DNA of 64,000 nucleotides from an uncultured Candidatus Saccharibacteria bacterium (GTDB taxonomy: Bacteria > Patescibacteriota > Minisyncoccia > Phycocordibacterales > UBA9973), in the NCBI GenBank assembly GCA_964646765.1, contig CAZYIA010000001.1:1334-65333 (forward strand), given 5' to 3'. The notes beneath the pieces were generated by a model. It made no database searches. It worked only from the letters and a program-made list of their open reading frames with translations, and was not told the DNA's origin. Numbering within the stretch: the stretch's first letter is position 1; every line of letters starts with the position of its first letter. Below, in pieces: positions 1 to 64,000 of the stretch. The position numbers and the translations under genes are program-made.

Positions 1-489
1 GAATTTCGTTTCTATGATGAAGATAATCAATACATTACCCGTCGTGATGGGGTAGCATACATTGCACCAAACGGAACATCTGCCATTTTTGAAGGAGGCA
101 TCCAAGTTGGCAGCCGACCCCCACACTATACGGAATTTAAATTTCTCGCCGATCCACTTTGGGAATCAATTGATCCACGAAACACTGACATTAAGATTTT
201 TCCGAAAGGGGAAAAGCTAGAGAATGAAGCGATAAAGCCACGATTTACTGCAACGATTATGAATACCTCCCAACTCTTCACTGTACAAGATGTTGATGTC
301 ATTGCTATTTTGTACGGAGCTGATGGTAATGCTCTCGCCGCGTCTCAAACAAATATCGAGGGTATGGTTCCTCAAGAATCACAAGATGTGTACTTCACGT
401 GGCAAAAACCATTCTCTGCACAAGTAACCCGAACCGAAATTATTCCACGCTTTAATGTGTTCCTGACTAATTTCTCGAAGCATTTATGA
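1..489 (+). CDS. 3' part of an unknown protein-coding gene (runs off the window start)
   Basis: Frame 1 is open from base 1 to the stop at 487-489. Codon usage is host-like. The stop overlaps the start of the next gene (atga). Confidence 0.4.
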   Translation, partial: EFRFYDEDNQYITRRDGVAYIAPNGTSAIFEGGIQVGSRPPHYTEFKFLADPLWESIDPRNTDIKIFPKGEKLENEAIKPRFTATIMNTSQLFTVQDVDVIAILYGADGNALAASQTNIEGMVPQESQDVYFTWQKPFSAQVTRTEIIPRFNVFLTNFSKHL

Positions 490-1616
490 TGGAAAAAAAG
501 CGAGGTGTATTTGAGAGCATGGACTGGGTGCTCCTGCTTGTTACATTACCAATTATTGGTAGTGGTTTACTGGCAATGGCTAGTTTTGTAAGTCCAAACC
601 ATTTTTTTGGGCGCCAGCTTATGTGGGTAGTTATCTCCCTTATTGTCTTTTTTATGGTTTCCCAGTTTGATGTTCGGGTGCTTGCTCGAACTGAAATACT
701 CATGACACTGTACGGTATTACTCTTTTTTTATTGTTGGTACTTTTTATCCTTGGTCATGTTTCTCATGGAGCGCAAAGCTGGCTCTCACTTGGTGGTTTT
801 GCTTTGCAGCCTTCAGAAATTATGAAGCTCGTGGTGATTTTAATGCTCGCTAAGTATTTTTCCCGGCGTCACGTAGAAATTGCTCATGTGAAGCACATTA
901 TTATTTCTGGGCTCTATGCTCTTATTCCATTCGTTTTGGTGTTTCTTCAGCCTGACTTTGGTTCGGCAGTGATTATTTTTGCTATTTGGTTTGGTATGGC
1001 AATTGTTGCCGGTATTTCTAAACGACACCTTGCGTTGCTTGGTGCTATTGGGCTTGTTATTCTTGCTGGCCTTTGGTTGTTTGTGTTTAAACCCTACCAA
1101 AAAGCTCGCATCTTAACATTTTTACACCCGTCATCTGATCTTACTGGAAGTGGCTACAACGCCTATCAATCAACAGTTGCTATTGGTAGTGGTCAGCTTG
1201 TGGGAAAAGGAGTTGGTTTTGGAACGCAATCCAGACTTCAATTTTTGCCAGAGTATCAAACCGACTTTATCTTTGCAGCCTTTGCTGAAGAGTGGGGATT
1301 TATTGGCGTTATTCTTTTATTTATTCTCTTTGCCGTTCTCATTTGGCAAATTATCGGTAACGCGCTTGGAGGAGCAAGCAACTTCGAAGTGCTCTTTAGT
1401 ACTGGTGTGGCCATCTACTTTATGAGCCACATTATTATTAATGTTGGCATGAATTTAAAGCTTTTGCCGGTGACCGGTATCACGTTACCGTTTATGAGTT
1501 ATGGAGGAAGTCACCTCGTGACAGAATACGCCGCCCTTGGTATTGTGGTAGCCATGCGGCGCTATAGGAGGGCTATTCACCGCCAAGACCTAGAGCACGA
1601 ATTCGTTGGAACATAA
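486..1616 (+). CDS. SEDS-family peptidoglycan glycosyltransferase (FtsW/RodA/SpoVE)
   Basis: 376 aa, about 10 TM segments. Conserved SEDS blocks LQPSEIMKLVVIL, DFGSAVIIF and GVGFGTQSRLQFLPEYQTDFIFAAFAEEWGFIG. Confidence 0.85.
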   Translation: MMEKKRGVFESMDWVLLLVTLPIIGSGLLAMASFVSPNHFFGRQLMWVVISLIVFFMVSQFDVRVLARTEILMTLYGITLFLLLVLFILGHVSHGAQSWLSLGGFALQPSEIMKLVVILMLAKYFSRRHVEIAHVKHIIISGLYALIPFVLVFLQPDFGSAVIIFAIWFGMAIVAGISKRHLALLGAIGLVILAGLWLFVFKPYQKARILTFLHPSSDLTGSGYNAYQSTVAIGSGQLVGKGVGFGTQSRLQFLPEYQTDFIFAAFAEEWGFIGVILLFILFAVLIWQIIGNALGGASNFEVLFSTGVAIYFMSHIIINVGMNLKLLPVTGITLPFMSYGGSHLVTEYAALGIVVAMRRYRRAIHRQDLEHEFVGT

Positions 1617-1622
1617 CTTTTC

Positions 1623-2462
1623 ATGCAACTTATTAATGGACGCGCACTTCGCGATAGTATTTTAGAGACACTCAAACAACGAGTGTCGGTTTTACCGTTT
1701 CAGCCGGTTTTTTGTGATGTGCTTGTTGGTAATGATCCAGCTAGTGCGCAGTACGTACGAATGAAAGCTAAAACTGCTGAAAGTATAGGTCTTCGAGTGC
1801 ATCATGCAGAATTTCCGGCGGATATCACCACCGAAGCACTTATTGAAGAAGTTAAAAAAATAAATCAGATTCCGCACATGGCAGGACTTATTGTGCAGTT
1901 GCCACTACCTCCACATATTGATCGAACAAAAGTGCTTGATGCTATTGACCCACGTATTGATGTTGATTGCTTAACACTAGGGAATAGCGAGCGATTTTAT
2001 CGAGGTGAAATAGTACCAGTATTTCCAACTGCTCGAGCGGTACTTGCAGCTCTGGATTCTTTAAACCTTTCACTTACTGATAAACGTATTGTTGTTATCG
2101 GGCAAGGAATGCTTGTCGGGAAGCCAGTGACGTATCTTCTCCGTGCTCGCGGCTGTGAACCACAAACTATTGTTCGTGATACGGTCGACCCTCTCTCTAT
2201 AACTCGTGCTGCCGATATTCTTATCTCTGCAACTGGAGCAGCAAAAAATATTACGGCTGACAAAGTTAAATCTGGTGTCATTATTGTTGATGCTGGAACT
2301 TCTGAATCTAATGGTGGCATTGTTGGGGATGTTGATCTTGAGTCGGTATCAGAAAAAGCTTCGTATGTTTCGCCAACTCCTGGGGGAGTAGGGCCAGTAA
2401 CCGTTTCAATGTTGCTCGATAATGTTGTTACCGTTGCAGAGGGGATGAGTCAAAAAAACTAG
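1623..2462 (+). CDS. folD: bifunctional methylenetetrahydrofolate dehydrogenase/cyclohydrolase
   Basis: 279 aa. ASAQYVRMKAK..., GLIVQLPLP and the DVDCLT...GNS motif are typical of FolD. Confidence 0.9.
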   Translation: MQLINGRALRDSILETLKQRVSVLPFQPVFCDVLVGNDPASAQYVRMKAKTAESIGLRVHHAEFPADITTEALIEEVKKINQIPHMAGLIVQLPLPPHIDRTKVLDAIDPRIDVDCLTLGNSERFYRGEIVPVFPTARAVLAALDSLNLSLTDKRIVVIGQGMLVGKPVTYLLRARGCEPQTIVRDTVDPLSITRAADILISATGAAKNITADKVKSGVIIVDAGTSESNGGIVGDVDLESVSEKASYVSPTPGGVGPVTVSMLLDNVVTVAEGMSQKN

Positions 2463-2464
2463 GT

Positions 2465-2971
2465 ATGAACATGCTCATCCTAAAATTTTTCAATAGTCAT
2501 GGCACAAAATCGCCAATACTTCGCGCTCTCTCGCTTTGGATTTCACGACCAACAGGTTATATACCGCTCATCATTGCGATGCTTATACCCGTTTTGATAC
2601 TGGCACCGAATAAGGCAACATGGCTCATACTCTCGGCCGGAGTTGTAGGAGGTTCGTGGCTTTTTGCACACATATTAAAGATTATTTTTCGTATTCCTCG
2701 TCCAGTGCATGGGTTTGAGGATATTCTTGTCTTAATCACTGAAAGCGGATATTCATTCCCATCTGAACACGCCTCAGTTTTTTCTGCGATTGCCGTTCTC
2801 GGATTTTATGCAGCACCATGGTTCGGTGCCATTTTTTTAGTCCTCGCTGTTTTTGTTAGTATTTCTCGAGTGATTGCTGGGGTTCATTACCCATCTGATG
2901 TTCTTGTTGGTTTTTGCTTGGGAACGTTTGTTGGTATGATGCTCTGTAGCGTTGGTGCACAATTTTTATGA
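2465..2971 (+). CDS. PAP2-family phosphatase (undecaprenyl-PP / lipid phosphatase type)
   Basis: 168 aa membrane protein with PAP2 motifs PSEHAS and SRVIAGVHYPSDVLVG. Confidence 0.8.
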   Translation: MNMLILKFFNSHGTKSPILRALSLWISRPTGYIPLIIAMLIPVLILAPNKATWLILSAGVVGGSWLFAHILKIIFRIPRPVHGFEDILVLITESGYSFPSEHASVFSAIAVLGFYAAPWFGAIFLVLAVFVSISRVIAGVHYPSDVLVGFCLGTFVGMMLCSVGAQFL

Positions 2972-3741
2972 CTATCGTTCACGCCATCATTCTTGGTATT
3001 GTAGAAGGGATTACTGAATTTTTACCCGTTTCTTCAACTGCTCACCTCGAAATTGCTTCACGATTGCTTGGTCTTGCTGAAACTGATTTTCTAAAAACAT
3101 TCACTATTGTTATCCAGCTTGGCGCAATCCTTGCAGTGTGTGTGCTTTTTTTCAGATTAGTATGGAATAACAAAAAACTCATCTGGCTAACACTTGCCGG
3201 ATTTATTCCAACTGCTGTTGTTGGCTTTGCGCTCTATAAGATCATTAAAGGATATCTTATTGGCAACATTTTTATTGCTGCCGTTACGTTACTTCTCGGC
3301 GGTATTTTCTTTTTGGTTCTTGAATATTGGTACCTTCCTAAAAAGGCAGCCACACATTTGAATGAATATCCCTCTATCGGTGAAAGTATCGGTTTTGGAC
3401 TTGCTCAAGCCCTTGCTGTCGTGCCGGGCGTTTCGCGTTCGGGAGCGGTTATCGTGTACGGATTACTCCGAGGTTACTCACGCGAAGTTGTAATAACATT
3501 TGCTTTTTTACTAGCTGTGCCAACCATGGCCGCTGCTAGCGCATATGACCTCTATAAGTCAGCCCAGGCTTTTTCTAGTGGGGAGTGGCATGTCCTCCTC
3601 ATTGGTTTCCTAGTCTCGTTTGTTGTGGCTTATGGGGTATCAAAGTGGTTTATCCGCTTTATTTCAAACCATAGTTTTAAGGTTTTTGGCTGGTACCGTA
3701 TTGTCCTTGCCCTCGCTATCTTTGTTGGGTTGCTTTTTTAA
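2968..3741 (+). CDS. uppP: undecaprenyl-diphosphatase UppP/BacA
   Basis: N-terminus HAIILGIVEGITEFLPVSSTAHL is the UppP signature. 257 aa, polytopic. Confidence 0.9.
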   Translation: MTIVHAIILGIVEGITEFLPVSSTAHLEIASRLLGLAETDFLKTFTIVIQLGAILAVCVLFFRLVWNNKKLIWLTLAGFIPTAVVGFALYKIIKGYLIGNIFIAAVTLLLGGIFFLVLEYWYLPKKAATHLNEYPSIGESIGFGLAQALAVVPGVSRSGAVIVYGLLRGYSREVVITFAFLLAVPTMAAASAYDLYKSAQAFSSGEWHVLLIGFLVSFVVAYGVSKWFIRFISNHSFKVFGWYRIVLALAIFVGLLF

Positions 3742-3797
3742 CTCCCACAAGTAGAATAAGCCCATTACTATAAATTAGAGAGAATACAGGTTTCAGT

Positions 3798-5192
3798 ATG
3801 TGGAAGAAACGGTTACTTGCCCTCCTCATCTTGCTTATCGGTGTAGGAGTTGCGTACTTTGTTTACGGTTCGGAATTAAAAAATAACACTGCGGGAAAAG
3901 AAATAGTTCCAATTCCAGCATGGCTCCCAAGTAAGCCGTTTAAACTTGGCCTTGATCTCTCTGGCGGCTCACACCTTGTGTATAAGGCGGACGTATCACA
4001 GCTGAAGGGGACTTCAGTTGCCGATGCAATGTCATCTCTTCGGGATGTTATTGAACGCCGCATCAATATCTTTGGTGTTTCTGAACCAGTTGTTCAAATC
4101 CAAAATAGTACTTTCTCAAATGGTGGTGAAAACCGTTTGATTGTTGATCTCCCTGGTGTTACCGACATCGAGAAAGCAATTACTATGATTGGCCAGACTC
4201 CGCTTCTTGAGTTCAAGACCGAGAATCCAAATCCACCAACAATTAATGCTACTGTCGGACCTGACGGTAAAGTAAACATTGGTTCTGTAGATCCTTCATC
4301 TCGATATAGTCCTACACAGCTCACTGGCCGCTATCTCTCAAAAGCAGAACTTCAGTTTGATCCAAATACAGGTCAGCCAGTAGTAACGCTTGTTTTTGAT
4401 GCAGAAGGATCAAAACTCTTTGAAGATATCACTCGAGCAAACGTTGGTAAAACCGTTGCTATTTTCCTTGATGGTGCGCCAATTTCTACTCCGACGGTGC
4501 AACAAGCAATTGTTGGTGGTCATGCTCAAATTACTGGGAACTTTACTCCACAAGAAGCGAAGCAGCTTGTTGGCCGCTTAAATTCAGGAGCGCTTCCAGT
4601 GCCAATTTCACTTATCTCAACGCAGACCATTGGTCCATCACTCGGTGCCGAAGCTGTAAAAGCTGGTCTGCACGCTGGACTTATCGGTTTCCTTATTATC
4701 GCTCTCTTCTTGATTCTCTGGTATCGTTTTCCAGGATTGATTGCGGTAATCGCACTCGGTATGTACATGGCCATTACACTTGCGCTCTACAAGTTAATCC
4801 CAGTCACACTTACTGCTGCCGGTATTGCGGGTTTCATTATCTCGATCGGTATTGCGGTAGATGCAAATATTCTTATCTTCGAACGTATCAAAGAAGAAAT
4901 TAGAAGTGGTCGCAATATTCCAGATGCGATTCACACTGGTTTCTCTCGTGCATGGTTCTCAATTCGCGATTCAAACATTTCCACTTTCATTACTTCAGTT
5001 ATTCTCTTCTGGTTTGGCACATCACTCATTAAAGGTTTTGCGCTTACTCTTATGTTGGGTGTGATTGTGTCACTCTTCTCAGCAATTGTTGTTTCTCGAT
5101 TATTCCTCTTTGCTATTGGTGTTGAACGAACGAATGCCTTTACCAGCTTCCTCTTCGGTTCCGGATTCTCCGGTGCCCGGGCGAAAAAATAA
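3798..5192 (+). CDS. secD: protein translocase subunit SecD
   Basis: 464 aa. LGLDLSGGSHLVYKAD motif, periplasmic domain and a C-terminal 6-TM bundle. Confidence 0.9.
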   Translation: MWKKRLLALLILLIGVGVAYFVYGSELKNNTAGKEIVPIPAWLPSKPFKLGLDLSGGSHLVYKADVSQLKGTSVADAMSSLRDVIERRINIFGVSEPVVQIQNSTFSNGGENRLIVDLPGVTDIEKAITMIGQTPLLEFKTENPNPPTINATVGPDGKVNIGSVDPSSRYSPTQLTGRYLSKAELQFDPNTGQPVVTLVFDAEGSKLFEDITRANVGKTVAIFLDGAPISTPTVQQAIVGGHAQITGNFTPQEAKQLVGRLNSGALPVPISLISTQTIGPSLGAEAVKAGLHAGLIGFLIIALFLILWYRFPGLIAVIALGMYMAITLALYKLIPVTLTAAGIAGFIISIGIAVDANILIFERIKEEIRSGRNIPDAIHTGFSRAWFSIRDSNISTFITSVILFWFGTSLIKGFALTLMLGVIVSLFSAIVVSRLFLFAIGVERTNAFTSFLFGSGFSGARAKK

Positions 5193-5210
5193 TCTGTTTG
5201 AGAGAATCCT

Positions 5211-6113
5211 ATGTTTATCATCAAAAACAAATTCATCTTTATCGGTATTTCAGCCGTATTAGTACTCCTTTCGATCGTCCTCGTGGCTACCCTTGGGTTA
5301 AAACCAGGTATCGACTTTAAAGGTGGGGCACTCACAGAAGTAACCTATCCTAATGGTCGACCAGCTATTGAACATATTCAAGCTGGTGTGGAGTCGCTTT
5401 CATTTGGCGAAACAGTAGTGCAGGAAGCTGGAGCAAATGGCGTCATTGTAAAGTCTCGTGATATCACTGATGCAGAACGTTCTTCGCTTTTGAAAGCCCT
5501 CGCTGTCGATAATGCAACGGTTGAAGAAAAGAGCTTTACTTCAATTGGTCCTTCAGTTGGCCGTGAACTTACTCGAAAATCAATCGTTGCGGTTATTTTA
5601 GTTGCTCTCGCAATCATTCTCTTCATCGCTTTTGCTTTCCGAAAAGTATCCGAGCCTGTTTCCTCATGGAAGTATGGGTTAATCGCTATTGTTACCTTGG
5701 TACACGATATTGCGATGCCTTCTGGTGTATTTGCGCTCCTCTCTTATTTTCATGGTGCAGAGGTTGATTCACTCTTTGTGGTAGCTCTGCTTACGGTTCT
5801 CGGTCTTTCTGTGTCAGATACGATTGTGGTGTTCGACCGAATCCGTGAAAATCTGAAATGGAATCCAGCACCAACATTTGCTGAAACAGTAGGGAAGAGT
5901 CTCTCTCAAACATTCACTCGATCAATTAATACTTCACTCACCGTTATTCTTGCTCTTCTCGCACTCTTCTTCTTTGGTCCAGAAACCACTAAGAATTTTG
6001 CTCTTGTGCTCGTTACCGGTATGTTCTTCGGAACGTATTCATCAATTTTTGTTGCAAGTCCTATCCTCGTGCTCGTTGAGGAATGGCAGCGAAAAAAGAA
6101 AGGAAAGAAATAA
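5211..6113 (+). CDS. secF: protein translocase subunit SecF
   Basis: 300 aa, lies directly after secD. SecF-type TM bundle (GLSVSDTIVVFDRIRE). Confidence 0.9.
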   Translation: MFIIKNKFIFIGISAVLVLLSIVLVATLGLKPGIDFKGGALTEVTYPNGRPAIEHIQAGVESLSFGETVVQEAGANGVIVKSRDITDAERSSLLKALAVDNATVEEKSFTSIGPSVGRELTRKSIVAVILVALAIILFIAFAFRKVSEPVSSWKYGLIAIVTLVHDIAMPSGVFALLSYFHGAEVDSLFVVALLTVLGLSVSDTIVVFDRIRENLKWNPAPTFAETVGKSLSQTFTRSINTSLTVILALLALFFFGPETTKNFALVLVTGMFFGTYSSIFVASPILVLVEEWQRKKKGKK

Positions 6114-6128
6114 TTTGTGTAGTAGAAA

Positions 6129-6157
6129 AGGCTCCCGAAAAAACGTGGAGCCTTTTG
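6129..6157 (+). terminator. intrinsic terminator after secF
   Basis: ggctcc-N11-ggagcc hairpin followed by a T run. Confidence 0.6.
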
Positions 6158-6356
6158 CTTAGCAAAGATGATGCCTTTGCCGTTACTTTGCCTGAAGTGG
6201 GAGCGATTCGCTATTGGTCCAAAATGAACCATCATTCTTTCCAATATATTGGTTCCGCAGTGACGCGACTAACAATAGAATAAGAAAGAAAAGCACGAAC
6301 CGACGCAACCTCTCCTGAGGACTTTGCCGGAGTAAGAAAAGTATATGCATAAAAAA

Positions 6357-6545
6357 TTAATAGTTTTTGGCGGGCACCGAATTGTTGGTAGGATTCATTG
6401 GCACTTTTACTGCTTGTATAAAGCGAGGATTTTTGACTGCACAAAATACAAAAGCAATTAGTATCATGCAAAATACTACAATGGCAATGTTGCCCTTGGT
6501 TTCTGGTTTCATAAGCGGTAAGGTTTTGATTTGATTTCTGCTCAT
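6357..6545 (-). CDS. small hypothetical single-TM protein
   Basis: 62-aa ORF with a strongly hydrophobic core IAIVVFCMILIAFVFCAV. Lies in the secF-lemA gap. Weak call. Confidence 0.25.
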   Translation of the reverse strand: MSRNQIKTLPLMKPETKGNIAIVVFCMILIAFVFCAVKNPRFIQAVKVPMNPTNNSVPAKNY

Positions 6546-6585
6546 AGTACAATGTGTTGGTTATTAGTCAAAATCCAGTTTTGCT

Positions 6586-7146
6586 ATGTTTATCCTTATT
6601 GGTATTGTTGTTCTTGGTATTCTCTACGCCATAATTTCATTTAACGGCTTTGTTACCCTTAAAAACCGAGCCCAGGAGGCTTGGGCTGATATCGAAGTGC
6701 AGTTGAAGCGTCGTTATGACCTTATTCCAAATCTCGTTAACACTGTAAAAGGGTACGCCTCACACGAGAGTGGTACCCTAGAAAAAGTGATTGCAGCTCG
6801 AAATCAGGCTGTAGCCACAATGAGTGGAACTGCTACAACTGAACAGAAAGCCCAGGCAGAAAATATGCTCTCGGGTACTTTGAAGTCACTCTTTGCTCTC
6901 TCTGAAAGTTATCCTGATCTTAAGGCAAACCAGAATTTCATGGAGCTTCAGCGCGAGCTCTCTGATACCGAAAATAAAATTCAGGCCGCTCGTCGTTTCT
7001 ATAACTCTAATGTTCGCGATCTTAATATTAAAATTGAGCAGTTTCCAGGCAATCTTATTGCTAATGCTTTTGCTTTCAAAAAAATGGATCTCTTCGACAT
7101 CCCAGATGGTGATGCTGCTCAGAATCCAGTAGAAGTTAAATTCTAG
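6586..7146 (+). CDS. lemA: LemA family protein
   Basis: 186 aa. N-terminal TM then FVTLKNRAQEAWADIEVQLKRRYDLIPNLV, which is the LemA signature. Confidence 0.85.
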   Translation: MFILIGIVVLGILYAIISFNGFVTLKNRAQEAWADIEVQLKRRYDLIPNLVNTVKGYASHESGTLEKVIAARNQAVATMSGTATTEQKAQAENMLSGTLKSLFALSESYPDLKANQNFMELQRELSDTENKIQAARRFYNSNVRDLNIKIEQFPGNLIANAFAFKKMDLFDIPDGDAAQNPVEVKF

Positions 7147-7150
7147 GCTT

Positions 7151-7534
7151 ATGTACTATTATCACTATTCACGTCCTAACTTTGGCCTTGGTATGTTTTG
7201 GCTCGCTATTGTTATCTTAATGATCGCTGCTTGGGTGAAGATGTTCCAAAAAGCGGGAAGAGAATGGTGGGAGGCTATTATCCCAATTTATAACGTATAC
7301 GTTCTTCTTAAAATTGTTGGCAAACCAGGCTGGTGGCTTCTTCTCTATTTGATTCCATTGGTGAATATTGTTGTTTCCGTTATTGTGAAGCACAATCTCT
7401 CAAAAAAGTTTGGTAAGGATGTTGGCTTTACTATTGGCCTGATTTTTCTCCCGTTTATTTTTTTACCGATCTTAGGATTTGGTGACAGTGTCTATACAAA
7501 AGAAGAAATTATTAGCCAGGCTCCGACAGCGTAA
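7151..7534 (+). CDS. small polytopic membrane protein (DUF-type)
   Basis: 127 aa, 3-4 TM. Conserved-looking block KMFQKAGREWWEAIIPIYNVYVLLKIVGKPGWW. Confidence 0.6.
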   Translation: MYYYHYSRPNFGLGMFWLAIVILMIAAWVKMFQKAGREWWEAIIPIYNVYVLLKIVGKPGWWLLLYLIPLVNIVVSVIVKHNLSKKFGKDVGFTIGLIFLPFIFLPILGFGDSVYTKEEIISQAPTA

Positions 7535-7543
7535 AGTTATACT

Positions 7544-8296
7544 ATGTTCATTATTCTTGGCATCATTGTTCTCCTCGTTATTGCTTCTATTCGTATCGTT
7601 AAAGAGTACGAGCGGGGAGTAATTTTTTTCCTTGGTAAGGCAACTGGTGTTCGTGGACCAGGGCTTATTTTGGTCATTCCAATTTTTGAAATGATGACAC
7701 GGGTGCAACTTCGCACGGTAACTATGGATATTCCGTCACAGAAAATTATTACCAAAGATAACGTTTCTATTGATATTGCTGCCGTGGCGTACTATCACGT
7801 AGCTGATGCTATGAAATCGGTTATCGCTATTGAAGATATTTATAAAGCAGTAAACCAAATTAGTCAGACAACGGTGCGAAATGTCGTCGGTCAATTTTCA
7901 CTTGATCAGTTACTTTCTCAAACGAGTGAAATTAATACACAAATAAAAAATGTTATTGATGCTCACACTGAACCATGGGGTGCGCAGGTAACAGCAGTTG
8001 AAATTAAAGATATCACTCTTCCTGAAAACATGCAGCGAGCTATGGCTAAAGAAGCTGAAGCTGAGCGCGAGCGCCGAGCAAAAATTGTGGCGGCTGAAGG
8101 TGAGTTTCAGGCCGCTCAGCGTCTTGGTGAAGCGGCTGATCTCATTTCGAAGCACCCAGTTGCCCTTCAACTCCGTACACTGCAAACCATGTCTGAAATT
8201 GCGACCGAAAAGAACTCCACCATTATTTTCCCAGCCCAGTTTATGACAACCGTGCAAGAGGCAATGAAAATGGTGAAGGGGGATAACCAAGCGTAA
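7544..8296 (+). CDS. SPFH/band-7 (stomatin-like) protein
   Basis: 250 aa. N-terminal TM, SPFH core [17 protein letters not shown]...[13 protein letters not shown], coiled-coil [11 protein letters not shown]. Confidence 0.85.
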
Positions 8297-8351
8297 GAGG
8301 AGTTTCCTACCTAAATGATATAATGAAAGAGCGGCTTTTTGCTGCTATTTT

Positions 8352-9251
8352 ATGGCTACTCTCTATACACAACAAAGCAAAAATGTTACCAAAACCTGGC
8401 TATTAATGACCGTGTTTTTTCTGGTGGTTATTGCCCTCGGTTGGTTTTTCAGCTACTACTACGGTAATCCCAATATCCTTATCTTTTTTGCCTTGTTTTC
8501 GATCGTGATGAACATTGTTTCCTTCTGGTTCTCTGACAAAATTGTCGTGGCGCTTGCAGGGGCAAAACAAGTATCAAAACAAGAAGCTCCTGATCTTTAT
8601 AACGTTGTCGAGAACCTCTCAATTACAGCAGGTCTTCCTTTACCTAAGATTTACGTTATCCAAGATCCATCACCAAATGCATTTGCTACTGGTCGTGATC
8701 CACAACACGCCTCTATTGCTGTCACTACCGGACTTCTCTCAATCATGGATCGAAGTGAACTCGAAGGAGTATTGGCCCACGAGCTTTCGCATGTAGGAAA
8801 TCGCGATATGTTGGTTGCAACCGTTGCAGTGGTACTTGCCGGGTTTGTTTCGATTATCGCCGATGTTTTCCTTCGTGGAAGTATGTTTGGTTTCCGAAGA
8901 AATAGCGATAACGATCGGGAAGGGGGAGGAAATATCTTAATGCTCGTCGGTCTTATTTTTGCTATCCTTGCACCAATTTTTGCTACGCTTATTCAACTAG
9001 CAATTTCTCGTAAACGTGAGTACTTAGCCGATGCTTCTGGAGCACTCCTAACTCGTTACCCAGAAGGCTTAGCTAATGCACTTAGAAAAATCCAACAGTA
9101 CGGCCAACCTATGCGCCGTCAATCAACCGCTATTGCCCATCTTTACATAGCTAACCCCCAAGGTTCTGGTAAGTTTGCAAAAGCGGTTGGTACATTGTTT
9201 TCCACCCACCCACCAATCGACGACCGAATTAAAGCGTTACTTGGGCACTAA
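8352..9251 (+). CDS. htpX: zinc metalloprotease HtpX (M48)
   Basis: 299 aa. HELSHVGNRD HExxH motif in an HtpX-type TM topology. Confidence 0.9.
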   Translation: MATLYTQQSKNVTKTWLLMTVFFLVVIALGWFFSYYYGNPNILIFFALFSIVMNIVSFWFSDKIVVALAGAKQVSKQEAPDLYNVVENLSITAGLPLPKIYVIQDPSPNAFATGRDPQHASIAVTTGLLSIMDRSELEGVLAHELSHVGNRDMLVATVAVVLAGFVSIIADVFLRGSMFGFRRNSDNDREGGGNILMLVGLIFAILAPIFATLIQLAISRKREYLADASGALLTRYPEGLANALRKIQQYGQPMRRQSTAIAHLYIANPQGSGKFAKAVGTLFSTHPPIDDRIKALLGH

Positions 9252-9254
9252 TCT

Positions 9255-9500
9255 ATGGATTCTCTCGAACAACGAGTTAGCAACATTGAAGAACGTAATG
9301 TTCGAGTTGAAGCTGATAAAAAGTGGGAGCAAAGTTGGACGCGGAGAGTTGCTATTGCTGTACTAACATATCTTATTATTTGTCTTTTTCTTTTTGAAAT
9401 AGGCGAGTCGGAAATTTTTCTAAAAGCACTTGTACCGGTTTTTGGTTTTGTTCTCTCAACTTTGTCGATTGAGCTTTTCCGAAAAATGAGCGGATATTAA
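9255..9500 (+). CDS. small hypothetical membrane protein
   Basis: 81 aa with one or two TM segments. Tightly coupled to htpX. Confidence 0.4.
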   Translation: MDSLEQRVSNIEERNVRVEADKKWEQSWTRRVAIAVLTYLIICLFLFEIGESEIFLKALVPVFGFVLSTLSIELFRKMSGY

Positions 9501-9579
9501 TCACGATAGTAGTATGATTGGTTTCCCTCGCCGGGAAACTTCACATTTTGTATAATTGCTCGTTACTTACGTAATATAT

Positions 9580-11325
9580 ATGTCATCTGAAACTAAAACC
9601 ACAGTAATGCCAAAGGATATTCCACGGAGAGGCATATTTGGCATGCTCAAACCATATGGTTGGTTTATTTTTCTTCTTGTCCTTTGTACCGTTGTAGCAA
9701 ACGGACTCAACTTGGCTGTTCCTAAAATCATGGCTCATGCCATTGATACATATTCGGAAGGAAACTTTGTGCTCACAACACTAATTATCGAGTTTTCTAT
9801 CGTTTCAATTCTGATATTTGTTTTTACCTATCTACAAAATATTGTGCAGGTATATACGGCTGAAAGAGTTGCTCGTGATTTGCGTACTAAACTTGCAGCA
9901 AAGATTTCGCAGCAAGACTATGCATTTATTGACCGTACGACACCAGCGAAACTGCTAACCAACTTAACCTCCGATGCCGATGCGGTGAAAAATTTTATTG
10001 CACAAGCAATTTCTTCAATTATTTCCTCAGTGTTTCTTATTATTGGTGCGAGTATTCTCTTGCTGGTTACCAACTGGAAACTTGGTCTCGTTGTGCTCTC
10101 AGTGGTGCCAATCATTGGAGTAACATTCAGTATCATTTTCGGCAAAGTTCGCAAATTATTTGTTCGGGCACAAGGTGCTATTGATTGGTTAAATAAAGTA
10201 ATTAACGAAAGCATCTTAGGTGCCGCACTAATCCGGTTGGTTAACTCTCAATCTCTTGAATATCAAAAATTCCTTAATGCTAACACTGAAGCGCGCGAAA
10301 TTAGCTTAGGAATTTTGAAATTGTTTGCCAGCTTAATTCCTATTATTACGTTTCTTACGAACGCAGCAATTCTTGCCATTCTCGTTCTCGGTGGGCATTT
10401 TGTCATCAACGGAAGTATGTCACTTGGTGATTTTACGGCGTTCAATAGCTACCTCTCAATTCTTATTTTCCCGATTTTTATTTTAGGATTTATGTCTACG
10501 GTTATTGCTCAAGCGACAGCTTCATATGGTCGCATAGAAGAGGTTTTAAATACGCCGGACGCTAAGGACTTAGGTACTATTACTACACCGCTACGGGGAG
10601 ATGTTGCCGTACAGAATGTTACTCTCTCATTTGGTGAAAAAGACGCTCTCAAGAATGTTTCGTTTGAAGCGAAAGCTAAAACACGCACAGCAATTATTGG
10701 CCCAACCGCAGCAGGAAAGACGCAGCTTCTGTACGTGCTTACCGGTTTGGTAACTCCACAAGAAGGTAGTGTGCTCTATGATGGAAAAAATATTACTGAG
10801 TACAATAAAGAAAAATTGCATGACCAAATAGGTTTGGTATTCCAAGATAGTATTTTATTTAACCTAACCCTTCGTGAAAATATTGCTTTCAGTAGTGCAG
10901 TTACTGACGAAACGTTACAAAAAGCTATTGATACAGCAGAACTTGGTGACTTCATCGACTCGTTACCTGAAGGCTTAAATACAGTTGTATCTGAGCGAGG
11001 TACTAGTCTTTCTGGCGGTCAAAAACAGCGAGTGATGCTTGCCCGAGCGTTAGCATTAAATCCAACGGTTCTTCTCTTAGATGATTTTACCGCGCGGGTA
11101 GATGCTCGCACTGAAAAGAAAATTCTGGAAAATGTTCGCAAAAACTATCCAGATATTACGCTTATTTCCATCACTCAAAAAATTACTTCGGTCGAGTCAT
11201 TCGATCAAATTGTACTTCTGATGGAAGGGGAGTTAATTGCAAAAGGTACTCATAGAGAACTTCTTGAAATCTGTCCTGAGTACGTCCAAATTTATAATTC
11301 GCAGGAGAGTACTGAGCATTTATGA
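9580..11325 (+). CDS. ABC transporter permease/ATP-binding protein (exporter type)
   Basis: N-terminal 6-TM domain plus an NBD with GPTAAGKTQ Walker A, LSGGQKQRVMLARAL signature and LLLDD Walker B. The ATG at 9580 is preferred over the TTG at 9556 because a TATAAT box sits at 9551-9556. Confidence 0.85.
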   Translation: MSSETKTTVMPKDIPRRGIFGMLKPYGWFIFLLVLCTVVANGLNLAVPKIMAHAIDTYSEGNFVLTTLIIEFSIVSILIFVFTYLQNIVQVYTAERVARDLRTKLAAKISQQDYAFIDRTTPAKLLTNLTSDADAVKNFIAQAISSIISSVFLIIGASILLLVTNWKLGLVVLSVVPIIGVTFSIIFGKVRKLFVRAQGAIDWLNKVINESILGAALIRLVNSQSLEYQKFLNANTEAREISLGILKLFASLIPIITFLTNAAILAILVLGGHFVINGSMSLGDFTAFNSYLSILIFPIFILGFMSTVIAQATASYGRIEEVLNTPDAKDLGTITTPLRGDVAVQNVTLSFGEKDALKNVSFEAKAKTRTAIIGPTAAGKTQLLYVLTGLVTPQEGSVLYDGKNITEYNKEKLHDQIGLVFQDSILFNLTLRENIAFSSAVTDETLQKAIDTAELGDFIDSLPEGLNTVVSERGTSLSGGQKQRVMLARALALNPTVLLLDDFTARVDARTEKKILENVRKNYPDITLISITQKITSVESFDQIVLLMEGELIAKGTHRELLEICPEYVQIYNSQESTEHL

Positions 11326-13079
11326 ACTACAAACTAAGAACATTTGAAAAAGCTGAGCGATCAATGGCGATGAAAGATGCGCTTGTTAGTTTAAAGCCGC
11401 TGCTCTCCGATGAAAAGAGTTCGTTACTTTTTGCCCTCGTTGCCATCATTATCAACTCGGGAGCAAATCTTTTAGGCCCAGTTATTATTGCCAAGGTTAT
11501 TGATACCTATATTGCTACTAAAAATTTCCACGGTGTTCTCGTATACTCAGGTTTACTTGCGGTAGTATATCTTTTTGGTTTAGGTGCTTCGTTTCTTCAA
11601 ATTCAGGTGATGGGAGGAGTTGGACGTCGCGTACTCTTTAAACTCCGCAACAGTATTTTTACGAAGCTTCAGGAATTGCCAGTGGCATTCTTTAACGCAA
11701 ATAAAGCTGGTGATTTAATTTCGCGTATCAACAATGATACCGATAAATTAAACCAGTTCTTTTCACAGGCCTTGGTGCAACTTGTGGGTAATCTGTTCAT
11801 GATGCTCGGGGCTGCTATTTTTCTCGTGACGCTTAATGTCCGGCTAGGTTTTGCATCCCTTGCCCCGGCTCTCCTGGTGGTTATTATTACTCAGCTTATT
11901 TCGCCATGGATTAAGAGTACCAGCACACGCAGTTTGCAAACCCTTGGTGGTATGAGTGCTGAAATTCAGGAAAGTTTGGCCAACTTTAAGGTTGTGGTTG
12001 CCTTTAATCGTCTCGATTATTTTCGTACAAAATTTAATGACGTTAATCAGCAAAATTATAAATCTTCTATTAAGGCTGGTATTGCAAATAATATCCTTGT
12101 TCCTATTTATGGTATTGCTTCGAACTTGGCGCAGATCGCGGTATTAGCCTATGGAATTATGATGATTACTTCTGGTCATCTTACTATCGGTTTATTGGTC
12201 GGATTTTTGCTCTATGTAAACAATTTCTATACACCACTTCGCCAACTTGCAGCTCTGTGGTCATCGCTCCAATTTGCTCTCGCCTCACTTGACCGCATCT
12301 CAGAAGTGTTAGATCTCGAATCAACGATCAAAGTAGTACCATCTGGCAAAACCATAGAACCGAACGGCATTCTTACTTTTGAACGGGTTTTCTTTTCGTA
12401 TAGTAATGAAAAGCAAGTACTCCACGATGTAAGCTTTACCCTTCAAAAAGGGAAGACGTATGCGCTGGTAGGGCCAACGGGAGGAGGTAAAACAACCACA
12501 GCCTCTCTGATGGCGCGGTTATTTGATCCAACTATGGGAACGGTATATCTTGAAGGTAAAGATATTCGCTCATATGATCCAGCTGTACGTGCCAAGAAAA
12601 TAGGGTTCATCCTTCAAGAACCGTTTTTGTTTACGGGTACCGTTCAAGAAAACATTTTGTACGGCAATGAAGAATACCAAAACAGAACGAGCGAAGAACT
12701 TCTGAAATTGTTACAAGAAAAACAACTCGATAGTTTATTGGTACGATTTGAAAAAGGTTTAGATACCAAAGTTGGAGCAGGGGATGCAATTAGTTTAGGA
12801 CAAAAGCAGCTCATCGCTTTTATGCGAGCAGTTTTGCGAAATCCAAAACTTCTTATTTTAGATGAGGCAACGGCTAACATTGATACCGTTACCGAACAAC
12901 TTCTTGAAGAAATTTTAAAAAAACTTCCTTCCGACACAACAAAAGTAATTATTGCGCACCGGCTTAATACGATTCAAAACGCAGATGATATTTTCTTTGT
13001 AAATGGCGGAGATGTTATCCACGCTGGTTCTTTTGAGCATGCACTGGAAATGCTCTTACATGGAAAGCGGGTAAGTTAA
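11322..13079 (+). CDS. ABC transporter permease/ATP-binding protein (heterodimer partner)
   Basis: 585 aa. GPTGGGKTT Walker A, LSLGQKQLIAFMRAV signature, LILDEAT Walker B. Its start overlaps the stop of the previous gene. Confidence 0.85.
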   Translation: MNYKLRTFEKAERSMAMKDALVSLKPLLSDEKSSLLFALVAIIINSGANLLGPVIIAKVIDTYIATKNFHGVLVYSGLLAVVYLFGLGASFLQIQVMGGVGRRVLFKLRNSIFTKLQELPVAFFNANKAGDLISRINNDTDKLNQFFSQALVQLVGNLFMMLGAAIFLVTLNVRLGFASLAPALLVVIITQLISPWIKSTSTRSLQTLGGMSAEIQESLANFKVVVAFNRLDYFRTKFNDVNQQNYKSSIKAGIANNILVPIYGIASNLAQIAVLAYGIMMITSGHLTIGLLVGFLLYVNNFYTPLRQLAALWSSLQFALASLDRISEVLDLESTIKVVPSGKTIEPNGILTFERVFFSYSNEKQVLHDVSFTLQKGKTYALVGPTGGGKTTTASLMARLFDPTMGTVYLEGKDIRSYDPAVRAKKIGFILQEPFLFTGTVQENILYGNEEYQNRTSEELLKLLQEKQLDSLLVRFEKGLDTKVGAGDAISLGQKQLIAFMRAVLRNPKLLILDEATANIDTVTEQLLEEILKKLPSDTTKVIIAHRLNTIQNADDIFFVNGGDVIHAGSFEHALEMLLHGKRVS

Positions 13080-13084
13080 GGTTT

Positions 13085-13478
13085 TGCGGAGGAGGCGAGA
13101 TTCGCCCGCGGCTAAAACTTTTTCGTCAAAAAGTTTTGTCTGGGCACCAGCTCGTCTGTTTTGTTTACTAACAAAACATGACTCCGCTGTTCGAATCTCA
13201 CTCGAATATGAAGCAGTTCATATTCTCTCCTCACGCAAAAGAGCCTCTTTAAGGACTCTTGATTGCGGAGGAGGCGAGATTCGAACTCGCGGTCAGGTTT
13301 CCCCAACACAGTCTTTCCAGGACTGCCATTTAAACCACTCATGCACTCCTCCGTATATTTCATTTTTCTCAAACGGAGGTCGCACAGGGTGCGAAACAGT
13401 GCATGAGTGGTCGGCCACTATTGTGTGCCGGCTTAAATTGAAGCAGTTCAATGCAAGCCCATCTCATGCACTCCTCCC
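13085..13478. repeat. tRNA-Ser-derived partial repeats flanking the intact gene
   Basis: A 20-nt copy of the tRNA 3' end tgcggaggaggcgagattcg at 13085-13104, minus sense. A 15-nt copy of the 5' end at 13464-13478, minus sense. A 13-nt inverted copy AGTGCATGAGTGG at 13399-13411. gaagcagttca occurs twice. Confidence 0.6.
13266..13352 (-). tRNA. tRNA-Ser (anticodon GGA)
   Basis: Reverse complement folds as acceptor GGAGGAG/CTCCTCC, anticodon stem CAGTC/GACTG with loop CTGGAAA, a long variable arm, T-arm GCGAG-TTCGAAT-CTCGC, discriminator G. No encoded CCA. Confidence 0.8.
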
Positions 13479-13501
13479 TTAGAACCAATCATTTTTAACA
13501 C

Positions 13502-14599
13502 ATGTTTTTATACTTTTCTAGTGTGACGAAGTGGAGTACACTGGGGAGTATGCGTTTTAAATATACCTTCTCACTCTTCGTTGGTGTAACACTCCTATTC
13601 TTTTTGGTTCCACATATCGTATCTGCGCATGAGGTGTATGTACTTAATGCGAACGAAATTCAGTTTGCGCTCAAAGCACCGTCTCCTGATTTTCTCACTA
13701 CGATTACAACCCATCTTGGGCAATTTTTAACGTGGGGCTTACTGACACTTCTTATTGTTATTGGAGTATTTTTTATTTCAATTATTCGACCCGTTGAGCG
13801 AGCCATTGATCCTTTCTTAAATAAATTAAAAGTTACTGCTCCACTTATTGCTCAAGTCACTCTCGGCGCGGCGCTTTTAGCTAGTGGTTATTACCATGCA
13901 ATTTTTGGTATTGAACTTCCAGTTGTGGTTACGTTCGGTATCTATGCACCTCTCGTGAATAGTGTGCTCATGATTATCGGCGTGATGTTACTTTTTGGCA
14001 TCTTGCCGCGTGTTGCTGCCATTGTAGCTGCAGTATTGTATCTTTCTCTCGTATTTTCTTATGGAGTATATATGTTGAACTATGCTACCTATGCGGGCGA
14101 AGCGCTCACCGTAGCGCTCTTTGGTGGGGCATACCATGTTATTGAATTTAAAAAAATGGCGCGTTTATTTGAACGAGTAGAAAATAAAATCGTTCCTCAC
14201 TTGCATGCGTATAAATTCCTCATCATGCGAGTACTTTTTGGAGTTTCTCTCGTCTATGCTTCGCTATATGCAAAATTTTTTCATGGTGAGTTAGCTCTTG
14301 AAACTGTTACGAAATATCATTTAACTCAATATTTTCATTTTGACCCTGTCTTTTTGGTTCTTGGAGCTATGGCTATTGAGGTGTTGCTTGGTTTTTGTTT
14401 TATTCTTGGATTCGAAATTCGCTTCGCCTCACTTTTTTTCTTGATTTTCTTAACACTCTCGCTTCTCTTTTTTGGCGAAGCCGTATGGCCGCATGTCATT
14501 CTTATTGGCACCGCACTTGCAATGTTTGCTCATGGATATGATGCCTACTGTCTTTCCGCTTTGCTTTCAAAGCAAAAAAATTTAGAACCAGTACTTTAG
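13502..14599 (+). CDS. hypothetical polytopic membrane protein
   Basis: 365 aa, at least 8 TM segments, signal-like N-terminus. The real start may be M at 13550. Confidence 0.6.
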   Translation: MFLYFSSVTKWSTLGSMRFKYTFSLFVGVTLLFFLVPHIVSAHEVYVLNANEIQFALKAPSPDFLTTITTHLGQFLTWGLLTLLIVIGVFFISIIRPVERAIDPFLNKLKVTAPLIAQVTLGAALLASGYYHAIFGIELPVVVTFGIYAPLVNSVLMIIGVMLLFGILPRVAAIVAAVLYLSLVFSYGVYMLNYATYAGEALTVALFGGAYHVIEFKKMARLFERVENKIVPHLHAYKFLIMRVLFGVSLVYASLYAKFFHGELALETVTKYHLTQYFHFDPVFLVLGAMAIEVLLGFCFILGFEIRFASLFFLIFLTLSLLFFGEAVWPHVILIGTALAMFAHGYDAYCLSALLSKQKNLEPVL

Positions 14600-14623
14600 G
14601 TCTTACTATGCTATTATTTTCTT

Positions 14624-15373
14624 ATGACCACTTTTCGAAATCCTGTTCTACATACGACACAGAATGTTTCTCGTTTACATAAAGAAGCGCAGGGGACAAG
14701 TAGCACCTCAAAACTAAACTGGCTTAGAGCGGCGGTGCTCGGTGCTAATGATGGGATCGTTTCCATTTCCTCACTTATTGTTGGTGTTGCTGGAGCTTCA
14801 AATTCACTTCGCGCAATACTTACCGCTGGTATTGCAGGAGCGGTAGCAGGAGCGCTCTCGATGGCGGCAGGGGAGTATGTGTCGGTGTCTTCACAACGAG
14901 ATGCTGAAAAGGTACTTCTTGAAAAGGAGCGCCAAGAGCTTATTGATACTCCGACCGAAGAACTGCATGAACTTACCGATATCTATAAAAACAAAGGTTT
15001 GTCCGCGGAGACTGCGGCACAAGTGGCAAAAGAACTTACCGCCCACGATGCGTTCGCTGCCCACGTTGAAGCAGAATTAAAAATTGATCCGAACGATCTT
15101 ACCAACCCATGGCATGCTGCTTACGCTTCAGCTTTAGCGTTTTTAGTTGGATCAGTTATTCCACTCCTAGCAGTTATTATTCCCCCAGCTTCTTGGCGAA
15201 TCCCGGTCAGTTTTATTGCAGTTATTATTGCCCTCGGTATAACCGGAACTCTCTCTGCCCATGTTGGAGGAGCCAATAAGATACGGGCTGTCGCACGTGT
15301 TGTTCTCGGTGGTGTTTTAGCCATGCTCGTAACATTTTCTATTGGCAAACTCTTCGGTATTTCTGGCCTATAA
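14624..15373 (+). CDS. VIT1/CCC1-family iron/manganese transporter
   Basis: 249 aa. LNWLRAAVLGANDGIVSISSLIVGVAGAS is the VIT-family signature. Coiled middle region and C-terminal TMs. Confidence 0.8.
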   Translation: MTTFRNPVLHTTQNVSRLHKEAQGTSSTSKLNWLRAAVLGANDGIVSISSLIVGVAGASNSLRAILTAGIAGAVAGALSMAAGEYVSVSSQRDAEKVLLEKERQELIDTPTEELHELTDIYKNKGLSAETAAQVAKELTAHDAFAAHVEAELKIDPNDLTNPWHAAYASALAFLVGSVIPLLAVIIPPASWRIPVSFIAVIIALGITGTLSAHVGGANKIRAVARVVLGGVLAMLVTFSIGKLFGISGL

Positions 15374-15528
15374 GAGCGATTTCCACAGCTGGGGTAGAGC
15401 CCTTCCTTTTATTCAAAATGTGTGCTTTAATACGAAGTGTATTTTCGTGTTCGACCGTTTTGGGTAACCAGTAGGCCGCGACTGAAATTACGGTCGAATA
15501 ATTCTAGATCACAAGATCTATTCTCACT

Positions 15529-15828
15529 ATGGCAGCAAAACTCTACATCGGTTCTCTCGCTTACGCGACTACCGATGACAGCCTCCGCAACTATTTTGCG
15601 ACAGCTGGAAACGTTGTTAGTGCATCAGTCATCATGGATAAGATGACCGGTCGCTCACGCGGTTTCGGTTTCGTAGAAATGGGCAGCGAGCAGGAAGCAC
15701 AGGATGCTATCGCAAAGTTCGATGGAACCGAACTCGACGGTCGCACAATCCGTGTTTCTGTAGCACAGGCTAAGGAGCGCACAGGTGGCAATGGCGGCGG
15801 CGGATTCCGCGGCGGCAATCGCTACTAG
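15529..15828 (+). CDS. RRM-type glycine-rich RNA-binding protein
   Basis: 99 aa. RNP2 KLYIGSL and RNP1 RGFGFVEM motifs, Gly-rich tail GGNGGGGFRGGNRY. Confidence 0.9.
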   Translation: MAAKLYIGSLAYATTDDSLRNYFATAGNVVSASVIMDKMTGRSRGFGFVEMGSEQEAQDAIAKFDGTELDGRTIRVSVAQAKERTGGNGGGGFRGGNRY

Positions 15829-15845
15829 TACGTTTTCTCATTTAC

Positions 15846-15876
15846 AAAAAATCCGCTTCGGCGGATTTTTTGTTTT
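15846..15876 (+). terminator. intrinsic terminator
   Basis: atccgc-ttcg-gcggat hairpin followed by tttttgtttt. Confidence 0.8.
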
Positions 15877-15914
15877 GGTTGCAGATAATACAGTGCTACC
15901 GTATAGTTTTGGTG

Positions 15915-16005
15915 TTTGGGCGCGTTGCGGAATTAGTATCGCGTCTCAGAAGTGAGAGGCGATATACTGGGAACCCAGTTTCTAAGCATATCGCCGCAAG
16001 ACCTT
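15915..16005 (+). ncRNA. degenerate tRNA-Leu-like 5' segment fused to a hairpin-rich tail (pseudo-tRNA or structured RNA)
   Basis: GGGCGCGTTGCGGAATTAGTATCGCG-TCTCAGAAG closely parallels the tRNA-Leu 5' half 165 nt downstream but lacks a 3' acceptor complement. It is followed by a ggcgatat...atatcgcc stem. Confidence 0.35.
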
Positions 16006-16080
16006 AAGCGTTTTGTTTCAAAATGCGAAAGGTGTACAACTCCTGTAAGGAGTCACGAAAGATAAATTTGTGTCTTGAGT

Positions 16081-16162
16081 GGGCGTGTGGCGGAACTGGT
16101 ATACGCGTACGTCTCAGAAGCGTATCCCGAAAGGGTTGGAGGTTCAAATCCTCTCACGCCCA
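16081..16162 (+). tRNA. tRNA-Leu (anticodon CAG)
   Basis: Acceptor GGGCGTG/CACGCCC, anticodon loop CTCAGAA, long variable arm TCCCGAAAGGGTTG, T-arm GGAGG-TTCAAAT-CCTCT, discriminator A. Confidence 0.8.
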
Positions 16163-16197
16163 CTCAAGATAGAAGTTAATTGCATCACTAGCCCACT

Positions 16198-16485
16198 ATG
16201 AATAAAGAACATAAAAAAGTTATTGTTTCCGGCAGAGTCCAGGGAGTCTTTTTCCGTGATAGCGCAAAAGAAGTCGCTCACTCATTAGGTATCTTTGGTA
16301 CGGTGCGAAATGCTACCGACGGGACGGTCCATGTTGAAATAGAAGGGGAACACGAGACTCTCGAGCAGTTCCTTTTTTGGTGTGCGACAGGTCCTAAGGA
16401 TGCAATTGTTACTAATATGGATGTAACCAAGGGAGAGTTTAAAAATTTCTCAACTTTTGAAATTCTACCTGATTTACAAGGCTAA
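16198..16485 (+). CDS. acyP: acylphosphatase
   Basis: 95 aa. VSGRVQGVFFRDSAKEVAHSLGIFGTVRN is the acylphosphatase signature. Confidence 0.85.
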   Translation: MNKEHKKVIVSGRVQGVFFRDSAKEVAHSLGIFGTVRNATDGTVHVEIEGEHETLEQFLFWCATGPKDAIVTNMDVTKGEFKNFSTFEILPDLQG

Positions 16486-16534
16486 ATTTAGAAAAGACTG
16501 GAAAAAAGTACCTTTTTTGCTATAATCTGACGAT

Positions 16535-17758
16535 ATGCAGAAAGTATTTCGCGCGGGCTTCCTCTTTGTCGCTTTTGCCCTTCTAGCCCTTTCTATCCCA
16601 GTATTTGCAGAAGAGAAAGACCCCATAAAGGCTGATACACCAACAGTCAGTACTCCGGTGCTTTCACCTGATGACCAAGAACTATATAAGGAGATTGATC
16701 AGTTACTCATACTTGGTTTTCGGGGAACTGAAGTTACTGATGAGAGTCCAATTGCCACTATTCTAAAAGATACTAATTTGGGAGGGGTTATTCTCTTTGA
16801 TTATGATTCCTTGACCAAAAAGTTTGATCGAAATATTAGTTCACCATCACAACTTCAAGCTCTTACTACTGCACTTCAAAGCCGCGCAGCAACACCACTT
16901 TTTATTTCAATTGATGAAGAAGGTGGAGCAGTGAATCGTTTGAAAAAGTCATACGGGTTTTCCTATGTCTTACCACGAGCAAAAGAGCTAGGTTTAAAGA
17001 AAACATCAAACACCCTTCTTCAAAGTAAAAAACTTGCTCGGCAGCTTAAGGTGCTCGGTATCAATTTAAATTTTGCTCCCGACGTTGATCTTGATTATGG
17101 TACCCGAAGCCCGATTATCGGTCTCTTTGGCCGCGCATTTAGTTCAAAGCCAGCAGTTGTTGTTGCTCATGCAAAAGCCTTTATTGATGGCCATAACTAT
17201 TACGGTATTGGAACTGTTATTAAGCATTTCCCAGGCCACGGTAGTGCGCGAGGGGATACTCATGCGGGGTTGGTAGATATTACTCGTACCTACGATGTCC
17301 GTGAGGCTGAACCATTCCAGAAATTGGTTACCAGTGGAGATGCTAAAGCCGTAATGGTTGGTCATCTTTTTGACCGTGACATCGATCCAACGTATCCAGC
17401 TTCTCTTTCAAAAGTGTTTGTTACCGATCTTCTCCGCAAGAAACTTAACTTTGACGGTGTTGTTGTCAGTGATGATCTTAATATGGGAGCAATTGCCGAT
17501 GCGTATTCTCCGGGAGAAGCAGCTGTTCTCGCTCTTTCAGCTGGTGACGATATGTTGATTTTTTCTAACAACATTGACTCTTATGATGACAATCTGGTGT
17601 ATAACGTCCGCGATGCAGTATTTAAAGCGGTGCAAGATGGAACGCTCCCACGTTCTCGAGTTCAGGATGCTTTCAGTCATGTAATGCTCTGGAAAGCATG
17701 GCTTAATGTTATCCCTGACAAAGATCCTGGGGATGCTAGCGACGACGAAAGTCTCTAG
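16535..17758 (+). CDS. glycoside hydrolase family 3 beta-N-acetylhexosaminidase (NagZ-like), secreted
   Basis: Signal peptide. GH3 N-terminal domain blocks GGVILFDYD and KHFPGHGSARGDTHAG. Confidence 0.8.
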   Translation: MQKVFRAGFLFVAFALLALSIPVFAEEKDPIKADTPTVSTPVLSPDDQELYKEIDQLLILGFRGTEVTDESPIATILKDTNLGGVILFDYDSLTKKFDRNISSPSQLQALTTALQSRAATPLFISIDEEGGAVNRLKKSYGFSYVLPRAKELGLKKTSNTLLQSKKLARQLKVLGINLNFAPDVDLDYGTRSPIIGLFGRAFSSKPAVVVAHAKAFIDGHNYYGIGTVIKHFPGHGSARGDTHAGLVDITRTYDVREAEPFQKLVTSGDAKAVMVGHLFDRDIDPTYPASLSKVFVTDLLRKKLNFDGVVVSDDLNMGAIADAYSPGEAAVLALSAGDDMLIFSNNIDSYDDNLVYNVRDAVFKAVQDGTLPRSRVQDAFSHVMLWKAWLNVIPDKDPGDASDDESL

Positions 17759-17824
17759 TGTGGTATACTTTTGTAGTTCTATTAGAAGTTAGAAAGTAAC
17801 TCCGGATTTTCCGGGTAATAATGT

Positions 17825-18352
17825 ATGTGTATAGACTGTAAAGGTCCAGTTGGTTTTTCTCCAAAGAGTCTCGGTCTTCTTTTGCTCCGTCTTGTTGTCG
17901 CGGGCATTTTTTTGTATCACGGTTGGAATAAGTTCATGTTTATGGACAATACGGTGATATTCTTCGGTACGCTCGGCCTCGCGCCATTCTTTGCGTACTT
18001 TATTGCTCTCGTTGAAGTTGTTGGTGGTTTGTTTATGCTTCTCGGTGCATTTCCATGTGTTACCGGTATCATGCTTGCTCTCGACATGGTGGTTGCTATC
18101 TTCTTGGTAAAACTTTCAAGCGGTTTTGTTGGCATGGAAACCGAACTTCTTCTTTTTGCTGGCTCACTTGCTCTTGCCCTCATGGGAAGTGGTCGCTATG
18201 CAATTATGAAACACTGTCCATGTAAATGGTGCCGCTGGTGCAAACAAGATGGTGGTTGCGCATGTTGCGGAGGTGGCTGCAAAGACTGTAAAGATTGTGC
18301 AGCGTGTAAGGATGGAGTTTGTGCTCTGCCTAAAACTGAGAAGTCTTCTTAA
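17825..18352 (+). CDS. DoxX-family membrane protein with Cys-rich C-terminal tail
   Basis: LLLRLVVAGIFLYHGWNKF DoxX motif and 4 TM segments. C-terminal 45 aa carry 14 Cys (CPCKWCRWCKQDGGCACCGGGCKDCKDCAACKDGVC). Confidence 0.75.
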   Translation: MCIDCKGPVGFSPKSLGLLLLRLVVAGIFLYHGWNKFMFMDNTVIFFGTLGLAPFFAYFIALVEVVGGLFMLLGAFPCVTGIMLALDMVVAIFLVKLSSGFVGMETELLLFAGSLALALMGSGRYAIMKHCPCKWCRWCKQDGGCACCGGGCKDCKDCAACKDGVCALPKTEKSS

Positions 18353-18446
18353 AAGGCTGTTTTGTTTGACTGTTTTCACTAGTTCTTTATAATCAAGAAA
18401 ACTTCTTGTCAGGAGTTTTATTAATCAGTAGTTCAGTATATTCGTT

Positions 18447-18758
18447 ATGATGGACGATAAAGCATTTCTTGAGTACGTAGTTAAGGCTCTTGTTGATAAT
18501 CCGAACGACGTTAAAATTGATCGCACCGTTGATGAAATGGGTGTGCTCGTAACTCTCTCAGTTAATCCAGCAGATATGGGTAAAGTGATTGGCCGCCAGG
18601 GTAATACCGCTAAGGCAATCCGCACTCTTCTCCGTGTGATTGGCATGAAGAACAACGCTCGTGTAAACCTCAAAATTAATGAACCAGAAGGCGGCACAAA
18701 AAGTGCAAATCCTTCTGAAGCCATGGATGAGGCTCTCGCTGACCTTAAAAACATGTAA
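18447..18758 (+). CDS. KH-domain RNA-binding protein (KhpA/YlqC-like)
   Basis: 103 aa. KH GxxG loop VIGRQGNTAKAIRTLLRVIG. Sits at the position of the KH gene in the rpsP-KH-rimM-trmD operon. Confidence 0.85.
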   Translation: MMDDKAFLEYVVKALVDNPNDVKIDRTVDEMGVLVTLSVNPADMGKVIGRQGNTAKAIRTLLRVIGMKNNARVNLKINEPEGGTKSANPSEAMDEALADLKNM

Positions 18759-18764
18759 AACAAA

Positions 18765-18795
18765 GGCCGCCCGAAAGGGCGGTTTTTGTTTTCCC
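18765..18795 (+). terminator. intrinsic terminator after the KH gene
   Basis: gccgccc-gaaa-gggcgg hairpin followed by tttttgtttt. Confidence 0.75.
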
Positions 18796-18803
18796 CAAGC
18801 CTG

Positions 18804-18831
18804 TTGACGGCTGTTTTTAGGTCGGTAGTAT
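18804..18831 (+). promoter_or_regulatory. sigma-70-like promoter TTGACG-N16-TAGTAT
   Basis: Same architecture as the rpoB promoter at 22051-22078. Confidence 0.5.
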
Positions 18832-18837
18832 GGATAT

Positions 18838-18967
18838 ATGGAATGCCAGAACGCGAAAAACTTTAGCCTCCTTCTAAACCTCCTTACGCCACTCGAGGGT
18901 TGATTCCTGCGTTCGAAACGATCGAAATCAGAAATCAGCTCTCGAAAGAGGGCTGATTTTGTTTTTT
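18838..18967 (+). ncRNA. candidate small RNA (promoter-to-terminator unit, about 130 nt)
   Basis: Bounded by the promoter above and a 10-bp stem plus T-run terminator at 18934-18967. The only ORF inside is 12 codons. Confidence 0.3.
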
Positions 18968-19004
18968 GATAAAAAAATATTGTTGAACTCTTAAATTTAC
19001 CGCT

Positions 19005-19517
19005 ATGCAGCATTTATCATTTTTACCTATCGTAATCCTGAAAGGGATATATGCGAAAAAGCAATTTTCTTGTAGCACATCGTGCTACCAACTCTCACTG
19101 TCAGACAGCGAGCTAACCATTAGCGATACTAACACCGTACCGCACAGCCGATTCACTACTACTACTACTACTACTGCCGGTTCCCGCTACACTACTCGCC
19201 ATGTTCTCACCTCGCTACTCGCAGCAGAAGAAGATGAGGCTAAGTATCCTTCGCTAATTCAGAGTGAACTGGAAAAACTAAATGTGCAGCCAGGCTCACT
19301 ATACAGTTTGCTGGATGCTGTGCAGAAAAACACCCTGGACTTTTTGTGGCCAGATGCGAAATTACTACGCATTCTGGAACCTTTCATGGTAGATGAGAAA
19401 CTCCATTTCTTTATTGCTCAACAAGAGCATGCACGACCAGGTTTTACTCTGGTCTATGTTCCTGCAAGAGAATTTATGCAAATGGAGGCCTGTCCTTTTT
19501 TGTCACATCATCGGTAA
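19005..19517 (+). CDS. hypothetical protein, compositionally atypical (enterobacterial-like codon usage), Thr6 tract
   Basis: 170-aa ORF with a CTG/CCG/CAG-rich codon set unlike its neighbours. (ACT)6 at 19155-19172. Occupies the position where rimM is expected and has no RimM motifs. Confidence 0.45.
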   Translation: MQHLSFLPIVILKGIYAKKQFSCSTSCYQLSLSDSELTISDTNTVPHSRFTTTTTTTAGSRYTTRHVLTSLLAAEEDEAKYPSLIQSELEKLNVQPGSLYSLLDAVQKNTLDFLWPDAKLLRILEPFMVDEKLHFFIAQQEHARPGFTLVYVPAREFMQMEACPFLSHHR

Positions 19518-19604
19518 GATTTACAGTATTCGAAATTGGGAGGGGGTTGTCATTGGCAATCCCTTTTCTATTTGCACGGTTCTTTGAGAGAAGGTAGAGT
19601 ACAC

Positions 19605-20294
19605 CGTATGCGATTTCATGTCGTAACCCTGTTCCGAAACCTGGTTGAGCCGTATTTTTCTGACTCAATTTTAGGCCGGGCAATTAAAGAAAAAAAGATC
19701 TCCGTGAAGTTTTATAACCCGCGGGATTTTGTTCGTGGTAAGTACCGAAAAGTATGGCCAGACGGCAATATTTCCGCCCAGGTGGATGAGCGGCCGTACG
19801 GTGGCGGCCCAGGCATGATTATGATGGCTGACCCAGTGCTTCGAGCGGTAGCCAAGGCGCAGGGAAGCATCAAAAACAAAAAAGCTAAGACAAAAATTAT
19901 TTTCTTTTCGCCAGCGGGTAAAAAGTTTGATACAGCGTATGCAAAAATAGCGGCAAAAAAGTATACCGATATTATTTTAATCAGCGGTCGCTACGAAGGC
20001 ATTGACGCCCGTGTTTTAAAGATTTTGAAAGCTGAAGAAATTTCGGTTGGCGATTATGTGCTCACTGGAGGAGAACTTCCAGCGGCAATTTTAATTGACT
20101 GTATTTCCCGCCAAGTAGAAGGAGTGCTCGGCAACTTTGATTCTCGCGAGGAAGAGCGCGTATCTTCTTCAGAGGTTTATACTCGACCAGAAGTGCTCGA
20201 ATGGAAAGGGAAGAAGTACCGGGTTCCGAAAGTCCTTTTGACCGGAAACCACAAAAAAATAGAAGAGTGGAAGAGCAAAGGTAAAAAGATATAA
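19605..20294 (+). CDS. trmD: tRNA (guanine37-N1)-methyltransferase
   Basis: MRFHVVTLF..., ERPYGGGPGM, SGRYEGIDARV and GDYVLTGGELPA blocks. Start placed at M of MRFHVV rather than the ORF-track 19536. Confidence 0.9.
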   Translation, partial: RMRFHVVTLFRNLVEPYFSDSILGRAIKEKKISVKFYNPRDFVRGKYRKVWPDGNISAQVDERPYGGGPGMIMMADPVLRAVAKAQGSIKNKKAKTKIIFFSPAGKKFDTAYAKIAAKKYTDIILISGRYEGIDARVLKILKAEEISVGDYVLTGGELPAAILIDCISRQVEGVLGNFDSREEERVSSSEVYTRPEVLEWKGKKYRVPKVLLTGNHKKIEEWKSKGKKI

Positions 20295-20303
20295 TTTGTT
20301 TTT

Positions 20304-21614
20304 ATGGAAAGTCCTAGTTTTTTAGAGAGGAAAGAAGAAAAATCAACTGCAAAAGAACTCCTCAAAGGTTTTAAGGAGGGGATGAAAGATCTTACTAGCT
20401 GGAAACCTACTAGTCTGGATACTACTATTTTTCAGACCTACTTGAGGAGGTTCCTTATTGTCTCACTTGCTCTTTGGGCAGCTTCTATACCAGTTCAAAT
20501 TGGTAAACAGGGAGTAGACAGAATTAAGTACGAGCAAAGTAAAAAAAAGTTTCAAGACAAATACAAAGATTTGTCTGTTGAGTCGATATCACGGTTACAC
20601 CAAAGAGCAGTAGAAGCCTACGGGGAGCACTATGTAAATAGTATTCCAGGCGTGAGCTTAGTGAGTGGTGATGCCCAAGAAAAAGTTATTAAAAGGATGG
20701 AAGCTGATAAACCAGAAGTTTTTACTCTGGCAGGAAGTTTCAATATGGGCGACTGGGATAAAGAATTTACTCATTATGAAAAAGAATACGGGGATCTACT
20801 TGATGACGTAACGTTTAATAAAGAAGAATCATCGGAGTATATTATTCTAAAGCAGGATACTGTTTTAGATGTAAACCACAACGAATCTTATACTCATTGG
20901 GCTGAAAGAATGAAAGCATCCAAAGATACTGTTCCCGCAGAAGAATTTCTCTCTAAAATGGAAGTCTTTTTCCCGAAAGGTTGGATAAAAGGTGAAGTAC
21001 AATCTTTCACTTTTAAAGAGCAATATCCAAAACTTACTGCATATGGCGCAAAATCACAGACAGCTGGGGAAGTAGGAAATAATAAAGAACTATTCTTATA
21101 TGGAGTTCAGACAGAGGAATCACAAGGGGAGACTTTAGCTCATGAATTAGGTCATGAGAACGACTGGGAGCGGTCAACCAAACTAAGCCCAGAACAGAGA
21201 TTAGAACTTTTAATGAAAGTGCATGATCGTGTGACTTCAGAGAATAGGTTTCGCTCAGATTATGTAGAGTCCATTTTAAGTGGGGAATTGTATCCAGAGA
21301 TGAAAGATCCGAAAGTCATTCTTCAAACTGCCACTGTTGAGTATTGGGCTGAGATAACAGGTGAATACTTCTCAAACGGAGTTGGCAACTTAGCTTCTGA
21401 AGACGTTGAAGTTATTGAATGGATGATACAAAAAGTGGATCCAGAATTTTTAGCCACACACTCGGCAGGAGGTATTTTTGCTGCTTCGTATAGGGACCAC
21501 AACATACGACAAACAAAGCTCTTTGATGAAGCTTTTGAAGAAGAGAATTCTGACAGCCTAAATCAAAAAGATTATTTAAAAATTGCGTATTATCGGCGAT
21601 ATCTTAATTTATAG
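20304..21614 (+). CDS. membrane-anchored hypothetical protein with HExxH metallopeptidase-like motif
   Basis: 436 aa with one TM near residue 50. HELGHENDWER motif near residue 280. AGA/AGG-rich codon usage unlike host genes. Confidence 0.5.
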   Translation: MESPSFLERKEEKSTAKELLKGFKEGMKDLTSWKPTSLDTTIFQTYLRRFLIVSLALWAASIPVQIGKQGVDRIKYEQSKKKFQDKYKDLSVESISRLHQRAVEAYGEHYVNSIPGVSLVSGDAQEKVIKRMEADKPEVFTLAGSFNMGDWDKEFTHYEKEYGDLLDDVTFNKEESSEYIILKQDTVLDVNHNESYTHWAERMKASKDTVPAEEFLSKMEVFFPKGWIKGEVQSFTFKEQYPKLTAYGAKSQTAGEVGNNKELFLYGVQTEESQGETLAHELGHENDWERSTKLSPEQRLELLMKVHDRVTSENRFRSDYVESILSGELYPEMKDPKVILQTATVEYWAEITGEYFSNGVGNLASEDVEVIEWMIQKVDPEFLATHSAGGIFAASYRDHNIRQTKLFDEAFEEENSDSLNQKDYLKIAYYRRYLNL

Positions 21615-21628
21615 AGGGTACATTTTCT

Positions 21629-22018
21629 ATGATTAAACTTAATTGTTACTCAAAAGAGGAATTTCTAGGCGTTCTCGCGGTTAAGAATGGTTTTTTTACG
21701 ATAGAAAGTAAAAATAAGAGTTTTACTACTGCTCTACAGGAACTTTCAGAACAAGGGATTCCTGTTGCTAATATTGATAGCACAGTGAGTATTATATTTC
21801 CAAAAGATTCACGGTATATCTTTTTCTTAGAAAAGTTTCTTATAAAGTGTGGTTTTCGTATTATTCGTGTTGATACCGAACTCATCACAAAATTAAAACA
21901 GAAAGTAATGACCAATGATACGTCGGTTTCAGAAAGTTCATTTAACGAAATCTATGGGCAGCTTTCTGTCTATGAGGCGAGCCTATTACTGCGAACCCTA
22001 GATTCGCTACCTAACTAG
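21629..22018 (+). CDS. small hypothetical protein
   Basis: 129 aa with no recognisable motifs. Same atypical codon usage as the upstream gene. Confidence 0.4.
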   Translation: MIKLNCYSKEEFLGVLAVKNGFFTIESKNKSFTTALQELSEQGIPVANIDSTVSIIFPKDSRYIFFLEKFLIKCGFRIIRVDTELITKLKQKVMTNDTSVSESSFNEIYGQLSVYEASLLLRTLDSLPN

Positions 22019-22050
22019 CACTGCTTTCCCAGGATTTTAGGGAGATAAAC

Positions 22051-22078
22051 TTGACTTTCTTTCAAAAATAAGTAGTAT
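22051..22078 (+). promoter_or_regulatory. rpoB promoter TTGACT-N16-TAGTAT
   Basis: Hexamers at 22051-22056 and 22073-22078, about 165 nt upstream of the rpoB ATG. Confidence 0.55.
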
Positions 22079-22241
22079 AGCCCTTACCTAAGCCCTGATT
22101 GAGTTACGTCTTGCTTTGGTGTTATGAGCACTAAAAAAGTCGTCCTCTTGCTACTCAAAACAACCTGCCGCGCATAGCCCGGAGAAAAACTACCTAGGAA
22201 TTCGCGGTAGTTTGTTTTGCGTTTAGAGAGACAAAAAGAAT

Positions 22242-25200
22242 ATGTCGAAACTTGCAGCGACACGACCAAAAAAGTACTTTTCAAAGTACAAGGAACCTCT
22301 TGTTGAGTTTCCAAATCTCCTTGAGACCCAACTCATCTCGTTTGAGTGGTTGGTGGAGAAAGGCCTCGGTGAGGTCTTCAAAGAATTCTCACCAATTAAC
22401 GATTACTCGGGCAAAAAATTTCAGCTCGATTTCGTTTCGTTTACCTTGGGTGAACCAAAGTATGACGAGCACTACGCAAAAGCTAATAAGCTTACCTACG
22501 AAGGTCAGCTCAAAGCTCGCGTAAAGCTTTTTAATAAAACGATCAACGAAACCAAAGAGCAGGAAATCTTCATGGCGGATGTTCCGCTCATGACGGCACA
22601 CGGTACCTTCATCATCAACGGTGTTGAGCGTGTTATCGTTCCACAGCTTGCTCGTTCGTTCGGTATTTTCTTTACTGAAGACGAAGTAAAAGGCAAAAAG
22701 CACTTTGGTGCAAAAATTATTCCAGCTCGCGGTGTTTGGATCGAAATTGAAACTGATACCGACGGCACTCTTGTTGTTCGTATCGACAAGAAGCGCAAAT
22801 TCCCAGCCACGTCACTTCTCCGCGTGCTTGGCCTCGCTACTGATGCTGATATCTTAGCTGCCTTTAAAGACAGTGGATACGAAGCCCAGATCAAAGCTGG
22901 TCTCGAAAAAGATCCAGCAAAGACTCAGGGTGAAGCATACGTTGAAATTTATAAGCGTCTCCGTGATGGCGATCTTGCTACCGCTGATAACGCTAAGGAA
23001 TTTATCAACTCTCTTTTTGGAAGTGAGCGTTACGACCTTTCTCCAGTTGGTCGTTTCCGCTTCAACAAGCGCTTCGAAAAGAGTATGGACGAGAAAGAAC
23101 TTGCTCGTCGCACTATTTCCGCAGAAGATGTTGTGGTTGTTTTGAACAATGTTCTTACACTCAACGCTACCCCAGGGGCAAAGGCTGATGATATCGATCA
23201 CCTTGGTCAGCGCCGTGTTCGTTACGTTGGTGAAATGCTCCAGCAGAAAGTTCGTGTTGGTATGACACAGATTAAGCGTAATGTGCAAGACCGTATGTCG
23301 ACTATCGACACCGGAACAACGCTTCCAATCGCTATTGTTAACCAGCGTCCACTCCAGGCTCGTATTAAAGAATTCTTCACCACGAACCAGCTCTCACAGT
23401 TCATGAACCAGGAAAATATCTTGGCTGAGCTTGAACATCTCCGCACTCTTTCTGCGCTTGGTCCCGGAGGTCTCACTCGTGAGCGTGCAGGTCTTGAAGT
23501 TCGCGACGTGCACACTTCTCACTACGGTCGTGTATGTCCAATTCACACTCCTGAAGGTCCGAACATCGGTCTTATTCTTCACACTTCAACGTACGCTCGT
23601 GTAAACGACTTCGGTATCATCGAAACTCCATACATCAAAGTGAAAGACGGTAAAGTTACCGGCGAAGTGGTATACCTCAACGCTCTTGAAGAAGAGAAGT
23701 ATGTCATCGCTCACGCAGGTACAAAAGTAGACGATAAAGGTAAAATTGTTGAAGAAAAAGCTGAAGCTCGTATTCAAACTGAACCGGGTCTCGTTGATCG
23801 CGATAAGGTAGACTTTATCGACGTTGCAACCAACCAGGCATTCTCAATCGCTACTTCAACTATTCCATTCCTTGAGCACGACGACGCAAACCGCGCACTC
23901 ATGGGAAGTAACATGCAGAAGCAAGCAACTCCATGTATCGTTCCAGATGTACCACTTGTGGCAACCGGTATGGAAGAGCATATTGCTCGCGAAAGTGGCC
24001 GCGTAGCAGTTTCTCGAAGCGAAGGAGAAGTTGTTGCCGTAGATGCTCGTGAAATTACGGTAGAAGACAAAGCAGGTAAGAAGCACGTCTACAAACTCAT
24101 TAACTTCGAACGAACAAACAACTTCACCGTATTCCATCAGCGTCCAATCGTTTCAGTAGGTGATAAAGTGAAGAAAGGCCAGGTACTTGCTGACACCTCT
24201 TCATCATCACAAGGTCAGGTTGCTCTCGGACAAAACGTTCGCGTAGCCTTCATGGCATGGAACGGTGCAAACTTCGAAGACGCGATTATTCTTTCAGAAC
24301 GTCTCGTAAAGAACTCAAAATTTACTTCTATCTACGTTGAAGAATTCGTTTGTCTCGTTCGCGATACTAAGCTTGGACCTGAAGTAACCACTCGCGATAT
24401 TCCAAACGTTGGTGAACAGAAACTCAAAGATCTCGACGAAGAAGGAATTATCCGCATCGGTGCTGAAGTTCGCGAAAACGATATTCTCGTTGGTAAAATT
24501 ACTCCAAAGGGTGAAACCGAACTTACTCCTGAAGAACGTCTCCTCCGATCAATCTTTGCTGAAAAGGCTCGCGACGTGAAGGATACTTCACTTCGTATGG
24601 AACACGGTAAGCGTGGCCGCATTATCGGTGTGAAAATTTTCTCACGCGAAGCAGGTCATCAGCTTGAATCTGGCATCATCAAAAAAGTAGTTATTGAACT
24701 CGCTCAAGTACGTAACATTTCAGTAGGTGACAAGCTTGCTGGACGACACGGTAACAAGGGTGTTATCTCAACCATTCTTCCTGAAGAAGATATGCCATAT
24801 ACCGCAGACGGTCAGCCAGTAGACATGATTTTGACTCCGCTCGGTGTGCCATCACGTATGAACCTCGGACAAATTCTTGAAATGCACCTTGGTTTGGCTG
24901 CTGACACGCTTGGTTACCAGGCAATCATCCCACCATTCTGTGGCGCAACCGAAGGTGAAATCCGCGGTGAACTCAAAGCTGCTGGATGGCCTGAACACGG
25001 ACGCATCAAACTCTACGATGGTCGCACTGGTGACGCATTCGAACAAGATATCGCCGTTGGTGTGATGCACGTTTTGAAACTGCACCACATGGTGGAAGAC
25101 AAGATTCATATGCGTTCAATTGGACCGTACTCACTCATTACGCAGCAGCCACTCGGTGGTAAAGCACAAGGTGGTGGTCAGCGTTTCGGTGAAATGGAAG

Positions 25201-25448
25201 TGTGGGCGCTCGAAGGTTACGGTGCAGCGTATGCTCTCCGTGAAATGCTTACGATCAAGTCTGACGACATCATGGGCCGCTCACAAACGTTCGACTCAAT
25301 CATCAAGGGTGAAGATATTAAAACGCCAAACGCTCCAGCATCATTTTCTGTTATGTTGAACTACCTCCGTGGTTTGGCTCTCGACGTTGATCTCAAAAAG
25401 AAGGTCGGAAAGAATACTAGCGACGACTCCGCCGAAGGAGACGAATAA
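22242..25448 (+). CDS. rpoB: DNA-directed RNA polymerase subunit beta (short form)
   Basis: 1068 aa. Universal RpoB blocks such as [28 protein letters not shown] and NMQKQATP. Confidence 0.95.
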   Translation: [1068 protein letters not shown]

Positions 25449-25466
25449 TATCTAACGAGTTAATCT

Positions 25467-28400
25467 ATGGGAAAAGTTATAGATACAACTGACTTTGACT
25501 TCATTACACTCTCACTCGCGAGTCCTGAACGCATTCGCGAATGGAGCTACGGCGAAGTAACGAAGCCTGAAACAATCAACTACCGTACCGGCCGATCTGA
25601 ACGCGGTGGTCTCTTCGACGAGCGCATTTTCGGTCCAGAAAAGGACTACGAATGTTACTGTGGTAAATACCGACGTATTCGTTACAAGGATATTGTGTGT
25701 GAAAAATGTGGCGTGGAAGTAACTCGCTCTATCGTTCGCCGTGAACGCATGGGCCATATTGAACTTGCTTCACCAGTTGCACACATTTGGTTCCTCCGTG
25801 GTGTACCTAGCCGCATGAGTATTCTCATGAACATCACTGTTTCAGATCTTGAAAAGGTGATCTACTTTGCTGGTTACATCATCACCAAAGTACATGAGGA
25901 CGAAAAAGCTACGGTTATTAAAGACCTCGAAAGTGAATTTAAGGCAAAGGTAAAGAGTGCACAGGACGACGAGACTAAGGAAAAATTGAAGACGCTTCTC
26001 CAGAGTACTAAACGCGAAATCAACGAAATCTATGAAGGTCGTGTATTGAACGAAATCCAGTATCACCACTTCTCACTTAAGTACGGTACTTGTTTTGAGG
26101 CTTCAATCGGTGCTGAAGCAATCTTTAATCTCTTCAAGAATCTTGATCTCAAGCGTCTTAAAGATATTACCGAAGCTTCAATCGAAAAGGCTGGTAACCT
26201 TGAGCGTGAAAAACTTGAAAAGCGTCTCTCAGTTATTCGCTCAATGATGCACGCTTCTATTCGTCCTGAATGGATGTTCCTCACTGTCATTCCAGTTATC
26301 CCACCAGCACTCCGTCCGATGGTGGCTCTTGATGGTGGTCGCCATGCAACTTCAGATTTGAACGACCTCTACCGTCGCGTGATCAACCGAAACAACCGTT
26401 TGAAGAAGCTCAAGGAAATTGGCGCGCCAGACGTTATTCTCCGTAACGAAAAGCGTATTCTCCAAGAAGCAGTTGATGCTCTCATCGACAACTCAATTGC
26501 AAGTCAGAATGATTCTCAGGCAATGAGTCAGTCACAGCGTCGCGCACTCAAATCTCTTTCAGATAACTTGAAAAGTAAGCAGGGTCTCTTCCGTCAAAAC
26601 CTCCTCGGTAAGCGTGTAGACTACTCAGGCCGTTCAGTTATCGTGGTTGGTCCTACGCTTAAACTCTCACAGTGTGGTCTTCCAAAACACATGGCGCTCG
26701 AACTTTTCCGTCCGTTCGTCATTTCAAAACTCATTGAACGTGAATTCGCTTTCAACATTCGCGGTGCAAACCGTTTGATTGAAGAAGGTGTTCCAGAAGT
26801 GTGGGCAATTCTTGAAGAAGTGACAAAAGGGAAGTACGTGCTCTTAAACCGTGCACCAACCCTTCACCGTCTCGGTATTCAGGCATTCACACCAGTCTTG
26901 ATTGAAGGAAATGCTATTCAGGTGCACCCACTCGTTTGTTCTGCGTTCAACGCTGACTTCGACGGTGACCAAATGGCTGTCTACGTTCCGCTTTCTGATG
27001 AAGCACAGGCTGAAGCTCGTGAGCTCATGGCTTCAAACAAAAACCTTCTTAAGCCACAATCTGGTGAACCAATCGTAAACCCATCACAGGATATTATTCT
27101 TGGTTGTTTCTGGATGACTAAAGAAGTGAAGGGTGACAAGGGTGAAGGCATGCTCTTCTCTTCACCGAATGAAGCGATTACTGCCTACGACTTCGGTATG
27201 GTTTCATTCCGCGCTAAGATTAAAGTTCTTCCAACTGAGAAGCCAAAGTACGCTCCGTTTAATGGTTTGCCATTTGAAACAACGATCGGACGACTTCTCT
27301 TTAACTCGGTGCTTCCAGAAGACTTCCCATACTTGAACGAAGAAATCACCAAGAAGCGTATGTCGAACTTGGTAGATGATTTGATTCTCCGCCACGGTAT
27401 TGATGGTACTCCTGATATTCTCGACAAGATCAAGAACTTCGGTTATCGCTACGCAACTCGTTCAGGAACAACCTTCGGTATGGACTCTGTTCGTATTCCG
27501 GAAGGCAAGCCTGCACTCATTGCCGCTGCTCGAAAAGAAGAAGAAGAAATCATCAGTCAGTATAACGACGGTCTTCTTTCGAAAGAAGAAAAGTACGAAA
27601 AGGTTATTGAAATCTGGGAGCGCGCAAAGAAGGACGTTGAAAAACTCATTCCAGAAACACTTGCGAAAGCTGGTTCAGTGAACGATATGGTTACCTCTGG
27701 TGCCCGTGGTTCAGTTGGTCAGGTTACACAGATGGCCGGTATGAAGGGTCTCATCATTAACACTCAGGGCCGCACAATTGAATTCCCAGTTATCCCGTCA
27801 TATAAGGAAGGTCTTTCTCCGATTGAATACTTCATTATTACCCACGGTTCACGTAAAGGTCTTGCCGACACAGCGCTTAACACCGCAAAGGCAGGTTACC
27901 TCACTCGTCGTCTTGTTGACGTTGCTCAAGACGTTGTTGTTACCGAAGAAGATTGTGGAACTAAGGAAGGAAAGTGGGCAACTGCTGATAACGTGCTCGG
28001 TATTGAAATTTCTCTCACCAAAAACCTCCGTGGTCGTGTGCTTGCTGCTGACTTGAAAGACGCAAAGGGCGAAACTATGTTCAAGCGTGGCACACTTCTC
28101 TCAAAGGACGATGCTTCAAAAGTTGAAAAAGCTGGTATCGAAAAGGCATACATTCGCACACCACTTACCTGTAAGTTACATCACGGTATCTGCCGACAGT
28201 GTTATGGTCTTGACCTCGGTCGCAACAAGCTCGTTGAGCTTGGTGAAGCAGTTGGTATCGTTGCCGCTCAAGCTATCGGTGAACCAGGAACCCAGCTTAC
28301 ACTCCGAACCTTCCACGCCGGTGGTGTGGCACAGGTGGACATTACTCAAGGTTTGCCACGTGTTGAAGAAATCTTCGAACGTCGTACGCCAAAGAGTCCA

Positions 28401-29132
28401 GCTGTCGTTTCTCACGCAGATGGCGAAGTAATCGAAATCAAAGGTGAAGGCCGCGACAAAGTTCTTGTTGTGCTCAATGACACGAAGGGAGACAAGAAAT
28501 CAAACACCGTTGAATATCCAATTCCATTCCGCCGAAATCCGCTCGTAAAATCTGGCGACCGCGTTCTTTCTGGTCAGATCCTTACTGACGGTTCAGCTGA
28601 TATCAACGAAGTATTTAAGTACGGTGGCCGAGAAGCTGCAGAAGAATACATCGTTCGAGAAATCAACAAAGTGTACGAACTCCAGAGTGCATCAATTTCT
28701 CGTAAGCACATTGAAATCATCATTCGCCAAATGTTCTCACGCCGACGCATTAAGGATGCCGGTGATACCGACTTCTCACCAGGTGAGGTTGTTGAAAATG
28801 TTGAATTGATGGACGAAAACAAGCGCGTTTCTCTTTCAAACACTGAAGAAGCAAAAGCTGATGAAATCGTACTTGGTATTTCTGAAACTGCTCTTACTAC
28901 AAAGAGCTGGCTCTCCGCGGCATCGTTCCAAAATACAAACCGCGTGCTCATTTCAAACGCGATTCGTGGTGGTATTGATCGTCTCCGTGGTCTTAAGGAA
29001 AACGTTATCATTGGCCGCTTGATTCCGGCTGGTACTGGTTTTCCAAATTCACCGACAGCCGCTCGTGTGCAGGTAGAAAAGAAACCCGTCATCACTCCTA
29101 CAGAAGAAGTTACTGAAAAAGTCGAAGCGTAA
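25467..29132 (+). CDS. rpoC: DNA-directed RNA polymerase subunit beta'
   Basis: 1221 aa. Zn-binding CxxC...CxKC, and [16 protein letters not shown] catalytic motif. Confidence 0.95.
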
Positions 29133-29174
29133 GTTAGTTGCGAGCGATTCTAAAGAATCGCTCGCCAAGGCTTC

Positions 29175-30926
29175 GTGTCTACGCCCGTAGAAACAATTAA
29201 AGAACGCCTTTCGATCGACGAAGTTATTGGCTCGTACGTTAAACTTGAACGCTCGGGCCAAAACTTCAAGGCTCGGTGCCCATTTCATAACGAAAAGACG
29301 CCGTCGTTTTATGTATCGCCAAATCGTGGCGGATACTACTGTTTTGGATGTGGTGCAAAGGGGGATATCTTCACATTCGTAGAATCGTTTGAAGGTCTCG
29401 ACTTTAAGGGAGCATTGAAAGTGCTCGCCGACCGAGCAGGTGTAGAGCTAAAGCCAGAGAAGCCGGGAGCAAAGGACGAACGCGACAGACTCTTTGCCAT
29501 CATGGAAGCAGCAACTCAGTACTTTGAGTCAGCGCTTACTCGAGTAAACGATATTCAAGCGTATATCAAGGATCGCGGCCTTCATGAAGACACTATAAAA
29601 AGTTTTCGCATAGGCTACGCACCGGAAGGCTGGCGGAATCTCGCTGATCATTTACAGAGTCTCGGCTACTCGCTTAAAGAGCTTGAAGAAGCTGGTTTGG
29701 CGAAACGGGTTAGCGGAGAAGGCACAAAAGAAGATCGTATTTATGATCGTTTCCGTGGCCGCGTTATGTTTCCGATTAGCGATAGTTCTGGCCGCATCAT
29801 TGCATTTTCTGGCCGCATCGTGAAAGATGATGGTACAAGTGCGAAGTATTTAAATTCTCCAGAAACGCCACTCTTCGATAAATCGAGTACGTTGTATGGT
29901 TTAGATCGTGCTAAAGAGACTATTCGACGCTTAGGTTATGCCATTTTAGTCGAAGGCCAATTCGATCTTGTGCTTGCCCATCAAACGGGGACAAAAAATG
30001 TAGTGGCTGCTTCAGGTACAGCCCTTACTGATGACGAAGGCGAAACTGGCAGTCGCGGCGTGGCAAACATGAAAATGATTGCTCGTCTCTGCAAGAATGT
30101 TGTGCTCTCGTTTGATGGAGACAGTGCTGGTATTAGAGCTACCTATCGTGGAGTGCGACTGGCTTGGATATTAGGTATGGACACCAAAGTAGCGCTTTTG
30201 CCAGAAGGCAAAGATCCTGCAGATGTCATCCGTGAAGGTGGAGATACCTGGCAAAAAGTTCTTCGTACCACAAAGCCAGCTCTAGAATTTTTTACTAGCC
30301 GTATTCGTGCAGAATCTTCCGACGACCGCGTATACCACAAACGAGTTCGTGACGAACTTTTATCCCTCGTGGCTTTACTTCCTTCGGCTATCGATCAAGA
30401 GCACGCATTAAAAACACTTGAGCGCGAAACAGGAGTAAATGCCGAATCATGGAAACATGATTTAGAGCAGATCGTTCGTGAACCTCGTCCCGTTGGGGTG
30501 GTGCAAACCGAACGTCTCGAAGCGCCACGATTTACTCGGGCAAGTGACAGACTCTTCGGTCTCATTGCCTGGCAGAAAAGTGTACAGAGTCCAGTCATTA
30601 ACCCAGAGATGTACGAAAAAAAGATTATTGAAACTGTAGGTGAAGAAACATTTAAAAAACTTCGCGACGCAGTATCTGATAGAACTGAAACTCTCATTTT
30701 TGAAGCCGAAGCTGCATTTGCTGATACTGCTCAGATAGCTATAGAAGCCGACATGCTCACCGGGTTACTTACAGAAGAAGTTATTAGAGATGAAATTAGG
30801 GCTTTAACTCCTGAAGTACGACGAGCCGAAACGAATCATGACCCAACGTTACCAGCCCTTTTAGAGAAACACCGAACGCTAACTGATAGGCTCGAGAGCG
30901 AGCGAAGGAAGCGTCACGGAGCATGA
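29175..30926 (+). CDS. dnaG: DNA primase
   Basis: GTG start. Zinc finger CPFHNEKTPSF...CFGCG, and TOPRIM EGQFDLV...DGDSAG. Confidence 0.9.
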   Translation: MSTPVETIKERLSIDEVIGSYVKLERSGQNFKARCPFHNEKTPSFYVSPNRGGYYCFGCGAKGDIFTFVESFEGLDFKGALKVLADRAGVELKPEKPGAKDERDRLFAIMEAATQYFESALTRVNDIQAYIKDRGLHEDTIKSFRIGYAPEGWRNLADHLQSLGYSLKELEEAGLAKRVSGEGTKEDRIYDRFRGRVMFPISDSSGRIIAFSGRIVKDDGTSAKYLNSPETPLFDKSSTLYGLDRAKETIRRLGYAILVEGQFDLVLAHQTGTKNVVAASGTALTDDEGETGSRGVANMKMIARLCKNVVLSFDGDSAGIRATYRGVRLAWILGMDTKVALLPEGKDPADVIREGGDTWQKVLRTTKPALEFFTSRIRAESSDDRVYHKRVRDELLSLVALLPSAIDQEHALKTLERETGVNAESWKHDLEQIVREPRPVGVVQTERLEAPRFTRASDRLFGLIAWQKSVQSPVINPEMYEKKIIETVGEETFKKLRDAVSDRTETLIFEAEAAFADTAQIAIEADMLTGLLTEEVIRDEIRALTPEVRRAETNHDPTLPALLEKHRTLTDRLESERRKRHGA

Positions 30927-30958
30927 TATACTCTCGTTACTAACTAACCCATAAAAAT

Positions 30959-32251
30959 ATGCCGAGTAAAGCAAAGAAGAAAACAACTAAAAAAGCCCTT
31001 AAGAAAAAGCCTATCCTCAAAAAGAAGGTTTCTAAGAGTGTACCTAAAAAGGGCGGAGCCGCTAAAAAACTGATCGAAAAGCGCCGGGCGGCTGTTAAGA
31101 AAGTAGCACCTAAAAAAGTGGCTACTCCAAAAGCAAAGGCTGTAAAGCCAGAGAAACCAGTAAAACTTACTGCCGCAGAAAAGAAAGCAAAAGAGTTTGA
31201 GGCACGTGCCCAATCGCTTATTGAAAAAGGTAAAAAGCGTGGTTTTATTACCTATGACGAAATTTTAAAAACATTTCCTGACATTGAGAATAACATTCTC
31301 TTTTTGGATGAACTGTACGAAAAATTCCAAGTAGCAGGTGTTGATATTTTAGAAGGTGGTAACCTGCTCGACGTTGATATTGATGCAAAAGAACTCAAAC
31401 TTGGTAAGGAATCAAGCCAATATGATTCAATCCAAATTTATCTCAAAGAAATTGGCCAGTATCCACTTCTTACTGCTGCCGATGAGCGCGAACTCGCAAA
31501 GCGTATTGAAGCAGGGGACTTAGAAGCAAAAAACTTGCTTGCCCGTGCTAACCTCCGTTTGGTGGTTTCGATTGCTAAAAAATATGTTGGTCGCTCTTCT
31601 GATCTTACGCTGCTCGACCTCATTCAGGAAGGTAACCTCGGTCTTTTTAAGGCGGTAGAAAAATTTGACTGGTCTAAAGGTTTCAAATTCTCAACCTATG
31701 CAACCTGGTGGATTCGCCAGTCTATTACCCGCGCACTTGCTGACCAGAGCCGTACTATCCGTATTCCAGTTCACATGGTAGAAACCATTTCGAAATATAA
31801 ACAGGTATATCGTCGTCTCTCCCAAGACCTTGGCCGCGATCCACTCCCAGAGGAAATCGCTACCGAAATGGGTATTGAAGTAGAAAAGGTGCATGTAATT
31901 GAAAACATCAACCAAGATACCGTTTCGCTTGAACAGCCAATTGGTGACGATGATGAAAAATCTACTCGTGGTGAATTTATCGCTGACGACAAAATTCTCC
32001 GCCCTGATCAGGAAGCTTCTCGCCGTATCTTACAAGACCAAATCCGCGAAGTGCTCGGTGAGCTTTCACCAAAAGAACAACGCATTCTTGAAATGCGCTA
32101 CGGTCTTCATGATGGCGTACAGCACACCCTTGAAGAGGTAGGTCAAGAATTCGGTGTAACCCGTGAGCGTATTCGCCAAATTGAGGCAAAAGTACATGAA
32201 AAGCTCCGTAATAACGAGAAAATTCAGCGCCTGAAGAATTACTTCGACTAG
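30959..32251 (+). CDS. rpoD: primary RNA polymerase sigma factor (sigma-70/RpoD) with Lys-rich N-terminal extension
   Basis: Region 2.x [14 protein letters not shown], region 4 [20 protein letters not shown]. Roughly 80 aa of K/A-rich N-terminal sequence. Confidence 0.9.
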
Positions 32252-32390
32252 GCTTGCATATTTTTTAGGCCCATGCTTAACTAGAACTACATGATTACTT
32301 ATAAGCACAACGCAATCCCTTGTCTTCCACCTACCACCGCGGAGGGTTGTCCTTTGTGCTTGTAAGAAATTTCTAACTTCGAGCCTAGAT

Positions 32391-32428
32391 GAGAGCCCTC
32401 CGCAGAACACGGAAGGCTCTTTTCTTTT
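32391..32428 (+). terminator. intrinsic terminator after rpoD
   Basis: agagcc...ggctct stem followed by tttctttt. It sits inside a larger imperfect palindrome running 32299-32366. Confidence 0.55.
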
Positions 32429-32471
32429 ATATTCAAATAATCTAATCATTAACCAACTAAAAAGCTGAATT

Positions 32472-33560
32472 ATGAAACCAAGCAACAACCAACCGTATTT
32501 CTTTGCCGTTATTGGAACAGGCAAACTCGCAAAAGCATTTGCAATCTTCTTTGTTTTTTTACTTAGTAAAAAACAACGTAAAAACGTTCTATTTATTGGA
32601 CCGCAGAAAACTTCTAACCTGGACTACTTTAAGAAATTGGGTTTTTCCGTTTCAAACGACTACCAATTAGTGGCCAATGTTCGGTCGGTAGTGATAGCTG
32701 TTGCCCCCGGTGGTATTGGAGACGTCCTGTTTGCTCTGAAGTACGCCCAATTACAACCAGACTTTGACCAGTATTTTGTGGTCATTGTTTCTGGAGTGCG
32801 TAAAGCACCATTTACCGAGGAGGCAGGCATTAACCGCCATAAGTTAATTATCGCTACTACCGACACCAATATTTCTTCCGGCAACGGTTTGATGGTAATG
32901 AATGGTGAAGGCACCAGCCCATACTTTCAGCGTGCGCAAGAAGAAATGAAAATGTTTGGAACCGTACAAGCAACGAGTCCAACTAAGGTGCGCAAATCAA
33001 TTACATTTGTTGGCTCCTGGGCTGCATTTAACGCAAAAGACCTATGGGTAAGTTATATTACTTCTGGTGTTACTTGTAGTTTTACCGATTGGCTATTTGA
33101 ACTTTACGAACGGTATGATGAAATTATTAATGCAAAAAAAATAATACCAGAATACGCAGGAGTACAGCAGTATATCCGTGCAATGGTTCCAGTATTAAAA
33201 CGATTCGGCTATCGTAACCACGACAGAACTCGTACTGCTTTCAACCACATTACTAAAATTCTTTTTAATACCGTACTAACCTTTCTTGCAGAAGGAGTTA
33301 CCGATGAGGAAGGAGTACGCCTGTATATAGAAAGAGTAGCAAGTAAAGATGGTTGCACTGAGAGGGGTATTGGAAAGATTAATACACCAGCTGATTTTGC
33401 TTCACCAACTTTGTTAACTACTACCGGTCTTACTATTAACCAGGTAGTAAAAGATGTATTTCCAGTTCGGGTTTCTGAATCAATAGAAGAAGCTCGTAAA
33501 AAAGATGGAGGACATATAGTTCACAAAGAACTTGCCAGGGGTAACTACCCATTAACTTAA
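32472..33560 (+). CDS. NAD(P)-binding Rossmann oxidoreductase, pyrroline-5-carboxylate reductase-like, with C-terminal extension
   Basis: AVIGTGKLA dinucleotide-binding motif at the N-terminus. ProC-like central blocks VVIAVAPGG and IIATTDTN. 362 aa against about 270 for a canonical ProC. Confidence 0.4.
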   Translation: MKPSNNQPYFFAVIGTGKLAKAFAIFFVFLLSKKQRKNVLFIGPQKTSNLDYFKKLGFSVSNDYQLVANVRSVVIAVAPGGIGDVLFALKYAQLQPDFDQYFVVIVSGVRKAPFTEEAGINRHKLIIATTDTNISSGNGLMVMNGEGTSPYFQRAQEEMKMFGTVQATSPTKVRKSITFVGSWAAFNAKDLWVSYITSGVTCSFTDWLFELYERYDEIINAKKIIPEYAGVQQYIRAMVPVLKRFGYRNHDRTRTAFNHITKILFNTVLTFLAEGVTDEEGVRLYIERVASKDGCTERGIGKINTPADFASPTLLTTTGLTINQVVKDVFPVRVSESIEEARKKDGGHIVHKELARGNYPLT

Positions 33561-33625
33561 TTACTAACCAGCAGTAAACGAAAAATGCCCCTGCTTTTCA
33601 AGCCGGGGCATTTTCTTGTCTCTAC

Positions 33626-34366
33626 CTATTTCATTTTAAAGAGACTTCCCATACCACCAGATTTGTGGAGGAGCTCTTCAATCACACCAGTTACTGTTGA
33701 GTAGGAAACAGCACCAGGAATAGCATATTGTTTACCATCTGGAGCGATAACGAGGATAAATGGTGTACCCTGAACACCAACAGCATTACCATCCTCAACA
33801 TCTTTCTGAACCTTTGAAAGGAGTGAGGTATCTTTCATACACGTATCAAACTTTGCCTCATCAGCACCAGCTTGTACTGCGAGCTTTGGAAGTTGTGCTG
33901 GATCAAGACCGTTGTTTGATGGGGTAACTGCAAAAACTGAGTTTACGAATTTCCAGAAACCTTCATTGCCAAGCTGCGCAGCCACACATTCAGAAGCCAA
34001 TGCTTCATTACGAGCTTTGGGGTGGAGAGAATCGAGAGGGAAGTGGCGATATACCCAACGTACTTTTGTACCGTAATCTTTCATCACAACTTCCATTGTT
34101 TGATGAAAACGCTTACAAAATGGACACTCAAGATCAGTGTACTCAATGAACGTAAGTGGGGCGTTAGCTCCACCCAGAGAGTAGTCTGTAGCATCTACAG
34201 CACGGGCTGGAACGTTAATTGGATTTTGAGTAATCTGGGCTATCTGCTGAATAATATCAGGATCCTTAATTTCGGTTCCTTTTGAGACATTGCTCGCATA
34301 AATTGCACCGGCAATAAGGAGGCCAGCAACAACAATAGCGGCAGGAATACTAAGGCGATCGCTCAT
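33626..34366 (-). CDS. DsbA-family thiol:disulfide oxidoreductase, membrane-anchored
   Basis: N-terminal TM. CPFC active site in ECPFCKRFH within a thioredoxin fold. Confidence 0.85.
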   Translation of the reverse strand: MSDRLSIPAAIVVAGLLIAGAIYASNVSKGTEIKDPDIIQQIAQITQNPINVPARAVDATDYSLGGANAPLTFIEYTDLECPFCKRFHQTMEVVMKDYGTKVRWVYRHFPLDSLHPKARNEALASECVAAQLGNEGFWKFVNSVFAVTPSNNGLDPAQLPKLAVQAGADEAKFDTCMKDTSLLSKVQKDVEDGNAVGVQGTPFILVIAPDGKQYAIPGAVSYSTVTGVIEELLHKSGGMGSLFKMK

Positions 34367-34451
34367 AGATAGATGTTTTAAAAATTACGAATAACACTTC
34401 CCGTGATTAGGGTAGGGTAAGTATAGCATGGCGCCATGAAGCAAAAAGCAA

Positions 34452-35309
34452 CTACCAATCAAGGTTTATCTTTTCAAAAAGGTTATCCTTTTGAATATAG
34501 AGAACGCTACCTTTAACGATGAAAAGAAGATTTTTACCTGAGATGAGTTTTGACTCGTTGTGGCCTCCATAGCGGTCGATTTCGCTCACGTAAATGCCAT
34601 CATCTTTGGCGAGGATAACAATGTCGTTACGATTTGGGAAAAAGTCAAAACTAGTTTCAGTTGGAACACCTCGAGCGATAGCTGAAACTAAAGAGCAAAC
34701 CCCAGGAGCATCACAAAAATAATGCGGAAGAGTATTTTCGCTGCCAGTCCATTCACCATAGATACTGTCGCCAAATTGGAAAATATGCGTTTTATCTTGA
34801 GTGTGTTCTTTCATAACTGGAGAGGAAGTGATTTCTCCAGAAACAGGGTCACGCACTGGGATAAACAGTTTTCGAGTTGTTGTGTATTCAGGGTTCGTAA
34901 GTAGGTGGCCATTCTCGTCAGTGATTTTTTGAGGTATTTCTGTAATTTCGGGTTCTAACGGAATTTGAAATGGGTGAACATCGGTTACTTTTCCAGCAAC
35001 CACCGGGACATCTTTCTCCCAGCTAGAAAAATTTTCTCGAGCAAAGAGCACACGATACGTTGTAGGAGTAAAACCTTGGCTGAGTGAGTCAGTAGTAACG
35101 TAGGGAGTAGTAAGGCTACCTCCTGAAATAGTTGTTACACCTTTAATATTTTCTCGATGAATATAAATACCACCAGTCTCAACTAATCCTTGCTTTTGCG
35201 ACAGTCGAAAACCAGAGACGTAGAGAAATAGCACTGGAAGGATAACAATGAAAATTGCGATAGCAATACCTAAAAGTGCTGCACGTTTTGTAGAAGTAAG
35301 TGGTTCCAT
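34452..35309 (-). CDS. hypothetical membrane-anchored extracytoplasmic protein
   Basis: 285 aa. One N-terminal TM, remainder likely extracellular. Confidence 0.5.
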   Translation of the reverse strand: MEPLTSTKRAALLGIAIAIFIVILPVLFLYVSGFRLSQKQGLVETGGIYIHRENIKGVTTISGGSLTTPYVTTDSLSQGFTPTTYRVLFARENFSSWEKDVPVVAGKVTDVHPFQIPLEPEITEIPQKITDENGHLLTNPEYTTTRKLFIPVRDPVSGEITSSPVMKEHTQDKTHIFQFGDSIYGEWTGSENTLPHYFCDAPGVCSLVSAIARGVPTETSFDFFPNRNDIVILAKDDGIYVSEIDRYGGHNESKLISGKNLLFIVKGSVLYIQKDNLFEKINLDW

Positions 35310-35318
35310 TTTTCTCTA

Positions 35319-36929
35319 TTATACATGAGAGAGAGAAATTTTTTTATTATTTCCTCCACGATGTTTTGGGGTAACCCAAAATCCCATGTATTTACCTAAC
35401 AGTAATCGTGTTTGAGCTTCAATGCCTGGGAGCGCGCCAAAGACAACAATTGAGAAGGGTACCAAAAGCCATTCAATAACCATAATTGTTCGAGAAAGGT
35501 AGGGTCGTTTGATGTGTTCCGGAGCTTTTGGTACAAATTGGGAAGCGATAAATGCAGACGATAGAATACCACTCATAGAAAGCACCATCAAAAGCTGGGT
35601 AATGATTGGTAAGTTGTAGGCAAGAGTACTGTGGGCGAAGGTGTAACCGCCGATAACGCCGGGTAGCCAACCAAGGAGGAAAATAAAAATAGGATTTGTA
35701 GCGAGGGCCCAGTAACCGTCAATTTGAATAAGAGCTGTAGAAAGACGTTTCTTTATTGGAATGCGCTTATTTTTAATGAATGAAAAAAGAAGATACGGAA
35801 CATTTTCAGCACCCCACATCCAGCGGCGATGCTGTTTGTACACGTTCTTACAGGTTTCAATGAAGTTTTTTCCCAGATTCGCGTCCATAGAGACTGGATA
35901 GGCCATTGGTGTTACGGTATAGGCACCATTGTAAGCAACATAGGCATTCCAAAAAATTCGAGAGTCATCTGAGACAATGTTGCGCTGCCAGTAACCAAGC
36001 TCAACAAGTGTTTGAAATGAAACTGAGTGTGATGAAAACGTCACTAATTCTTCAGGGCGTTCCTGTTGAATCATTTGCCAAAAGGTTCCCGAAAGAGCAG
36101 GAACACGAGAGAATGGTGGCACATCCCAAATGTTGTTATTGTAAAACGGAATTGGCTGGAAACTTGTTCGATACGGGTTTTTACTGGTTATAAAATGATA
36201 GGCAAGTACATTAAAATATTCTGGGTAAATAACTGAGTCAATATCAAAGGCAGACGCGATAACATCTGTATAGGCAATATGTTTTACATCAAGAATTTGT
36301 TTACGAACTTCCTCGCTCGCGTAAGAAATGTTTGAACCTTTACCTGCAAGTTCACCTGGTACATTACTTGGATGTACCGTAACTAAAAAGTGGCCAAAGG
36401 TGTTGTTAAATTTTTTCTCAGCGTCGTGAGCACGAGTAATCGCATCTGGGCCACCACTTTGCTCTGCGGCAAGTACAACAATAAATTTTGAAAGATCATA
36501 GTGAGCTTTCGTAAGTGATAGTAAGGTATCTTCAATAACTGTCGTTGATTCTGAATGGAAGGGGAGAAGAATGAGATGATAGAGATGCTGGTATGATGTA
36601 CCCTCAAGTTTTTTTTGCCAGTCGGTAGCAAGATTTTTCTTTACCCGGCTATAGTTGTGATGTAAATGGAAAGAGAGGTACGCAGTTTTTAGAAGCCAGT
36701 AGAGATCAAAGGCAATAATAAAAAGTGCTGCACCGCGTGGTGCAAAGTAGGAGATAAGAACCGTACCAAACAGAGTGCCCCAGGTAAGTAAGCCCGGCAG
36801 CATCTCTAAAAAGCGATATAGCCTGCGATCGTTGCCTGTGAGTTCACTTGCGCGCCCGACATGAAAATACGGAGTGTGAATGTACTCCGTGTTCAATGCG
36901 GCTTTATTTTGTAAGGTCGTTTCAGCCAT
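35319..36929 (-). CDS. GT2-family processive beta-glycosyltransferase (cellulose-synthase-like) membrane protein
   Basis: 536 aa. QxxRW motif QHRRWMWGAE, central catalytic domain, multiple TMs. Confidence 0.7.
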   Translation of the reverse strand: MAETTLQNKAALNTEYIHTPYFHVGRASELTGNDRRLYRFLEMLPGLLTWGTLFGTVLISYFAPRGAALFIIAFDLYWLLKTAYLSFHLHHNYSRVKKNLATDWQKKLEGTSYQHLYHLILLPFHSESTTVIEDTLLSLTKAHYDLSKFIVVLAAEQSGGPDAITRAHDAEKKFNNTFGHFLVTVHPSNVPGELAGKGSNISYASEEVRKQILDVKHIAYTDVIASAFDIDSVIYPEYFNVLAYHFITSKNPYRTSFQPIPFYNNNIWDVPPFSRVPALSGTFWQMIQQERPEELVTFSSHSVSFQTLVELGYWQRNIVSDDSRIFWNAYVAYNGAYTVTPMAYPVSMDANLGKNFIETCKNVYKQHRRWMWGAENVPYLLFSFIKNKRIPIKKRLSTALIQIDGYWALATNPIFIFLLGWLPGVIGGYTFAHSTLAYNLPIITQLLMVLSMSGILSSAFIASQFVPKAPEHIKRPYLSRTIMVIEWLLVPFSIVVFGALPGIEAQTRLLLGKYMGFWVTPKHRGGNNKKISLSHV

Positions 36930-37030
36930 TACGATCTTCGTAGTTTACCGTAAATGGTGAAATTTTCAAGTAATAAAAAACTAGCCACCTCAGTATGTCG
37001 AGATGGCTAGTTGTCGCTATATAGTAGCGC

Positions 37031-38497
37031 TTATTCTTCGATTAGTAGTGAAAGTAGTAAATTATAGAACCGGTATACCGAATCGGTATCAACCCATTCT
37101 CTTGTTGTATGAACATCACCCATCGTAGGACCAAAAGATACAATCTCTACACCAGGCATACGTTTGTAAAAAGAAGCACACTCAAGCCCAGCGTGGATTG
37201 TTTTAACTTCAGGTTCACCCCCAAACTGTTCTTTGTATTTACGCTTCAGTAGTGCCAGTAGTTTAGTGTTAAATTGTGGTTCCCATGGCGCGTATTCAGC
37301 AACCACTTCAGTTTCTGCATGTGCTGTTTTGAACAGCGTATTAATTTCTTTTCCCAGTTCGGTAATCTTTGAACTAAGGGAACTTCTAAACATACTGGTA
37401 ATTTTAACGCAGCCGTCTTCCATTTCTACCAGTCCAACATTATTTGATGTCTGAACCATAGTTTTATCTTCTGGTTCCATGCTCATTACACCATCCGGTA
37501 AGTTTGTTAGCAGTTTTAGAAAATCACTTTGTTGGTCGGAGTTCCAGTACTTTTGTGTAGGTTCACCGGTAACCAATTCAATGCTGAACTTTAAACTTTC
37601 GTTTCGGCACAGGTTTCCAGCCTGTTCGGTTAGTAGTGGTATTAAGCTGTTGAATTTCGGTACGTCATTAGTGCGTATCAATATAACTGCCTTTGCCGTA
37701 GAGGGGATGGCATTCATAGCGGTACCACCAGTGAATGAAATAAAACTAAAATCCACACTGCCTTTTAGGTCGGAGAATATTTTTGCCAAAACCTTGATGG
37801 CATTTACGCGGCCTAAGTGTATATCAACGCCAGAGTGTCCACCGGCCAAACCCGATAGCTCAATACTGTAAGTTTTGTAATTAAGTACCGGTTTTACTAA
37901 CTCCAGGTTAATTGAACCAACTACTCTACCTCCACCTGCGCAGCCAACGTATATAATTCCTTCCTCTTCAGAGTCGAGGTTCAGGATACGTTTGCTTTGC
38001 AGAAGGGAATAGTCGAAGTTTTCAGCTCCTACTAAACCTTCTTCTTCGATGGTTGTGTATAGCAGTTCCAGTGGGCCGTGCGGAATAGTTTTGTCAGCCA
38101 TGATAGTCATCATTGCTGCAACACCAATACCGTTGTCGGCTCCCAAAGTGGTATCAGTAGCGGTAAGTATGTTGTCGTTTAGTATAAGTTGGATAGGGAA
38201 CATTTCGGCAACGCTGTCTTCTTTTACACATACCATGTCAGTATGGCTTTGTAAGCACAGTAATGGCAGGTGTTCATAGCCGGAGGAAGCAGGTATGCGT
38301 ACCAGCACGTTGTGCAGGTTATCGCGTATTACTTCCAGCCTTAGCTCGGTAGCTAAGGCAATCAGCATGTCTGCTACAGCAGCTTCATTTTTTGATTTCC
38401 GTGCAATCATGCACAGAGTTACGAAATGCTTCCACAAGTTAATGGGAAGTAGATTGGCGATTACAGCCAGATTGTTTTGGAGGATGTCCTTTTTCAT
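37031..38497 (-). CDS. pepD: aminoacyl-histidine (Xaa-His) dipeptidase, M20C family
   Basis: 488 aa with PepD-type sequence LCLQSHTDMVC...DNGIGVAAMM. Bacteroidetes-like codon usage (CTG, AAG, AGA) unlike the surrounding genome. Confidence 0.8.
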   Translation of the reverse strand: MKKDILQNNLAVIANLLPINLWKHFVTLCMIARKSKNEAAVADMLIALATELRLEVIRDNLHNVLVRIPASSGYEHLPLLCLQSHTDMVCVKEDSVAEMFPIQLILNDNILTATDTTLGADNGIGVAAMMTIMADKTIPHGPLELLYTTIEEEGLVGAENFDYSLLQSKRILNLDSEEEGIIYVGCAGGGRVVGSINLELVKPVLNYKTYSIELSGLAGGHSGVDIHLGRVNAIKVLAKIFSDLKGSVDFSFISFTGGTAMNAIPSTAKAVILIRTNDVPKFNSLIPLLTEQAGNLCRNESLKFSIELVTGEPTQKYWNSDQQSDFLKLLTNLPDGVMSMEPEDKTMVQTSNNVGLVEMEDGCVKITSMFRSSLSSKITELGKEINTLFKTAHAETEVVAEYAPWEPQFNTKLLALLKRKYKEQFGGEPEVKTIHAGLECASFYKRMPGVEIVSFGPTMGDVHTTREWVDTDSVYRFYNLLLSLLIEE

Positions 38498-38722
38498 AAT
38501 AATGGTTTCGTTTTAGTTGTTACCAGAAGAGGGAAGTCTCCTCTGATAACAACTAAAATTGTATGTCAAAAAGTGACGGTTTTCGTTACATTACCATGAT
38601 TTTGCAGTTAGTCAAAAGTTCTTTTTTAGTCGAAGGGCCATCGATCTAATAAAAGGAGGGTCCATTGAAAAACAGATCAAAGTCTGCTAATCTATTGTGG
38701 CTACAGGGTTTTTTAGCCCAGT

Positions 38723-38795
38723 GCCGCCTTAGCTCAGTTGGTAGAGCAACGCTTTTGTAAAGCGAAGGTCCTCGGTTCAAGTCCGAGAGGCGGCT
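38723..38795 (+). tRNA. tRNA-Thr (anticodon TGT)
   Basis: Acceptor GCCGCCT/AGGCGGC, D-arm GCTCAGTTGGTAGAGC, anticodon loop TTTGTAA, T-arm CTCGG-TTCAAGT-CCGAG, discriminator T. 73 nt. Confidence 0.85.
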
Positions 38796-38922
38796 CAGAA
38801 AATTTTCTATTTAGTCATGATGTATGCGAGGTATGTCCTGCGCGAAGGTACGTCGCTTGAGAAGCGGGAGCGGATGGGGCATCTGCGGACACGGCTAGTG
38901 CTGAACGATAAGAAAATTACGC

Positions 38923-41646
38923 TTATGGCTGAGTAGTTCCTTGATTCAGTTTTAATGAAAGCAAAGCGACGTCCTTCTTGGAGTTTCTCTTTTCCAAACC
39001 GTCTAAGACCTTCTTTTCTGTCTCGGGTGTCCAATATATCTTCAATTTTTCCTTCGCTCTCGTGATTGCTGTATAGAAAATATTATGCGTTATCATTTCC
39101 TCTACCTCGTTTGTAATGACAACTTTAACTGAATCAAACTCAAGACCTTGTGCCTTGTGGATTGAAACCGCATAGGAAACCTGAAATGGCACTATCGCAT
39201 CGGAAGAAGAGTCGTCATCATCTTCATCGGTGCTGGGGTATTTGTTGACTGAAAAACGGATAATGGACTTACTTCCGTCAGGTGTGTTGCCAACTAGTTG
39301 GAAATCGTAGCCTTCTGCATCAAGCTCGTTTATTACTTTATCGATCTCGATATCGAACTGGATCCTGTCATTATTTTTGGTAATACCAACGATCTTACCC
39401 TTAAGGTTGTTATAGATGAGCGGAGAGAATCTATTCATCTCATTGAACAGTACAGGGTCACCAATTTTGTAGGTGTGAACTCCCCAGTACATCGGACTGT
39501 TCTTGTTGTTGCTTTGGAGAAATCTATTGATGTTGTTGATGCCGTATAATCCATCGTAATTCAGACAGAGCACGATCTCATCCTCCTCGGCATTCTCAAA
39601 GAAAGATTGATCAAGCTTCACGGAGTATTTATTCTTTGTTATGTGTTCAAGAATATCGGTGTCTATGTTCCGTACTTTATTCCACAAGGTGATCAACTTC
39701 TCGTTAGTGCTACGGTATGGCTTAGTCAGCTCAAACCTAGATGTTTGAGGAATGAAGGACTGGGCAATATTGAACCAGTTACCAAAGTTTATAGACTCTA
39801 TCTGGAACACATCTCCGACCAAGACGAGTAATTTGAACTTTGCTTTTTCCAGAACCGCACGCATATCCGAATTGCTGACGGTACTACATTCATCAATAAT
39901 CAATATGTCGTAGTCGAAATCTGTATTTTTAGGCGAAAGGAATTTACTGATCGTCTTGTATGTACAGTTAGCGGCTTGAACCTTTCTTCTCAAGTTATCT
40001 ACCGCAGGGTTGGTGTTCGCTAGATAAAGTTTGGTCTTATCGTTAAAGAAATTCGATATGTGATTTATCATTGTCGACTTTCCAGTACCAGCGGCACCAT
40101 ACACCAACGCCACCTTTGATTTTTCAAACAATCTTCTCAAAGCATCCTTCTTTTCTTCACAGTCGACAATGTGCGTAGATGTCTGAAGCCAAGAATCGAT
40201 CGAATTAGCGTAGTTGCGAATACCTGTAGATGAAAGCTCGGTCAACTTTTTGATGATGTACAAGGCAGCCTCTTCATATCCCTTGATGTAGATATGGTCT
40301 TTAAACTTCTCCAACTTGCGATGCCCGTGTTTGAAGTATAAGGAAGAATTGTATTTCTGGATCAATGCATCGACGTCTTTAAACCCATCCGTGTCGCTCA
40401 TAGGAGTGTAGAGCTGACCGTCAATTTCGTTTTTATTTGTAATAAACTTTGCGAACATTTCATGCTCTCGACCTGTTGCATCAATGCAATCAAATAGGTC
40501 ATGTGCTCTCGGCTTATGGTTGAGAGGCGAGGAATTGAAAGGCATCTCATCAAACGGAATACACCCGAATTCTAGTTTCAAATTTGAGAGGTTCGGACAC
40601 TCATCGTGGCTATATTGCTGCTTGATGATTTTGTTATTGAGTCTGTAAAGCAGGTATCTGACTACATTTGTACCGGCTTTCTTTGCTTGCACAAATGCAC
40701 GGACATTATCCAGTACATCAAAAATGTATTTAGTCTTTGCCGCGCTTACAATCTTGGACCTTATGCTACCGTAGTAATCGTCAGATAGGTCCATGAACTC
40801 TGTAAGATTCAGTCCTGTCTCCGTCAGAAACCTCATTAACTCCTTGTACTCATTTCCACTTTGGATCTTGGGATCTTTTCCGAAGATTTTCGCAAAGTTA
40901 TTCAACTCACAAGGACGGATAGACACCTCCCAATCGTTAATGATTTGGATGGGCATGTTCTTATCCACGATCTTTATGCTGTCGGTAGTCAAAGATAGCT
41001 TCACGGCATAGTTGTCAGATATATCTAACTTTGTAAAAGCAATGATTCTGTCGAACTTGCTTGCGTAGTCATTAGCGCGTGTAAAAGTTACCTCGTAATA
41101 CACTTCGTAATTGACGAAGAAGGGTTTTACCTTTTGAATGTAGAACCTGTCGCTATTAACACCTTTGGGGTCTGCAGGTGGCTGATGGTTTATTTTCTCA
41201 GCAATTTTTTCGTGATACTCCTTGAGGACGGAATCGGTATTGATGGGAAAGGCATCTATATTCTTGAGAACTTCCAAGTTGTGAGTCTTCTTTAGGTAGG
41301 ACTTTATCTTCAAAAGATACTCGTAATACTTGAGCATCAGCCTCTCCGAATTTTCTTCGTCAGGCGTGTAATGAGAAATTGTCTTTTGAAGAAGCTTGTG
41401 GAAATTACTCAAAAACCGCAGATCGCCCCTGGTCTTAACGTAAGCTTCGCCACTCTTGATGTTTTCGTATGAGTTATCTATGTCCTTGCCGTTGCTGAAT
41501 GCTTTCAGCGAGATGTGGTCGACAAAGTTTCTAAGTTGCGACAGTATGTTCTGTGACAGCAACCCTCTTTCGGAAGTATCAAACCTGTCGATATTGGCAG
41601 ATATGACTTTGTCTGTATTTAAGATTTCAGTATCGACTTTGCTCAT
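38923..41646 (-). CDS. standalone 907-aa fusion protein: uncharacterised N-terminal region with HEPN-like R-x4-H motif plus a C-terminal RecD/TraA-type SF1 helicase
   Basis: Walker A VALVYGAAGTGKST. Walker B/DExx ILIIDECS. Motif III LVLVGDVFQ. Motifs V/VI AVSIHKAQGLEFDSVKVV and TAITRAK. LRNFVDH at residues 38-44. AGA/AGG-rich codon usage. Flanked by tRNA-Thr and its inverted partial copy. Confidence 0.75.
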   Translation of the reverse strand: MSKVDTEILNTDKVISANIDRFDTSERGLLSQNILSQLRNFVDHISLKAFSNGKDIDNSYENIKSGEAYVKTRGDLRFLSNFHKLLQKTISHYTPDEENSERLMLKYYEYLLKIKSYLKKTHNLEVLKNIDAFPINTDSVLKEYHEKIAEKINHQPPADPKGVNSDRFYIQKVKPFFVNYEVYYEVTFTRANDYASKFDRIIAFTKLDISDNYAVKLSLTTDSIKIVDKNMPIQIINDWEVSIRPCELNNFAKIFGKDPKIQSGNEYKELMRFLTETGLNLTEFMDLSDDYYGSIRSKIVSAAKTKYIFDVLDNVRAFVQAKKAGTNVVRYLLYRLNNKIIKQQYSHDECPNLSNLKLEFGCIPFDEMPFNSSPLNHKPRAHDLFDCIDATGREHEMFAKFITNKNEIDGQLYTPMSDTDGFKDVDALIQKYNSSLYFKHGHRKLEKFKDHIYIKGYEEAALYIIKKLTELSSTGIRNYANSIDSWLQTSTHIVDCEEKKDALRRLFEKSKVALVYGAAGTGKSTMINHISNFFNDKTKLYLANTNPAVDNLRRKVQAANCTYKTISKFLSPKNTDFDYDILIIDECSTVSNSDMRAVLEKAKFKLLVLVGDVFQIESINFGNWFNIAQSFIPQTSRFELTKPYRSTNEKLITLWNKVRNIDTDILEHITKNKYSVKLDQSFFENAEEDEIVLCLNYDGLYGINNINRFLQSNNKNSPMYWGVHTYKIGDPVLFNEMNRFSPLIYNNLKGKIVGITKNNDRIQFDIEIDKVINELDAEGYDFQLVGNTPDGSKSIIRFSVNKYPSTDEDDDDSSSDAIVPFQVSYAVSIHKAQGLEFDSVKVVITNEVEEMITHNIFYTAITRAKEKLKIYWTPETEKKVLDGLEKRNSKKDVALLSLKLNQGTTQP

Positions 41647-41693
41647 GAGAATATTTACATTTTAGCATTTTTCGGTCTTATTTTATTTAAACA

Positions 41694-41724
41694 AAAAAGA
41701 GCGATTCATATCGCTCTTTTTTGT
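41694..41724. terminator. bidirectional hairpin terminator
   Basis: aaaaaagagcgat-tcat-atcgctctttttt. Confidence 0.6.
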
Positions 41725-41807
41725 ACAACCTTTAGCTTCGTGGGTCACAGCTCAACCTAGAGCATGTGGGTCATCAAAACTACCAGGTTGTCAATGCGGG
41801 TTTAGTG

Positions 41808-41897
41808 AGATTCGAACTCGGCGACCCGTTTTTTCCAAGAAGTAGCTCTACAAACACTTTGTTAATAAAAATAACCTTATAATATAAGGCTTTTTTT
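41808..41897 (+). terminator. two tandem hairpin plus T-run elements
   Basis: cgggt...acccg followed by tttttt at 41808-41845. Perfect 15-bp palindrome ccttataatataagg followed by ttttttt at 41875-41897. Confidence 0.45.
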
Positions 41898-41921
41898 GGG
41901 GAAGAGGGTAGACCTGTTTAT

Positions 41922-41957
41922 TACAAAAGCGTTGCTCTACCAACTGAGCTAAGGCGG
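41922..41957 (-). repeat. exact 36-nt copy of the tRNA-Thr 5' half (nt 1-36) in inverted orientation
   Basis: Reverse complement is GCCGCCTTAGCTCAGTTGGTAGAGCAACGCTTTTGT, identical to 38723-38758. It diverges after the anticodon with no matching 3' half. Confidence 0.8.
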
Positions 41958-41972
41958 CAATATTTGTTTTGG

Positions 41973-42560
41973 TTATTCTACTATATTTTCGGGAGAATTG
42001 GATACTGGTTCTGTGGTAGTAGGATTTTCTGTCTTGGTTTCCATAACTGAAGCAACATGAACGGTTCGCTTGCGGCGGGCTGGTTTCTTAATTGCTTCGG
42101 TTACTGTTTCAGTGACAGTATGCACGGTTCTTCCTGCATCCTGAACTGTTTTTTCAACTTCAGTTTGCATTTCTTTTGCTGCGTTTCGAAGCGTATCTTT
42201 GTATTCAGAAATGGAGTTTAAGAATTGCTCACTGGTTCGGTTTGCTTCGAGTGCTCCTTTCTCATGTTCAATCCGAGCGAGCATTTTGTGCACTAAGGTG
42301 TCGAGCTTTACGCGAACCTTATGCGCAAAGAGGGCAGTGGTGTGCAGAAAGCGAATGAAGAATGTGCGAATTTGGTCACGAAGGGCGATCAAAAATGCTC
42401 GGGTAATTGCTTCTACTTTAGCTAAGGCAAGAGGATTCTCATGCTCTGGATCGAATGCCGCCGGATTAATTCGGTTCGTTTTGATTTGCCACGCACGAAG
42501 CGAGACAGTACCAACGATACCGACGAGCGAAACGATCCAGAGAATAAGAACGAATGACAT
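41973..42560 (-). CDS. hypothetical membrane-anchored coiled-coil protein
   Basis: 195 aa. N-terminal TM then a helical region. Host-like codon usage. Confidence 0.5.
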   Translation of the reverse strand: MSFVLILWIVSLVGIVGTVSLRAWQIKTNRINPAAFDPEHENPLALAKVEAITRAFLIALRDQIRTFFIRFLHTTALFAHKVRVKLDTLVHKMLARIEHEKGALEANRTSEQFLNSISEYKDTLRNAAKEMQTEVEKTVQDAGRTVHTVTETVTEAIKKPARRKRTVHVASVMETKTENPTTTEPVSNSPENIVE

Positions 42561-42568
42561 ACTTTATA

Positions 42569-43348
42569 TTATGCACCAATTTGGAGAAGTGACACCTCCT
42601 TTAATTTTCCTCCAGCTGATTCAATGTGCTTTAGAATCGTTACATCAGGATTTTTGATGAATGCCTGGTCGAGCAATGTGCGTTCCTTAAAGTAAGTAGC
42701 AAGTTTCCCAGCAAGCATTTTTTCCTGAATGTCGGCAGGCTTTCCAGAAGCAGCTACTTCTTCAGCAAACATTGCCTTTGCCTTTTCGGTCATATCGGCA
42801 GGAATATCGGTTGCGCGGATGTACTCTGGATGCATTGCTGCAACGTGCATAGCAACGTCCTTTGCAACATCAGCGTTGCCTCCTTCAAGCGAGACAACCA
42901 CAGCGGTTTTGCCATTGTGGACGTAGCTTCCGATAGTCGTACCAGAAACTTCAACGATGCGGCCGAGCTTAATGTTTTCACCAATCTTCTGAATGATCGC
43001 ATTAATCATGTCAGGAGCTGCGGCTTCTGCTGCGTCTTTACCTTCCGCGAGCGCTTTTTGAGCAATTGCTTCCGCAAGTGAAACGAAGTCGGCATTTTGT
43101 GCCACGAAGTCAGTTTCGCAATTAAGCTCAACGAGTACCGCTTTGTCATCTTTTTTAAGAACAACAATGCGACCTTCGACTGCTTCGCGATCACTTTTCT
43201 TAGCCGCAATTTCAGTCGACTTCTTTTTAAGGATCATGAGCGCCTTTTCCATATCACCGCCGGCTTCTTCGAGCGCCTTGCGGCACTGCATAACCGAGAT
43301 GCCAGTTTGATCACGGAGGGCTTTTACTTGGTCTGTGGTGATTGCCAT
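42569..43348 (-). CDS. tsf: translation elongation factor Ts
   Basis: MAITTDQVKALRDQTGISVMQCRKALEEAGGDMEKA is an EF-Ts UBA-like N-terminus. Start placed at this M rather than the ORF-track 43441. Confidence 0.9.
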   Translation of the reverse strand: MAITTDQVKALRDQTGISVMQCRKALEEAGGDMEKALMILKKKSTEIAAKKSDREAVEGRIVVLKKDDKAVLVELNCETDFVAQNADFVSLAEAIAQKALAEGKDAAEAAAPDMINAIIQKIGENIKLGRIVEVSGTTIGSYVHNGKTAVVVSLEGGNADVAKDVAMHVAAMHPEYIRATDIPADMTEKAKAMFAEEVAASGKPADIQEKMLAGKLATYFKERTLLDQAFIKNPDVTILKHIESAGGKLKEVSLLQIGA

Positions 43349-43383
43349 ACGAAAGAACAAAATTAAAGAACTAATGGAGCAGT

Positions 43384-44082
43384 TTATGCTGTAGGGTTTG
43401 AGGTGAGGCCACCGCGCCATGCAGATACTGCGCGTTCGCAAATCAGATTAATTGATGAAACTGATCCATCATTACCAACGATTGGGTAGGCGATACCTGA
43501 AACGTTCGTGTCAGTGTTTGCAAGAGCGATAACTGGAATACCAATTTTCTGAGCTTCAGTTACGGCAATGTGTTCGCGCTTTGGATCGATAACAAAGAGA
43601 GCATCAGGTTTCTGGGTGAGGCCGGTAAGACCTGAGAAGAGCTTGTGCATTTTTGCAATTTCCTCGTCGAGGAGAAGGCGTTCCTTCTTCGTGTACTTAT
43701 CGAGTTCGCCAGCTTCTTTTTTAGCTTTGAGATCAATAAGACGAGCAATACGCTTCTTGATTTCTGGCCAGTTAGTGAGCACGCCACCTACCCAGCGTTC
43801 AACGATGTACGGCTGGTCGAGGCGTTCAGCGGCACCTTTTACAGTTTCGCGAGCTTCTGGCTTAGTACCAACGAAAAGAACTTTCTTGCCTTTTGCAGCA
43901 AGAGAAGCAAGAAAAGCTTCAGCGGTAGCAAGCTGCGCTGCAGTCTTTTCAATATCGATAATGTCGACTTTGTTTTTCGTGGTGAACACGAATTTCGCAG
44001 CCGATGGGTGGCGACGCGTTTTTGAGTAACCAAAGTGTGCGCCGGCCTGGAAGAGTGAATCAACCAATGATTGGTCTGACAT
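43384..44082 (-). CDS. rpsB: 30S ribosomal protein S2
   Basis: 232 aa. AGAHFGYSKTRRHP... is the S2 signature. Classic rpsB-tsf pair. Confidence 0.9.
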   Translation of the reverse strand: MSDQSLVDSLFQAGAHFGYSKTRRHPSAAKFVFTTKNKVDIIDIEKTAAQLATAEAFLASLAAKGKKVLFVGTKPEARETVKGAAERLDQPYIVERWVGGVLTNWPEIKKRIARLIDLKAKKEAGELDKYTKKERLLLDEEIAKMHKLFSGLTGLTQKPDALFVIDPKREHIAVTEAQKIGIPVIALANTDTNVSGIAYPIVGNDGSVSSINLICERAVSAWRGGLTSNPTA

Positions 44083-44344
44083 AAAAACTCTCTATCCGAG
44101 TCCCTTAGCGGGAACCGGTTAATTTATAAGTGTAGGTTCGAGGCCTACAGCATTCCGTTCATAAGCATTGCAGCATATTTACAGGGAGGAGCGCTTGTAC
44201 CAGAGGCCGAAGCCTGTTGGGCTAAACTAAAAACTCCCCACGGAGTGCCAAAACACAATACCTCAAAAACCGAAAAAAAGCAAGAATTTCTAAGGCTTAA
44301 AAGTTGTAAAACTAAGGCTTTTAGGCTACTATCACTGTACTTAT

Positions 44345-45604
44345 ATGCGTCAATCAAAGCTTTTTACCAAGACCAAGCGGGAGGACCCGAAAGACGAGGT
44401 TTCCAAGAACGCTAAACTCTTAATTAGGGGTGGTTTCGTTCATAAGGAAATGGCTGGAGTGTATGCTTTCTTACCACTTGGCTTACAGGTGCTCAGCAAT
44501 ATCGTGGCGATTATTCGTGAAGAAATGAATCGCATTGGGGGTCAAGAAGTGGTGCTTACCGCTCTTCAAGAACGTGAACTATGGGAAAAAACCAACCGTT
44601 GGGACGATGCCGTTGTTGATACGTGGTTCAAAACAAAGTTAAAGAATGATACCGAACTTGGTTTAGGTTTTACGCATGAAGAGCCGCTGACACGTCTTAT
44701 GAAGGATCATATTTCTTCATACCGTGATCTGCCTGTTTCGGTGTATCAGTTCCAAACAAAATTTCGAAATGAAACGCGGGCTAAAAGTGGCATTATGCGC
44801 ATGCGCGAATTTTTAATGAAAGATTTGTACTCATTCTCGCGCAATAAAGAAGAACACGATGCCTATTATGAAAGAGCAGCCGAAGCGTACTTGAAAATTT
44901 TTGAACGTGTTGGCTTAGGTAGTCTCACCTATAAAACATTTGCTTCTGGTGGCGTCTTTTCAAAATACTCGCACGAGTTTCAAACGCTCACTGAAGCAGG
45001 CGAGGATATCATTTATGTATCAGAAGCAAAGAAAATCGCCATCAACAAAGAAGTGTACACCGAAGATGTATTACAAAATCTTGGCTTAACAAAAGAAGAA
45101 CTTGTAGAAAAGAAAGCGGTTGAAGTGGGAAATATTTTCACTCTTGGTACTCGTTTCTCAGAACCGCTTGAACTTACTTTTCTTGATGAGAATGGTGAGA
45201 AGAAGCCGGTACTCATGGGCTGTTACGGCATTGGCCCTGGCCGAGTGATGGGCACTATTGTTGAAGCGCTTTCTGATGAGAAGGGAATTGTGTGGCCAGA
45301 ATCGGTTGCGCCATTCCGGGTACATCTTCTTGCTCTTGGCGAAACAGAAACCGTGCGCGAAACAGCCGACAAACTCTATGGTGAACTTTCTGATGCCGGT
45401 GTCTCAGTTCTCTATGATGATCGCCGCGCTTCGAACGGAGAAAAATTTGCTGACGCTGATTTACTTGGTATGCCATATCGCGTAGTTGTTTCAGAGCGCA
45501 GCATGAAAGAAGGTGGCGCCGAAGTAAAAAAGCGAACCGAAGAAAAAGGTTCGATTTTACCGTTCACTGATGTCATTGGTTTTCTCTCTCCTAAAAAGGA
45601 TTAA
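44345..45604 (+). CDS. proS: prolyl-tRNA synthetase (short form lacking the editing insertion)
   Basis: 419 aa. N-terminus MRQSKLFTKTKRE...LIRGGFV and class II motifs FRNETRAKSGIMRMREF and GCYGIGPGRV. Confidence 0.85.
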   Translation: MRQSKLFTKTKREDPKDEVSKNAKLLIRGGFVHKEMAGVYAFLPLGLQVLSNIVAIIREEMNRIGGQEVVLTALQERELWEKTNRWDDAVVDTWFKTKLKNDTELGLGFTHEEPLTRLMKDHISSYRDLPVSVYQFQTKFRNETRAKSGIMRMREFLMKDLYSFSRNKEEHDAYYERAAEAYLKIFERVGLGSLTYKTFASGGVFSKYSHEFQTLTEAGEDIIYVSEAKKIAINKEVYTEDVLQNLGLTKEELVEKKAVEVGNIFTLGTRFSEPLELTFLDENGEKKPVLMGCYGIGPGRVMGTIVEALSDEKGIVWPESVAPFRVHLLALGETETVRETADKLYGELSDAGVSVLYDDRRASNGEKFADADLLGMPYRVVVSERSMKEGGAEVKKRTEEKGSILPFTDVIGFLSPKKD

Positions 45605-45609
45605 TACGT

Positions 45610-46656
45610 ATGTTTGATTCACTCTACCAATCATTTTCAAACGACATCGGTATCGATCTTGGTACCGCAAACACCCTCGTGTATTTAAAAGGTCACGGCA
45701 TTGTTATCAATGAACCATCGGTGGTAGCAGTAAACCAAAAGACTGGTCAGATCGTGGCAGTAGGAACTGAAGCAAAACAAATGCTCGGCCGTACACCAGG
45801 GCACATTAAGGCAATCCGCCCGCTTGTTGATGGAGTGATTTCAGATTTCGAAGTGACCGAAGAAATGCTTGCCTATTTGATTGGTAAGACTGAAAAAACT
45901 TCTAAGAAAATGTTTCGCCCTCGCGTAGTTGTTGGTATTCCAACCGGAACCACCAACGTAGAATCGCGCGCTGTGTACGATGCGGCAAAATCTGCTGGTG
46001 CTCGCGAAGTGTATTTGATCGAAGAGCCGATGGCAGCTGCAATTGGTATTCGTTTGCCAATTAAAGATGCCGTGGGATCAATGATTATCGATATTGGTGG
46101 GGGAACTACTGACATCGCAGTGATTTCGCTCGGTGGTATTGTACGAAGCAAAAATCTAAAAATTGCCGGCGATAAATTTAACAATGATATCTCAACCTAC
46201 CTTCGTGATGAATTTAAACTTTTGATTGGTGAGAAAACTGCTGAAGGAGTGAAGCTTGCTGTCGCAAATGTACTCCCAGGAAACTTTATGGAAGCTGAAG
46301 TGCGCGGTCGTGATCTTGTTTCAGGGTTGCCTCGAGAAGTTATCATTACCGATTCTGACGTTCGTGAAGCTATTGGCCCCTCGGTAAACCAACTCATTGA
46401 TGGTGTAAAAGAAGTGCTTGAAACCACACCACCAGAAATTTTGGGTGACGTTATGCACCGCGGTATTGTGCTTTCAGGTGGCGGTGCGCTACTTCGTGGC
46501 CTCGATGAACTTCTTCATAACGTTTTGAAAATTCCAATTTATATTGCTGAAGATCCACTCACAGCTGTTGCTCGAGGAGCTGGTGTTGTACTTGATGATA
46601 TAGAGTACTATCGCGAAGTGCTTGTTGACGCTGAACATGAACACACGCTTCGCTAA
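45610..46656 (+). CDS. mreB: rod shape-determining protein MreB
   Basis: DLGTANTLVY, DIGGGTTD and actin-fold blocks. 348 aa. Confidence 0.9.
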   Translation: MFDSLYQSFSNDIGIDLGTANTLVYLKGHGIVINEPSVVAVNQKTGQIVAVGTEAKQMLGRTPGHIKAIRPLVDGVISDFEVTEEMLAYLIGKTEKTSKKMFRPRVVVGIPTGTTNVESRAVYDAAKSAGAREVYLIEEPMAAAIGIRLPIKDAVGSMIIDIGGGTTDIAVISLGGIVRSKNLKIAGDKFNNDISTYLRDEFKLLIGEKTAEGVKLAVANVLPGNFMEAEVRGRDLVSGLPREVIITDSDVREAIGPSVNQLIDGVKEVLETTPPEILGDVMHRGIVLSGGGALLRGLDELLHNVLKIPIYIAEDPLTAVARGAGVVLDDIEYYREVLVDAEHEHTLR

Positions 46657-47422
46657 ATCTTCCCGTCGCGGACCACATACGCTGCTTGTCGCTGCTCTTG
46701 TTTTTGTTCTTTGTTTTATTGCTTCCGTTTTTATTTTTCCTGCTTTTGGGCATCTATTTCGTACTATGCTCCGACCTCTTACGAGCGTAAGTAGTGGTAT
46801 TGGTTCTGGTTTTGAAACACTGGGTGCCTATTTTGGTTCTAAAGCTCACATGGAACGACGGAATCAAGAACTTGAAAATCAAATTACTGAACTACAAACT
46901 CGGTTACTTGATCGCGATAGCATAGCTCTCGAAAATGCTGCGCTGCAAGAAATTTTAAATCGTAAGGTTTCAGAAAAATTTACACTTGCCCGTGTTTTAG
47001 TAAAACCAAATCGTTCACTGTACGACACAGTTATTATTGATATTGGTAAAGACAATAATCTACGCGTTGGAGCTCAGGTGTTTGCCTACGGTGATGTTCC
47101 TATTGGAACTGTGGCAACTGTGGATGCAAAAACGTCACTGGTAAAACTTTATTCATCTCCTGGTGAAGTGGTCACTGGTCGTATTGAAGGACTTGATATC
47201 GATGTTACACTCACGGGCCGCGGCGGCGGTAATTTTGAAGCTGAGCTCCCGCGCGAAGTCAAAGTAACTGAAGGCCAGAATGTCGTATTACCAGCTTCAA
47301 CGCCACTTATTATTGCCAAATTTGGTAAGGAAATTTCTGATCCACGTGATCCAGCACAAAAGTTTATTCTCACTGGCCCAATAAATATGAGTGAGCTTAA
47401 CCTGGTAGAAATTGGAGAATAA
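46622..47422 (+). CDS. mreC: rod shape-determining protein MreC
   Basis: Lies directly after mreB. N-terminal TM, coiled coil, beta-rich C-terminal domain. Confidence 0.75.
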   Translation: MLTLNMNTRFAKSSRRGPHTLLVAALVFVLCFIASVFIFPAFGHLFRTMLRPLTSVSSGIGSGFETLGAYFGSKAHMERRNQELENQITELQTRLLDRDSIALENAALQEILNRKVSEKFTLARVLVKPNRSLYDTVIIDIGKDNNLRVGAQVFAYGDVPIGTVATVDAKTSLVKLYSSPGEVVTGRIEGLDIDVTLTGRGGGNFEAELPREVKVTEGQNVVLPASTPLIIAKFGKEISDPRDPAQKFILTGPINMSELNLVEIGE

Positions 47423-47424
47423 TA

Positions 47425-48633
47425 ATGTCATTTCAGTTTAAGATTAATAAAAAAATTCCTAACTCACTTGGACGACTAGGAACCATATTGACTCCGCATG
47501 GTGAAATAGAAACACCGGCATTTACGGCTGTGGGTACGAAAGCAACCGTGAAAGCGATAACGCCTGCGCAGCTAAAAGAAATTGGCATTCAGGCAGTACT
47601 TGCCAATACCTACCATCTTCATCTTGAGCCAGGAAGCGACATTGTTGCGAAAGGCGGGGGATTTGGTACATGGATGGGTTGGAATGGTCCAACATTTACC
47701 GACTCAGGTGGTTTCCAAGCTTTTTCACTCGGCGCTGCGTTCGGGAAAAAAGTTTCTAAAGTGGCAAAAGGAGACGTCGGCGAAGGTGATGCTATTGAAG
47801 AGTATGGTACTCCGCTCGCTAACGTTGATGAAGAAGGGGTAACGTTTCGTTCATATCGAGATGGTAGTGAGCATCGTTTTACTCCTGAACGTTCAATGGA
47901 AATTCAGTGGAACTTAGGCGCCGATGTTATTTTTGCTTTTGATGAGTGCACGAGCCCGAAAGCGCCCAAGGAGTATCAGAGAGAGGCAATGGATCGCACG
48001 CACCGCTGGGCGAAGCGAAGTCTGATACGTCATAATGAACTCGATACAAAAAATATACAAGCACTTTTTGGTGTCGTTCAAGGTGGCCAGTTCGAAGATC
48101 TTCGCCGAGAATCTGCTCGCACATTAGCTAGCATGGATTTTGATGGCTTCGGTATTGGGGGATCATTCAATAAAGAAGATATTCAGACGGCAGTGCGTTG
48201 GGTAAACGAAGAACTACCAGAAGATAAACCGCGTCATTTATTAGGTATTGGTGAACCAGCGGACATTTTCGCTGGTATCGAAGCTGGCTGTGATACCTTC
48301 GATTGTGTTTCGCCAACTCGCGCTGGTCGCACGGGCCGAATCTATACTAAAGGTGGCACCATGAACATGATGAACGCTCGGTTCAAGGAATCATTTGAGC
48401 CACTAGAAAAAGACTGCGGCTGCTACACGTGCCAAAATTTTACTGCCAGTTATGTAGCCCACCTCTTCCGTTCAAGTGAAATGCTCGCTGCCACGCTTGC
48501 TACAATTCATAACCTTTATTTCATCAATCAACTTTTTGCGGATATACGAAAAAGTATTATGGAAGATACTTTTTCTAGTTATAAAGAGAAATTTTTAGAA
48601 CGCTATAGTCCCAGTAGAGGAAAAATAGCATGA
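47425..48633 (+). CDS. tgt: queuine tRNA-ribosyltransferase
   Basis: 402 aa. TIM-barrel blocks LGIGEPADIFAGIEAGCDTFDCVSPTR and Zn site CGCYTC. Confidence 0.85.
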   Translation: MSFQFKINKKIPNSLGRLGTILTPHGEIETPAFTAVGTKATVKAITPAQLKEIGIQAVLANTYHLHLEPGSDIVAKGGGFGTWMGWNGPTFTDSGGFQAFSLGAAFGKKVSKVAKGDVGEGDAIEEYGTPLANVDEEGVTFRSYRDGSEHRFTPERSMEIQWNLGADVIFAFDECTSPKAPKEYQREAMDRTHRWAKRSLIRHNELDTKNIQALFGVVQGGQFEDLRRESARTLASMDFDGFGIGGSFNKEDIQTAVRWVNEELPEDKPRHLLGIGEPADIFAGIEAGCDTFDCVSPTRAGRTGRIYTKGGTMNMMNARFKESFEPLEKDCGCYTCQNFTASYVAHLFRSSEMLAATLATIHNLYFINQLFADIRKSIMEDTFSSYKEKFLERYSPSRGKIA

Positions 48634-48671
48634 ATAAAGTACTCTAGTCACAGAATATAATCCAAGGTAGT

Positions 48672-49631
48672 ATGCAAGTACGTATGAAAACAATTAGTAT
48701 TGTCGTTCCTGCTTACAACGAAGAGGGCAATATTCTGCGTATGCTCGATCAAGTATCAAAACAACTTGGTCTATTGAGTTCCAAATATACTTTTGAAGTT
48801 ATTGTTGTGGATGATGGTAGTACTGATGCAACTGGAAACTCTATTGGCAGTTACAGCGCACAATACCAATATCCACTGAAACTTATTCAATTCTCTCGAA
48901 ATTTTGGCAAAGAAGCAGCGCTGTCTGCTGGTATCCATGCATCACATGGTGATGCAGTGCTTACTATTGATGCAGATATGCAGCAGCCACCTGAGCATAT
49001 CCCAACTCTCATTAAAGACTGGGAAGCAGGAAACGATATTGTTGTGGCGGTTCGAAAAAGTCACCAAGGGGAAGATTTCCTGAAACGTCTTGGAGCATAC
49101 GTGTTTTATAAAACAATGGACGTGGTGAGTGAGACAGAAATTATTCCGTACTCGACTGATTTTCGAATCATGGATCGTCAGGTTGTGGATGCTTTTAAGG
49201 AACTTGGTGAACGTAATCGCATGACTCGTGGGCTCATTGACTGGCTTGGCTTCAAACGAACCTACTTTTTTTATGAATCAGGAATGAGGACAGGTAAGCC
49301 TTCGTATAATCGACGAAAGCTCATTAGCTTAGCTATTGTTGGTTTTGTAAAAAATAGTCTCTTACCACTTAAACTAGTAAGTTACTTGGGGTTTGCCACG
49401 CTCTGTATTTCTACTGTTCTTGGAAGTGTTGTTTTTGTAGAGAAATATATTATGCGAGCTGGTTGGGGTGCCGCATTTTCTGCTGCAGATATTATGACTA
49501 TCGTGATTGTCTTTTTGATAAGTATCATGTTTATGTCGCTCGGCGTACTCTCGCTCTATATTGCTGATATTCAAACTGAGGTCCGAGAACGACCGTTGTA
49601 TGTCATTCGACGTGAGCGAACCAAGGAATAA
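48672..49631 (+). CDS. GT2 glycosyltransferase (polyprenyl-phosphate sugar transferase type) with C-terminal TMs
   Basis: ISIVVPAYNEEGNI, DDGSTD, and a DAD motif in TIDADMQ. Confidence 0.8.
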   Translation: MQVRMKTISIVVPAYNEEGNILRMLDQVSKQLGLLSSKYTFEVIVVDDGSTDATGNSIGSYSAQYQYPLKLIQFSRNFGKEAALSAGIHASHGDAVLTIDADMQQPPEHIPTLIKDWEAGNDIVVAVRKSHQGEDFLKRLGAYVFYKTMDVVSETEIIPYSTDFRIMDRQVVDAFKELGERNRMTRGLIDWLGFKRTYFFYESGMRTGKPSYNRRKLISLAIVGFVKNSLLPLKLVSYLGFATLCISTVLGSVVFVEKYIMRAGWGAAFSAADIMTIVIVFLISIMFMSLGVLSLYIADIQTEVRERPLYVIRRERTKE

Positions 49632-49635
49632 ATCT

Positions 49636-50760
49636 ATGCGGATCACCTGGTTTTCATGGAAAGATTACATGCATCCAGAAGCAGGAGGAGCAGAACAAAT
49701 TGCCGATATCATACTTTCAGGTTTGGTACGCGATGGTCATGTCGTTACTTTAGTTACAGCCCGTTATTCTGGTAGTAAAGAAATAGAAGTTGCTAAAGGT
49801 GGGTACACTATTACCCGCACTGGTGGACATTACAGCGTATATCTTCAAGCGCTGAAGTTATTGATACTAGGGAAGTATCACGATACAGATCTTTTTGTTG
49901 ATGAAGCAAGTGGTATTCCTTTTTTTACAGCACTTTTTGCATGGAAAAAACCAGTGGTCACCGTGTTTTACCATATTCAAAGAAAAATCTGGTTTTATCA
50001 GATGCCATTTCCTTTAAATATTTTTGGCTACCTTCTTGAGCCATTGTGGGTTTTTCTTCTTGGTTTACGAAGCGCCTTAGTGGTTACGATTTCCGACAGT
50101 ACGAAATATGAGCTTATGCGGTTTGGAGTGTCGAATAAAAAAATAGTCATGATTCCAATTTCAATAGAGATTCCGCGGATTGGGTTATATGAAGAAAGAA
50201 AAGAAACAGCGGTTCCCACAATTCTGGCTCTTGGCGCGCTTCGCCCAATGAAGAAACCTCTCAGTATTATTGAAGCTTTTACTTCTGTTCAAGAAAAAAT
50301 ACCAACGGCGAAACTCATTCTTGCTGGTGGTGGGGCTGAGAGTACATATGGTAAAAAAGTTCTTAGAGCCATCAAAGAATCACCAGCACATACCAATATT
50401 GAATATAAAGGCCGTATCACCAAAGAAGAAAAAATTTCACTGTTGCGAAGCTCGTGGGTTTTGTTGGCGGCGTCTGTAAAAGAAGGGTGGGGACTTATTG
50501 CAACTGAAGCTCACAGTCAAGGATTACCAACCATCGTTAACGATGTTCCTGGACTTCGTGATTCGACAAAAAATAAAGTAACTGGTTTTGTGGTAGAAGA
50601 AAGAAAAGACGAAATTGCTCGTGCTACAATACACTTACTTGAGGATACAAAGTTGCGTCACTTATACGGACAAAATGCTTTGGAAGATTCAGTTCAGTAT
50701 GTTCCGGAGAAAACGTACAGCGCATTTCTTAGTGCACTTAAAAACCATAAGCTGATATGA
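49636..50760 (+). CDS. GT4 (GT-B) glycosyltransferase
   Basis: C-terminal GT1/4 block EGWGLIATEAHSQGLPTIVND. Start placed at M of MRITWF after the upstream stop. Confidence 0.75.
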   Translation: MRITWFSWKDYMHPEAGGAEQIADIILSGLVRDGHVVTLVTARYSGSKEIEVAKGGYTITRTGGHYSVYLQALKLLILGKYHDTDLFVDEASGIPFFTALFAWKKPVVTVFYHIQRKIWFYQMPFPLNIFGYLLEPLWVFLLGLRSALVVTISDSTKYELMRFGVSNKKIVMIPISIEIPRIGLYEERKETAVPTILALGALRPMKKPLSIIEAFTSVQEKIPTAKLILAGGGAESTYGKKVLRAIKESPAHTNIEYKGRITKEEKISLLRSSWVLLAASVKEGWGLIATEAHSQGLPTIVNDVPGLRDSTKNKVTGFVVEERKDEIARATIHLLEDTKLRHLYGQNALEDSVQYVPEKTYSAFLSALKNHKLI

Positions 50761-51602
50761 ACCAAAAAACACCAATCATAAGTGTTATGATCCCAACGCT
50801 TCAAAGTGAAGCGTTCATTGAAGGATGTCTTGAGAGCATCAAGGCTCAGAACTATCCAGCTCTTGAAGTGATTCTCATTGATGGAGGTTCGACAGATGCA
50901 ACTATTGCTCGTGCGCAAAAAATAATTCCTACTATTGTTGTTACAGTAGTGCAAGATGGTCTTCTTCGAGCTAGAGTTTCAGGTATTAAACTTGCGCAAG
51001 GAGAATATGGCTTGTTGCTTGATGCCGATCAGATACTCACTCCTCAGGTACTTACTCGTGCCGTTTCTGAGATAGAAGCGAAGCATCTTGATATGCTTGT
51101 TTTTGAAGAAATGGTCTATGAGCCAAAAACACTTCTCGAACAGTTATTTGTACTTGATCGAAAACTTATTCATGCCGTGAAGGATTTTAGTCCTGAAACC
51201 GGTGTTATGTTGCCGCGTTTCTTTAAAATGGATCTTCTACGAAAAGCAGTTAGCTCTATTCCTGAGGATGCACTTTCTGCTGGGGACCGTGATCACGCAA
51301 TTATATATGCCGAAGCGTTTGCTCTATCACAGCACATTGATCTTGTAAGTGACGCGGTGTACCACAAAGAGCCAAGTTCATTTATAAAGCTGATAAAAAA
51401 GTTTTATCGATGGGGGTATACAAATTTACCAGCTCAGCACCCTCGGTATCGTGCCCTTCTGGCAAAAAAAGAAGGATTTAGAAAAGGGATGTTTACCCAC
51501 GGACTCATTCTTGAAAGTTTTGGTTCCGCACTGCTGCTTCTCTGTAAAGGTGTGCCCTATAAGATCGGTTATTTTGTTGCATGGATTCAGAAAAAATTCT
51601 AA
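50757..51602 (+). CDS. GT2 glycosyltransferase
   Basis: ISVMIPT, IDGGSTD, DADQ. Confidence 0.75.
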   Translation: MNQKTPIISVMIPTLQSEAFIEGCLESIKAQNYPALEVILIDGGSTDATIARAQKIIPTIVVTVVQDGLLRARVSGIKLAQGEYGLLLDADQILTPQVLTRAVSEIEAKHLDMLVFEEMVYEPKTLLEQLFVLDRKLIHAVKDFSPETGVMLPRFFKMDLLRKAVSSIPEDALSAGDRDHAIIYAEAFALSQHIDLVSDAVYHKEPSSFIKLIKKFYRWGYTNLPAQHPRYRALLAKKEGFRKGMFTHGLILESFGSALLLLCKGVPYKIGYFVAWIQKKF

Positions 51603-51625
51603 AAGAATATACCTGTATTGCCTTC

Positions 51626-52798
51626 ATGCATTCATATAGTGGTGGCATGAGTGGTGGCGATCGCATCTGTCTCGAATTTGCTAAGCGTTGGAGGAAGTAC
51701 TTTAAAACAGTAACGTTGGTGACTTCACGAGAGGGAGTATCCGCGGTGCAAAAATACAATATTACTATTCCAAGTATTGAACTTTCATCTGGCTTACCGT
51801 CCATAACAAATGTATTAGGATACCTTCGCCGAACCCTTCTAGGTATTCGCTTTGCCTGGTCGTATGTTCTTCACGAGCCAGAAAAAGTAGTAGTGTACAT
51901 GTCTTCCGATTTTTGGTCGGATGCAATCCCTGCACTTATTTTAAAATGGCGATACCCGAAAGTTTTTTTGATTGGCACTGCATACTTAAAAGCAGCTGCA
52001 CCATGGGCCGCTGACAATCCATATCGAACATCATTTACTCGATTCGTTATTGGTTGTCTCTATTATCTATCACAACTTCCAGTTCTTGCTTTAGTTAACT
52101 GGTACTCAGATATGGTTTTTGTTACGTCACTTCCTGATGTTAAACGGTTTGTAACCAAACGCCGTAGCCGTGAAGCCGTTGTTGTAGTAAAAGGGGGAGT
52201 TGATCTTGAACCGGTTTCTGCTTGGAAAACTCGTACGGCTCTTCCACCGGTTTCGTCCCGTAAGTATGATGCTGTTTTCGTGGGTCGTTTTCACGATCAA
52301 AAAGGGATCATGGAACTTCTTTCATTGTGGAGAATCGTAATTCGAGAAAAACCAGATGCCCAACTCGCTCTCATTGGAGAAGGCCCTCTCGAAGCGATTA
52401 TTAAAGAGACCATTACTCACTATAACTTAGAGCATTCAGTAACTATCCTGGGTTTTCTGGATGGGGAAGAGAAATATGCAATTTTTCGAAACTCAAAATT
52501 ATTTGTTCATCCTGCAATTTACGATAGTGGCGGTATGGCAGCGGCAGAAGGAATGGCTTGGGGGTTGCCAGCAGTTAGTTTTGATTTAGAGGCACTTACA
52601 ACCTACTATCCAAAAGGAATGGTGAAAATTCCATGTTATGACGAAGAGTTGTTTGCGCAGGCAATTCTACGTCTCTTACATGATTCAACATACTATACTC
52701 ATTATGCGCAAGAGGCAGAGACGCTCATTTATGAAGAATGGGGATGGGATAAACGAGTTCTCTCGGTGACCCAAAGTATCGCACAAAAGATTGCATGA
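51626..52798 (+). CDS. GT4 (GT-B) glycosyltransferase
   Basis: GRFHDQKGIMELL...GGMAAAEGMAWGLPAVSFD. Confidence 0.75.
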   Translation: MHSYSGGMSGGDRICLEFAKRWRKYFKTVTLVTSREGVSAVQKYNITIPSIELSSGLPSITNVLGYLRRTLLGIRFAWSYVLHEPEKVVVYMSSDFWSDAIPALILKWRYPKVFLIGTAYLKAAAPWAADNPYRTSFTRFVIGCLYYLSQLPVLALVNWYSDMVFVTSLPDVKRFVTKRRSREAVVVVKGGVDLEPVSAWKTRTALPPVSSRKYDAVFVGRFHDQKGIMELLSLWRIVIREKPDAQLALIGEGPLEAIIKETITHYNLEHSVTILGFLDGEEKYAIFRNSKLFVHPAIYDSGGMAAAEGMAWGLPAVSFDLEALTTYYPKGMVKIPCYDEELFAQAILRLLHDSTYYTHYAQEAETLIYEEWGWDKRVLSVTQSIAQKIA

Positions 52799-55143
52799 AA
52801 TTTTCACGCCAAACAGTAACATACGTCATTATTTTCAGCAGCATTGTCATTGCGGCCATGCTGGTATTTACCTGGTTCAAGCCCCTAGAACGTTATTATG
52901 GGACTGACTTATATTTTCCTGAAAACCGATCTAATTTTTTTCATTTGTCGTTTACATCATGGGATGACCGTTCTTTAGGGCAGGATAATTTCAGAATGTA
53001 CTCAGTGGCGTATCCCTTTGGTCTTTATCTGGCGGGAACTGAGAAACTTGGTATACCAGTGGCACAAGCAGAGCACGGCTGGCTTTATTTTCTTTTTGTG
53101 TCTTCAGGAATTTCGTTTGCGCTCTTTGCAATAACACTGTGGGGAGCACCGAAGAAAAAAATGCACGGTGTTCTTTATGTTTGTGGGGCATTAGTGTATA
53201 TGTTTAATCCGTATACGAGTATTATGTTGTACTCGTTTCCGTACCTTTTTCACATATACGCCTTTTTACCACTTAAACTTGCAGCAATCTATTACGGGAT
53301 TTCAAGACAAAAAGGATTTGTATATGCAGCAAGTATTCTTATTCCGTGGGTATTTCTGACCACATCTTCTTATAGTAATCCGAAATATTTACTTATTGAT
53401 TGGATACCAATTGGTTTGATGGCCCTCGGATTTATTATTCGTCGGAATAAAAAAGAAATTACTTTTGGAACACTTCGTTTTCTCGGGATATGCATTGTTC
53501 TTTTTTCGCTGCTCTCTTTTTTTTGGATTCTGCCGACGTTTGCTGGAATTCAAGAAAATGTAAGCTCAATGCACTCGTATTATGAGAGCCTTGGAGGGCG
53601 TTCTCGGGAAACAAATTTTATTCAAGACAGTACCAAATATGCTTTTGATGCTGTCCGTCAATTAGGATATTGGGCAATTCAGGGAAAATTAGGTGACGCG
53701 CCATATATACCTTGGGTTTCTTTTTATAATTCACTTGGCGGTGTAATTCTTAGTTTCTTTGCTATCCTTTTGTTTCTTGCTCCGCTCACTCTTACCCTAC
53801 GGAAAAAGATGGTGTTGTATAAGACAGCTTTTTCATTTTGGGTTTTTGCTCTTATCGGGATGCTTGGCAGTGCTTCTTTTGTTGGTGCAGCTGCGCTTTT
53901 TGTAACGCGTCGCATTCCATATCTTATTGATGTATTTTCAAATCCTTTTCAGATGTTCGGGCTTTACGCATCTCTCTTGTTCGCTTTTCTTTTAGTAAGT
54001 GCAACAATTCTTCTGCTTACTAATGTTCGTACACGAGCTCAGGTATATCTTGGTCTATCTGCGCTCACGCTTTTTATTGTAACGACATTTTTTTTCCTTA
54101 CTCCATTTATACAGGGAAGTACTATTCGAAGAAATAACGATATCCTGCGTCCTGCGACATACATTGTGCCAGAGTATGTAAAACAGTTAGAGTCTTTCCT
54201 CGCACATCAGTCTGATAACGATTCTTTCCGAACCTTATATCTCCCTTACTCAAAAACTCATTACGGATCGTATCTTTGGGAAGACGGTTACAATGGACTA
54301 GATCTCAATAGTCTATTTGTTGGTCGAGATCTTGCTGGTATTGCTCCTGGGCCGCGAATGCTTGCGCGTGCACTTTCAGAAGGGAATGTTACTCTCTTTG
54401 ACACACTACTACCGCTCTATAATGTTCGTTACGTTGTTCTTACGCTTGATGCAAATACTCCTCTTAATGAATCTCTTTCTACGTGGTACGAAGGTTTTAA
54501 CTTATCAGAAGTTGTTAATTCAATTCCTACGAGTTCAATTCTTACCTATAAAACTGCGTTTGGGCCACTAGTTGTATATGAAGTGCGTCACCCGTTTGTG
54601 ACATCGCTCGCATATATTCCACATGCAACACTAAGCGATCTAGAACTCGGTACTCGTGACGCATTTATGCGAGTGTCTCCCGATAGCTATGCGCTCTCTC
54701 AAAATATTATTCCTTCAGCATTAGGAAAAGCATCGGTAGAAAAAGTTATCTCGTCTTCTGCTGACGTCTACCAAGTAGAAGTTACGAATATTGAGAGCCC
54801 GTTTACTCTTATCCTAAATACGAACTATCACTCCGCTTGGAAGTTATCAGTTTTTGAAGACGGCAGATGGCGAGAATTACGTGTGCCGCATGCAGTAGTG
54901 AATGACTATGCGAATGGTTGGACACTTACCCCAAGTGATGTTTGCGCGAGTAGCGCACTTTGTAATGGTACTCATCCGGGAAAAGCGTTGTTGCAAATTT
55001 CGTTTGATAGAAAAAAATATTTTGAAGCCGGATACCTGATTTCTGGAAGTACTCTATGTATACTGATAGTGGCTCTTGGAGCACTATCTATTTATCGACG
55101 GTATGCTATATCTAAAAAAACTGATAACAGCACTATATCGTAA
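52795..55143 (+). CDS. large polytopic membrane protein, possible GT-C-type glycosyltransferase (hypothetical)
   Basis: 782 aa, at least 12 TM segments plus a C-terminal soluble domain, embedded in a glycosyltransferase cluster. Confidence 0.5.
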   Translation: MKFSRQTVTYVIIFSSIVIAAMLVFTWFKPLERYYGTDLYFPENRSNFFHLSFTSWDDRSLGQDNFRMYSVAYPFGLYLAGTEKLGIPVAQAEHGWLYFLFVSSGISFALFAITLWGAPKKKMHGVLYVCGALVYMFNPYTSIMLYSFPYLFHIYAFLPLKLAAIYYGISRQKGFVYAASILIPWVFLTTSSYSNPKYLLIDWIPIGLMALGFIIRRNKKEITFGTLRFLGICIVLFSLLSFFWILPTFAGIQENVSSMHSYYESLGGRSRETNFIQDSTKYAFDAVRQLGYWAIQGKLGDAPYIPWVSFYNSLGGVILSFFAILLFLAPLTLTLRKKMVLYKTAFSFWVFALIGMLGSASFVGAAALFVTRRIPYLIDVFSNPFQMFGLYASLLFAFLLVSATILLLTNVRTRAQVYLGLSALTLFIVTTFFFLTPFIQGSTIRRNNDILRPATYIVPEYVKQLESFLAHQSDNDSFRTLYLPYSKTHYGSYLWEDGYNGLDLNSLFVGRDLAGIAPGPRMLARALSEGNVTLFDTLLPLYNVRYVVLTLDANTPLNESLSTWYEGFNLSEVVNSIPTSSILTYKTAFGPLVVYEVRHPFVTSLAYIPHATLSDLELGTRDAFMRVSPDSYALSQNIIPSALGKASVEKVISSSADVYQVEVTNIESPFTLILNTNYHSAWKLSVFEDGRWRELRVPHAVVNDYANGWTLTPSDVCASSALCNGTHPGKALLQISFDRKKYFEAGYLISGSTLCILIVALGALSIYRRYAISKKTDNSTIS

Positions 55144-55240
55144 CGGACGCTTCGCATATCTCGCGCCGCTATTGATTCTTGGCCCCGAATTACATAAATC
55201 TGGGTATCTCTTTTTTGTTGATTTTTCCTGGGGTCCTTCA

Positions 55241-56734
55241 ATGCACTCAGGTTGGGCAAATAGCTGGCACGTGCTTGAGGTTATAAGTAACATGCTCCAT
55301 CCATTTTTCCCGGCGTGGTTTTTCCAGAAGCTTGTTATTCTCGTAGTCTTAGTTGTGCTTATAACTGCAGGAAGAAAATTGGCAGCACAAGTATCCTCAC
55401 ATCCTTTTGTTATTGGTCTTACTGGTATTTTTTTGGTGTTTAACCCGTTTACCTATATTCGTTTAGAAATGGGTCAGCTGGGAACACTCCTGGGTGTTGG
55501 TTTTTTACTTCTCTCAAGTATTTCACTAATTACCGCACTTAGAGAAAACAATCCTCGTGAACTTTTCTACGCCTACCTATATGCAGGTTTGGTTATTTAT
55601 TTTGCCCCGTATTATATTTTTGCTTTAGCTCTATTAAAAATTATAGTTTTGATTTCTGAAAAAAAATTGCTCCACGATCGATTTTTTGGACCAACAAGAG
55701 GGGAATATATCCGGTATGCATTACTTGGAATTCTTTGCATTCTTTTGATCAATAGTATTTGGATCACAGCTTCATATATAGGGCACACTAATATGGGAGG
55801 AGGCTTTACTGCACAAGATATGCAAGCATTTAAGCCGTGGGGAACTCCGCTCCAAGCATTTTTTGACACCGTCACGCTTCGATCCTTTTGGATTCAAAGT
55901 TTATACTTTAAGCGTCTTGCCGAAACACAGTTTCTCTTTAGTTTTATTCCGGTTGCTATAGTTCTTTTGGTGGGGGTTTATTTTTCTATTAAACAAAGAA
56001 AATTTCGCGAATTAATCGCCGTCTTGTTGCTTTTTTCTTGTGCGGGATTTTTGGCTCTCGGAGTTGCAACACCATTTTCTGCACCGGTCACTCTTTGGCT
56101 CACTACACACGTTCCTTTCTATATAGGTTTGCGTGATGCTTCGAAATGGGTTGGAGTTCTTCTTGGGGTGTATGCACTTTTTTTCTCTATCGGACTTGCT
56201 CGTATTATACGTTTGCCATTAGTTCGAATATTTAACATCGGCTTTGGTATATTGTTTGTCAGTCTCGTACTCTTTTTATCCCCGTACTCATTGTGGGGAT
56301 TTGGAGGCACTGTTACATCTGTCGAGTATCCAGAACCTTGGTATCAAGCAAATGTCACATTAAATAAAAATAATTGTTTTTCTGGACGAACACTCGTGCT
56401 CCCATGGCATCTCTATATGTCGTACTCTTGGTTTTCAGGAAGAGCCGGGAATATCGGTGAGAAGTTTTTTGATTGCCCGTTAGTTAGTCCAACTAATATT
56501 GAAATTGGTGGAGTTTCAGATAGCAGCGGAACAGTAGAAGGTGTCCTTATTCCCGAATGGCTTTCAAGTGGCAATAAGACACTCTTGGAAAAACTTAATG
56601 TAACAAGCATTATCGTCTTCCATGAAGTTGACTGGCAAGGATATAATGAAGCGCTACAAAAGTTACCGTATCTTTCAAAAGTAGATTCTACTTCGGTTGG
56701 TAGGGGAGATATTACTATCTATAAAGTGCAATAA
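55241..56734 (+). CDS. large polytopic membrane protein (hypothetical). Start uncertain, somewhere 55145-55300.
   Basis: At least 10 TM segments. The ORF-track start at 55076 overlaps the previous gene, so the first internal M after its stop was chosen. Confidence 0.45.
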   Translation: MHSGWANSWHVLEVISNMLHPFFPAWFFQKLVILVVLVVLITAGRKLAAQVSSHPFVIGLTGIFLVFNPFTYIRLEMGQLGTLLGVGFLLLSSISLITALRENNPRELFYAYLYAGLVIYFAPYYIFALALLKIIVLISEKKLLHDRFFGPTRGEYIRYALLGILCILLINSIWITASYIGHTNMGGGFTAQDMQAFKPWGTPLQAFFDTVTLRSFWIQSLYFKRLAETQFLFSFIPVAIVLLVGVYFSIKQRKFRELIAVLLLFSCAGFLALGVATPFSAPVTLWLTTHVPFYIGLRDASKWVGVLLGVYALFFSIGLARIIRLPLVRIFNIGFGILFVSLVLFLSPYSLWGFGGTVTSVEYPEPWYQANVTLNKNNCFSGRTLVLPWHLYMSYSWFSGRAGNIGEKFFDCPLVSPTNIEIGGVSDSSGTVEGVLIPEWLSSGNKTLLEKLNVTSIIVFHEVDWQGYNEALQKLPYLSKVDSTSVGRGDITIYKVQ

Positions 56735-57228
56735 TGAAAACAATTTTACATAAAGAAGTCACCGCTCTCTTCCCGTATGTTCTTTTGTGTTACCTTGTTT
56801 TTTCTCCGATCGCTTTCTTAGAAAAAAATACTATTTTTTCTCCCTCATTTATTATTGCCACACTCTATCTTTGCATTTTTTTTATCTACTGCGTGTTTGC
56901 CGTTCTTGGTAAGGTGGTAACATGGCGAGATATTTTTCGGATGAGTATCAGTAGTCGACAGTTGTTTCTCTATACGTTGTTAGCATTTATTCCAGTTTTG
57001 TATGTCTCTTTTAACCAGGTTGAACATCACTATCTCTTTTCAGCTCTTATTTGGGTGCTTGGTTTGGTGGCCGTGCTCTATGGTTCACGAATAACCGCTT
57101 TCGCCGTTATTACTATCGTGTTCCTTGCCCTGATTGGCTATTTAGTGGGGAATACACAGGTGGCTGAATTTGCCTCCCAGCTCTTCTTTTATGGCAGTTT
57201 AGTACTTATTACCAGTTGGTTCTTATAA
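56734..57228 (+). CDS. hypothetical 4-5 TM membrane protein
   Basis: 164 aa, hydrophobic throughout. Translationally coupled to the upstream gene. Confidence 0.5.
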   Translation: MKTILHKEVTALFPYVLLCYLVFSPIAFLEKNTIFSPSFIIATLYLCIFFIYCVFAVLGKVVTWRDIFRMSISSRQLFLYTLLAFIPVLYVSFNQVEHHYLFSALIWVLGLVAVLYGSRITAFAVITIVFLALIGYLVGNTQVAEFASQLFFYGSLVLITSWFL

Positions 57229-57262
57229 ATATATTAACAATTTGCTATACTAGCGGGTATCT

Positions 57263-58579
57263 ATGGCAGGTCTTAGTCATTCCAATTTAATGCGTCTTAA
57301 AGTCCTATTTGCTGTTTTGGTAATGGGATTAGTAGTGTTTGTCTTCGGCCCTACTATTCGAGCATATTTCTATCAGACTGGTTCTTCTAATGCTCCATTC
57401 GGATACAACTATGGTTGGGGTTATGGATACCGTCAGGTAACCCTACCGCCCTTTTTAGGAGGCGGAATTGATTACCAATATGGTTACGGATATGGTTATG
57501 GATACGGGTATGGATATGCCAATGATCCTTCGGGGACTGGATACGGTTATAACGATGGCTTTGGCTATGGATTTGTCCAGTTCTTTACTCCAAAAGACGC
57601 TCCGGGGATTTACTTACCCGAGACACTGAAAGTAACTACGGCTTCGTCTAGCGCGACGGTAGATTACTATTCATATTTTTCTGCGAGACTAAAAGTGTAT
57701 TACAAATCATACACAACATCTGTTCCTGCTGCGCCATTTACTGATAGCACAACACTAACTGGTGATTTCTATTCGGGTAACGGGACCCTTTCAGTAAGTA
57801 ACCTTAACTGTGGTACGAATTATGCTTTTTACGTTGCCGCTGTTGATGCCGGGGGTAATGAATGGCCGTCAGAAACCATACTCGTTAAACCTACAGATCA
57901 TTGCTCAGGAGGCGGCACCTCCGGTGGTTCAGGTTCGATTGTACCAATTCAATTCTTGGTGAATGCTCTCTCAAGTGTTCCTGGTACAGTTGAATATCGC
58001 TATATTGCTCACCAGGGTGGGCGAATTGAAATTACTTCTGGCGTTGCTTGTGATGAGGATTTTATTACCTCTAACATTCAATTTGGAAAGAAAAATAATC
58101 CAACCGATGTTCGCAGACTTCAGTTCTTTTTGAAAAATGTTCTTCAAAATCCAGGAGTAAAAATTACGGGAATCTATTCCAAAGAAGATGAAGCGATTGT
58201 TAAAAATTTTCAAAAGAAATATCTTGTTGATATTTTGCAGCCATGGGGTTTAAATTCTGGTACTGGTTTTGTCTACAAAACAACTCGTCCAGTTATTAAC
58301 CGTATGTATTGTGAGTACCGCGCGCTACTTCACTTGGTTTTTGATCGCGACTTAACTCTTGGTTCGACAGGAAACGATGTGCTTCTCTTGCAAAAGTATC
58401 TCAACAAAAACGGCATACTCGTTGCTACAAAAGGTTCCGGATCTCCAGGTAAAGAAACTCATCGATATGGTATTGGTACAAAGAAAGCAGTACAAGTGTT
58501 TCAGAAAAAGCACGGGCTTCCAGAAACTGGAGTTTTGGATGTTGCAACCCGAACTGTCTTAAACGACATCTACGAATAA
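57263..58579 (+). CDS. secreted Tyr-Gly-repeat protein with C-terminal peptidoglycan-binding domain
   Basis: Signal/TM at the N-terminus. (GY)n tract YGYGYGYGYGYGY at nt 57478-57530. C-terminal PG_binding_1-like LGSTGNDVLLLQKYLN...VQVFQKKHGLPETGVLD. Confidence 0.7.
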   Translation: MAGLSHSNLMRLKVLFAVLVMGLVVFVFGPTIRAYFYQTGSSNAPFGYNYGWGYGYRQVTLPPFLGGGIDYQYGYGYGYGYGYGYANDPSGTGYGYNDGFGYGFVQFFTPKDAPGIYLPETLKVTTASSSATVDYYSYFSARLKVYYKSYTTSVPAAPFTDSTTLTGDFYSGNGTLSVSNLNCGTNYAFYVAAVDAGGNEWPSETILVKPTDHCSGGGTSGGSGSIVPIQFLVNALSSVPGTVEYRYIAHQGGRIEITSGVACDEDFITSNIQFGKKNNPTDVRRLQFFLKNVLQNPGVKITGIYSKEDEAIVKNFQKKYLVDILQPWGLNSGTGFVYKTTRPVINRMYCEYRALLHLVFDRDLTLGSTGNDVLLLQKYLNKNGILVATKGSGSPGKETHRYGIGTKKAVQVFQKKHGLPETGVLDVATRTVLNDIYE

Positions 58580-58580
58580 T

Positions 58581-59555
58581 ATGAATAAAAAAGCTCTCAT
58601 AACCGGTGTGCTCGGACAAGACGGTGCATACTTAGCGCAGTTTTTGTTGGCGAAAGGGTATCGAGTATACGGTATGGTTCGTCGTCATTCGAACCAAAAT
58701 TTTACCAATACAGATTATCTCGGGATCACGAAGGATATTGAATTTGTTCCTGGGGATCTTACCGATGAATCTTCACTGATTTCGATCGTAAAGCGAGTTC
58801 AGCCAGACGAAGTATACAACTTAGGGGCCCAATCTTTTGTCGGAGTTTCTTGGGAGCAAACAAAGCACACTACTGAAGTAAATGCTCTCGGTACGTTGTA
58901 TCTTTTGAATGCTATTAAAATGTTTGCACCACTTGCCAAATTCTACCAAGCGTCAACTAGCGAGATGTTTGGGAATGCCGATACTCCAACCCAAAATGAA
59001 AACACACCATTTCACCCACGAAATCCGTACGGTGTCTCAAAACTCTATGCTCATTTCATGACTAAGAATTTTCAAGAGAGCTATGACATGTTCTGCACCG
59101 CAGGGATATTGTTTAATCATGAGAGTCCAATTCGTGGTCCAGAATTTGTGACACGAAAAATTTCGATGGGTGTGGCAAAAATAAAGCACGGTCTTGCTAC
59201 CGAAATTTCTCTCGGCAACCTTGATTCAAAACGCGATTGGGGTTTTGCAGGTGACTATGTTGAAGCAATGTGGATGCTATTACAGCAAGAGAAGCCAGAC
59301 ACCTTTGTTATTGCAACAGGAGAAACACATACCATTGAAGATTTTGTAACTGAGGCTTTTGCCCATGTCGGTATTACCGACTGGAAATCCCATGTTCGTA
59401 TTGATCCACGATTTAAACGCCCCGCTGAACTATCTGTACTTTGCGGCGATGCAACAAAAGCAAATGAAGTTTTAGGTTGGAAGCCAAAGACGTCATTTAA
59501 GGAACTCGTTGCAATGATGGTAGACGCGGATATGAAGCGTCTCGAAAAGAAATAA
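58581..59555 (+). CDS. gmd: GDP-mannose 4,6-dehydratase
   Basis: ALITGVLGQDGAYLAQFLLAKGYRVYGMVRR N-terminus and SDR catalytic YGVSK. Confidence 0.9.
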   Translation: MNKKALITGVLGQDGAYLAQFLLAKGYRVYGMVRRHSNQNFTNTDYLGITKDIEFVPGDLTDESSLISIVKRVQPDEVYNLGAQSFVGVSWEQTKHTTEVNALGTLYLLNAIKMFAPLAKFYQASTSEMFGNADTPTQNENTPFHPRNPYGVSKLYAHFMTKNFQESYDMFCTAGILFNHESPIRGPEFVTRKISMGVAKIKHGLATEISLGNLDSKRDWGFAGDYVEAMWMLLQQEKPDTFVIATGETHTIEDFVTEAFAHVGITDWKSHVRIDPRFKRPAELSVLCGDATKANEVLGWKPKTSFKELVAMMVDADMKRLEKK

Positions 59556-59622
59556 CATTATAGCGGTATCTAGACAGGATTAGTGCACATGTTACTGTGA
59601 AGGTAACTAAATCCCGTCATAA

Positions 59623-60261
59623 ATGAAAAAACTTTTATTCCCAATACTTATTGTGCTGGTTGGCACAATGGTATTACCGCAGAATATTTTTGCTCAAGGC
59701 TGTCTTGAAGCTGACATTATCGTTGCTGTCGACTGGTCAAACAGTGTTTCAAGCAAACGCCAAGAAATGGTTGATGCTCTCTATACGTATAGCCGTGCAT
59801 TTACGCTTCGGAAAGATGGCATTAAACTTGGTATTCTTAGTTTTGGGGATACCTCCCGCATAGAAGCACCCATTACTTCAGATACTAACTACATCGACCT
59901 TGGACTTGCTTCACTTTTTTCTGATAAAGCCGGGCACAGTACTCGGTGTGGAGAAATTCCTGGCTATGCCTCGGTTCTTTTTAATCAGAGTGCTAGCGAG
60001 CGGGGAAAAATTCCTGAAAAACGCTTCCTGATTTTTATTTCTGACGGAGATGTCGAAAATAAAGATTATGTTGCCCAAGACTTTCTTACCTTTGCGGCCT
60101 CCCAAAATGTAGTTGTCTGTGCTATTCAAATAAACTCTGACCTTGCCATAGAAAGGTCAGCCACAAAATTTATGCGTGATATTGCAACACCAGGATTTTA
60201 CTTTACCAGTTCATATAGTAAGATTCAAAGTTTTTTACGAACACTTGATTTATGTATGTAA
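59623..60261 (+). CDS. secreted von Willebrand factor A (VWA) domain protein
   Basis: Signal peptide. MIDAS-like DWSNS (DxSxS). Alternating beta-alpha pattern. 212 aa. Confidence 0.6.
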   Translation: MKKLLFPILIVLVGTMVLPQNIFAQGCLEADIIVAVDWSNSVSSKRQEMVDALYTYSRAFTLRKDGIKLGILSFGDTSRIEAPITSDTNYIDLGLASLFSDKAGHSTRCGEIPGYASVLFNQSASERGKIPEKRFLIFISDGDVENKDYVAQDFLTFAASQNVVVCAIQINSDLAIERSATKFMRDIATPGFYFTSSYSKIQSFLRTLDLCM

Positions 60262-60265
60262 AAAT

Positions 60266-60302
60266 AGAGGTACCCGTTCTAAGATAAGGAGCGGGTACTT
60301 TT
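60266..60302 (+). terminator. intrinsic terminator
   Basis: gtacccg-N15-cgggtac followed by ttttatt. Confidence 0.6.
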
Positions 60303-60354
60303 ATTGACAGATAGCGTATACTAGAGGGTAGGCACCTCGTGTGCCGATATTTGT

Positions 60355-62421
60355 ATGCCTAGCCCATTTATACTCCAAAGTGAATTTAAGCCTGCTGGTG
60401 ACCAACCCGAGGCTATTTCGGCATTAGTGAGTGGGTTACAAAAGGATTACCCTAAGCAAACGCTTTTAGGGGCAACCGGTACAGGTAAAACCTTTACTAT
60501 GGCAAATGTCATTAAAGAGTGGGGGAAGCCTACCCTAGTTATCGCTCATAACAAAACCCTCGCTGCTCAGCTTGCTCAAGAGTTTCGAGAGTTTTTCCCA
60601 ACTCACGCAGTGCATTATTTCGTTTCGTATTACGATTTTTACCAACCAGAAGCCTATTTACCAACCACTGATACCTTTATTGAAAAAGATGCCCAGATCA
60701 ACGAAGAAATTGATCGTCTTCGTCACGCCTCAACTCAGGCATTACTTTCTCGACGTGACGTTATCATCGTCGCTTCAGTTTCTTGTATTTATGGTTTAGG
60801 ATCACCGGCAGAATATGAAAAACGAAATATGAAACTTGCTGTTGGTGAAAAAATGGAACGGACTGAACTCATGCAGCGACTCGTTTCGGTATATTTTGAG
60901 CGAACTAATGCCGATCTCACTCCAGGAACATTCCGTGCTATTGGTAGCAAAATTGAGATTATGCCAATCTCAGAAACATTTTCATATCATATTGTGTTAC
61001 TCGGCGGAAAAATTGAAGCAATTCTTAAAGTTGATCCAGTTTCAAACAAAATACTAGGCGAAGAACAGACCATATTTATTTTCCCGGCGAAGCATTTCGT
61101 AACATCGAAAGACGAACAAGAACGAGCACTCAAAACTATTAAATTAGAACTTGCTGAGCAGCTAAAGAAATTTGAGAAAGATGGAAAGCTGTTAGAGGCT
61201 GAGCGTATTAAGCGTCGCACTAATTATGATTTAGCCATGATCCGCGAGGTTGGCTATTGTTCTGGCATTGAAAACTATTCTCGCCACATGTCGGGCAAGG
61301 CTCCAGGGGAGCCGCCAGATACACTGCTTTCATATTTCCCACACACCAAGAAAGGCGAACCAGATTTTCTCACTATTATTGATGAATCGCACGTAACCTT
61401 GCCGCAGCTTCGTGGTATGTACGCCGGTGATGCTTCTCGAAAAAACACCCTCGTTGAATTCGGTTTCCGTTTGCCTTCCGCAAAAGATAATCGGCCGCTC
61501 AAGTACGAAGAATTTGAAAAGCGAGTCGGAAATGTTATTTACACTTCAGCAACGCCAAGCGAGTATGAACGTACTGAGAGCAAGCAAGTAGTGCAGCAAA
61601 TTATTCGCCCAACTGGCCTTTTAGATCCAGAAATTACTGTTCGGCCAATTATGGAGAATGTTGGTGCTCACTACAAAGGGCAAGTACATGACTTTATTGA
61701 TGAGGCCGCAAAAACTATCCAAGGTGGTGGCCGTGTGCTTGCTACTACGCTCACTAAAAAAATGGCTGAAGATCTTTCGGCGTATCTGAAGGATCGAAAG
61801 ATGAAAGCGGAGTATCTACACAGTGATATTAAAACCATTGAGCGTATTCGTATTTTAACCAGCTTCCGAAAAGGGGAGTTTGATTGCTTGGTCGGTGTTA
61901 ACTTACTTCGTGAAGGACTCGACCTTCCAGAAGTTGAACTCATTGGTATTTTGGATGCTGACAAGGAAGGCTTTTTGCGAAGTGAAACCTCGCTTATTCA
62001 AACTATTGGTCGTGCTGCTCGTAACGCTGCTGGGCGGGTCATTTTGTACGCCGACAACATGACGGGAAGTATGGAGCGCGCCATTGGGGAAACCAATCGT
62101 CGTCGAGCGGTGCAAATGGAATACAATAAAAAGCACGGTATTACGCCAAAAACTATTCAAAAGAAAATTCAGGATATAACTCAGGGTATGGAAACTGAGC
62201 ATGACAAAGCAGTCGCAGCAAACTTGGCGATTGATGCTCAGATCTTTAAAGAAGATCCAGAAAAGCTTATTAAGCTGAAAGAAGAAGAAATGAACGAGGC
62301 TGTAAAAGAACTCGACTTTGAAACAGCAGCTATCTTGCGCGATGAAATAATTGCTATTAAGGCAAAAATACCAAAACTTCCAAAACAACGAAAATTAAAG
62401 AAAGGTGAGCGTCTAATCTAA
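60355..62421 (+). CDS. uvrB: excinuclease ABC subunit B
   Basis: 688 aa. Walker A GATGTGKT, helicase motifs, and a C-terminal UVR domain AAILRDEIIAIK. Confidence 0.95.
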   Translation: MPSPFILQSEFKPAGDQPEAISALVSGLQKDYPKQTLLGATGTGKTFTMANVIKEWGKPTLVIAHNKTLAAQLAQEFREFFPTHAVHYFVSYYDFYQPEAYLPTTDTFIEKDAQINEEIDRLRHASTQALLSRRDVIIVASVSCIYGLGSPAEYEKRNMKLAVGEKMERTELMQRLVSVYFERTNADLTPGTFRAIGSKIEIMPISETFSYHIVLLGGKIEAILKVDPVSNKILGEEQTIFIFPAKHFVTSKDEQERALKTIKLELAEQLKKFEKDGKLLEAERIKRRTNYDLAMIREVGYCSGIENYSRHMSGKAPGEPPDTLLSYFPHTKKGEPDFLTIIDESHVTLPQLRGMYAGDASRKNTLVEFGFRLPSAKDNRPLKYEEFEKRVGNVIYTSATPSEYERTESKQVVQQIIRPTGLLDPEITVRPIMENVGAHYKGQVHDFIDEAAKTIQGGGRVLATTLTKKMAEDLSAYLKDRKMKAEYLHSDIKTIERIRILTSFRKGEFDCLVGVNLLREGLDLPEVELIGILDADKEGFLRSETSLIQTIGRAARNAAGRVILYADNMTGSMERAIGETNRRRAVQMEYNKKHGITPKTIQKKIQDITQGMETEHDKAVAANLAIDAQIFKEDPEKLIKLKEEEMNEAVKELDFETAAILRDEIIAIKAKIPKLPKQRKLKKGERLI

Positions 62422-63068
62422 AACAGACTTCCTTGTTCTGGTTTTCGCATCTCTTTTTTCTCTTCGATAATTTTTTTGGTTTCAGTAGAAGTGCTTGCGG
62501 TTTCGATTGCCTTCGGAATTTTTTTGAAATCTTTCAGTAGCGTTTCGCGCATGCCGCCATTATAGAGCGCTGAAGCCGGATGATAGAGTGGTAAGAAATA
62601 TTCGGTTGGGATGTGCTGAAACTTCTTATGAATTAACTTGCCGTGTACATTTGAAATCTTTAAATCCGGAAAAAAGTCATTCATTGAGTGGCGCCCGAGA
62701 AAGACAATAATTTTAGGGGCAATGAACGAAAGCTCTTCGTAGAGCCAGGGTGCACAATCTTCTTTTTCAGTTGGTAGCGGATCACGGTTATTTGGTGGGC
62801 GGTATTTTACGATATTGGTGATATAGATATCTTCGCGCTTCATGCCAATTTCACCCAGCATTTCATTTAAAAACTGCCCAGCCCGGCCAACAAAGGGGAT
62901 ACCTTGAATGTCTTCGTCTTTTCCTGGAGCTTCGCCAATAAAGACTATTTCTGCGCTCGGATTACCAGCCCCTGGTACCGGCTGAGTAGCCACCTTTTTG
63001 AGTGGGCAGGTGTTTTTGACAAACCATTTTTCATGGATTTGTTTTAATTGTTCGGCTCGGGTTGCCAT
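62418..63068 (-). CDS. uracil-DNA glycosylase, family 4-like
   Basis: GEAPGKDEDIQGIPFVGRAGQ active-site block and HPASALYN C-terminal motif. Confidence 0.8.
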   Translation of the reverse strand: MATRAEQLKQIHEKWFVKNTCPLKKVATQPVPGAGNPSAEIVFIGEAPGKDEDIQGIPFVGRAGQFLNEMLGEIGMKREDIYITNIVKYRPPNNRDPLPTEKEDCAPWLYEELSFIAPKIIVFLGRHSMNDFFPDLKISNVHGKLIHKKFQHIPTEYFLPLYHPASALYNGGMRETLLKDFKKIPKAIETASTSTETKKIIEEKKEMRKPEQGSLF

Positions 63069-63072
63069 AGAA

Positions 63073-63112
63073 AAAGAGTATAAAAAAAAGCAGCGTTGAA
63101 CAAGTAAATTTG
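63073..63112. terminator. bidirectional hairpin terminator
   Basis: aagcagcgttg-N17-caacgctgctt. Confidence 0.6.
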
Positions 63113-63136
63113 TCCAACGCTGCTTCCATTAACTAA

Positions 63137-63865
63137 TTACCAAGGATTGAATTTGCAACCAACCGAAATTACAATTGTGGACATTTCCGTAATGCTACAG
63201 TGAGGATGCTCAACTTTTTCAGAAATACCTGCTAAATAGGCAGCTTCTGCATAGAAGCGTCCTTTGAAGAAGTTCCCCCGAATGAGAGGACCTAACTCGA
63301 AGCGCGGTTCTAATTTAGAAGGAGTAATTCCATCTTCTGCCACAAACTGCAATTTTGTTTCCATAAGCAATCCCAATTCAATAAACCGGTGTGGGGAAAT
63401 CCCTACCTCGGTAAAATTATAGATTGCTTGCGGTTTCAGGTTTGCAATGTGTACCAGATAACTTAAGTCTGAAAAGAAGTACCAGGGATCTTTTTCCACT
63501 TTTAGTAAAAATCCTGGAGCAATACCGGGGTACTCGCCAATAAGCAGGCTCATTTTTGGCACAACCCAAAGGTCAGAACGTTTAGCACAGTCGTAGCCGA
63601 AACCTAAATCAGCAGTCTTGTCGGTATGTAAACCATACTGAAAATCCAGAACAAATTTTCTTTTTCTATCCTTGTGGATAGTCCAGAAAATGTATTCCAT
63701 CTTATCTTCCAGTGGTTTCCGAAGGTGGAAGCTAATGTCGGTAAAGCGGGCCACGTGATGAGCCTCCTTTGTTTTGAAGTGGATATTTTCACCATCGTTA
63801 TGTTCTTGGGTGTAACCAAAAAGAACAAGCAGCAGAGCTGTAAGCAGAGTAAGTAATTTCTTCAT
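63137..63865 (-). CDS. secreted hypothetical protein with Bacteroidetes-style signal peptide and codon usage (beta-rich, possibly an outer-membrane protein)
   Basis: MKKLLTLLTALLLVLFGYTQ signal peptide. AGA/AAG/CTG-rich codons. The upstream sequence, reverse-complemented, ends TAATTTTG-ATG, which matches the TAnnTTTG Bacteroidetes promoter motif. Start placed at the MKKLL Met. Confidence 0.55.
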   Translation of the reverse strand: MKKLLTLLTALLLVLFGYTQEHNDGENIHFKTKEAHHVARFTDISFHLRKPLEDKMEYIFWTIHKDRKRKFVLDFQYGLHTDKTADLGFGYDCAKRSDLWVVPKMSLLIGEYPGIAPGFLLKVEKDPWYFFSDLSYLVHIANLKPQAIYNFTEVGISPHRFIELGLLMETKLQFVAEDGITPSKLEPRFELGPLIRGNFFKGRFYAEAAYLAGISEKVEHPHCSITEMSTIVISVGCKFNPW

Positions 63866-64000
63866 CAAAATTAATTTTTGGGTTAATAAAGTTTTTATTC
63901 GCAACGTCAAACAACGTATGTCAACATTATGACCCAAAAAAATCATTTTGTAAAGGTCTGTTTCGTTAAAAAACCCTTTTGTGCTATAGTCAAATCCATG

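Follow-up and report, generated by a model that had tools for sequence, protein, structure and literature searches.

An Intact, Horizontally Acquired PDC-S53-Family Gene in a Decayed Mobile Element of an Uncultured Saccharibacteria Bacterium Encodes a HEPN-Like/OB-Like/RecD-Type Protein with a Possible Role in Defence

The PDC families (145 candidates) were compiled from genes that lie inside BREX, DISARM, or type I RM loci (10.1101/2024.01.29.577857). For one of them, PDC-S53, the entry in PADLOC goes back to at least one gene embedded in a locus of one of these three types. The family is large, shows extraordinary conservation between phyla, and is listed as a defence candidate. The name PDC-S53 occurs in no paper of the searchable literature, and no phenotype, mechanism, or domain analysis was found there. 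The family is absent from the PDC sets tested in PMC12881386 and PMC11514479, it is not described in DefensePredictor or in the BREX survey, and it was not found in the accessible portion of the supplements of the PADLOC embedding preprint. HEPN domains, another point of comparison for the protein described here, carry an R-x4-6-H motif at the end of helix 3 or the start of the helix 3-4 loop; active HEPN families exist that lost the R or the H and use alternative residues, and HEPN domains in which both the motif and catalysis have been lost are likewise documented (PMC3710099).

The window (i.e., the whole 64,000-nucleotide stretch of DNA that was analysed) contains a complete gene for a 907-aa protein that matches the PADLOC profile PDLC05035 (PDC-S53) from end to end (E = 0; 1358.4 bits; residues 1 to 901 against profile positions 1 to 895 of 900). 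The N-terminal 495 residues alone also match PDC-S53 (E = 5.8e-190). Judged by its sequence, the protein is a member of this catalogued single-gene candidate family. The first-pass annotation had proposed a PADLOC run and could not map the protein to a named system; the run supplies such a name, although it is that of a candidate family. The best named systems among the other PADLOC matches were typeIV_RecD (62 bits) and GajB (28 bits), and no homology to HEPN-SF1 fusions was detected. The features of the locus are listed in Table 1.

Table 1. Features of the PDC-S53-family gene and of the decayed element around it (window coordinates; residue counts are over 87 homologues)
Feature	Coordinates	Strand	Remarks
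ORF, complete, 907 aa, PDC-S53-family protein	38923..41646	-	ORF and PADLOC match
HEPN-like helical bundle, residues 1-155	41182..41646	-	Helices 4-21, 24-50, 60-90 (kinked), 97-122, and 139-153
Codon of R39	41530..41532	-	Invariant (87/87); helix 2 (24-50)
Codon of H44	41515..41517	-	Only 32/87; helix 2
Codon of H92	41371..41373	-	86/87; end of helix 3/start of helix 3-4 loop
Five-stranded β domain, OB-like, residues 165-243	40918..41154	-	Near-invariant Y169, Y184, Y213, K197, and E185
Helical region with short strands, residues 244-495	40162..40917	-	F365, P369, and GCIPFDxMPF motif
SF1B RecD/RecD2-like core with SH3-like 2B insert, residues 496-907	38923..40161	-	Walker A GAAGTGKS at 40075-40098
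tRNA-Thr(tgt), intact	38723..38796	+	ARAGORN; Rfam tRNA, 68.9 bits; 3' end is the left border of the island
Large serine recombinase remnant, last ~35-40 codons	38814..38936	+	Stop codon at 38934-38936; tblastn and DNA alignment
AT-rich promoter-like leader	41647..41690	-	TGCTAAAAT extended -10 about 12 nt ahead of the ATG; no Shine-Dalgarno
15-bp perfect hairpin with A- and T-tract flanks, bidirectional terminator-like	41691..41724	.	Upstream of the gene
tRNA-Ser 3' remnant, degraded (T-arm and acceptor: CGCCGAGTTCGAATCTCACTAAACCCGCA)	41795..41823	-	Aligns with the 3' end of the relatives' tRNA-Ser
Inverted copy of the tRNA-Thr 5' half	41921..41959	-	39 nt, 100% complementary to 38722-38760; right border of the island

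The full-length structural model (pLDDT, 90.7; pTM, 0.88) and the family alignment show a four-module architecture, i.e., a HEPN-like bundle, an OB-like domain, a helical/winged-helix region, and a RecD-type SF1B motor. All four modules are under very strong purifying selection, with dN/dS values of 0.01 to 0.07 in every segment of the protein (compared with the related loci L007 and L003). The complete SF1B helicase motif set quoted in the first-pass annotation was recovered from the translation: Walker A, Walker B (DE), and motifs III, IV, V, and VI are all present and conserved, with K523, D585, D612, R645, and R863 invariant and E586 and Q615 retained in at least 90% of the 87 homologues. 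The core adopts the RecD-type fold (1A/2A RecA-like domains plus the SH3-like 2B insert), and 5'-3' translocation on ssDNA is predicted for it from family membership only. No relaxase (HUH/MOB) domain was found, and the NCBIfam TraA/TraI matches (20 to 72 bits against cutoffs of 590 to 2212) are confined to the helicase part (residues 435 to 647). A TraA/TraI conjugative relaxase-helicase was rejected, given that the N-terminus was modelled as HEPN-like, OB-like, and helical modules; a relaxase, TraA, or primase N-terminus, which had been named as an outcome that would speak against a defence function, did not emerge as either a fold or a domain.

The N-terminal ~480 residues had been treated as one block that matched nothing recognisable apart from the short motif discussed below. 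Residues 1 to 495 are indeed covered by no Pfam domain, and the block resolves into the first three modules listed above. In the model of the N-terminal module (pLDDT, 94.2; pTM, 0.90), the first of these is a four-helix up-down bundle of HEPN type. On the secondary structure of the models, H92 occupies the position of the canonical HEPN histidine. Five residues ahead of it, position 87 is Q in 61 and R in 3 of the 87 diverse homologues over which residue conservation was counted; the canonical R-x4-6-H motif is thereby replaced by Q87-x4-H92. The first-pass annotation had instead assigned the HEPN domain on the basis of LRNFVDH, read as R39-x4-H44. This string is present at residues 38 to 44, but it lies in helix 2 and is not a family motif, with H44 poorly kept although R39 is invariant. 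An acidic residue (E/D43; 84 of 87 homologues) lies one turn beyond R39 in the same helix. R39, E43, and H92 would cluster in three dimensions, and their conservation in an otherwise moderately conserved domain looks more like that of an active or ligand-binding site than that of a pure scaffold.

Searches at the sequence level returned no HEPN relationship. A profile built from 36 N-terminal domains matched no HEPN chain in the PDB at E ≤ 10, Pfam scans performed member by member at E ≤ 10 detected no HEPN family (none of the HEPN, Abi_2, and Swt1 profiles matched), and the PADLOC scan of the N-terminal module returned PDC-S53 alone and no HEPN system. Since all of these scans were empty at permissive E values, we dropped a sequence-level HEPN assignment. 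The Foldseek comparison, which had been suggested as a check for a HEPN, Abi_2, or Swt1 fold, gave no significant match of the N-terminal model in the PDB and no HEPN structure, with weak OB matches only. The second module is this OB-like domain, in which Y169, Y184, and Y213 are each retained in at least 79 of the 87 homologues. The region that follows (residues 244 to 495) holds the remaining invariant residues of the family and probably contains a winged helix. No RecD2-type OB/HhH Pfam domain was detected in residues 161 to 495 of 10 diverse members.

The gene is intact, of foreign composition, and horizontally acquired. AGA and AGG account for 67% of its arginine codons and for 9% of those in the rest of the window, which bears out the foreign arginine codons reported in the first-pass annotation, and its GC3 is 0.51 versus about 0.27 to 0.45 elsewhere. 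It stands alone in the window, with no adjacent defence gene. It had been described as lying in a tRNA-flanked island, between an intact tRNA-Thr and an inverted 36-nt copy of it. Both elements exist; the inverted copy is 39 nt long and spans one upstream base plus tRNA positions 1 to 38, through the anticodon loop. The island is better described as what decay has left of a larger element, and it has no integrase. No second copy of the tRNA-Thr 3' half was found anywhere in the window, and simple integration does not account for the inverted 5' half, since direct repeats or split halves would be expected whichever way the element had inserted. The locus thus departs from a tRNA-integrated island in that the integrase is not intact, the repeat is inverted and consists of the 5' half, and no empty site was found. 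For the empty site, a metagenome scan with the flanking dipeptidase gave a single 2-kb contig (40% identical), the protein database gave the same organism only and then relatives at ≤61% identity, the assembler broke the same-organism Logan contig after 30 nt of the 39-nt repeat, and relatives at 51% identity were not syntenic.

Searched with tblastn against the whole window, the L007 recombinase matched the sequence beside the tRNA-Thr with residues 408 to 442 of 444 (51% identity; E = 3.6e-6), and the L003 recombinase matched with 38% identity (E = 2.6e-5). The remnant and the 3' end of the helicase gene share 14 nt, an overlap also present in the relatives, and the recombinase is intact and convergent in L003 and L007-L009. 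On the other side of the gene, a complete tRNA-Ser directly precedes the helicase in L003, L006, L007, and L008; at the corresponding remnant in the window, neither ARAGORN nor Rfam called a tRNA. The island is a decayed form of the relatives' "tRNA-Ser :: helicase – serine recombinase – type I RM" element, in which the helicase alone is intact. The position of the hairpin is conserved in L003, L006, L007, and L008, and its fold is highly stable (z = -5.4; 0 of 200 shuffles as stable). Of the "own hairpin terminators" ascribed to the gene, this strong hairpin is the only one, and it stands upstream of the promoter-like region; the 126 nt that follow the stop codon show no significant structure (z = -0.9). 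The leader contains a block (TAAAATGnTAAAATATAAATATT) that is conserved among relatives in the alignment, and it may act as the promoter. A blastn-short comparison of the 97-nt spacer and the downstream stretch with the relatives' loci gave no further matches.

The family comprises at least 558 loci among 185,579 species representatives and 940 clusters/representatives at 50% identity; complete members are about 900 aa long, and in every case the N-terminal module is joined to the helicase. Its distribution is patchy over at least 15 phyla at 51 to 87% identity and includes reduced Patescibacteria genomes and one Nanoarchaeota MAG. Identities across phyla reach 64 to 91%, with synonymous sites saturated. 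This conservation is above what is usual for defence genes, and a conserved enzymatic function serving mobile elements would account for it too.

The neighbourhoods of homologues were inspected, as had been proposed. Among 84 non-redundant loci, 21 have type I RM components within 10 kb (63 have none), and 26 have a serine or tyrosine recombinase within that distance. The helicase lies between or beside hsd genes in L016, L062, L063, L079, and L083, with Hsd genes on both sides in L062 and L063; it directly adjoins a large serine recombinase in L003, L007, L018, and L030. Immediate neighbours also include type I S subunits, SoFic, AriA, and mad5. Among the larger clusters, which were the ones annotated, recombinases, hsd genes, methylases, and TnpV recur as neighbours, without any cluster of T4SS or coupling-protein genes; the transfer operons that had been named as evidence against defence did not appear there. 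The largest cluster, a serine recombinase, is found in 19 of the 84 loci, and no cluster is near-universal. A conserved partner gene was accordingly rejected, and PDC-S53 has a single-gene organisation with no obligate partner. Nor is the family linked to tRNA genes in general: only 4 of 74 loci have a tRNA immediately upstream, and these belong to the near clade of the window or to other Patescibacteria. Full-length members were found on five plasmids and on two phage genomes (2 matches in 50,697 phage records). In the two phages, the gene belongs to an accessory cassette that is encoded on the other strand from the replication genes, with type IIS RM or methyltransferase genes next to it. 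Both phage copies share a 278-aa ORF upstream.

We tentatively favour, at somewhat less than even confidence, a reading in which the protein is a stand-alone nucleic-acid surveillance protein of PDC-S53, horizontally acquired in a tRNA-targeting helicase–recombinase–type I RM element that has since decayed. That PDC-S53 proteins act in anti-phage/anti-MGE defence at all seems to us evenly poised. The OB-like domain, with its three near-invariant tyrosines, and the 5'-3' ssDNA motor would engage invader ssDNA, ends, or replication intermediates. ATP-driven translocation could then disrupt invader replication directly; alternatively, it could switch on RNA cleavage by the N-terminal HEPN-like domain, with abortive infection as the outcome; the HEPN-like site would be non-canonical, with H92 at the canonical His position and the invariant R39 and E43 contributed by helix 2. 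We consider the RNase-effector step rather unlikely. The fully developed form of this idea is an unlikely one, i.e., that PDC-S53 proteins are motor-gated ribonucleases in which a RecD-type translocase and an OB sensor switch on a rebuilt HEPN site, so that phage intermediates lead to RNA cleavage and abortive infection. The first-pass inference of a defence module or a mobile-element helicase retains its basis in a lone, horizontally acquired gene, and it gains the PDC-S53 membership and the RM, recombinase, and phage-cassette contexts; its HEPN motif evidence does not survive.

Defence might also operate at the DNA level only, with a motor that strips or unwinds invader intermediates and a HEPN-like bundle that is a non-catalytic scaffold, oligomerisation, or binding module without RNase activity. 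This rather unlikely possibility accords with the missing canonical Arg, the missing HEPN profile match, the documented non-catalytic HEPN domains without the motif (PMC3710099), the invariance of all helicase motifs, and the compactness of the full-length model (pTM, 0.88), which is consistent with the N-terminus as an integral motor accessory. It sits poorly with an invariant R39 and near-invariant H92 and E43 in a domain that is otherwise moderately conserved, and active HEPN families without the R or the H do use alternative residues (PMC3710099). We also doubt that the protein is a "Dda-like" accessory helicase that aids the replication, recombination, or establishment of its carrier element or prophage with no part in host defence. 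Such a helicase is suggested by the PHROGs match of the whole protein, N-terminal module included, to phrog_325 ("Dda-like helicase"; E = 2e-76), by the phage- and plasmid-borne members (on a 10.6-kb Lactiplantibacillus plasmid, the gene comes after rep on the same strand), by the loci in which a large serine recombinase adjoins the gene, and by an unusually high conservation that suits a core enzymatic role. However, the recombinase in the window is reduced to about 35 codons while the helicase is intact and under strong purifying selection; the helicase has therefore been kept without a functioning element. The opposite-strand placement of both phage copies beside RM or methylase genes, the rarity of the family in sequenced phages, and the five loci with hsd-gene neighbours point the same way.

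The RM association itself could indicate a PrrC-like guard or back-up effector, which a type I RM complex would hold inactive and which phage inhibition of the complex would release. The embedded instance behind the PADLOC entry and the hsd genes within 10 kb in a quarter of the loci (several immediately adjacent) would agree with this, and such action has been proposed for HEPN fusions to RM-type helicases (PMC3710099). Three quarters of the loci, that of the window included, lack type I RM nearby, and an obligate RM partnership is therefore unlikely; given also that there is no conserved partner cluster, we regard the guard explanation as very improbable. That the protein serves the host as a housekeeping repair helicase of RecD2 type is effectively refuted by scores and context. 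The protein scores far under the NCBIfam equivalog cutoffs (129.3 versus 500 bits for TIGR01448; 106.5 versus 310 bits for TIGR01447), its codon usage is foreign, its relatives are patchily distributed among mobile-element and RM genes, and its N-terminal module is unrelated to the RecD2 OB/HhH Pfam domains.

These results convert an anonymous "RecD-like helicase/AAA ATPase" annotation into a concrete four-module architecture with named key residues (K523, R39, E43, H92, and the OB tyrosines), and they correct the tempting R39-x4-H44 "HEPN motif". The locus in the window can be viewed as a defence island in decay around one retained gene. If the family defends, it adds a compact single-gene system that may matter especially for Patescibacteria, which have small genomes with few known defences. 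If the motor-gated RNase were true, it would represent a new single-chain coupling of DNA sensing to a HEPN effector.

Compared with PDC-S53, nothing sets the protein apart: the end-to-end HMM match, the single-gene organisation, and the RM/mobile-element association are the same, and the family is itself a prediction by "guilt-by-embedding." [quoted passage not shown] It differs from them in having Q87 rather than R at position -5 and its invariant R39 in helix 2, and neither a sequence-profile relation nor Foldseek support was found; its RNase activity is putative. DARNA (PD-T7-3), an ssDNA-activated HEPN tRNase (10.64898/2026.02.22.705581), resembles it only in the proposed logic, i.e., single-protein licensing of HEPN by ssDNA; DARNA has a canonical R117-x4-H122 and neither a motor nor an OB domain, and it is not homologous by PADLOC. 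For PrrC, the analogy is functional only. The giant HEPN-transglutaminase-SF1 helicase-Vsr-wHTH proteins (PMC3710099) share HEPN-type, SF1 motor, and wHTH-like parts and an RM/defence context, whereas the 907-aa protein is far smaller, has a RecD-type helicase, and lacks Vsr or another DNase as well as a transglutaminase domain. RecD (of RecBCD) and RecD2, which are SF1B 5'-3' DNA helicases, are only 17 to 18% identical to it and have no counterpart to its 495-residue N-terminal module; they are core repair genes, while the gene described here is mobile and patchily distributed. T4 Dda is a 439-aa, motor-only replication accessory. The phrog_325 label is generic and uninformative on the N-terminal module.

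The PADLOC model PDC-S53 covers the 907-aa helicase end to end (E = 0; 1358 bits), giving a name to a protein that the first-pass annotation could not map to any named system, and it is the sole PADLOC model matched by the N-terminal 495 residues alone. The claimed position, strand, and length of the ORF proved exact, and all of the helicase motifs quoted from it were found in the translation. Among 87 diverse homologues, the catalytic residues (i.e., K523 of Walker A, D585/E586 of Walker B, D612/Q615 of motif III, R645, and R863) are invariant or nearly so. The differing arginine codon usage was likewise confirmed: AGA/AGG accounts for 67% of the Arg codons versus 9% elsewhere in the window, and GC3 is 0.51 versus about 0.27 to 0.45, i.e., the gene is compositionally foreign. 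The lowest G+C contents of the window (0.38 and 0.35) belong to a 436-aa ORF (20304-21614, +) and a 129-aa ORF (21629-22018, +), neither of which had a Pfam match. They lie just upstream of 1068-aa and 1221-aa ORFs (22242-29132) and may represent a second foreign insertion; in the 436-aa ORF, 59% of the Arg codons are AGA/AGG, resembling the helicase gene.

The best 120 of thousands of homologues (64 to 91% identity) span Patescibacteria, Bacteroidota, and Bacillota, and at least 558 family loci in GTDB species representatives cover at least 15 phyla plus one Nanoarchaeota MAG. By these searches, the PDC-S53 family is both large and remarkably conserved. An exhaustive search with residues 1-480 returned 940 representative clusters; since all complete ones are ~900 aa, the N-terminal module always comes joined to the motor. 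Compared with the 88 to 89% identical proteins of two of the closest relatives (L007 and L003), pN is 0.03 to 0.11, pS is 0.62 to 0.91, and dN/dS is 0.01 to 0.07 across all four modules. The N-terminal module is constrained equally with the motor, and the three copies are old lineages, not recent copies. A full-length homologue (57% identity) occupies 1388-4078 of the Nanoarchaeota (DPANN) locus, and three MAGs labeled "uncultured Gammaproteobacteria" carry homologues (84%, 69%, and 67% identity) whose nearest relatives are Patescibacteria; these cases reflect either wide transfer or binning errors.

AlphaFold2 models built with an 87-sequence alignment (N-terminal module, pLDDT 94.2 and pTM 0.90; full length, pLDDT 90.7 and pTM 0.88) predict that what had been treated as a single N-terminal domain (residues 1-480) is instead a helical bundle, a β domain, and a helical region. 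Scores against the NCBIfam RecD and RecD2 models were far below the equivalog cutoffs; the motor is therefore a RecD-type SF1B helicase, and orthology with RecD or RecD2 was rejected. Matches of the β domain to OB folds (RPA70N, SSB, PriB, RecO, LEF-3, and MCM-N) were weak but consistent, and its near-invariant residues (Y169, Y184, Y213, K197, and E185) are of a kind typical for ssDNA-binding surfaces. Structural matches of the helical region, which contains the invariant F365 and P369, were confined to winged-helix proteins (ScpB and OmpR-type), and no Pfam family matched it. Domain-profile and fold searches found no relaxase, primase, or nuclease domain in the protein.

The first-pass annotation had proposed R39-x4-H44 as a HEPN motif. 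Both residues lie in the second helix; R39 is invariant and H44 is kept in just 32 of the 87 members, so the cited motif does not hold, whereas a HEPN-like fold is retained as a model-based prediction. Foldseek with the N-terminal model found no HEPN match, and no profile in PDB-profile, Pfam, or PADLOC searches tied the domain to any HEPN family. In HEPN families, the canonical R-x4-6-H is located where helix 3 ends and the loop to helix 4 begins; a conserved acidic residue of helix 2 adjoins it, and in some active families other residues stand in for a lost R or H (PMC3710099). Here, helix 2 bears E/D43 (84/87) besides R39, and helix 3 ends in Q87-x4-H92 (H92 in 86/87, S91 in 79/87, and R at position 87 in just 3/87). 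We read the modeled bundle as a domain of HEPN fold whose polar cluster has been rebuilt in a non-canonical way; the residues of this putative cluster may come together in space, and the domain is a putative RNase.

Features of the helicase island in the window and modules of its protein
Feature	Position	Strand	Basis or remarks
PDC-S53-family helicase ORF	38923..41646	-	907 aa, translated ORF
tRNA-Thr(tgt)	38723-38796	+	tRNA prediction (ARAGORN, Rfam)
Inverted repeat arms	38722-38760 and 41921-41959		39 nt, perfect; tRNA 5' half through anticodon loop
Recombinase remnant	38814-38936		last ~35-40 codons; 51% identical to L007, E=3.6e-6
Terminator-like hairpin	41691-41724		upstream of helicase gene; z=-5.4
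Degraded tRNA-Ser 3' remnant	41795-41823		alignment with relatives
Helical bundle	residues 1-155		AlphaFold2 model
Five-stranded β domain	residues 165-243		AlphaFold2 model
Helical region with short strands	residues 244-495		AlphaFold2 model
Motor	residues 496-907		AlphaFold2 model

The closest relatives (L003 and L007 to L009) share the order tRNA-Ser, leader, helicase, convergent large serine recombinase, and type I RM operon, within which a ThsB-TIR gene is embedded; the leader is conserved and includes a hairpin plus a promoter-like, AT-rich block, and the recombinase overlaps the helicase 3' end by 14 nt. The window retains the leader and hairpin of this element, and its recombinase remnant keeps the 14-nt overlap and is truncated at the 3' end of tRNA-Thr. 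The leader and the tRNA-Ser and recombinase remnants thus identify the 3.1-kb "island" as a remnant of what was a larger mobile defence element, of which the helicase is the sole gene still intact. In L007 (9476-16032) and its L008/L009 equivalents, hsdM and hsdS are separated by the ThsB-like TIR gene and two ORFs without annotation; this operon, beside the helicase-recombinase pair, forms a stacked defence island on a contig of Patescibacteria type. In L003 (2550-2980), ~290 nt including a hairpin separate a complete tRNA-Ser(tga) from a second, partial copy of its 3' end, which directly precedes the conserved helicase leader. This repeat resembles an att-type direct repeat and suggests, from sequence, that the ancestral element targets the 3' part of tRNA-Ser.

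The intact flanking tRNA-Thr was recovered as claimed, and its inverted copy is present at 39 nt rather than 36; the window holds no second copy of the tRNA-Thr 3' half. As for the gene's "own hairpin terminators," there is one hairpin, but it lies upstream, and the 3' flank has no structure. The repeats are perfect and inverted, so one intact tRNA-Thr would remain whichever way the 3.16-kb segment is turned; in the flipped state, this tRNA gene would lie on the minus strand, directly after the 195-aa gene. Breaks in the Logan k=31 contigs fall exactly at the repeat (two contigs span 38731-41950, and a third stops at 38751). Metagenome, protein-database, and relatives' synteny searches found no island-free relative. 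Within 41647-41690 (minus strand), an extended -10-like TGCTAAAAT lies ~12 nt upstream of the ATG in a block conserved in relatives, and no Shine-Dalgarno sequence precedes the ATG; the helicase transcript may lack a leader or carry just a very short one. The 97-nt stretch separating the tRNA-Ser remnant from the tRNA-Thr half (41824-41920) contains an AT-rich palindrome (CCTTATAATATAAGG) surrounded by A/T runs and matched no fetched locus.

The most likely function is predicted to be stand-alone surveillance against phages and MGEs, in which an ssDNA motor would be equipped with an OB sensor, the main rival being an accessory helicase of mobile elements. The suggested defence or mobile-element setting was borne out among 84 non-redundant loci: within 10 kb, 21 have a type I RM component, 26 have a serine or tyrosine recombinase, and 40 have one or the other. 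In two loci (L062 and L063), hsd genes flank the helicase on both sides; in L062 (Avibacterium gallinarum; ~4499-7183), both HsdR-like ORFs are on the opposite strand, and the helicase may have been inserted into, or between, hsdR genes. The 150 directly adjoining ORFs include no universal partner gene; type I S subunits, SoFic, AriA, and mad5 recur among their PADLOC matches. Mobile elements themselves also carry the gene: on a small Lactiplantibacillus plasmid it comes after rep, and in two phage genomes the helicase cassette and the replication genes are on opposite strands, the helicase having a type IIS RM and recombinases as neighbors in one genome and methyltransferases in the other. 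The phage homologues, which show about 46% identity to the window protein, both have a hypothetical ORF of 278 aa upstream (6146-6982) at identical spacing, and each is followed by a small ORF (a transcriptional repressor by annotation in Terrisporobacter phage TPDSL_ph1 and a hypothetical protein in Erysipelothrix phage phi1605); in this subfamily, the gene may be part of a cassette of two or three genes. Within the surveillance reading, a more speculative step would be that the variant-HEPN domain acts as an RNase effector. The analysis provides an architecture that can be tested and names residues for mutagenesis.

Database names of the homologues are generic (RecD-like helicase and AAA ATPase), and phrog_325 of PHROGs ("Dda-like helicase") takes in the whole protein including the N terminus. 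In the parts of the literature covered by our search, PDC-S53 is named in no paper and is absent from two PDC sets put to test. The PDCs are 145 candidates, predicted on the grounds that at least one member lies inside a locus of the BREX, DISARM, or type I RM kind (10.1101/2024.01.29.577857), and the window protein is a new member of one such already catalogued candidate family.
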